Shown one piece after another: positions 1 to 34,145 of a stretch of 34,145 nt of DNA (the first letter of the stretch is position 1; each line of letters opens with the position of its first letter). The DNA is from Sulfolobaceae archaeon. GTDB lineage: Archaea; Thermoproteota; Thermoprotei_A; Sulfolobales; Sulfolobaceae. Position numbers and translations under genes: made by a program. The notes beneath the pieces were generated by a model. That model was not told the DNA's origin, did not search any database, and saw only the letters and a program-made list of their open reading frames with translations. Location of the stretch: NCBI GenBank assembly GCA_038893355.1, contig JAWARQ010000008.1, positions 1-34,145 of the forward strand, in the 5' to 3' direction.

Positions 1-104
1 AAGGTTGGGCTTATGTGGTTTTCTCCTTACTTGTTTATTTATTTTACTCTTGTAATACTTGGTTTTTGTCCGTTCACTTGATTTACGTGGATCCCCCGTA
101 GGAG

Positions 105-935
105 GAGGCAAGACTATAGTTAACCATTGCCTCACTCCTACTTACAGCCCTCGTGTCCCTTGCTAACCTAGCTAAATGAGCCCTACAGTAGGAATTATGG
201 CTCTCTACCGTGTAAGTGTACTCCTTGCCAGCAATATGGTTGCTAAGTACTTGGTAAACTGGGTAATAATCGTGTAATACACTTCACTCTTAGATAGGTA
301 ATTCAAGAGGTAATTGAAAGCCCTATGACCCCTATCGCCAGTCGTGGAAAATGGTACACCATCTAGCAAAGCGTTCCATATCCACAAGTCTATCCTCTTT
401 GGGCCACGCCTAGCCCTCAAGTAAGTCCAACTCTCGTCAATTACCGCAAATTTCGCAGTAAAGACCTTTAGTTGCTCTCGTAGTACTAGTAGGTTTACAT
501 AGGCTTTTACCCCTTTTCTCTTTATAAAACTGTATATCGTAGTTAATGATCTCCCTTCGACCTTTGCTTTTGCCCTTATGCTCATTCTATTCAAGTACTC
601 TTTTAGTATCCTCTCCCTTGTTCTTTACCCATCTTGTGGCTAGGTGCTTGGTAAAATGTTCTTCCGCAAGTTTTGCACTTGTTTTTCCTCTAGACGAGCC
701 GTTCTTTACTATTCTATTTGAGTTACAAGATGGGCATGGTGGCCTTTCTTCCTTTCCCCTCTCGTTTTTTAGTGTAGTAGTATAGTGTTGATTGTGGTAT
801 TCTAGTTCGTGACTTATACTCCTAGTAAGTATGCTGCTATTGTGTAAGCAAGGTCTTCTAGCTTGTATTTTCTCGGCTTAAGGTTTAAATTTTTTAGGAT
901 CAAAGATATTAATTGTACAAGGGTTACGAGGTCAT
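105..935 (-). mobile_element. Degraded IS1-family (ISC1173-like) transposase pseudogene
   Basis: Minus-strand fragments in several frames join into one transposase. They read LVQLISLILKNLNLKPRKYKLEDLAYTIAAYLLGV* (814-935), a zinc ribbon PPCPSCNSNRIVKNGSSRGK/KCKTCGRTFY (~655-750), and the HTH plus DDE core RMSIR..VIDESWTYL..LWIWNAL..TGDR (ORF 205-594). After a frameshift near 270 the reading continues DYYPVYQVL..YTYTVESHNSYCRAHLARLARDTRAV. There are at least three frameshifts and an in-frame stop. Ends are approximate and no TIRs were recognised. Confidence 0.85.
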
Positions 936-1150
936 CTCGTAGACCCTCACATAAGCCTCGTAGCCCTTGCACATAAATGTTTTGTAAAATAATGTTTGTC
1001 CTTACGCTACTAGACCTCTTTAGCAAATAACATTAGAGGGACATTTTTTACGTTAATCTAATATTTTTACAAATATTTTTCGAATTTCATGACTGTTTGA
1101 GAACACCCCCCAAATTATTTTATATTAGAAAAATCCAGAGTTTTCTTGTA

Positions 1151-2362
1151 ATGAAGATATTTAGAATAGCAGAACCTAGCTATGTGGGTACGGGAGGGGA
1201 GTTAAGAGCTTATAAAGTCTTACAACATCTAGGTAGAAAGGCTGAAGTAGTTCTAGTCCCTCCTATTCAGTATCTTTGTAGAAAAGATGCAAGAGAAAAC
1301 CTCGACTTATTAACGAAATATAACATAAAAATACCAGATTTTGTTTTTAAGTATTTAGATAAGTGTAGATTTTCAAGAAATCCCATTTCTATGATGAATA
1401 TTGAGTTAAAATATTACTCTAATTTTATAAAAGAAGCAGAAGAGAGCGACCTCATCTTCTCGGATCACGAATCTTACTTGTATATGAGGGTAATGTCTTA
1501 TTTTAAAGGCAGAACTGGTGTAAAGACTGTTTTATTAAACCAGGCTGGGAATCTCTTAGCTTTGAACAGCATAATGTGGAATCTTAGAGTTAGGGGCCTA
1601 AACCTAACTACTTTACTAAAGTATATAAGAAACCTTTACACATCTAGAGTTTTTAGATATTATGCAAAAGATCTAGACTTTTTATTAGGGGTTTCAAGGG
1701 CCTCAATAGAGGAATTGAAGAAGTTAAGAATAGTAAGGGAAAATATCCCTTCAAAGGTCTTAAATCCACCCTTAGCTTTAGATCTAAACCATCTTCCTAG
1801 ACGAGATATGAAGAAGGAGAACTATGCTATCTTCTTTGCCCGACTCATACCAGAAAAGGGACTCTTTGACCTTATTAAAATATGGAAGGAAGTTAAGAAA
1901 AAACTAAATAACGTTAAACTTATTATTTGCGGAAAATTTTATAGTAGGAGAATAGAGGAAAAATTTCTCTCAATGAAGTCTGAAGATATTGTTTATAAGG
2001 GTTTCCTACCTAGAGAGGAGCTATATTCTTCTGTTGCAAAAGCTAAGGTATTCATATACCCTACCCACTTCGATTCATTCTCGCTTGTTATGCTAGAATC
2101 CCTAGCAATGAAAACACCTGTAGTAGCTTATGGTTTACCTGCAATAGTTGAAATATACGGAAATCTTAATGCAGTAAAGTTAGTAAAGGAATTTGATATA
2201 AAGAGCATGGCAAAAGAGGTTATTAACATATTCAACCTCAAGGAAGAGGATTATGACTCTATGTTTGATAAGAAATATGAAGAATTTATCTCTTTCTACA
2301 GTTCATGGGAAAGAGTAGCAGAAGAGGAGTATAATGTTATCAAACAATTTTTGAATTCATAA
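1151..2362 (+). CDS. Glycosyltransferase family 4 (GT-B)
   Basis: N-terminal GTGGELR, FFARLIPEKG, and the GT4 EX7E-type region DSFSLVMLESLAMKTPVVAY. ATG at 1151 (MKIFRIAEP) is preferred over the ORF-track TTG at 1097. Confidence 0.9.
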   Translation: MKIFRIAEPSYVGTGGELRAYKVLQHLGRKAEVVLVPPIQYLCRKDARENLDLLTKYNIKIPDFVFKYLDKCRFSRNPISMMNIELKYYSNFIKEAEESDLIFSDHESYLYMRVMSYFKGRTGVKTVLLNQAGNLLALNSIMWNLRVRGLNLTTLLKYIRNLYTSRVFRYYAKDLDFLLGVSRASIEELKKLRIVRENIPSKVLNPPLALDLNHLPRRDMKKENYAIFFARLIPEKGLFDLIKIWKEVKKKLNNVKLIICGKFYSRRIEEKFLSMKSEDIVYKGFLPREELYSSVAKAKVFIYPTHFDSFSLVMLESLAMKTPVVAYGLPAIVEIYGNLNAVKLVKEFDIKSMAKEVINIFNLKEEDYDSMFDKKYEEFISFYSSWERVAEEEYNVIKQFLNS

Positions 2363-2393
2363 CTTAAAATAGACTTATATCAATTTATATTTT

Positions 2394-3401
2394 TTATGTC
2401 TGATTGCTGATTAGTCTTTCAATATTATGTTTAAGTCGATTCCTAATTTCGTCTGGAGGTAATTTATTTAAAATACCATCTATTGCAAGATTAAGTCCAG
2501 CTAAGGCGGCTTTCCTATATATTCCCCTATAGCTGGCTTTTAAAAGAAGTCTGAGAAAGCGAAGATGTCTGGGCCTATAACCAATTAGATTTGCTACATA
2601 GGGAAAAAGAAAATGCTCTGCTATCAATTCCAGTTTTCCTTTAAGAGTTGTCGGTGTACTTAGGGACTCTGCTGGAGCGGAATATAATGCTCTTTCTATC
2701 TCTATATTTTCTGCAGAAGCAAGTATTTCAGCAGTGAAATACCCCTTTCTAATGCTATGCAATGCAAGTAAATCTTCATGATGGAAGCCACGTAGAGAAT
2801 GACAAGGAAGTCTAAAATCCTTGTAGACTTCTCTTTTTATGCTCATATTTTCACCAGCTAGGGTTATTGTTTTTACTATTTCACCCATTCTTTTCACTCT
2901 TCTATCTGTTGGTACACCGAATATTGTTAGGTAACCTGCATACTCTCTGAATTCATGTGAGTAAGGTCTATAAAATATTCTCTTTATTAGGCTTCTGATT
3001 TTTGCGTCTAACGTAATAGAAACATCTCCCTTATGTTTTATCTTCCCTCTAAAAGCTCCTGCTTCTGGATACTTTTCATGAAACTTAAGATGATCTTCTA
3101 TCCATTTTTCAGTTGGTATATTATCATCGTCGAGTGTAAGTAAAATATCTGCAGTAGCATTAGAATAGATTAAATTCATAGCCTCTTCTATTTTACCGTA
3201 TTTCTGCTCTATCACCTTAATATCTAGCCTTTTACTGAATTTTTCTATAACATCTAATGTCCTTATATCATCTTCAGAAGGCTTATAGACAACTAAAATC
3301 TCGAAATCTTTATAAGTTTGCCTTGTTAATGCATCTAAGACAAGCACTATCGTAGTACCGTTATTTCTATATGTCGGAATTCCGATTTGTACTTTAACCA
3401 C
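2394..3401 (-). CDS. Glycosyltransferase family 2 (GT-A)
   Basis: N-terminal IGIPTYR..LDALTRQTYKDFEILVV and the DXD-type motif LTLDDD. Confidence 0.88.
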   Translation of the reverse strand: MVKVQIGIPTYRNNGTTIVLVLDALTRQTYKDFEILVVYKPSEDDIRTLDVIEKFSKRLDIKVIEQKYGKIEEAMNLIYSNATADILLTLDDDNIPTEKWIEDHLKFHEKYPEAGAFRGKIKHKGDVSITLDAKIRSLIKRIFYRPYSHEFREYAGYLTIFGVPTDRRVKRMGEIVKTITLAGENMSIKREVYKDFRLPCHSLRGFHHEDLLALHSIRKGYFTAEILASAENIEIERALYSAPAESLSTPTTLKGKLELIAEHFLFPYVANLIGYRPRHLRFLRLLLKASYRGIYRKAALAGLNLAIDGILNKLPPDEIRNRLKHNIERLISNQT

Positions 3402-3893
3402 GAGTTAAAGAACATGAGATGAGTTATAAAAAGATTTAATTACATAGTAGTTTTAACTCTCTCAATCCGAAAATTTTAGAGTAGTAATTATAGGAAAATT
3501 GTTACATTTTTACGTAACGCTAGAAGCATATGAGAAACCCCGTCTTACTAACTAAAGTTTTTATAAATAAAAAATTAAATTAAGAATTAAATTAAAAAAT
3601 ATTTTTTATTAGTTTATGAGTAAATATTACAATTTTTCATGCTATGGAATATCCTTAAACTACTATTAAAGCTATTCTCTTCTATTACTACATAACGTAT
3701 TTTACCTTTCTAATGAAAGTATTATTATTGAGCTAAAAGTCAATATATAAACTATTTCTCCCCATAATATAATAGTGGAAGATGCATTGTAAAAGCAAAA
3801 AGAAAAAGAGTTTATTGTTTAATAAGGTACTTTCACCGTACTGATATTTAATAGTATTTTTATTATTACTAGATTCGAGATTATAAGGGGAAA

Positions 3894-4196
3894 ATGTCTG
3901 TTGATAAGAAGTTTTATGAGTTGCAAGACATGATTTTGGCTAAAGTATCGCTCGAAAAAGTTAGATTACATGTGATGGAAAGGAAGGATAAGACTGTATT
4001 TTCATGGGTTAGTAGAGAATTAAGTGGTTTTTTTAGAAAATTTCAAAATTCGGAAAAATTTAAATTATTAATAAATAAAATTAAAACTGCTATCGAAAAA
4101 TCAGATCATGAAATGCTACTTAAATCCGTAAACGAGACAATTTCTATGCTAACTTTAGAGATAGAGAAGTATTATAGAGAATTACAAGGGCCTTAA
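3894..4196 (+). CDS. Hypothetical helical protein (100 aa)
   Basis: Clean ATG ORF with charged amphipathic-helix composition and a T-rich TATA-like element about 30 nt upstream. No motif recognised. Confidence 0.7.
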   Translation: MSVDKKFYELQDMILAKVSLEKVRLHVMERKDKTVFSWVSRELSGFFRKFQNSEKFKLLINKIKTAIEKSDHEMLLKSVNETISMLTLEIEKYYRELQGP

Positions 4197-4401
4197 TCCT
4201 CCTCTAATAAGCTTTTCCGTCACTTTCATAATTTCGTTTCTTTAGGGCTAGGGACTCTATATGTTTTACCTTTAGCAGATGTGAGTTCGTAGAAAGGAGA
4301 TCGCATCACTAGAGGCAATTCTGCTTTATACTTTTCCTCATAGTCTTAAATTCGGTGATATTAATCCAAAAATATTTAAAAGTTCTATCATTATTATATT
4401 T

Positions 4402-4692
4402 ATGGTAGTATTTATTGTACTCTCGAGGTTGACAGATGAAGGTGCAGAGACTATACTAAAGAATCCTGATAGGATAAGGGAGGTTAATAAAGAGTTTGAA
4501 AGTTACGGCGCAAAGGTTCTAGAGCAGTATGTAGTCTTCGGTGATTTTGATTTTGTTAATATTGTTGAAGTTCAAGACCCTGAAAAGTTCCTAAAGGCCT
4601 TAGTAGAGTTAAACAGTAGGGGTACTATTAGGACAACTTCTTACTTAGCAATAAAAGTTGATAGGTTTATTGAGATTATGAAGAGTAGATAA
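4402..4692 (+). CDS. GYD-domain protein
   Basis: FIVLSRLTDEG..PDR..GAKVLEQYVVFGDFDFVNIVE..GTIRTTS matches the GYD (GxYD-like) dimeric alpha/beta-barrel family pattern. Confidence 0.85.
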   Translation: MVVFIVLSRLTDEGAETILKNPDRIREVNKEFESYGAKVLEQYVVFGDFDFVNIVEVQDPEKFLKALVELNSRGTIRTTSYLAIKVDRFIEIMKSR

Positions 4693-4738
4693 AACTTTTT
4701 TAACAATCCTTTTTTAGCTAGAGCGAGAATATTCTATT

Positions 4739-5335
4739 ATGTCATTAGTACCACCGGGTCAAAGATTCATTAAAAGGTTTATAGTATATGCAGAGTTTGG
4801 AATACCGAGGGTAGACATAAACGAATATTATTTGAGCATAGAAGGTCTTGTCGAGAATTCGTTAAAATTAACTTACGACGAATTAAAGAAATTGCCTCAA
4901 GTCAAGATAAAGAGGGATTTTCATTGTGTTACTGGATGGTCAGTTGCTAGCGTTGAGTGGGAGGGAATTCCTTTTAAGGAATTAGTTAAGATAGTTAAGG
5001 TAAAGCCAGAAGCGAAATGGGTCGTATTCACTTCTTTAGATGGCTATACTACTATAGTCCCTATAGATGATGTAATGGTTGATGATGCTATTATAGCCTT
5101 AAAGATGAATGGTAAGGAACTCCCCTTAGAGCATGGATTTCCTGCTAGGCCAATAATTCCTCACCTTTATGGTTGGAAAAGTGCGAAATGGCTTAATGGT
5201 ATAATTTTTGTTAAGGAGTATATGGACGGTTATTGGGAGGAAAGAGGGTATCATGAGAGGGGAAATGTATGGGAGGAAGAAAGGTTCAAGAACTCTAATA
5301 GTAAGCATCAAAAAAGAAGGCCTGTCTTAATGTAA
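4739..5335 (+). CDS. Sulfite oxidase-like molybdopterin-binding oxidoreductase
   Basis: DFHCVTGWS (Mo-ligating Cys), [24 protein letters not shown] and GYWEERGYH. No signal peptide. Confidence 0.92.
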
Positions 5336-5384
5336 TCAGTGCCGCAGCACCTCATCAAGCTTCAGACACGAGTTCCTTCATCAC
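5336..5384 (-). ncRNA. C/D-box methylation-guide sRNA
   Basis: The minus strand reads GTGATGA-AGGAACTCGTGT-CTGA-AGC-TTGATGA-GGTGCTGCGGCA-CTGA. The C, D', C' and D boxes are consensus or near-consensus, with two 12-nt guides, the canonical archaeal architecture. Confidence 0.88.
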
Positions 5385-5869
5385 TCTTTAGCCAATTTTT
5401 CAACAACTTTCTCTATTTCAGAGTATGGCGGTTCAACCCTAGGATCGTCTGAAACCCATTTCCATCTAACTATGCCATTCTTATCTAGTACGAATACTGC
5501 CCTCTTTGATGCAATATAGCCTTTTAGTGAGGGGATTAAATTCCCGAAGTCAAATTCTAATCCGTATTTTCTTACAGCTTCCCTATTGTAATCACTTAAG
5601 ATTGTAAAGTTTAGATTGTTTTGCTCTTTAAAAGCCTTATTAGAGAATGGCGGATCAACACTTATTCCTACTACTTTTGCATTAAATTTATTGAATTTGG
5701 CTAGAGAGTCCCTAAATGTGCACATTTCTTTAGTGCATACGGAAGTAAAGGCTCCAGGATAAAATGCAAGTATTGTTACACTCCCTTTAAAGTCTGAGAT
5801 CTTTACTGGTTTCAGATCTGTATCTACTAAAGTTACGTCAGGAGCTGGGTCTCCTACATTTACGGGCAT
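5381..5869 (-). CDS. bcp: Peroxiredoxin, Bcp/PrxQ type
   Basis: MPVNVGDPAPD.., FYPGAFTSVCTKEMC (peroxidatic and resolving Cys, CxxxxC), GISVD, LSD and KRAVFVLD. ATG at 5869 is preferred over the GTG at 5983. Confidence 0.92.
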   Translation of the reverse strand: MPVNVGDPAPDVTLVDTDLKPVKISDFKGSVTILAFYPGAFTSVCTKEMCTFRDSLAKFNKFNAKVVGISVDPPFSNKAFKEQNNLNFTILSDYNREAVRKYGLEFDFGNLIPSLKGYIASKRAVFVLDKNGIVRWKWVSDDPRVEPPYSEIEKVVEKLAKE

Positions 5870-6095
5870 GGGTAAATATAAGTTTTCTAGAATATATTTT
5901 TGTCCTAGATAAATCAGATCCTCTTTATATTGGAGAGAATGAATTTCGTTAACAACTCGGATAATATAATTCTCTATAGTCACTAAATATTTTATGAAAT
6001 CATCAGCTTTTGCAATTATCTTCCATTTTTTAGAAGGTTTCGTATGATTATGAGGAGATGTATTTATTAGTAACTAAACTATAAAGTCTTATCGG

Positions 6096-6147
6096 ATGAT
6101 GAAGGTCGGCGACGCGAATTATTGATGTAGAGTCACACCGGCTCTGA
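6096..6147 (+). ncRNA. Candidate C/D-box sRNA
   Basis: ATGATGA (C, 6096-6102), AGGTCGGCGAC, GCGA (degenerate D'), TTGATGT (C'-like, 6122-6128), AGAGTCACACCGGCT, CTGA (D, 6144-6147). It is a GC-rich island in AT-rich intergenic DNA with a TTTATTA element about 30 nt upstream. Confidence 0.65.
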
Positions 6148-6295
6148 TTTCCTAGCCCTGGTAGAATGATAGGTTCAATTACTGCTCTATATAGTGAATA
6201 GGGTGTTATAGTTGATTTTTTATAAATAGCAATAATAGCGTATTAATCCCTTTATTTTCTCGTAATATTGCATTAACGAAATCCTTTTAACTTTT

Positions 6296-8278
6296 ATGAT
6301 GATATTGAAATTAATGATTGAAAATAAATTTCTACCACCTAGATATTTAGAGTTATATAAGAAGGCAATAAATTCCCCTGAAGAATTTTGGAAAGAAGTT
6401 ATAGAAGTTTCATCAAAAGATATATACTGGGCCAGAAAACCCGAGAGGATATTTGAATGGGAATACCCTAAGCCATTTAGATGGTTCATAGGCGGATATA
6501 CTAATGCAGGCTATAGTGCTGTTGATTATAAAGTTAATAGGTGTCCAAACAAGATAGCATATATTTACGTTAATCCAGAGATCGGTATAGAAAGGAAAAT
6601 AACTTATAAGGAGTTCTATGAAGTGGTAAATAGATTCTCTGCATCATTAAGGGCTTTGGGCGTAGGTAAAGGAGATACGGTTCTAGTTTACATGCCAAAC
6701 ACTATTGAGGCTGTAGCTTCAATAATAGCAACAGCTAGAACTGGCGCAGTTTCGTCTACAGTCTTTGCGGGTTTCGCTCCTAAGGCAATAGCTGATAGGA
6801 TAGACCTAGTAAGGCCTAAGGTTATATTTACTCAAGATTATAATATAAGGAGGGGTAAATTAATTAATTTAAAGCAAAATATTGATGACGCTTTAAAGCT
6901 TTCAGAATGGAAAGACGTTAAAGTAGTAGTAACTAGGAGGTTAAGTGATAAGCCAGAACCTAATATGGAGAGGTCTAGGGATATGTATTTAGAAGAGTTT
7001 TTAGAAGTAGGAAAATCTTATGATGCCTCTCCTATCTTCGTAGAGTCTAATGAACCATTACTAATAATGCCCACTTCTGGGACTACTGCAAAACCTAAAC
7101 CAGTAACTCATATGCATGGGGGGTATCAAGTATGGATTTGGTTTGCTGGTAAGATTGTTTATGGACTGGAGGAAAGTGACATTGTATTTAACACTTCCGA
7201 TATAGGCTGGATAGTTGGGCAAAGTTATATAATATTTGATCCCTTAATAAATGCATGTACTTCGATATTATTTGATGGAGCTATAGATAGTCCTAAGCCA
7301 GACATATTCTGGGAAATCGTTGAAAAATATAAACCATCATTAATATCAACATCACCCACTGCAGTTAGAATGCTTTATAAACTAGGCAAGGATAAGGCTA
7401 AGGCTCATGATTTAAGTTCTGTGAGGAGAGTATTAGTTGCCGGCGAAGTTCTGAACCCAGAAGTTTGGAAGTGGTTATATTACGAGATATTCGATGCTAA
7501 GATTCCGGTAATAGATCATATGTGGCAGACTGAAACTAGTGGACCACTATTCGGTTACCCTTATAGCCTAGTAAGGGATATTGGAATAGGTTTAGAAGTA
7601 TTGCCAATAAAGCCAGGCTCTGCAGGGATTCCGATGCCAGGGGTAGAGTTTGAAATAGTTAATGAAAAGGGTGAGGTTCAGCATGAGGAAAATGCTGGAA
7701 TAGTAGTAATAAAGAGACCTTTTCCAGGCTTAACGCCAACATTATGGAATGATCATGAGAGATATTTAAAGGATTATTGGGGAAGGATTGAAGGTAAGAG
7801 GGTATATTATACTGGAGATGCTGCAAAAGTAGATAAGGACGGCTATATCTTCTTCTTGGGAAGGGCTGATGAAGTTATAAAGATAGCAGGGCATAGAATA
7901 GGTACAATTGAGGTCGAGTCCGCATTATTAACTCACCCTGCAGTTGCGGAAGCAGCAGCTGTTGGTGTTCCAGATCCTATAAGGGGCGAGGCTTTAGCCT
8001 TATTTATAACATTAAAGCCCAATTATAAGCCTTCTCAAGAACTTGAGAAGGAATTAATAGAACATTTACGTAAAACTTTTGGTCCTATTGCAGTCGTTGC
8101 AGGAATTAGCTTCATGAACATGTTACCTAAAACTAGGAGCGGAAAGATCATGAGGAGAGTGTTAAAAAGGTTATGGACTGGAGAACCTCTAGGTGACATT
8201 TCAACAATAGAGGATGAGGCGTCTATTGAGGAGATTAAGGAAGTATTAAAAAACATTAAAAAATTGGAATTAAAATAA
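6296..8278 (+). CDS. AMP-forming acetate/short-chain acyl-CoA synthetase
   Basis: P-loop TSGTTAKPK, SDIGWIVG, DHMWQTETSG (retains the Trp before QTE that limits the acyl pocket in acetyl-CoA synthetases), YYTGD and PKTRSGKIMRR. The true start may be ATG 6314. Confidence 0.9.
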   Translation: MMILKLMIENKFLPPRYLELYKKAINSPEEFWKEVIEVSSKDIYWARKPERIFEWEYPKPFRWFIGGYTNAGYSAVDYKVNRCPNKIAYIYVNPEIGIERKITYKEFYEVVNRFSASLRALGVGKGDTVLVYMPNTIEAVASIIATARTGAVSSTVFAGFAPKAIADRIDLVRPKVIFTQDYNIRRGKLINLKQNIDDALKLSEWKDVKVVVTRRLSDKPEPNMERSRDMYLEEFLEVGKSYDASPIFVESNEPLLIMPTSGTTAKPKPVTHMHGGYQVWIWFAGKIVYGLEESDIVFNTSDIGWIVGQSYIIFDPLINACTSILFDGAIDSPKPDIFWEIVEKYKPSLISTSPTAVRMLYKLGKDKAKAHDLSSVRRVLVAGEVLNPEVWKWLYYEIFDAKIPVIDHMWQTETSGPLFGYPYSLVRDIGIGLEVLPIKPGSAGIPMPGVEFEIVNEKGEVQHEENAGIVVIKRPFPGLTPTLWNDHERYLKDYWGRIEGKRVYYTGDAAKVDKDGYIFFLGRADEVIKIAGHRIGTIEVESALLTHPAVAEAAAVGVPDPIRGEALALFITLKPNYKPSQELEKELIEHLRKTFGPIAVVAGISFMNMLPKTRSGKIMRRVLKRLWTGEPLGDISTIEDEASIEEIKEVLKNIKKLELK

Positions 8279-9304
8279 TATTTTACTAAAATTATTTGTT
8301 AAAATAGTTAATATCTCTATTCCTTTATATGCCTTGGGAATCCCGTTATAGGTCGTAACATGAACGTTATAAGCAGTCTCTGCAGTATTTGAGCCAAAAG
8401 TATATAGAGAGGGCACTGGCGTAATTTTTCCACCCTGATTATAATATAGCCCTAGGGTACAATTGAGATAGATAAAAGAAGTAGGTGCTCCATTACCTCC
8501 ACCTCCCCATACTAACTCAGCATCATAGTATAATCCATCTGGTGTATATATATTTCCATTTATCATAATATATGCAGAATTAATCCCTGAATGATATATT
8601 GTAACTTTATCGTAATAGTAGAGTGTATTATATCTAGTATTTCCTATCTGTAGAATCTTATATCCAAACCATATGTATACTGCAGAAGACGAGTAGCTTA
8701 CATTTACTACAAACACTAAAGCTAATGGAAATGAATATGAGTATGAAGGCCCAACATCATAGTAGAAACTTTGGCCTCCTCCTGCTGAAGAAACTTTACC
8801 GTTGCCTATAACTGAATTGGGGTTAAGCGTCGAAATTCTTCCAGTTAGGTTCCATATATTGTTAACAAATGTTAAATAATTCTTATTAGTCTGGAAGACT
8901 CCTACATCTTGTAACCAGTATGCAAATATTCCAGAACTAGAATTTATGAATAATACAATATTGAATTGAAGGCTTGCAGTATACGGATTTACACCATATC
9001 GTAATGCATTCTTATAGTATGCTAACAGTGAAGTTATATTAGCATAACCATACATTCCGTTAGTTTTAATCACATAAGTAACAATATTTCCTGAATAATT
9101 ATAAATACCAAATGATGCTATCCCTGAAGGTGCAGGTGGTGAAGTATAATATAAATAGGGATTTACGTAATGAGAGTTTATGGCATTAGCTACTGAAGAT
9201 TTAGAGGATGATAAGTTTGGTGGAAAGTAATAAATGCTAAAATCTTGTAATGACGGTATTATCGATATTAGTAGAATTAAGATGAATAGGAATTTTGGTT
9301 TCAT
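8270..9304 (-). CDS. Thermopsin-family acid protease (secreted)
   Basis: Signal peptide, then PAPSGIASFG, ASLQFN, YWLQDV, NNIWNLT and YDAELVWGGGGNG, which are thermopsin (peptidase A5) motifs. Confidence 0.9.
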   Translation of the reverse strand: MKPKFLFILILLISIIPSLQDFSIYYFPPNLSSSKSSVANAINSHYVNPYLYYTSPPAPSGIASFGIYNYSGNIVTYVIKTNGMYGYANITSLLAYYKNALRYGVNPYTASLQFNIVLFINSSSGIFAYWLQDVGVFQTNKNYLTFVNNIWNLTGRISTLNPNSVIGNGKVSSAGGGQSFYYDVGPSYSYSFPLALVFVVNVSYSSSAVYIWFGYKILQIGNTRYNTLYYYDKVTIYHSGINSAYIMINGNIYTPDGLYYDAELVWGGGGNGAPTSFIYLNCTLGLYYNQGGKITPVPSLYTFGSNTAETAYNVHVTTYNGIPKAYKGIEILTILTNNFSKILF

Positions 9305-9421
9305 AAGTATAATGTCAAATATGGGTTAAAAAGATCTACTAGAAAATTCAAATTCATATCATTATTATTGATTATATGTATAAATAAAATTTTTAATATA
9401 TAAAAATTTATATTAGGTATA

Positions 9422-9853
9422 TTATTTATCCCTCTTTTCCCATCTCCTCCAATCACCAAATTTCTTATCATATTCCGGACATCCCCTTCTCCAATTTATA
9501 CCCCCAATCCACTCTACGTTAACAAATTTATTATAAAAGAATTTCTCCCTAAAACTTGGATCATCCTTTACGTACTCCTTAACCTTTTCAATAAATTCCC
9601 TCATCTCCTTTTCTGATTCTAAGTAAAATACTATTACTCCTTTGCTAAATAGAGATAATGGAAAAGGAAATATCGAGTACTTCCCTGAAATATACGAGAA
9701 TTTTGATAAAAACTCCTCTAGTGGTATTTTAAGCCCAGAAATAGGAATACCTACCTTATAACAATTAAGAGAGTTTTCATGTTGAATTCCTAATCTAAAA
9801 CTATTCCAGCAAATTTCACACTTTCCCCATTCTTTACCAAACCTTCTCCACAA
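9422..9853 (-). CDS. Hypothetical protein with CxxC and distal Cys/His
   Basis: ORF with [22 protein letters not shown]. The start codon (TTG) is uncertain. Confidence 0.65.
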
Positions 9854-9977
9854 AAGTCTTTACCAATTATATCTCTAGCTCTAAACTATATAAAGCTTAA
9901 ATAAATAAATATACCTCAGCCTACCATTAGACTGCATTTGCCTTTAAAAAGGATAAAAATTGCAATAATAAGTTACT

Positions 9978-10427
9978 TTAAACACTTATCTTACTTTTTA
10001 TACACTCTATAGTCCTAATAATAATATTTTCAGTTATAGATTCGAGTAATGGTTTCATAAACAACGAAAGTAGGCCGCTAATCTTATATTCAGACTGCCA
10101 TATTACACTATCACCATTAGGTGAAACTTTGCTTTTAGTTATGATATCAATACTACTTAAACCCCCTAATGCCCTCGTTTTAATCATGATTGTTAATACT
10201 AAAGTCTCAGGCGAGATCTCGTATTGGAGTAGCTCTCCATTTACTGCTAAAGGAACTCCAAATACTTTTATTTCAGCTAAAAACTTACCATCATTTATAA
10301 TCTTAACTCCAGCAATACAGTTAAGAAAGTTATTTTGATCTCCTATAAACTCAAGGGTCTTTACGAGGTCTGAAATTAAAAACTTTCCACAGAGCTTATT
10401 CATGACCTTCACCTCTAGCTTAAACAT
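9978..10427 (-). CDS. CoxG/SRPBCC (START-like) fold protein
   Basis: FIGDQNNFLNCIAGVK, WQSEYKISGLLS and C-terminal IECIKSKI resemble the CoxG/SRPBCC pattern. The true start may be the internal Met (MNKLCG). Confidence 0.6.
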   Translation of the reverse strand: MFKLEVKVMNKLCGKFLISDLVKTLEFIGDQNNFLNCIAGVKIINDGKFLAEIKVFGVPLAVNGELLQYEISPETLVLTIMIKTRALGGLSSIDIITKSKVSPNGDSVIWQSEYKISGLLSLFMKPLLESITENIIIRTIECIKSKISV

Positions 10428-11080
10428 AAGTCCTTCTTAAGTTCAGAAAGTAAATGACTACACGCTAGATTTAATAAAGGACCACCTATTATTGGTATTA
10501 CAAGTAATATTGAAGAGATTTTTAATAAGCTAGAATTATACCTCTTCCCTAGCCTGAATATAGTTACTATACCTTGAAGGATCCCTAGAATAAATATGAC
10601 TATTCCTAAAATAATTATAATCAAGCTAGCCTGCTGTATTGCTATGGGCGGAGGCGAAATTCCTTTTAATGACACTGTTATTAGAACTAAAAAACCTATT
10701 AATGTAATTATTGGTGATGGTAGTGATAGCTTAATCAGAACGTTACTCCCTGTTCTGAAAACCCTCCGTGAAACTTCACTCGCTGAATATAACATATATA
10801 GAGAAAGAAATCCTATGAGAAATCCTATAATTGCTACTATAAAGAGTAGCAACGATGCTAGGGGTACTGAGAAATCTAATAAAGGAATATATACGATAGG
10901 ATTAGGGAAGGTTACTATTGCAATGTCGCTACCTATAATTCCTAGTAGGATCAAAAACCACGAAAATGTATAAGGTAGTGAAAATCTTTTTATGTTATTT
11001 ATTATTAGTATATCTTCAGCTAAATATTTCTGCTGGCTTATCACCTTTCCTTCAAATTTTTCATCCATGTTTACTCTCAA
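10415..11080 (-). CDS. Integral membrane protein (about 5 TM), function unknown
   Basis: Several 20+ aa hydrophobic stretches. The C-terminal FRLGKRYNSSLLKISSILLVIPII resembles DUF973/DUF996-like archaeal membrane proteins (tentative). Confidence 0.7.
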   Translation of the reverse strand: MRVNMDEKFEGKVISQQKYLAEDILIINNIKRFSLPYTFSWFLILLGIIGSDIAIVTFPNPIVYIPLLDFSVPLASLLLFIVAIIGFLIGFLSLYMLYSASEVSRRVFRTGSNVLIKLSLPSPIITLIGFLVLITVSLKGISPPPIAIQQASLIIIILGIVIFILGILQGIVTIFRLGKRYNSSLLKISSILLVIPIIGGPLLNLACSHLLSELKKDLCLS

Positions 11081-11180
11081 TATTATAAAGTAATTAGGGT
11101 TATTAAGTATTTCCTTTAGAATTGTATAAAAATTTAATAAAAAATAATATATTATATTTTTTAATTTAATAAAAAACTCT

Positions 11181-13607
11181 TTAAGGGAAGTAGGAATAAG
11201 GTATGTACAAAACTAGATAGGAAACAGGTAAAGTTAGCCCTAGTGCGTGAAGTGTACTATTCCTAATAGTTAAGGTAGTATTAGAGATAGTAGTCCTAGA
11301 TAGGTAAACGTCTGAGCCAGAGATCGTCTGTTGAGAGTTAGATATTGTAGAGCCGGAAGAGTATAACTTAGAGTTAGATACCGTAACTTGTGACCTATCT
11401 AAGTTAGAGTTAGTAAGATATATCGTACACGAATCCAGATTCTGATTAGAATTAGATATCGAAGAGCTGACTATGTATAAAGTTGAACCTTGGGCATTAA
11501 TCGTTGAGCCAGAGATTTGAGAGTTGGAAATGTAAACTTTTGAATTAGAAATCTGTTGTGTTGAGCCAGAGATTGTTGTGGTAGACGCGTTTAGTGTCGA
11601 CCCAGAAATGTAAACTTTTGAATTAGAAATCTGGCTGTTTGTTAGGTATACTGTTGAGCTTGATATATACTGTGTAGAACCAGAAATTATTACATTATTT
11701 GCGTATAGTTGTGAATTAGACAAGTAAATTATTGAATTCTGGATATTTGTAGATCCGGTTATTGAGACGTAAGAGTCATCGATGTACTGGGTTACTGAAG
11801 ATATTGAAGAGCTGTCCACATAAAGGTAAGAGTTGGATGAGATCCTTATTGGACTGGATCCTCCAGAAATACTAGTCTGAGAAAGCCTAACCGTAGAGTT
11901 AGATATATTCTGTGCAGAATTAATTATGGTACAACCAGTTGCAGTTAAAGAAGAACTTATTAGCGTCACACTTCCTCCAGAAATCGTAGAACTGGAAAGC
12001 GAAATATTAGAATTCACTATGTACTGATCTGATGAAGTTATACTAGAACCTATTGCCTGAAGAACTGAATTATAAATACTCATCTGTGATGATGAGGCTT
12101 CTACAGTAACCTGTAGGAGCTTAGAATTATAGATGTAGACTTGAGAGTTTGAAATGGATTGTGTAGATGAAGAAATTGTAGAATATGTTGAATTTAGTGT
12201 AGATGAAGAAATTGCTATGTTAGAGTTTGAAATGGTCGAGGACTGTAGGACTATGTTAGAGTTTGAAATGGATTGTGTAGATGATACTATATTCGAGTTT
12301 GATAATAATAAGTAAGAGCCACTAATACTAACACTTGCTGACTGAATCGTTGAGGAGTATAGATACATCTTAGAGTTTGATATTTGTGCAGATCCTCCAC
12401 CAGATATTATTGTATTTTGTAAGTTAATTATTGAATTTGATATTTGTTGGTTAGAATTAACAATCTTAGAGTTAACAAGGTTAAGAGTGGATCCAGAAAT
12501 CGTTAAAGAAGATCCAGATATTAAGGCAATTACATTATCTAGTGTTGAAGAACTTATCAGTGCATTTGAATTTGATATTTGTTGGTTAGAATTAACAATC
12601 TTAGAGTTAGTTAGATTGAGGTTAGAATTAACAATATTTATGTTACTCGACGAGATTGAAACACTGTTTAGCCCGATCTTTGATGAGTAGACAAATTGCT
12701 GTGAATTCGTTATTATCACATTCGTGCCAGTAACTACGGAACTATTTATTGTCATACTTGATGAAGAAATTGTTGAATCTCTAAATTGTTGTTGGGTATT
12801 TATCAAGTAGGCATTTGAGTTTACTAGAGTTAACCTAGTTGCCGAAGCATATGAGTTTATTAGATAGAATGTAGTAGATTCAAATTGTATATTATTTAAA
12901 ATATTATTAGTATTTATATTTTTAAATAAAGAATTAATAAAGATATCATTAGTTAAATTGAAGAATGAGTTTTGATTTGTTGTATTATAAAGGAAAAGAG
13001 CAGTTCCAAATATGCTTATCGAGTCGTTAAAGTTTATTGCATTAATTAAAGTTAAGTTAGAGTTGTAAACGTTTTGCTTTGAATAATTTATCATCGAGTT
13101 AGTTAGGTTTATAAATGTAGAGTAAAGATAAAAGGTCGAATTTACTAATGAGGACTTAAAAATTGAAAGTTTAGAGTTGTAAACGTTTTGCTTTGAATAA
13201 TTTACTGTTGAATTAATTAAATATATTGTAGAGTTAACTATAGCGAATTCTGAATTCATGAATTTTGTAGAGTTAATTATCAACGTAGAGTTAAAGAATC
13301 CCGAACCAATCGCAGAAACTAAGGAGTTCTTAAGTAGCTGAAATGAGTTTTTGAAGGTAAAATTAGAAGCAAATACTGTAGAATTATATATGTAAACCTT
13401 CACGTTATCAAAGGTAGAGTTGTATACATATAGAACGGAATTATATACGTATAGAATAGTGTTGTATAGCTGTGAATTAAACAACCTTTGTACTGAATTA
13501 GATATATAGAGAATTGATTGTTTTTGGCTTGATTGGCTATTTGATAGTATTGCTATAGATGGTATTAAGAGTAATATAACTAGCAGTAGGATTACCTTAA
13601 TATTCAT
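11181..13607 (-). CDS. Secreted Ser/Asn/Ile-rich repetitive beta-solenoid protein (808 aa)
   Basis: N-terminal signal peptide, followed by a long array of about 38-aa repeats (e.g. LYANNVIISGSTQYISSSTVYLTNSQISNSKVYISGST). Many NxS/T sequons. Confidence 0.85.
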   Translation of the reverse strand: MNIKVILLLVILLLIPSIAILSNSQSSQKQSILYISNSVQRLFNSQLYNTILYVYNSVLYVYNSTFDNVKVYIYNSTVFASNFTFKNSFQLLKNSLVSAIGSGFFNSTLIINSTKFMNSEFAIVNSTIYLINSTVNYSKQNVYNSKLSIFKSSLVNSTFYLYSTFINLTNSMINYSKQNVYNSNLTLINAINFNDSISIFGTALFLYNTTNQNSFFNLTNDIFINSLFKNINTNNILNNIQFESTTFYLINSYASATRLTLVNSNAYLINTQQQFRDSTISSSSMTINSSVVTGTNVIITNSQQFVYSSKIGLNSVSISSSNINIVNSNLNLTNSKIVNSNQQISNSNALISSSTLDNVIALISGSSLTISGSTLNLVNSKIVNSNQQISNSIINLQNTIISGGGSAQISNSKMYLYSSTIQSASVSISGSYLLLSNSNIVSSTQSISNSNIVLQSSTISNSNIAISSSTLNSTYSTISSSTQSISNSQVYIYNSKLLQVTVEASSSQMSIYNSVLQAIGSSITSSDQYIVNSNISLSSSTISGGSVTLISSSLTATGCTIINSAQNISNSTVRLSQTSISGGSSPIRISSNSYLYVDSSSISSVTQYIDDSYVSITGSTNIQNSIIYLSNSQLYANNVIISGSTQYISSSTVYLTNSQISNSKVYISGSTLNASTTTISGSTQQISNSKVYISNSQISGSTINAQGSTLYIVSSSISNSNQNLDSCTIYLTNSNLDRSQVTVSNSKLYSSGSTISNSQQTISGSDVYLSRTTISNTTLTIRNSTLHALGLTLPVSYLVLYIPYSYFP
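12431..12609. repeat. Exact 44-bp intragenic direct repeat (12431-12474 / 12566-12609)
   Basis: TTGAATTTGATATTTGTTGGTTAGAATTAACAATCTTAGAGTTA occurs twice, 135 bp apart. Other exact pairs in this gene are 11527-11555/11605-11633, 12144-12170/12258-12284 and 13057-13090/13171-13204. Confidence 0.9.
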
Positions 13608-13891
13608 GTGGAAAGATAAATACTTTAATCCTTTTAAGCTTTTCTTATAACTAGTAAATATCTAGTATATTATCATTTTATTATATTTTTATCACTGACT
13701 TTATATTATTTTTATCACTCTTTTTCTAAAATTATTACTTATTACCATTTTCACTTCTTTACTATTTAAAAATTACTATTATACGGCATTTTTTGAGCCC
13801 TCATTAAAAATATAATGCTAGGTGGTTATAGCCTTCTAACACTCTACAAAAAATATATCTCGAAAAAATAATAAGATATATCTTGAGGTAT

Positions 13892-14902
13892 CTAAACTTG
13901 TAAAAATTTTTCAACATCCGATCTTGTGGTAAATACCCCTAAATCTTCCAACTTCATTTTATCAATTCTTTCTAGGTTAATTCTCATTTTTTCTAAACTT
14001 CTTAACCTATGCCTTACTACCTTACTTGAAAAAATTATTAGCTTCTCAAATCCGTTCTCCTCATAAATCCACTTAAAGAACTCTCCCCACGCATCTTTCT
14101 TATTCCTCCACTTATCTATCTCATAATTTATAAACTCACTAAGCGATCTTATCGCTAGACCACCGACGTAGCTAAAATACTCTAGAAAGAATTCGTAATA
14201 TAAGGAATCTCTCAGTATTTTGCTTAGTAAGTAATTCCCAAATACTATATGCCTAGAATCTTCAATAAAAGACACTACTATAAAATTATTTAAGTCCTTC
14301 AATTCTTTACCCTTTGTAAAGAATGTTTTGAAGAAATAATATCCTACCACAGCGTCGATTCCTTCTAATGCTAAAAAGAAGGTCGTCAAATACTTTATCA
14401 TGTTCTCTTCATTAGGGTTCATTTCGAGATTATATGAAAAATTAGGCAATACTTCATAAGTCAATTGCTTAAAGGAAGCATTATACTTTATCGCTTCTTC
14501 GGCATCAATTTTACCAAATATCTTATCAATATACTCCCTTATTAGAAGAGTTTGTTTAAACTCTTCTTCTATTACTTTAATCGCAAATAGAAATTCTTCC
14601 TTAAATCCCAATCTATCTAGTACTCTAGCTAACGTAATAGATTCTCTACTTAGTGCTTCTTTACCTACAAGGAACATACTGAGAACTCCTAACACTGCAT
14701 CTTTTTCAGCTTGTGATAGAGAAGTTATTGACGATATATCATTATTAACAACGAAACTACTCAAGCTCTCATACCTAAAATCTAATAATCTTTTACATAA
14801 AGACTCTCTATCTATACCGTTTCGCGCAATAGGATAAGAAATTCTATATACTCTATTGCCTGCCACTATCAAAGGCGTAGCGTTCTTTGTTGTCTCTTCC
14901 AT
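13892..14902 (-). CDS. Ferritin-like R2lox paralog with degenerate metal site
   Basis: Aligns end to end with 19477-20523, for example LEGIDAVVGYYF vs IEGIAAETGFYF, SRHIVFG vs SRHVAFG, and WGEFFKWIYEENG vs WGNYFKWVYEENG. The ligand positions read K81, E114, Q117, E180, D215 and H218. Confidence 0.85.
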   Translation of the reverse strand: MEETTKNATPLIVAGNRVYRISYPIARNGIDRESLCKRLLDFRYESLSSFVVNNDISSITSLSQAEKDAVLGVLSMFLVGKEALSRESITLARVLDRLGFKEEFLFAIKVIEEEFKQTLLIREYIDKIFGKIDAEEAIKYNASFKQLTYEVLPNFSYNLEMNPNEENMIKYLTTFFLALEGIDAVVGYYFFKTFFTKGKELKDLNNFIVVSFIEDSRHIVFGNYLLSKILRDSLYYEFFLEYFSYVGGLAIRSLSEFINYEIDKWRNKKDAWGEFFKWIYEENGFEKLIIFSSKVVRHRLRSLEKMRINLERIDKMKLEDLGVFTTRSDVEKFLQV

Positions 14903-15185
14903 GTATACACATTCTAAATAATACTAAATAAATTTTATAGTAGTTATAGGTTTGCTAGTTTTTCTTATATCTGCCTTGAATCTCAAAGATTTCGTTAACC
15001 TCAAAATTCTTGTATAAGCATAGATAATTTAGGTTTAAACCTATGTCTTCACTATTTATATTTAGTCAATATAATCTGTATATTTATATCTAATTATATT
15101 CAATATATTTCACTAGATTCGTATAAAATAAAAGTATTGAAGTATCATTATTAATAAATATAATATTTATATAAAGAAAGATATA

Positions 15186-15782
15186 TTAATTTTTATTATT
15201 AATTAATGTTGAAGAAAAACTTATTGCCCACACTAATTCTGGATAGGCGATTAATCTCTCAATACCGCCTTTTCCTAATCCAAGGTAGTAGGCATCATTG
15301 CTAGTAATAAATCCTAATGTGAAGAAAATTAAAGAAATTATGCTTAATATTCCTAATATGATCCAGAGAATGTTTAAGTTCCCTGGATAGTTCTTAATAC
15401 CAAATAAGCTAGGAAGACCAGTAATTATTGCACCTAGCCCTCCTAATAAAAAGACTATGAAAGCCGAAAGGTCGTGCAGTATTCCAGTATATTCTGGAAA
15501 TAACCCTACACAGCAAAGCCCAGTTCCCATTATTATGCCTAGAGGATAATACCAAATCTCTCTTAAGATATAAAAAGCTGAAATTACGAGCAATCCAAAG
15601 GCAATAATTGATAAGTTAAATATTAATGCTGAGCTAGGATCAACACCTAGATCACTGATATAGTTATCTCTCACACTATAGTTTGGGTAAAGGAATTCTG
15701 CTATATTCATGAATAGAATAAATTGGGTTGAACCAATCAGTATTAGATAACCTGCAGTAGTTGCTCTGTTCGGTTTATACAT
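15186..15782 (-). CDS. DUF998-like membrane protein
   Basis: AEFLYPNYSVRDNYISDLG, VGLFPE..HDLSA and GLGKGGIERLIAYP, with multiple TM helices. Confidence 0.8.
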   Translation of the reverse strand: MYKPNRATTAGYLILIGSTQFILFMNIAEFLYPNYSVRDNYISDLGVDPSSALIFNLSIIAFGLLVISAFYILREIWYYPLGIIMGTGLCCVGLFPEYTGILHDLSAFIVFLLGGLGAIITGLPSLFGIKNYPGNLNILWIILGILSIISLIFFTLGFITSNDAYYLGLGKGGIERLIAYPELVWAISFSSTLINNKN

Positions 15783-15791
15783 GTAATTACT

Positions 15792-17318
15792 CTAACCTCT
15801 TCTCCTTAAAAGCATTATTAAAGATATTATCACCGCTGCTATTACTATTATTATTATGAGTGTACCTCTATTATTATAACCTATCGTTGACTCTAAATTG
15901 CTTGATATATTATAACTATTTATTGTAATTTGGGTAGTAAAATTGACTAATGTATGATTTTGGGTTGTAATTGAAGATTGGGTACTTACATTATTATTCT
16001 TATTACTAGTGATGATAGTTGTTTGTTGAATAGTTGTCTCTTTACTCGTCGTGACGTTAGTAATGTTAGTAGACGGTGCCCTAGTCATGGTAGTCGTTGT
16101 AGGAATCTCGCCCCATTTTACTTGATATATAGATAACTTCAGATAATTCCCCATTCTCTCTGCAGAATAAACATAATCGCCTATTGCAGCTACTGCATTA
16201 CTTACTGTTATGTTATAAAGGATTTTTCCGTTAGACACATCAATTAGGTAAACTGAGTTATTAATAACTAACGAAACGTTTCTCTGACTATACATCATTA
16301 CTATTGTACCATTACTACTATAACTATTACTGAGCGTTATTACATTTTTTATTAATCCGGAATAAGAATTAATATTACATATTGAGATTGATTTACTCGT
16401 TTGGTTGAGGAAGTATAGGCTAGAGTTCAAAATCCCTATAGGAATTACTTGTAATGTAGTATTACTTAAATTTATAATTTTATTTATTGAAAAATTAAAA
16501 ATAAAAAATAAAATTATTTTATTAGAGTTATATAGTATTAATGAATTCCCTATCTGATACGCCCACACATTCTCACTGTCTAACTTATAACTCCAAATTA
16601 GCTTTGTCTGATATAACTCGTAAGGGTTGGTATATAAGTAGGCTAATAAATATGAGCCAGTAGAATTCTTATTTGCTAAGTAGACTATGTTATATTTTCC
16701 GCCCTTAAGTAAGTCCTCTCCATATGCAGATGCGAATAGAGGAACTCCAGTTATAGGTTTATAATTGGTTATTGTATTGTACAGAAAATACCAACCAGGC
16801 TGGTTCGGGTAATAGCTTACTAGAACTATTGTTGAATTATATACAGTATTTGGGATATTTGACTTAAGAGAGTTAGGTGGGGTAAAGTCTGGTATTTGTA
16901 GCCTAGTAGGGTATAAGTAGCTATACTGTTGATAGATACTATTTGCTATAATGTTCTTATAATAGAAAACTATTTGATACCCATTAGTATATGCTGAAGC
17001 CATAATTAGACTATTTGGTATATATCGAGAAGTTATATTAAGGAGTAATGAGGTAGAATTTGGAGTTACTAGAATATAACTTATGTTTAAAGTCCCTTGT
17101 GTTGTCGATACAGAAGGCACTACTATACCGTTTTCCCAGGGTATTATGGAAAGCTGGGGTTCTAGGGAATTATTGTAAGGGAAGTAATACTCTTTTAATA
17201 ACTCTGGATAAAATCCTACTTTAGCGTTTGGGATAAATTGATTGCTATTTTGTATAATTAATGATAATAGTAAAATTGAAATGATGAACATAACTGTAAT
17301 ATATTCTCTTCTTTCCAT
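15792..17318 (-). CDS. Membrane-anchored cell-surface glycoprotein
   Basis: Signal peptide, a beta-rich Asn/Tyr/Ser ectodomain, a Thr/Ser-rich linker, and a C-terminal TM helix ending LLRRRG. Confidence 0.8.
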   Translation of the reverse strand: MERREYITVMFIISILLLSLIIQNSNQFIPNAKVGFYPELLKEYYFPYNNSLEPQLSIIPWENGIVVPSVSTTQGTLNISYILVTPNSTSLLLNITSRYIPNSLIMASAYTNGYQIVFYYKNIIANSIYQQYSYLYPTRLQIPDFTPPNSLKSNIPNTVYNSTIVLVSYYPNQPGWYFLYNTITNYKPITGVPLFASAYGEDLLKGGKYNIVYLANKNSTGSYLLAYLYTNPYELYQTKLIWSYKLDSENVWAYQIGNSLILYNSNKIILFFIFNFSINKIINLSNTTLQVIPIGILNSSLYFLNQTSKSISICNINSYSGLIKNVITLSNSYSSNGTIVMMYSQRNVSLVINNSVYLIDVSNGKILYNITVSNAVAAIGDYVYSAERMGNYLKLSIYQVKWGEIPTTTTMTRAPSTNITNVTTSKETTIQQTTIITSNKNNNVSTQSSITTQNHTLVNFTTQITINSYNISSNLESTIGYNNRGTLIIIIVIAAVIISLIMLLRRRG

Positions 17319-17542
17319 ATGGTCTAATTTCTGCAGTTAGTATATAAGATCTTTCATAAACTTTTGCTTTTATGATACCTTATTCTGCTAGATATTTAGA
17401 TCTATTTAGAAATGAACTAATGTGGTTTTATCTATTGTTTGAAAGAATTTTTCATTTTTTAAATAAAATAAATTTAAATTTTTTATATTTAATATTATAA
17501 AATTTAAAATAGAATCTATAGTTTATATATAATATTAAATTC

Positions 17543-18718
17543 TTAATATATTAATGAAATTATTCCTGATATTAATACTAATGATGTCATTAACCAGTAG
17601 AGTATTTTTCTTGGGCCTTTATATGCAAATTCTCCCATAACCTTTCTATCGCTTACTAGGTAGCCTATTAGTATTGCTGGAATTGAGACTATTATTGGGT
17701 ATATTGATAAAATTTCTAATATTGTATAAACTATATTTTGATAGTTCATTAATGCTATTATTATTATTGCTGGCAGTGATTCTATCGAGTAAATTGCTAG
17801 GAAGCTTTTTATATCATTATTCTTTCTTAAAGCTTCAAGTATACCCCAAGAGCTTCCTAAGGAGATTACTATTAGTGAGAGTAGGCCCGAGAATATGAGC
17901 CCAATACCGAATACTAATGGTGAAAAGTTTCCTACTATGCTTAAGGATTCACTAATGTTATGATAGTTTAATGGATCCTTTATCCCCAAACCCGTTGTCG
18001 ACATTTCTATAAATATCATTATTAACTCCGAGACTATTGATCCTATAATTGTCTCGATGCTCACCCATTTAACCTTGTCCTTTACCTCATAATCTAACCT
18101 AGAGTATTTATACGCTGTAGCCGAAGCTTGGTATATTGGCATGAACGGCATTATTACAGCACCAACGTTTGTTGCTAAGAAGAATAGGAAATTTGGGTCT
18201 GTAGAGAAGTAGAATATGGACTGTGTAGGATCAATACCCCTAATTATTAATTGTATTAAAAATGCTAAGAATAGTATAAATGAGATTAATATTAAAAATT
18301 TTTCGAAGGACTGATATTTACCTTTAATAACTAGCATAATATGAATTAGAAAGAATGATGGTAAGCTAATGTATGGTGGTATTCCAATAAGTAAGCCACC
18401 CAAAACAATTCCGATATACTCAACAATATAGGAAGCCATATCAGCAATAAATATTGGAGCCATAGTTAAGATTGCAACATAGCCAGAAAACCTAGACCTT
18501 ATTAACTCACCTAAACCTAGGCCGGTCACAGCACCAATCCTACCACAAGCCTCTTGGATAATAAATAATGGTACTGTGAGTAGCACCAAAAACCAAACCA
18601 GACCATAGCCATAAATCTGCCCATTAGATACTGCAGCGATAACACTAGCAGTGTCGATATTAGCAATCATTACAATCCATGCAGGTCCAAAGAGCCTCGA
18701 AATATCCTTTATACTCAT
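17543..18718 (-). CDS. NRAMP-family divalent metal transporter (divergent motif)
   Basis: FGPAWIVMIANIDTAS (TM1), YGYGLVW..IQEACGRIGAVTGLGLGELIR and VGAVIMPF (TM6), with about 11 TM helices. Confidence 0.85.
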   Translation of the reverse strand: MSIKDISRLFGPAWIVMIANIDTASVIAAVSNGQIYGYGLVWFLVLLTVPLFIIQEACGRIGAVTGLGLGELIRSRFSGYVAILTMAPIFIADMASYIVEYIGIVLGGLLIGIPPYISLPSFFLIHIMLVIKGKYQSFEKFLILISFILFLAFLIQLIIRGIDPTQSIFYFSTDPNFLFFLATNVGAVIMPFMPIYQASATAYKYSRLDYEVKDKVKWVSIETIIGSIVSELIMIFIEMSTTGLGIKDPLNYHNISESLSIVGNFSPLVFGIGLIFSGLLSLIVISLGSSWGILEALRKNNDIKSFLAIYSIESLPAIIIIALMNYQNIVYTILEILSIYPIIVSIPAILIGYLVSDRKVMGEFAYKGPRKILYWLMTSLVLISGIISLIY

Positions 18719-18831
18719 ACTATTAATTAATGAGGGGGGATATATTGGCTTATCTTATGAAAACTTAGAGTAACTTTTAAATCAAATTAAATTCTAAATA
18801 CTACTCATTTTTCTCTTAAGATAATATTAGC

Positions 18832-18845
18832 GAAATCTTTAAATA
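18832..18845 (+). promoter_or_regulatory. BRE-TATA promoter for the leaderless SCP2 gene
   Basis: GAAATC-TTTAAATA ends about 22 nt before ATG 18868, typical of Sulfolobales leaderless transcripts. Confidence 0.55.
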
Positions 18846-18867
18846 AAAAATTGTTAAAAAGGCTTAT

Positions 18868-19347
18868 ATGTCTCAAGAAGTTTTGTTTCCGAGTAGGGAG
18901 TGGGCTGAAGAATGGTGTAGATTGTTAAACGAAAGTAAAGAATATTTTGAAGCTGCGAAAACAGCACCATGGGATTCTGTAGTCTTAATATCAACTAACG
19001 TACCAGAGAATGTTAGAAAGGCTTTAATAGAATGGGAAAAGCAAAGGGGAAGAGAAGTCGCAGACCCTAATTCCACTGTAGGCGCAATAAAATTAAATAT
19101 AAAGGGTGGAAAGTGTCTAGGCGCAGAGTTCCATACAACTGGTAACGTTAGTGGTGCAATAGTTTTAGAGGCTCCGTATGAAACATGGGTTAAAATACTT
19201 CAAGGGAAATTAGATATTACCGTAGCATTACTTGGCGGTTCAATAAAAGTTAAGAAGGGAAGTTTAACAGAGCTAGCTAGGTATACAAATGCTGCAGTAA
19301 TAATGGCAAATTTAAGTCGTAAAGTTAAATCTAAGATACCTACCTAA
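18868..19347 (+). CDS. SCP2 sterol/lipid-carrier domain protein
   Basis: FPSREWAEEWCRLLNESKEY..W, LEAPYETWVKILQGKLD..ALLGGSIKVKKGSL, the SCP2-family pattern. Confidence 0.85.
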   Translation: MSQEVLFPSREWAEEWCRLLNESKEYFEAAKTAPWDSVVLISTNVPENVRKALIEWEKQRGREVADPNSTVGAIKLNIKGGKCLGAEFHTTGNVSGAIVLEAPYETWVKILQGKLDITVALLGGSIKVKKGSLTELARYTNAAVIMANLSRKVKSKIPT

Positions 19348-19476
19348 TACTGCGATAATTTGTTTAAACAAATCACGTTTTTTGTTTTAATATTCTTCGA
19401 GATGTTTATACATAAAACACTGTTATAAATAAAAAACGTTTTTATAGATATATCGGAAAATAGGTGTGGGAGTAGT

Positions 19477-20523
19477 ATGAAAACTGAGAAGGAACCACCT
19501 ATAATAATTACTCCAGAAGGTAAGGTGGTTAGAACCCATTATTATAGTGTTAAGAAGGGTATAGAGTGGAAATCTTTTCCAATGAGGCTATGGGAAATCT
19601 CACAAAGGCTCTTCTGGTCCCCACTTCAATTTGAAAGACATATTCAAGAAGATGCTGAAGATTGGAAAAAGATGACAGAAGCTGAGAGAGAAATTTCGGA
19701 ATACATAGCAACTTTGTTTGCTGCTGGCGAGGAAAGTGTAGCAAGATATCTAGCGGAATTAGTAGTGGCTTTAGACGAATTAGGCTATACAGAGGAAGTA
19801 TTGTTCTTAAATCAATTTCAACAGGAGGAATCTAGGCATACTGATGCATTTAGGAGATGGATGGATACAGTTGGAATTCCTGCAGATGTTGAAAAGTGGG
19901 CTATTATGAATAAACCATATTATGAACTGTTTTACATAGCATTACCATCTGCTGCACACAGTGTTAAGAATAACCCTACCCCAGAAAATATAATAAGATT
20001 TACTGCAACATATATGTTTTCTATAGAGGGAATAGCAGCAGAAACTGGGTTCTATTTCTGGAGGACAATGTGGGAGAATGGAAAACATCTAAGAGGGATA
20101 TATGAAATAGTAAAAAGGGTAGCATTAGATGAGTCTAGGCATGTAGCCTTCGGAACCTATTTGACTACAATGTTAATTAGCGAATATGGTGAAGAATTAT
20201 ATGAGAAGTTTATCGAGTACTTTAACTATGCAGGTGGTCTAGGAGTTAGGTTAGTAGGAGAGATAATAGAATATGAAATGAATAAGTGGGAAGGTCAGAG
20301 AGAAAAATGGGGTAATTACTTTAAGTGGGTTTATGAAGAAAATGGATTAGGTTCACTAACCGCTTATGCTGCAAAAATGGTACAAAATAGGCTTTATTAC
20401 GTAAATAAATTAAAGAATGCTAATAAAGAGAAATTAAGATTTTTACCAATAAGAGAACTAGATGTAATAGAATCTGAAGACGTTATAGAGAAGTACTTAA
20501 CTCCAGAGTTTACTCCACAATAA
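19477..20523 (+). CDS. R2-like ligand-binding oxidase (R2lox; Mn/Fe ferritin-like)
   Basis: FPMRLWE..FWSP, FAAGEESV (E85, V88), EESRH (E118, H121), TYMFSIEG (Y179, E184) and DESRHVAFG (E219, H222). This is the complete 4Glu/2His site plus the Tyr/Val pair that cross-links in R2lox. Confidence 0.88.
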   Translation: MKTEKEPPIIITPEGKVVRTHYYSVKKGIEWKSFPMRLWEISQRLFWSPLQFERHIQEDAEDWKKMTEAEREISEYIATLFAAGEESVARYLAELVVALDELGYTEEVLFLNQFQQEESRHTDAFRRWMDTVGIPADVEKWAIMNKPYYELFYIALPSAAHSVKNNPTPENIIRFTATYMFSIEGIAAETGFYFWRTMWENGKHLRGIYEIVKRVALDESRHVAFGTYLTTMLISEYGEELYEKFIEYFNYAGGLGVRLVGEIIEYEMNKWEGQREKWGNYFKWVYEENGLGSLTAYAAKMVQNRLYYVNKLKNANKEKLRFLPIRELDVIESEDVIEKYLTPEFTPQ

Positions 20524-20533
20524 TTTTTTGATA

Positions 20534-20549
20534 GAAAAATATTTAAACC
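20534..20549 (+). promoter_or_regulatory. BRE-TATA for the Zn-ADH gene, just after a T-tract following the R2lox stop
   Basis: GAAAAATATTTAAACC lies about 25-30 nt before ATG 20572. TTTTTT follows directly after the TAA at 20523. Confidence 0.5.
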
Positions 20550-20571
20550 TTTAAATTTATTTTTATATACT

Positions 20572-21624
20572 ATGAAAGCAGCAGTATACCTAGGTTCAGG
20601 TAAACCGTTAGTTATAAAAGATGTAGAAAAGCCTAGACCAGCGGAAGGTGAGATACTAGTAAAAGTAGCATCAACCGGAGTTTGCCACTCAGATATACAT
20701 CATATGAAGGGTGAACTATTAGGCTCTCCACCACCTGAAGGCTTCATACTTGGTCATGAAGTATCAGGCTGGGTTGAGGATTTTGGGCCTAATACTACTA
20801 ATCCTTATGGTCTTAAAAAGGGAGATCCTGTCATCGTTTCTTGGTTAGTACCTTGTGGAAAGTGTAAATATTGTGCATCTGGAAAGGAGAATTATTGTAA
20901 TTACATTATGGCTAGAATGCCTGGGCTTATTGCATTAAATGGTGGTCATGCCGAATATTTAACAGTTCCAGAGATAGCCGTAATTCCTGCCGATCCAAAG
21001 CTAGATATAAAGTTCTCCTCACCAATTTCATGTGCATATGGAACTGCTTATGGTGCTCTTAAATCCGCAGAAGCTAGGGCGGGGCAAAGTATAGTTATAA
21101 TTGGTGTAGGAGGAGTAGGATCTGCTGCTATTCAGTTAGCTCACGTAATGGGGTTATATCCAATTATTGCAGTAGATGTAATTGAAAGTAAGCTAAAGAG
21201 GGCGATTGAACTCGGGGCTTCTCATACTGTAAATGCTTCAAGTGAAGAAGCAGTACAAAGGATATTAGAAGTATTACCAGATGGTGCTGATATCGTATAT
21301 GAAACTAAGCCAAACCCTGACTTACAATTGGCATTTAACGTAGTTTCGAGAGCTGGAACTATAGTTGTTACCGGTTTGGGTTCAGTAAGTTCAACTTTTC
21401 AGTTATTAACTAACTTGTTCGTATCAAGGGGAATTAAGGTGATAGGGAGTTTAGGCTATAGACCGAGGATCGATCTACCAGAACTTGTTAGATTAGCAGC
21501 TTCTGGAAAACTAGAGGTAAGAAAGCTAGTCACGCACGTTTATAAGCCAGAACAAATAAATGAGGCTTACCATAATCTAGAGAAGGGAATACACTTAAGG
21601 GCAATAGTGGACTGGAGTTCGTGA
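20572..21624 (+). CDS. Zn-dependent alcohol dehydrogenase (MDR)
   Basis: CHSD, GHE, structural Zn CGKCKYCASGKENYC, and GVGGVG followed by Asp in AVDV (NAD-preferring). Confidence 0.93.
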   Translation: MKAAVYLGSGKPLVIKDVEKPRPAEGEILVKVASTGVCHSDIHHMKGELLGSPPPEGFILGHEVSGWVEDFGPNTTNPYGLKKGDPVIVSWLVPCGKCKYCASGKENYCNYIMARMPGLIALNGGHAEYLTVPEIAVIPADPKLDIKFSSPISCAYGTAYGALKSAEARAGQSIVIIGVGGVGSAAIQLAHVMGLYPIIAVDVIESKLKRAIELGASHTVNASSEEAVQRILEVLPDGADIVYETKPNPDLQLAFNVVSRAGTIVVTGLGSVSSTFQLLTNLFVSRGIKVIGSLGYRPRIDLPELVRLAASGKLEVRKLVTHVYKPEQINEAYHNLEKGIHLRAIVDWSS

Positions 21625-21672
21625 TCAAGTAAAATTTTTATACTTTTATCGATATATCTGTACTGAGATAAA

Positions 21673-22872
21673 TTGGTTCTTCCTTTCAGTACCTCAGAAA
21701 TCTATAATATAAGAATAACAGAAAACCATGAGTTATTTAGGAAGGCCGTAAGGGAATTTATGGAGAGAGAAGTAGCACCTTATGTGGAAAAAGGTGAAAG
21801 AGAAGGAACAATACCACAGGAGGTGCTCGAAAAAGCTAAAGAGTTAGGACTTTTTGGAATCTCAGTGCCCCAACAGTACGGAGGACAGGGTGGAGATGGT
21901 CTAATGACAGCGATGGCAGTTGAGGAGATGTCTAGGGTATGGCCATCATTTGCTGCTAGGGTTACTGTAGGTGGATTATTTATGACACCAATACTTTTAT
22001 TCGGTACTGAAGAACAGAAGAAAAAGTATGTTACTCCTGTTGCTAAAGGCGAGAAAGTTGCAGCATTTGCAAATACTGAACCAGTTGCAGGATCAGATGT
22101 TGCTGGAATTCAGTCTGTAGCTAAGAAAGTTAATGGTAAATACATACTTACTGGCAGGAAGATATTCATTACTAATGGAGGGATTGCCGATTATTATGTG
22201 GTAACCGCAAGAACTTCTCCACCAGAGCCTGGAGCTAGATGGAAAGGTATATCAATGTTCATAGTTGAGAGGGAATGGAAAGGGGTTAAGGTTTTAGGTA
22301 GAATAGAGACTATAGGGCTAAGGGCCTCAAATACTGCAGAACTAGCTTTTGAAGAAGTTGAAATTCCTGAAGAGAACTTAATAGGTCAAGAAGGAATGGG
22401 CTTCAAGTATGCTATGACGACTTTTGATATTAGTAGAGTTGGAGTTGCAGCTCAAGGTGTAGGTGTCGCCCAAGCTGCACTAGAAAAGATGGTAACTTAT
22501 GCAGTACAGAGGAGAGCTTTTGAATCCCCACTCATAGGATTTCAAATGGTTCAAGAGAAGATTGCAGAGTCAATTACAGAAGTAAACACTGCTAGGCTTT
22601 TGACTTACTGGGCTGCTTCGTTATTTGATCAGGGGAAGTTTGATGAGGCTGTAGTTGCAGCCTCTATGGCTAAGTACTATGCAACTGAGGTAGCTGAAAA
22701 GGTTGCAATAAGGGCTATAACGATTCACGGCGGATATGGTGTTGCTACATCCACTGGTGTAGAAAGGTTATTAAGGGATGTAGAGGTTATGAAGATTTAT
22801 GAAGGTGCTAATGACATCCAAAAACTAGTAATATTAAAGGAAACTGCAAGAAGATTATTAAAAGTATTTTAA
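21673..22872 (+). CDS. Acyl-CoA dehydrogenase
   Basis: FANTEPVAGSD, GRKIFITNG, IHGGYG and KIYEGAN (catalytic Glu in the SCAD/MCAD position). TTG start. Confidence 0.95.
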   Translation: MVLPFSTSEIYNIRITENHELFRKAVREFMEREVAPYVEKGEREGTIPQEVLEKAKELGLFGISVPQQYGGQGGDGLMTAMAVEEMSRVWPSFAARVTVGGLFMTPILLFGTEEQKKKYVTPVAKGEKVAAFANTEPVAGSDVAGIQSVAKKVNGKYILTGRKIFITNGGIADYYVVTARTSPPEPGARWKGISMFIVEREWKGVKVLGRIETIGLRASNTAELAFEEVEIPEENLIGQEGMGFKYAMTTFDISRVGVAAQGVGVAQAALEKMVTYAVQRRAFESPLIGFQMVQEKIAESITEVNTARLLTYWAASLFDQGKFDEAVVAASMAKYYATEVAEKVAIRAITIHGGYGVATSTGVERLLRDVEVMKIYEGANDIQKLVILKETARRLLKVF

Positions 22873-22945
22873 CTTTTAAAATAAATTTTTATTTTATTTA
22901 ATAGAATTATTCAATTTGAAAGCAAATCTAAAGAAAAGTTTTTAA

Positions 22946-24589
22946 ATGTTTAACAATATTTTTATTATGATGTCTTGGTATTACAACTATCAGCTAACGA
23001 TAGATAAAATACTCGAAGCTGGAGAAACTGTGTGGCAAAATAGAGAAATAGTCTATAGTGATAAGAGGAGGTATACATTTAAGAAGTTTGCAGAATCAGT
23101 AAAGGTTCTGGCTAATAATCTAAAGAAGCTCGGAATAAAGAAGGGTGATAGAATAGCAGTTGTTGACTGGGATACAGACGTCTATATGCATTCTTATTAT
23201 GCAATTCCAATGATTGGGGCAACTCTCCATACGGTTAATATCAGATATCCTATAGAACTCATAATAAAGACAATTCTTCACGCTGAAGATAAATGGATAA
23301 TCGTAAGGGACGACATGATAGGTCTAGTAGAAGATATAAGGAACTTCAATCCAAACATAAAGTTTATAGTATATAATGATGATCAAGAGAAGATAAAGAC
23401 TGATGAAAAAACAATAAACTTCTGGGACCTATTATCTGGAGAACCTAAATACGATGCAGATGAAGAAGGGTTAAGAGAAGACATGATGGCTACATTATTC
23501 TACACCTCAGGGACTACGGGGGATCCCAAAGGAGTTTGGTTCACACATAGGGATATAGTCCTGCATACTTTATCCTTAGCAGTACTGTCTAGGGCACCAC
23601 CATTAGAATTAACGACTAAGGATGTGTTAATGATTCTAGTCCCAATGTTCCATGTACACTCTTGGGGATTCCCGTATGTAGCATTACTTACTGGCGCTAA
23701 ATATGTATTGCCCGGGCCTTATAATCCGTCTAAAGAATTGCAACTAATTGCAAGAGAAGGTGTAACTTTTTCCGCAATGGTTCCTACGATTCTCTTTATG
23801 CTTTTAAGCCAACCAGATATTGATAACTATAAGGAGCATCTAAAAAGGCTTAAGATTGCAATAGGTGGGGAAAGGTTAAACGAAGGTCTAGCGAGAAAGG
23901 CTAGAGAGTATGGTATTACACTCATAGGAGGCTACGGATTATCTGAAACCTGCCCTGTATTAACAGTTGCTTATTATAATTCATTAATCGAAAATCTAGA
24001 TCCTGAAACTAAATTCCAAAAACAAATTTCCGCAGGAGTTCCTATGCCATTTGTTAAAATTAAAATAGTTGACGAAGAAGGTAATGAGTTACCAAGAGGT
24101 AAAATTGGAGAAGTTGTAGTTAGAGCACCTTGGGTTACGAGAGAATATTTCAAAGATCCTGAAAAAACTACTAAACTATGGAGGGGAGGATGGCTACACA
24201 CTGGAGATTTAGGCTATATAGATGAATATGGTTACTTAAATATAGTCGATAGAGATAAGGACGCAATAAAGAGTGGCGGCGAATTTATTCCGTCATTACT
24301 TTTAGAGAACGTTATATCATTACATCCTAAAGTTGCAGAAGTTACTGTGGTTGGGGTAAAGCATGAAAAATGGGGTGAAAGGCCCGTAGCCTTTATAGTA
24401 CCTAATGGTGAGTTAGATGAAATGGAGCTAAGGAAGTTCTTAATGCAAAAGGTAGATGAAGGTAAAATTCAAAAGTGGTGGATTCCAGATAAGATATTCT
24501 TTGTGGACTATATTCCAAAGACTTCTACGAATAAGGCTGATAAGAAGATATTAAGAGAAATGGCTAATCAAGCAATGCAACAGAAATAA
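22946..24589 (+). CDS. Fatty-acid--CoA ligase (AMP-forming)
   Basis: FYTSGTTGDPKG, PMFHVHSWG, GYGLSET, WLHTGD and KSGGE. The true start is likely the Met near 22967-22970 (MSWYYNYQLT), matching the paralog. Confidence 0.93.
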   Translation: MFNNIFIMMSWYYNYQLTIDKILEAGETVWQNREIVYSDKRRYTFKKFAESVKVLANNLKKLGIKKGDRIAVVDWDTDVYMHSYYAIPMIGATLHTVNIRYPIELIIKTILHAEDKWIIVRDDMIGLVEDIRNFNPNIKFIVYNDDQEKIKTDEKTINFWDLLSGEPKYDADEEGLREDMMATLFYTSGTTGDPKGVWFTHRDIVLHTLSLAVLSRAPPLELTTKDVLMILVPMFHVHSWGFPYVALLTGAKYVLPGPYNPSKELQLIAREGVTFSAMVPTILFMLLSQPDIDNYKEHLKRLKIAIGGERLNEGLARKAREYGITLIGGYGLSETCPVLTVAYYNSLIENLDPETKFQKQISAGVPMPFVKIKIVDEEGNELPRGKIGEVVVRAPWVTREYFKDPEKTTKLWRGGWLHTGDLGYIDEYGYLNIVDRDKDAIKSGGEFIPSLLLENVISLHPKVAEVTVVGVKHEKWGERPVAFIVPNGELDEMELRKFLMQKVDEGKIQKWWIPDKIFFVDYIPKTSTNKADKKILREMANQAMQQK

Positions 24590-24592
24590 AAA

Positions 24593-26287
24593 CTATTTCT
24601 TACCTTTTTTCTCCTTATCTTGTAAAACTCTCCATAATATTTTTCCAGAACCACTCTTTGGTAAAGATTCTACAAATTCAATAACTCTAGGATATTCATA
24701 GGCAGACATCCTCTCCTTAGCCCAATTAATTATATCATTTTCAGTTATTTTACCCTTATACTCAGGCTTTAATACTACATATGCCTTGACTTCTTCACCG
24801 ACTCTCGAATCTGGAGTCGCAACTACTGCAACCTCTAAAATCGCTGGGTGTTGATACATTATATTCTCGATTCTTGTAGGCCATACTTTAAATCCGGCCC
24901 TATTAATCATTCTCTTTAATCTATCCACAAAGAAGAAATAGCCTTCTTCATCCATGTAGCCTATGTCTCCAGTTCTAAAATACTTCTTACCATTAATCTC
25001 TATGAATGCCTTCTTAGTCTCTTCTTCGTTATTCCAGTAACCTAGAAAGATATTCGGGCCTCTAACAACTATTTCTCCTTCCTTTCTCGGCGGTAAGACT
25101 TCTCCAGTATTAGGATCTATTACTAATGCGTCTACACAGAAGTGAGGAATTCCTAAGCATTGTAACTTTGGTCTATGGGGAGGATTAACATGGGTTTGTG
25201 AAATAGTCTCCGTTAACCCATAACCCTCTACGTATGTTAAGCCTAATAAATCCTTAAGCCTTTTCGCTACTGCTTCTGGCATTGGAGCTCCACCACCTCC
25301 TACAACAACTAGAGATTTTAAATTCCTCTTCTCTATCCCTGGCGTTGCTAAAAGGTCTACAACCATTGTAGATATATTGACCCAATGTGTTACCTCATAC
25401 CTCTCTATTGCATCGATTGCTGTATCCCTATCCCATGCTGTCATTAAGACTATTTTAGCACCAACATATAATGGTACGTTTATGGTATGTATTAATCCAG
25501 TAACGTGGAATATAGGTAATGCCGCTAAGTAGACTGCAGACGGAACTGCCGTAAACCAATAAGCAGAGCCTAATGTCGTAGCCCATATTGTAAAGTGACT
25601 ATGAATACACCCTTTAGGCAGTCCAGTACTACCAGAAGTATACGGTATCATTGCGATATCGTTAACAGTAACTTCTATTGGTGGTGGAGAAACTCTAGCA
25701 CTCATCACTTCATTCCATGCTATGACCCATGATGGTACTTCAGGATCGTTTTGCATTATAGGATGAGGTCTTAGCTCTGGCTTTTCTGGTAAATAGTCTC
25801 TAAATCTACACGCAATTATGTTCTTAACATCAGTTTTATCCTTTATTTTATTCACTTTACCTAATAAATTAGTCGTAGTTACTAAGACTTTTGAACCACT
25901 GTCCTTAAGGATATACTCTAATTCATCCTCTGCAAGTAATGGATTAATTGGAACTACAATTCCATTGGCCCTAAGTGTTCCAAAATATGCAATAATCCAT
26001 TGAGGCGTATTAGGCATGAATAGTGCAACTCTATCCCCCTTCTTAACCCCTATTTCATTAACGAATGTTGCAAATTTATTAATACTCTCCCATAACTCTT
26101 TGTAACTAATTTTTCTCCCATAATAAATTATTGAATCTTTATCAGGATATCTGGTAGCTGAAACTTCCACAATATTAAATAAGGGAACTCTAGGATAGTC
26201 TAATTTTCTCGGTACCCCTGGGGGCCAGTACTTAAACCATGGTCGATCTTCTGGAACATCACACTCATAATAATTCTTGTTTGTCAT
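24593..26287 (-). CDS. Long-chain fatty-acid--CoA ligase
   Basis: YTSGSTGLPKG, EGYGLTET, YFRTGD, RAGFKVWP and LPKSGSGK. Confidence 0.93.
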   Translation of the reverse strand: MTNKNYYECDVPEDRPWFKYWPPGVPRKLDYPRVPLFNIVEVSATRYPDKDSIIYYGRKISYKELWESINKFATFVNEIGVKKGDRVALFMPNTPQWIIAYFGTLRANGIVVPINPLLAEDELEYILKDSGSKVLVTTTNLLGKVNKIKDKTDVKNIIACRFRDYLPEKPELRPHPIMQNDPEVPSWVIAWNEVMSARVSPPPIEVTVNDIAMIPYTSGSTGLPKGCIHSHFTIWATTLGSAYWFTAVPSAVYLAALPIFHVTGLIHTINVPLYVGAKIVLMTAWDRDTAIDAIERYEVTHWVNISTMVVDLLATPGIEKRNLKSLVVVGGGGAPMPEAVAKRLKDLLGLTYVEGYGLTETISQTHVNPPHRPKLQCLGIPHFCVDALVIDPNTGEVLPPRKEGEIVVRGPNIFLGYWNNEEETKKAFIEINGKKYFRTGDIGYMDEEGYFFFVDRLKRMINRAGFKVWPTRIENIMYQHPAILEVAVVATPDSRVGEEVKAYVVLKPEYKGKITENDIINWAKERMSAYEYPRVIEFVESLPKSGSGKILWRVLQDKEKKGKK

Positions 26288-26384
26288 ATTTAATCATTAT
26301 ACTATAAAAGCATATTAATTTTTTGCATATTAACTAATATGAGAAGATTTTAGTTTAGATAATAAGTTTTTATCTAAAAATATT

Positions 26385-27458
26385 TTATAAATGCTCTGAA
26401 ATCCATTTTAATACAACCTTATTTACATCTTTCTCTACATTATCTCCGGTATATACATCAAGATGTCCATAACCTTTCAATAATACAAATTCAGAGTTAA
26501 TTGGTAGAAGCGAAGTATCAACTACATTAGCTCCAAATCTTTCACTAATAAACGCTATTGTTGGCACTTTGATCTCCTTATATCTTTCCTTAAAGCTGTA
26601 TAATCCTTGACTAATCTCTAGCCCTAGCCTATATGGCCAGTAGGGATCAAATGAAGCCAAGATGGGGAACATATCCTCTTTTTTGGAATAAGGATAGCTA
26701 TAAGGATTTGCAGAACCAGAGGAGTATAACATAAACATTAAATATTCTGCTAAATTCCCAAACCTCGGATCCGGACTCGGCATATCTGGATTAGCCAGAG
26801 CATATGCCCATATAGGATTATTAGGACCACCCCTACTCGGAATCGCGTAAATTCCCTTAATATCCATTTCCTCTATGCTTGAAACTTCTGGCTCATAAAA
26901 TCTAGGTCTTACCCCAGTCTTTATTGGTCCACCATCCAATAGTATTAACGCCTTAACATCTTCTTTCCAGTTAGAGACTGAAAAGTTCAAAGCAGCACCT
27001 GCACCAAAGCTTTCTCCTGCTAAAATTATTTTCTGTTCTTTATTATCATTCTTAATGAATTTCACACATAATTTTATATCATTAATCAATTCATTCCAGC
27101 CCCAATTCTTCATAAAGGATAACTCCCTACCTTTAAAATAAGGTGGTACATAGTGAGTTCTATAGTCGACAGTATACACACTATAACCATTCTTAGCCAG
27201 ATAGAGGGCTAACATTTTTTTAACGTCCAGCTCGGCATATCTTACACCGTTCCAGCTTAAGCTAACTAACTGTTCTCCACTTGACCAAGTGCCGGGTAGA
27301 ATTAAGATTGAGCCTCCCCCATAGCCCTTATCTTTAAGGAGTACTTTATGAATAGATATAATGTCGAATGGAGAGTTCCCCACCCTTATCTTCCAAACTT
27401 TTTCAATTAAATCGTCTAGAATATTTCTTTCCTTTACTAGAATCCAGTTCTGTGACAT
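26385..27458 (-). CDS. Alpha/beta-hydrolase (putative lipase/esterase)
   Basis: ILPGTWSS oxyanion region, nucleophile elbow GESFG, LILLDG, and C-terminal GYGHLD (catalytic His). Confidence 0.9.
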   Translation of the reverse strand: MSQNWILVKERNILDDLIEKVWKIRVGNSPFDIISIHKVLLKDKGYGGGSILILPGTWSSGEQLVSLSWNGVRYAELDVKKMLALYLAKNGYSVYTVDYRTHYVPPYFKGRELSFMKNWGWNELINDIKLCVKFIKNDNKEQKIILAGESFGAGAALNFSVSNWKEDVKALILLDGGPIKTGVRPRFYEPEVSSIEEMDIKGIYAIPSRGGPNNPIWAYALANPDMPSPDPRFGNLAEYLMFMLYSSGSANPYSYPYSKKEDMFPILASFDPYWPYRLGLEISQGLYSFKERYKEIKVPTIAFISERFGANVVDTSLLPINSEFVLLKGYGHLDVYTGDNVEKDVNKVVLKWISEHL

Positions 27459-27499
27459 AAAAATGAATGGGAATTAAAAAATAAAAATACATTTTAAGT

Positions 27500-28813
27500 T
27501 CATTCTTTCAATTCTTTCTTGTGGGTCTCTTTAGTAAACGCCATTGCTGCAGCTGAAATTATAGCATAGATAGAGCCCATTAAAGCAATATAAGGCCATG
27601 CTACTAAAGGATTGGAACCATAGATAGAGAATATCCAGCCAGCAATAATTGGTGCTAAACCTCCAGATAATGGGGTCGATAAGTGATACGCGAATGACGA
27701 ACCAGTGTACCTATATCTTGCTGGGAATTGTTCAGAAAAGAATGCTGAATATGTGGCATATCCTAAATAGCCAACATTACCTAATATCCCTGCGAGGATA
27801 ATTAACCCAACGTCCTTAGTATTTAGAAGCATGAAATATGGAAACTGGTATGCAGCAGCTAAAAGCGCTGCTGCAATAATTATCGGCTTTCTTCCTAACT
27901 TGTCTGCAATAAACGCACCAGCGATTACAAAGAATATAGCTACTGTAGCGGTTATCATGTTAAGTAATTGCGGAAAGGTTCTGGGAAAACCTAAGGCTAT
28001 AAGGTATGCTTGCCCAAAACTTAAGGAGACATAAAATGTTGCATTATTGTAAGTCCAACCTATTGCTAATAATAGGACAGTCTTCCATTGCTCCTTCATT
28101 AATGTAACAAATGGAACTCTCTCTACCCTTCTCTGGCTTAATATTTGTTGGAACATAGGGCTCTCGAATATCTTGTACCTAATAATTGCACCTACAACGA
28201 GTACTGCTGCACCAACATAGTAAGCTATTCTCCATCCAGTATCTAAAAACGCACTAGGAGGATAGGCGAACTGGAGTAGTAAGAATGCAGCATTTGAAGT
28301 TATAACTCCAAAAGGTACCCCTTGCTGTACCCAGCTAGCCCAGAAGGCCCTATACTTACTTTTAGCAGCATATTCCGTTATTATAGTTGATGCACCACCC
28401 CACTCTCCACCAACAGCTAAACCTTGTAGAAGTCTAAAAATTACTAGTAGTATTCCAGCCCAAATTCCAATGCCAGGCCAAAAGCCTGTAGAATTATAGG
28501 GAGGGGTTAAGCCTATCCCTAAGGTTCCAATACCCATAAAGACTAAAGTTAATACTAGGGTAGTTTTTCTGCCCTTTTTATCTCCTATGTGACCAAAAAT
28601 TATTGCTCCAATTGGTCTAGCAACAAATCCCAGTCCAAAAGTTACTAATGCGCTAAGTAAACTAACAGCGGGGTCTTTAGAGTAGAAATGCGTATAAGGC
28701 CATACTATTGCAGCTGCTGTCGCTGATATAAAGAAGTCATACCACTCTATTGTAGTCCCTATCGTACTTGCTACAGTTACTTTTATTACTTCTTTTCTGG
28801 GAAGTTCAGTCAT
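27500..28813 (-). CDS. MFS transporter, metabolite:H+ symporter (MHS) type
   Basis: GTTIEWYDF, RPIGAIIFGHIGDKKGRK, RLLQGLAVGGEWGG and ESP, with 12 TM helices. Confidence 0.93.
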   Translation of the reverse strand: MTELPRKEVIKVTVASTIGTTIEWYDFFISATAAAIVWPYTHFYSKDPAVSLLSALVTFGLGFVARPIGAIIFGHIGDKKGRKTTLVLTLVFMGIGTLGIGLTPPYNSTGFWPGIGIWAGILLVIFRLLQGLAVGGEWGGASTIITEYAAKSKYRAFWASWVQQGVPFGVITSNAAFLLLQFAYPPSAFLDTGWRIAYYVGAAVLVVGAIIRYKIFESPMFQQILSQRRVERVPFVTLMKEQWKTVLLLAIGWTYNNATFYVSLSFGQAYLIALGFPRTFPQLLNMITATVAIFFVIAGAFIADKLGRKPIIIAAALLAAAYQFPYFMLLNTKDVGLIILAGILGNVGYLGYATYSAFFSEQFPARYRYTGSSFAYHLSTPLSGGLAPIIAGWIFSIYGSNPLVAWPYIALMGSIYAIISAAAMAFTKETHKKELKE

Positions 28814-29030
28814 TGAAATATATAATAAAATTATAGAATTTAAACTTTAATTATCCGCTAGACCTAAGGGAGAATATATAAGTTAATAAGTTATTTTTTA
28901 TTGAATAATCAGATAGTAGGTACTATTGTTAAAATCATTTATATAAAATCTCTCTATTCTAAATTGCAAGCCTGTTAATCTTTATTATTTTTAAATATGC
29001 CTAATCTTAAAGTAAGTTTGGTGAGTAGGA

Positions 29031-29966
29031 ATTAGGGCAGCGGTACTTCATGAATTCAAGTCTCCCTTTAAAATTGAAGATGTAGAATTGAAAAACCTGC
29101 AAGGTGTTAAAGTTAGGGTTAAGTATACTGCAATATGTGGTAGGGACGTAGTGATTTGGAAAGGAGGGTTTAGGAACCTTAAATTACCTTTAATTTTAGG
29201 TCATGAAGTTTTTGGGGTTTATCAAGGGAAGCCTGTTGCAATATTCCCAGGGATTTACTGTGGAAAGTGTGAGTACTGCTCTGAGGGTAAGGAAAACCTT
29301 TGCGAGAATTACGTAATCTTAGGCGAAACGGTACCTGGGGGATATGCTGAAGAAGTTTATGTTCCAGAAAGGAATATAATACCTCTCCCTGATGCTGAAA
29401 TAGAGAAATATGCTGCAGCCGTCGAACCTCTAGCTACAATTATTCATGCAGTAAGTTTAACTAATTTAAAAAGAGGTGATAAGGTGCTAGTTACTGGGGC
29501 TAGTGGAGGAGTAGGAATTCATGCAATTGAGTATTTGAAGCTCTTAGGTGCTGAAGTTTATGGACTAACTAGTAAGCCAGAAGTTGTTAAAGAGGCCGGC
29601 GGGATACCAGTTACTAGGGAGGAATTAAAGAATTTAAAATTTGATCATGTGTTTGAAATGGTCGGTTCATTAACTATAAATGATAGTCTTAGGTCTTTAA
29701 AGAAAGAGGGAACTTTAGTGTTAATAGGTAATATCGAGGGCGAACCAATAACATTAACTAGACCAGCGTTAACTATAATGAGGCAACAAAGAATAGTCGG
29801 CTCAGCGGCATATACTCCTAAGGAATTTAAGGTTGCAATAGATTTGGTAGCTTCAGGTAAAATAAAACCCTTCTATAAGATATTCAAATTAGAGGAGATA
29901 AATGAGGCTTATAGGGAGATGATTGAACGAAGACAAATAGGTAGGGTGATTTTAAAAATAGATTAA
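29031..29966 (+). CDS. Zn-dependent MDR oxidoreductase (ADH / enoyl-CoA reductase-like) with anomalous start
   Basis: CGRD, GHE, CGKCEYCSEGKENLC and VTGASGGVG. The conserved MDR N-terminus (I)RAAVLHEFKSPFKIEDVE continues in frame upstream of the ORF-track TTG (29088) to an ATT at 29031. Confidence 0.85.
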   Translation: MRAAVLHEFKSPFKIEDVELKNLQGVKVRVKYTAICGRDVVIWKGGFRNLKLPLILGHEVFGVYQGKPVAIFPGIYCGKCEYCSEGKENLCENYVILGETVPGGYAEEVYVPERNIIPLPDAEIEKYAAAVEPLATIIHAVSLTNLKRGDKVLVTGASGGVGIHAIEYLKLLGAEVYGLTSKPEVVKEAGGIPVTREELKNLKFDHVFEMVGSLTINDSLRSLKKEGTLVLIGNIEGEPITLTRPALTIMRQQRIVGSAAYTPKEFKVAIDLVASGKIKPFYKIFKLEEINEAYREMIERRQIGRVILKID

Positions 29967-29984
29967 ATAAATATTTTTCTATCT

Positions 29985-31181
29985 TTAAACCCTTTCTATA
30001 ACTAGCGCTGCTCCTTGACCCCCGCCTACACAGAGTGTTGCTACTCCTAAATCCTTACCCTCTAATATTAATTGTCTCGCTAACGTTCCTATTAACCTAG
30101 CACCAGTTGCACCTAACGGGTGGCCTATTGCTATCGCTCCGCCCCTCTTATTTACCCTATCCTCTTCGATTTCTAGGTGCTTAATAGCATAAAGTGTTAC
30201 TACTGCAAACGCTTCATTAATCTCCCATAAGTCTATATCCTTTGCTCTTAATCCTGCCTTTTCTAGAGCCTTCTTACTTGCGGGGACTGGACCTTTACCC
30301 ATTACTGCAGGGTGGACTCCGGCAAATCCAATACTTTTAACTCTAGCCATAGGCGTTAGTCCGTACCTCTTTACAGCATCCTTTGACATTAATAGAACGA
30401 ATGCAGCACCAGAATTTAACGGTGCAGAGTTCCCCGCAGTAATAACGCCATTTGGTTTAAATGCAGGTGGCAATTGGGCTAACTTTTCTAATGAAGTATC
30501 AGGCCTTATTGATTGATCATGCTCGACCCTTATCTTTTGACCATCCTTCTCAACTTCTATTGGGATTATTTCTCCCTTGAAATACCCTTCTTGGAGTGCC
30601 TTCCATGCAAGCTGATGGCTTCTTAATGACCATTTATCCATCTCTTCCCTCGTAATTCCAGATTCTTCAGCTAATTTTTCTGCAGTTAAACCCATTACAT
30701 AACCAGTAGCCATATCATATTCTGCAAAAGTAGGGTCTGTCATAAATTTCATATTGGGAATTATGTAGGGATTATTGAACATAGGAGTCTTTGACATCTT
30801 TTCAACACCCCCTGCGAGTACTATATCAGCTACTCCAGTTGCAATCTCCATCGCACCAAATGCGACAGTAGTTATAGAAGATGCGCATTGCCTATCTACA
30901 GCTACTGTTGGTATTTCAACTGGTAATCTAGCCGCAAAAATAGTATGTCTTCCGCCATAATGCCATTGCTCTCCGACTTGTAGTGCTGTACCTACTAATA
31001 TTTCATCTATTTCTTTAGGATTTATACCATTTTTCTCGATTAGTTTTCTAATAACAATTGCATTTAGTTCTTCTGGCCTTAGGTCATAATAAGGATCCTT
31101 TTCTAGTTCCTTTCTAGTAAATCTTGTAAATGGTGTTCTTAAGAAATCTACTATATATACTTCATTAAAACTACTTACCAT
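29985..31181 (-). CDS. Thiolase (acetyl-CoA C-acyltransferase)
   Basis: VDRQCASS (nucleophilic Cys), TAGNS, EINEAF, GHPLGATG and LCVGGGQG. ATG at 31181 is preferred. Confidence 0.95.
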   Translation of the reverse strand: MVSSFNEVYIVDFLRTPFTRFTRKELEKDPYYDLRPEELNAIVIRKLIEKNGINPKEIDEILVGTALQVGEQWHYGGRHTIFAARLPVEIPTVAVDRQCASSITTVAFGAMEIATGVADIVLAGGVEKMSKTPMFNNPYIIPNMKFMTDPTFAEYDMATGYVMGLTAEKLAEESGITREEMDKWSLRSHQLAWKALQEGYFKGEIIPIEVEKDGQKIRVEHDQSIRPDTSLEKLAQLPPAFKPNGVITAGNSAPLNSGAAFVLLMSKDAVKRYGLTPMARVKSIGFAGVHPAVMGKGPVPASKKALEKAGLRAKDIDLWEINEAFAVVTLYAIKHLEIEEDRVNKRGGAIAIGHPLGATGARLIGTLARQLILEGKDLGVATLCVGGGQGAALVIERV

Positions 31182-31322
31182 GAGTATTATACCAATTTTC
31201 AACTATTTAAACATAGATGCTTAGAGTCAGTTAGGAGACTAATAAGGAGAAGGGGAGATTTCGATATAGTTTTGTGTAGGATAGATTTCAACTTTAAATT
31301 TCAGAACTAGAAGCCTTATTAC

Positions 31323-31760
31323 ATGCATGAACAAGATTTAATAGAGCAGATTTATAGGAACAGTGACCAAGTGTTTAGATATATAGGTGCAAAGATAATC
31401 CTTTTAGAACGTGGTAGAGCAGTAGTGGAGATACCTTATAAACCAGAGTTAACTAGAAGAGGAGGCGTATTACATGGTGGAATTATAATGACTGCAATTG
31501 ACTTTACTGGTGGGCTTGCTGCACTAACAGTGAATGATGGCATAGATCAAGTTACACAAGAGTTAAAAGTTAATTTTTTAGAACCAATGTATAAGGGGCC
31601 ATTTAAAGTTGAGGGAAAGGTAATTAGAAAAGGTAGATCAATAATTGTGGCTGAAGTTGAGTTTAGGGACGCTGAAGGGGTTTTAGGTGCTAAAGGGCTG
31701 GGCTCATGGTATATTTTAAGGGATAAAAAAGTTCAAACAGATGAAAATAATAGTAAATAG
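31323..31760 (+). CDS. PaaI-family hotdog thioesterase
   Basis: [25 protein letters not shown] and VIRKGR. Confidence 0.92.
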
Positions 31761-31781
31761 AATTCTTAATAAAAAGGATTT

Positions 31782-33383
31782 TTATTTATTAACCATATCT
31801 CTTAATACCTTTTTATCGATCTTATTAGTAGAAGTCCTAGGCATTTCTTTAATGAATATAAATCTATCTGGAATCCACCACTTCTGAATCTTACCTTGAT
31901 TTACCATATCTTCTAGAAACCTCCTAATTTCATCTTCAGTAACCTCTCCCCTAGGTACTATAAAGGCTACGGGCCTTTCACCCCATTTTTCATGTTTTAC
32001 CCCAACCACAGCCACTTCTCCTACCTTAGGATGTAGTGATATAACGTTCTCTAAGAGTATAGAAGGGATAAATTCCCCACCACTCTTTATTGCATCCTTT
32101 GCCCTATCAACTATTCGGATATAGCCAAACTGGTCTATAGTCGCTAAATCTCCAGTATGCAACCAATCACCTCTCCATAATTCTTCAGTTTTCTGTGGAT
32201 TCTTATAGTATTCTTTAGTTAACCATGGTGCTCTCACTATAACTTCGCCAATTGTCTTGCCATCCCATGGAACATCATTCCCATTTTCATCCACGACTCT
32301 TAACTCTACTAACGGTATAGGAGTACCTGCAGTTATCTGTTCTTTAAATCTGGTTTCTTCATCTACATTCCATAAGTAACTTGAATGATAGCCTACTGTA
32401 AGGACTGGGCAAGTTTCAGATAATCCGTAACCTCCCACGACGGTTATTCCCATTTTTCTTGCTAAGTTTGCTAAGCCTTCTGGTAGTGCACTCCCCCCTA
32501 TTACAACCTTCCAACCCCTTAAGTATTCTGCATATTCATTAACCTTTGGATGTGTTAATATCATGTATAAGATTGTGGGAACCATTGCTGAATATGTTAC
32601 CTTCTCATTCTTTATTAGTTTCAGGAAGAGTTCTGGATCGTATCTACCCGGTAACACGTACTTACCTCCTAAGAGCATAGTTAAGAATGGATAGCCCCAA
32701 GAATGTACGTGAAATAGTGGTACTAGGATCATTAATACGTCTTTCTGAGATATAGAAAATGGGGGTTGGGAGGCTACTAATGCTGTAGACAGAGTATGTA
32801 AGACTAAATCCCTATGCCTAAATCTGACTCCCTTAGGGTCTCCAGTTGTACCAGAGGTGTAGAATATCGTAGCATAGGAGTCTTCTTTAAGTTCTGGTAA
32901 GGGCTGGATTTCTGAGTTTATTAAATCATCATACTTATAAACCGGACTTAGTGTAGTCTTCGGGATATCTCCACTTTCGCTGTAAATTATCCAGCCTTTT
33001 ATATCCTTTAGATAATCCTTTGCTTTCTCAATTAATGGAACAAATTCATCTCTTATTATAACCCATTTATCCTCTGCATGGATCATTGTCTTAATAATGA
33101 GTTCTGGAGGATATCTTATGTTTACAGTATGAAGAACAGCACCTGCAAGTGGAACTGCATAATAGGATTCCATATATACATAAGTATCCCAATCTATTAC
33201 CCCTACAACATCCCCCTCTTTTACACCTATCTTTCTTAATCCGCTTGCAAATCTTAATACCCTATTGTGAAATTCACGAAAGGTATATCTTAGCTTATCT
33301 CTATAAACAATTTCTTGGTGTGGAAATACTCTTGCACCGTGTTTTAATATCTTGTCCAATGTTAGCTGATAGTTGTAGTACAT
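31782..33383 (-). CDS. Fatty-acid--CoA ligase, close paralog of 22946-24589
   Basis: Same motifs, with long identical peptides (YYNYQLT, LHTVNIRYP, FYTSGTTGDPKG, KSGGEFIPS, GKIQKWWIPD). Confidence 0.93.
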   Translation of the reverse strand: MYYNYQLTLDKILKHGARVFPHQEIVYRDKLRYTFREFHNRVLRFASGLRKIGVKEGDVVGVIDWDTYVYMESYYAVPLAGAVLHTVNIRYPPELIIKTMIHAEDKWVIIRDEFVPLIEKAKDYLKDIKGWIIYSESGDIPKTTLSPVYKYDDLINSEIQPLPELKEDSYATIFYTSGTTGDPKGVRFRHRDLVLHTLSTALVASQPPFSISQKDVLMILVPLFHVHSWGYPFLTMLLGGKYVLPGRYDPELFLKLIKNEKVTYSAMVPTILYMILTHPKVNEYAEYLRGWKVVIGGSALPEGLANLARKMGITVVGGYGLSETCPVLTVGYHSSYLWNVDEETRFKEQITAGTPIPLVELRVVDENGNDVPWDGKTIGEVIVRAPWLTKEYYKNPQKTEELWRGDWLHTGDLATIDQFGYIRIVDRAKDAIKSGGEFIPSILLENVISLHPKVGEVAVVGVKHEKWGERPVAFIVPRGEVTEDEIRRFLEDMVNQGKIQKWWIPDRFIFIKEMPRTSTNKIDKKVLRDMVNK

Positions 33384-33638
33384 GAGGGCTCATTTAGTTA
33401 TAAGCAGAATAAAATTTAAATTTTGCCGTAGTTAAGACGATTTTAGAAATTTGATATATCTATTTCCAGAACGTATTTTTTAATAAAACAATAAATTATT
33501 AAAAATTGTATAATTTTATGATAATATGTTTTTTAAATAAAAACGTATTATATTAAAAGCTTTTTAATTAGAGCCTCTTTACCAATAAACAATTTTAGAG
33601 AAAATTTTAAATTATAAAGTATTTTTATCCTTGGTAAG

Positions 33639-34145
33639 ATGAATAGCCTTAAGAAGATATCATTAAAGTGGGGGTTCAATATTAGTAGAAAAATACTAAT
33701 TTTATCAATTTTTTTAATAATAACAATATCTTTTAGTTTTATAACACAGAGTCAAAATCTATTAGACTACTATATCGTGATTAAATCATATTATGCTAAT
33801 CCATTTAGTATTGATCTATCCTCAATGCCAAAACTTAGTAGTTTACCAATTAATCAATGGATCGTAATCGGCCTTCCGTCTCCAGCAGTAGCAGGAGATG
33901 GTAGCCCTACATTCATCCTAGTAAATAGAGGGACTACTAATAATTTATTAATATATCTTGAGGGAGGAGGAGCATGCTACAGCTATACTACTTGTAATCC
34001 AAATTCTCCACTAAGATCTGTAATAACTCTTCACCCTGCTGTTATCAATCCTAGCACAGATAGAGGAGGAATTTTAGATAAATCAGATCCAAGAAATCCA
34101 TTCCAGAATTGGACAATCATCTATGTACCATATACTACTGGTGAC
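33639..34145 (+). CDS. Pectin acetylesterase/Notum-family hydrolase, partial (runs off the window; not in the ORF track)
   Basis: Manual translation from ATG 33639 is open to the window end. It gives a signal/TM segment, then AGDGSPTFILVNRGTTNNLLIYLEGGGACYSYTTC..GILDKSDPRNPFQNWTIIYVPYTTGD, which are PAE/Notum hallmark motifs. Confidence 0.85.
   Translation, partial: MNSLKKISLKWGFNISRKILILSIFLIITISFSFITQSQNLLDYYIVIKSYYANPFSIDLSSMPKLSSLPINQWIVIGLPSPAVAGDGSPTFILVNRGTTNNLLIYLEGGGACYSYTTCNPNSPLRSVITLHPAVINPSTDRGGILDKSDPRNPFQNWTIIYVPYTTGD

What the first reader, a model, noticed from the sequence alone, without database searches (positions are those of the whole stretch)
13892..14902. Intact but metal-site-degenerate R2lox paralog: a possible beta-subunit for an archaeal Mn/Fe oxidase
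Seen in the sequence: this 336-aa ORF aligns over its whole length with the R2lox at 19477-20523 and has no stops or frameshifts. The ligands E85/E118/H121/E184/E219/H222 become K81/E114/Q117/E180/D215/H218, and the cross-link pair V88/Y179 becomes L84/F175. Established: in R2lox the first Glu and first His bind site 1 (Mn), and characterised R2lox proteins are homo-oligomers. Ferritin-like oxidases have repeatedly evolved non-catalytic paralog partners (sMMO/BMM beta subunits, PaaC, yeast Rnr4). Inference: this is a metal-free or mono-metal structural partner, with Lys filling site 1, that forms a heterodimer with the active R2lox. I am not aware of that architecture being described for R2lox.
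Basis: partly seen in the sequence, partly recalled or inferred. Interest (0 to 1): 0.85.

Follow-up and report, generated by a model that had tools for sequence, protein, structure and literature searches.

The report
Degenerate R2lox paralog kept by selection
A hot-spring archaeon carries an intact but heavily altered copy of a manganese-iron lipid oxidase gene in which lysine replaces a metal-binding glutamate; selection has kept it, but whether it pairs with the active copy is still open.

Summary
It encodes a 336-aa protein that aligns end to end with the R2lox at 19477-20523 (31% identity, E 3e-65).

The R2lox fold is kept (AF2 pLDDT 94; the best Foldseek hits are R2lox structures). Site 1 is rebuilt (E->K, H->Q, two family-conserved Trp lost). 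The cross-link pair is gone (V->L, Y->F). The site-2 residues and the bridging Glu stay (E114, E180, D215, H218).

Only one full-length ortholog was found (62% identity). It keeps K, L, F and D but has His where this protein has Gln. Neutral drift to 62% identity kept the frame open in 0 of 2000 simulations.

The clade is the fast-evolving sister of the active type, from a duplication that probably predates the split from Sulfolobus acidocaldarius. That species keeps the active type without this paralog. Glu->Lys with loss of the Tyr recurs in three other rare R2lox lineages.

The heterodimer idea stays open. The model passes its controls, but the pass may only reflect solved R2lox dimers. The genes are not co-transcribed, and the predicted interface evolves faster than the rest.

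Verdict: a new variant of a known kind, of moderate interest.

The parts
13892..14902 (-). P0002: 336-aa divergent R2lox paralog (K81/L84/E114/Q117/F175/E180/D215/H218). R2lox fold; site 1 rebuilt; no cross-link pair.
   Evidence: ORF, alignment, residues. (NF006200 152.5 bits, below the 194 cutoff). (AF2 pLDDT 94; best Foldseek hits are R2lox). (62% ortholog P0004). (neutral simulation).
19477..20523 (+). P0001: canonical R2lox (E85/V88/E118/H121/Y179/E184/E219/H222), the active-type paralog.
   Evidence: PF00268; NF006200 394.9 bits against a 194 cutoff; 7qbk 188 bits. (72% ortholog in S. acidocaldarius genomes G009 and G019).
18868..19347 (+). 159-aa SCP2-like protein just upstream of the active R2lox. 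It is the conserved neighbour and the better-supported candidate partner of P0001.
   Evidence: weak SCP2 hit, E 0.23. (hhalign probability 98.2%, E 4e-14, to the N-terminal domain of SCP2-R2lox fusion proteins). (those fusions carry PF02036 + PF00268). (72.5% ortholog beside the R2lox ortholog in G009).
14925..14939 (-). AT-rich TATA-like stretch (TTTATTTA at -30..-23, TATAAAA at -37..-31 from the ATG). This is a possible own promoter for a leaderless transcript.
   Evidence: Read. Not tested against chance in this 34% G+C DNA.
13845..13870 (-). Two T6 runs within about 45 nt after the stop codon, a plausible archaeal termination signal. The next gene is 284 bp away.
   Evidence: Read. Gene spacing. 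Inference only.
17543..18718 (-). Nramp-family divalent metal (Mn/Fe) transporter gene lying between the two paralogs.
   Evidence: PF01566, E 5e-47.. No match in the 35 kb of G009 around the R2lox ortholog.

Best explanation
P0002 is a functional, selection-maintained derivative of the P0001-type R2lox that has given up the canonical Mn/Fe oxidase chemistry.

Shown:
- It arose by duplication of the subtype that carries the C-terminal KW...WG.FFKW.YEENG insertion.
- It then evolved about 4-5 times faster on its stem branch.
- It settled into a new constraint regime shared with its one known ortholog.

Shown by sequence:
- Site 1 is dismantled. The first Glu is Lys. The site-1 His is Gln here but His in the ortholog. 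Both family-conserved Trp are gone. The D-E pair before the last His reads E-D.
- The Val-Tyr ether cross-link cannot form (Leu and Phe).
- The bridging Glu and the site-2 set (E180, D215, H218) persist, as do the family-conserved R217, G181 and Y188.

Inferred mechanism: the protein folds as an R2lox helix bundle. It binds at most one metal, at site 2, which is preformed and filled first in real R2lox. The Lys81 ammonium takes the place of the site-1 cation and pairs with E114 and/or the carboxylate head of a fatty-acid-type ligand. It therefore acts as a non-oxidising, ligand-binding module in the lipid-metabolism neighbourhood in which it sits.

Whether it works as a homodimer or paired with P0001 is unresolved. 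I put about 25% on the heterodimer.
For: Paralogy and fold: (31% identity, E 3e-65, full length). (pLDDT 94, pTM 0.92). (the best Foldseek PDB hits are R2lox structures, TM by target up to 0.87; true R2 proteins follow only from E 1e-4).

Origin. (P0002, P0004) is sister to (P0001, S. acidocaldarius ortholog) with support 100/99. The stem is 1.71 against 0.37 changes per column.

Selection:
- Ortholog P0004 has the same length and 62-63% identity.
- 0 of 2000 neutral simulations to 62% identity stay free of stops; the mean is 9.5 stops.
- The altered motifs GKEAL, EEF, LEGIDA and IEDSRHI are identical in both orthologs.

Departure from the family regime: of 34 columns that are >= 88% conserved in 52 other R2lox rows, P0002 deviates at 17 and P0004 at 14. 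P0001 deviates at 4 and the median is 1. W47 and W63 (P0001 numbering) are lost.

Cross-link: V72L alone prevents the cross-link in GkR2loxI (PMC6060897, abstract).

Recurrence: Glu->Lys at the first ligand, together with loss of the cross-link Tyr, also occurs in P0038, P0067/P0080 (85% identical to each other) and P0068. The tree needs 4 changes. A single K clade is rejected (AU p = 0.011).

Precedent for a working R2 with Lys in the metal site: class Ie R2e, QSK/VPK variants (PMC11846895, passages).

Context: acyl-CoA synthetases, acyl-CoA dehydrogenase, alcohol dehydrogenase and a hydrolase surround the locus.
Against: - No metal, ligand or expression data exist. No RNA run holding the locus was listed.
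- The clade is tiny. It has one genome, one full-length metagenome ortholog and a few fragments. It was not found in 46 other genomes of the family or in a 401-genome sample of the phylum.
- Protein databases hold only called ORFs, so broken copies would be under-seen. Two short P0004-like fragments (P0052, 41 aa; P0063, 39 aa with a scrambled middle) may come from a frameshifted copy or from a poor assembly.
- The retained site-2 residues could serve structure rather than metal binding.
- The other K variants are singletons or clusters of at most 4 on short contigs. Their function is equally unknown.
- Ligand binding through Lys81 is pure inference. I could not inspect model coordinates.
Confidence: 0.5

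Rival explanations
1. P0002 is a non-catalytic, beta-prime-like subunit that forms an R2-type heterodimer with the active R2lox P0001, as yeast Rnr4 does with Rnr2. It stabilises P0001 or helps load it with metal.
For: - complex prediction: score 0.86, 0.86 and 0.82 in three runs. The best of 3 controls was 0.00. That mark was reached by 58 of 80 solved complexes and by 2 of 110 mismatched pairs. The runs agree in at least 87% of contacts, and the partner's pLDDT is at least 87.
- My own alignments were used, so those calibration counts hold only roughly. R2lox and R2 homodimers are solved, so the pass may be from memory and shows likeness rather than binding.
- The two paralogs lie 4.6 kb apart in the same lipid-metabolism neighbourhood.
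- Arg93, conserved in P0002 and P0004, would face itself across the two-fold axis in a homodimer. In the heterodimer model it faces Val97 and Ala93 of P0001.
- Circumstantial lead: two P0004-like fragments (P0052, P0063) and one P0001-type fragment (P0017, 69% identical to P0001) are each recorded on a single JGI contig of 2343 bp. If that is one contig, the two types are adjacent in a second organism.
- Precedent for beta-beta-prime R2 heterodimers: PMC3824934 (passages).
Against: - The genes are on opposite strands with four genes between them. No shared upstream motif rises above chance (163 of 300 and 299 of 300 shuffles reach the observed match).
- The P0001-type ortholog (72% identity) exists in S. 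acidocaldarius G009 and G019. Four R2lox-like matches were found in each, and the four copies read in G009 are all canonical; none is the K paralog. The tree places the duplication before that split (a later duplication has AU p = 0.044, which is borderline).
- Predicted interface columns are less conserved than the rest between P0002 and P0004 (34/67 against 175/267, Fisher p = 0.034). In the active type they are not (49/69 against 200/274, p = 0.76).
- The conserved, fusion-supported neighbour of P0001 is the SCP2-like protein, not P0002.
Confidence: 0.25
2. P0002 is still an enzyme with a new cofactor. It is either a mononuclear non-heme iron site (site 2) next to Lys81, or a metal-independent site in the manner of class Ie R2, acting on a lipid substrate.
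For: - E114, E180, D215 and H218 are retained across a stem of about 1.7 changes per column. H117 is retained in the ortholog.
- Tyr188, the counterpart of GkR2lox Y175, is retained in both orthologs. It is described as lying about 5 A from the metal site and possibly involved in substrate oxidation (PMC4118035, passages).
- The same Glu->Lys change recurs in four lineages while the other ligands are mostly kept.
- The class Ie precedent shows that ligand-substituted R2 proteins can be active.
Against: - Both family-conserved Trp, the cross-link Tyr and (here) the site-1 His are lost. P0002 deviates at 17 of 34 family-consensus columns. This looks like release from redox constraints.
- No NrdI-like or reductase partner is evident beside the gene.
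- The clade is very rare.
Confidence: 0.15
3. P0002 is a decaying duplicate with no function. The open frame is a survivor of chance.
For: - The distribution is sporadic: found in 1 of 47 genomes of the family.
- Divergence is very fast.
- It fails the R2lox model cutoff.
- Possibly frameshifted P0004-like fragments exist.
Against: - 0 of 2000 neutral simulations keep the frame at the observed divergence.
- The ortholog has the same length, with only two alignment gap columns.
- The altered active-site motifs are identical in the two orthologs.
- The model is confident (pLDDT 94).
Confidence: 0.05

Closest known systems
R2-like ligand-binding oxidases (R2lox): GkR2loxI (4HR0), MtR2lox Rv0233 (3EE4), SaR2loxI/II (6QRZ, 7QBK)
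   Same: Same fold and overall architecture. P0002 shares the subtype-specific C-terminal insertion with P0001 and the S. acidocaldarius ortholog. It keeps the bridging Glu, the site-2 Glu and His, the R-H motif, and the Gly before the first ligand.
   Different: The first ligand Glu is Lys. The site-1 His is Gln here. The site-2 Glu is Asp. The cross-link Val and Tyr are Leu and Phe. Two conserved Trp are lost. P0002 scores below the NF006200 cutoff and has no Pfam hit. Characterised R2lox proteins carry a Mn/Fe cofactor and a cross-link (PMC9314684 and PMC4118035, passages).
Non-catalytic R2 paralogs that form beta-beta-prime heterodimers (yeast Rnr2/Rnr4; the name Rnr4 is recalled, the general statement comes from PMC3824934 passages)
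   Same: A paralog of a ferritin-like di-metal protein with lost ligands, encoded in the same genome as an intact copy. An R2-type heterodimer is predicted.
   Different: No evidence of binding exists beyond a model that may be from memory. Four or five of the six ligand positions are still ligand-like. The active type lives without it in S. acidocaldarius. No R2lox heterodimer turned up in my literature searches.
Class Ie ribonucleotide reductase R2e (QSK/VPK variants)
   Same: An R2-fold protein in which conserved carboxylate ligands are replaced, one of them by Lys, yet the protein is functional (PMC11846895, passages).
   Different: In R2e three carboxylates are replaced and the Lys sits at another ligand position. 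A neighbouring Tyr becomes DOPA with the help of NrdI. Here only one carboxylate is replaced by Lys, the cross-link Tyr is Phe, and no NrdI-like gene is seen nearby.
SCP2-R2lox fusion proteins of bacteria (P0011, P0020, P0045 and others; Atlas clusters mostly Actinomycetota)
   Same: They show that R2lox works with an SCP2-type lipid carrier. The window encodes that carrier as a separate 159-aa gene beside P0001.
   Different: P0002 has no SCP2-like neighbour. The genome assembly (84% complete) holds only one SCP2-like copy.

Membership tests
R2lox (NCBIfam NF006200, R2-like ligand-binding oxidase equivalog) | Score at or above the curated cutoff of the family model | tested here: not met
   P0002 scores 152.5 bits against a cutoff of 194. 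P0001 scores 394.9. P0002 has no Pfam family at E <= 0.01.
R2lox | Ferritin-like R2 helix-bundle fold closest to solved R2lox structures | tested here: met
   AF2 pLDDT 94, pTM 0.92. The best Foldseek PDB hits are all R2lox, TM by target up to 0.87, E about 3e-9; true R2 proteins appear only from E 1e-4.
R2lox | Six metal ligands E/E/H/E/E/H | tested here: not met
   K81/E114/Q117/E180/D215/H218. The ortholog has K/E/H/E/D/H.
R2lox | Val-Tyr pair that forms the ether cross-link | tested here: not met
   L84 and F175, in both orthologs. V72L alone blocks cross-linking (PMC6060897, abstract).
R2lox | Mn/Fe cofactor and bound long-chain fatty acid | not testable with these tools
   Needs purified protein (ICP-MS, EPR, lipid MS).
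Non-catalytic paralog partner (Rnr4-like beta-prime) | Loss of metal ligands with an intact frame under selection | tested here: met
Non-catalytic paralog partner (Rnr4-like beta-prime) | Co-occurrence with the active paralog wherever it is found | tested here: inconclusive
   Met in the single genome available. The P0004 contig is 2464 bp and could not be fetched. There is a lead of shared contig length, 2343 bp, for K-type and P0001-type fragments. The active type occurs without the K type in G009 and G019.
Non-catalytic paralog partner (Rnr4-like beta-prime) | Physical heterodimer with the active subunit | tested here: inconclusive
   The model passes (0.86 against 0.00 for the best control), but like complexes are solved. 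No homodimer comparison was possible. Interface columns are less conserved than the rest.
Class Ie-like metal-free R2 | Three carboxylate ligands replaced (QSK/VPK), an adjacent Tyr that becomes DOPA, and an NrdI partner | tested here: not met
   Only one carboxylate is replaced by Lys. The Tyr at the cross-link position is Phe. No NrdI-like gene appears among the neighbours scanned. The definition comes from PMC11846895 passages.

The most novel reading that the evidence does not exclude
Lys-for-Glu at the first ligand marks a recurrent, so far undescribed state of R2lox proteins. It arose at least three or four times. In it the Mn site is replaced by a lysine ammonium, and the protein works with one metal or none, a parallel to the class Ib to class Ie transition in ribonucleotide reductase. 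In this archaeon the Lys form would additionally pair with the canonical R2lox as the first R2lox heterodimer.
Probability: 0.2. Interest if true: 0.75.

Novelty: new variant of a known kind. Interest (0 to 1): 0.5.

Why it matters
The physiological function of R2lox is still unknown. Its eight active-site residues are almost invariant: 120 of 120 top representatives and 30 of 30 genome copies here. A copy that has rewritten site 1 yet is kept by selection is therefore a natural experiment. It can show what the scaffold does without the Mn/Fe oxidant: ligand binding, metal handling or partnering. The same logic led to class Ie ribonucleotide reductase, which was recognised from substituted ligands. 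The case is testable with ordinary expression, metal analysis and pull-down. The clade is very rare, however, so its general importance is limited unless the other Lys variants prove to be functional too.

Tried and rejected
- Fetching the ortholog's DNA and context. Two metagenome-contig scans found no relative. The first genome-contig scan also found none, not even S. acidocaldarius, so close kin seem to be left out of that collection. The second gave only two canonical Chloroflexota relatives of P0067, each with a single R2lox. As a result no dN/dS and no neighbourhood could be obtained for P0004.
- A 401-genome sample of the class of G438 held no member of the P0067/P0080 Lys lineage. The best identity was 53%, 64 genomes had one R2lox match each, and the 30 loci read were all canonical.
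- Expression: no RNA holder was listed among the 17 runs. This is no evidence either way.
- Shared regulatory motif between the upstream regions of the two paralogs: nothing above chance. GTTTAAAC occurs 3 times against 0.92 expected, and 10 of 100 shuffles reach 3. It is absent from the intergenic region before the R2lox ortholog in S. acidocaldarius.
- I first thought that loss of E189 (P0001 numbering) was tied to the Lys variants. I rejected this because that column is mostly Ile, not Glu, in the further R2lox relatives tabulated.
- DUF998, the upstream neighbour, as a co-inherited partner: rejected, because DUF998 occurs in 30 of 47 genomes of the family.
- Hogbom 2010, cited in PMC3824934 for 'rare exceptions' among R2lox residues, could not be found in the library. 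It may already mention such variants. Supplementary files of papers were not consulted.
Full report
OBSERVATION

The window has an open frame at 13892-14902 on the minus strand only. It encodes P0002, 336 aa. BLASTP against the product of 19477-20523 (P0001, 348 aa) gives 31% identity over 339 columns with 8 gap positions, E 3e-65.
- P0001: E85, V88, E118, H121, Y179, E184, E219, H222.
- P0002: K81, L84, E114, Q117, F175, E180, D215, H218.

PDB entry titles returned by Foldseek name the E69D, V72A/I/L and Y162F mutants of GkR2loxI. This fits the Glu, Glu+3 and Glu(site 2)-5 spacing used to assign these columns.

P0001 is a regular R2lox:
- PF00268 at E 3e-16.
- NCBIfam NF006200 at 394.9 bits against a cutoff of 194.
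- Best PDB match SaR2loxII, 7qbk, 188 bits.

P0002 is clearly of the same family but falls below the cutoffs: NF006200 152.5 bits, no Pfam hit, 7qbk 77 bits. The genome assembly (1.40 Mb, 17 contigs, 84% complete) holds only these two R2lox-like genes.

HOW UNUSUAL THE SUBSTITUTIONS ARE

The eight columns read E V E H Y E E H in:
- 52 of 60 aligned rows. The rows were the window's two proteins, P0004, eight copies from four Sulfolobaceae genomes, and 49 cluster representatives of 260-380 aa from the phmmer search.
- 120 of 120 best-scoring R2lox cluster representatives from a profile search.
- 30 of 30 copies read from Chloroflexota genomes.

I took the columns in which at least 88% of 52 other rows agree; there are 34. 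P0002 deviates at 17 of them and P0004 at 14. P0001 deviates at 4, and the median over all rows is 1. Besides the ligands, the clade has lost both family-conserved tryptophans (W47 and W63 of P0001). It also reads E-D where the family reads D-E before the last His.

RELATIVES

A search of 5.8 billion proteins found three hits at E <= 1e-10: the window's own record, P0004, and a distant canonical R2lox.
- The window's own record is P0003.
- P0004 is 336 aa, 62% identical, and sits on a JGI metagenome contig of 2464 bp.

An exhaustive phmmer scan of 1.84 billion representatives gave 71 hits at E <= 0.001. Only two were below 1e-30: the own cluster, and P0006, the S. acidocaldarius ortholog of P0001 at 34%. 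Short fragments P0052 (41 aa), P0063 (39 aa) and P0071 (82 aa) also look like members of the clade.

P0004 keeps K, L, F and D but has His where P0002 has Gln. The altered motifs GKEAL, EEF, LEGIDA and IEDSRHI are identical in the two proteins.

With P0002 as query, the only matches at E <= 1e-30 among 47 genomes of the family were G000 itself and the P0001-type genes of G009 and G019. The same three appeared at E <= 1e-25 in a 401-genome sample of the phylum. G009 and G019 are S. acidocaldarius, going by the names attached to P0006 and P0077. Their copy is 72% identical to P0001. All four R2lox copies of G009 are canonical. This matches the statement that S. acidocaldarius encodes four R2lox homologues (PMC9314684, passages).

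SELECTION

I could not obtain the DNA of P0004, so dN/dS was not computed. As a substitute I mutated the P0002 gene at random, using the window's base composition and a transition bias of 2, until protein identity fell to 62%. None of 2000 runs kept the frame free of stops; the mean was 9.5 stops. Two orthologs of equal length, with only two gap columns between them, are therefore maintained by selection. One caveat applies: protein databases list only called ORFs, so decayed copies would be missed. P0063 has a scrambled middle that may be a frameshift or an assembly error.

ORIGIN

In a 60-row tree and in a careful 20-row tree, (P0002, P0004) is sister to (P0001, S. acidocaldarius ortholog) with support 100 and 100/99. 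The stem of the Lys clade is 1.3-1.7 changes per column against 0.37-0.38 for the active type. Both types share a C-terminal insertion (KW...WG.FFKW.YEENG) that other R2lox groups lack. A duplication after the split from S. acidocaldarius is marginally rejected (AU p = 0.044). The paralog is therefore probably old and was lost in, or never fixed in, the Sulfolobus line, which still keeps the active type.

RECURRENCE OF THE LYS STATE

- Lys at the first ligand, together with loss of the cross-link Tyr, also occurs in P0038 (K V E H H E D H), P0067 and its 85%-identical relative P0080 (K M E H I E E H), and P0068 (K L E H C D E H).
- These proteins are 17-22% identical to P0002 and P0004, lack the insertion, and keep the W-x-P motif.
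- On the tree the Lys state needs four changes. Holding all five Lys rows together costs 92 log-likelihood units (AU p = 0.011).
- All come from short metagenome contigs, in clusters of one to four sequences.
- The Lys rows, including P0002 and P0004, are the six strongest outliers in the consensus count.
- Other rare departures exist: P0084 (A...A), P0089 and P0111 (Asp), P0069 (Lys at the E219 column).
- In the Lys rows the other ligands are mostly retained. That argues for a specific alternative state rather than random decay, but no function is known for any of them.

STRUCTURE AND THE HETERODIMER QUESTION

AlphaFold2 with a 54-row alignment gives pLDDT 94 and pTM 0.92. The best Foldseek PDB hits are all R2lox structures.

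Complex prediction was run on P0001 and P0002, each with its 54-row alignment:
- Scores were 0.86, 0.86 and 0.82. The best of three controls was 0.00.
- That mark was reached by 58 of 80 solved complexes and by 2 of 110 mismatched pairs.
- The runs agree in at least 87% of contacts, and the partner's pLDDT is at least 87.
- Because my own alignments were used, those counts hold only roughly.
- The interface is the R2-type dimer, and R2lox dimers are solved. The pass may therefore be from memory and does not separate a heterodimer from homodimers.

I then used the interface residues that the tool listed, 69 alignment columns in all:
- Identity between P0002 and P0004 is 34/67 at the interface against 175/267 elsewhere (Fisher p = 0.034).
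- For P0001 and P0006 it is 49/69 against 200/274 (p = 0.76).

So the interface is the less constrained part of the Lys clade. That is not what an obligate partner of a conserved interface would show. The comparison is crude, because 'elsewhere' includes the buried core.

One feature points the other way. Arg93, conserved in P0002 and P0004, would face Arg93 across the two-fold axis of a homodimer. In the heterodimer model it faces Val97 and Ala93 of P0001.

GENOMIC CONTEXT

- P0002 has 283 bp of AT-rich spacer upstream, with TATA-like stretches at -37 to -23. Two T6 runs follow its stop, and the next gene is 284 bp away. It looks monocistronic. This is inference, not tested.
- The gene order is: 808-aa gene (-), P0002 (-), DUF998 (-), 508-aa gene (-), Nramp (-), then on the other strand the 159-aa gene, P0001, alcohol dehydrogenase, acyl-CoA dehydrogenase and acyl-CoA synthetase.
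- Within the 35 kb fetched around the P0001 ortholog, S. acidocaldarius has homologs of the 808-aa and 508-aa genes, the 159-aa gene, the R2lox, the dehydrogenases and the synthetase. It has no P0002 type there.
- The 159-aa protein is an SCP2-like lipid carrier. hhalign gives probability 98.2%, E 4e-14, against the N-terminal domain of bacterial proteins in which PF02036 (SCP2) is fused to an R2lox domain. The Atlas lists such fusion clusters.
- The SCP2-like protein is the conserved and fusion-supported companion of the active R2lox. P0002 has no such neighbour, and the assembly holds one SCP2-like copy.

A LEAD THAT COULD NOT BE FOLLOWED

P0052 and P0063 are 93% and 74% identical to parts of P0004. 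P0017 is 69% identical to the last 117 residues of P0001. Each is recorded on one JGI contig of 2343 bp. If this is the same contig, the two types are adjacent in a second organism. That would favour a functional link. The tools at hand could not fetch it.

READING

- Shown: an intact, selected, fast-evolved sister of the active R2lox type. It has the R2lox fold, a rebuilt site 1, no cross-link pair, and retained site-2 residues.
- From the literature: V72L alone blocks the cross-link (PMC6060897, abstract). In R2lox, site 2 is preformed and filled by Fe first, while site 1 is disordered in the apo state (PMC4118035, passages). R2 proteins with ligands replaced, one of them by Lys, can be functional (class Ie; PMC11846895, passages).
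- Inferred: P0002 binds at most one metal, at site 2. Lys81 supplies the positive charge of the lost site 1 and may hold the carboxylate of a fatty-acid ligand. The protein no longer performs Mn/Fe oxidase chemistry.
- Open: whether it acts alone or as a partner of P0001.

LITERATURE

- A search for R2lox with 'heterodimer' returned 13 papers, 11 listed. I read passages of PMC3824934 and PMC4118035 and only the search listing of the others. None describes an R2lox heterodimer with a degenerate paralog.
- A search for R2lox with 'metal-free' and 'lysine' returned one paper, on CADD (listing only).
- PMC3824934 cites Hogbom 2010 for 'rare exceptions' among R2lox-specific residues. I could not find that paper, so such variants may have been noted before.
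- Supplementary files were not consulted.

VERDICT

This is a new variant of a known kind, of moderate interest.

Noticed in passing
window 18868-19347 (+): The 159-aa ORF just upstream of the active R2lox is an SCP2-like protein. hhalign gives probability 98.2%, E 4e-14, to the N-terminal domain of bacterial SCP2-R2lox fusion proteins. It is 72.5% conserved next to the R2lox ortholog in S. acidocaldarius. This is a Rosetta-stone hint that R2lox receives its lipid from an SCP2-type carrier.
   Followed up: partly
proteins P0038, P0067/P0080, P0068 (metagenome proteins, not in the window): Three further R2lox lineages carry Lys at the first metal ligand and have lost the cross-link Tyr. They are independent of the window's clade: the tree needs 4 changes, and the AU test rejects one clade at p = 0.011. 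All are rare and sit on short contigs.
   Followed up: partly
proteins P0084, P0069 (not in the window): Other rare ligand variants of R2lox. P0084 has Ala at both the first ligand and the site-2 Glu but keeps the Tyr. P0069 has Lys at the column of E219.
   Followed up: no
window 15030-15043 and 19359-19372: Two perfect 14-bp palindromes share the core GTTTAAAC (TAGGTTTAAACCTA and TTTGTTTAAACAAA). One lies upstream of P0002, the other between the SCP2-like gene and P0001. The core occurs 3 times in the window against 0.92 expected (10 of 100 shuffles reach 3), and it is absent from the intergenic region before the R2lox ortholog in S. acidocaldarius. This may well be chance.
   Followed up: partly
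window 17543-18718 (-): An Nramp-family Mn/Fe transporter gene lies between the two R2lox paralogs, 758 bp from the start of the Mn/Fe R2lox gene and divergent from the SCP2-like gene and R2lox pair. It has no match in the 35 kb of S. acidocaldarius DNA fetched around the R2lox ortholog.
   Followed up: partly
window 11181-13607 (-) and 15792-17318 (-): Two large ORFs (808 and 508 aa) have no Pfam or NCBIfam family. The 808-aa protein is internally repetitive, with several overlapping tblastn matches. Both have homologs near the R2lox ortholog in S. acidocaldarius.
   Followed up: no
G009:C1:1836760-1837299 and G009:C1:1832270-1833043: In S. acidocaldarius a DUF998 gene lies about 3.7 kb from another R2lox paralog. 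In the window a DUF998 gene is the upstream neighbour of P0002. DUF998 is common in the family (30 of 47 genomes), so this may be incidental.
   Followed up: no
window 6296-8278, 22946-24589, 24593-26287, 31782-33383: Four acyl-CoA/AMP-forming synthetase paralogs fall within 34 kb, together with an acyl-CoA dehydrogenase, an alcohol dehydrogenase and an alpha/beta hydrolase. This is a dense lipid-metabolism region.
   Followed up: no
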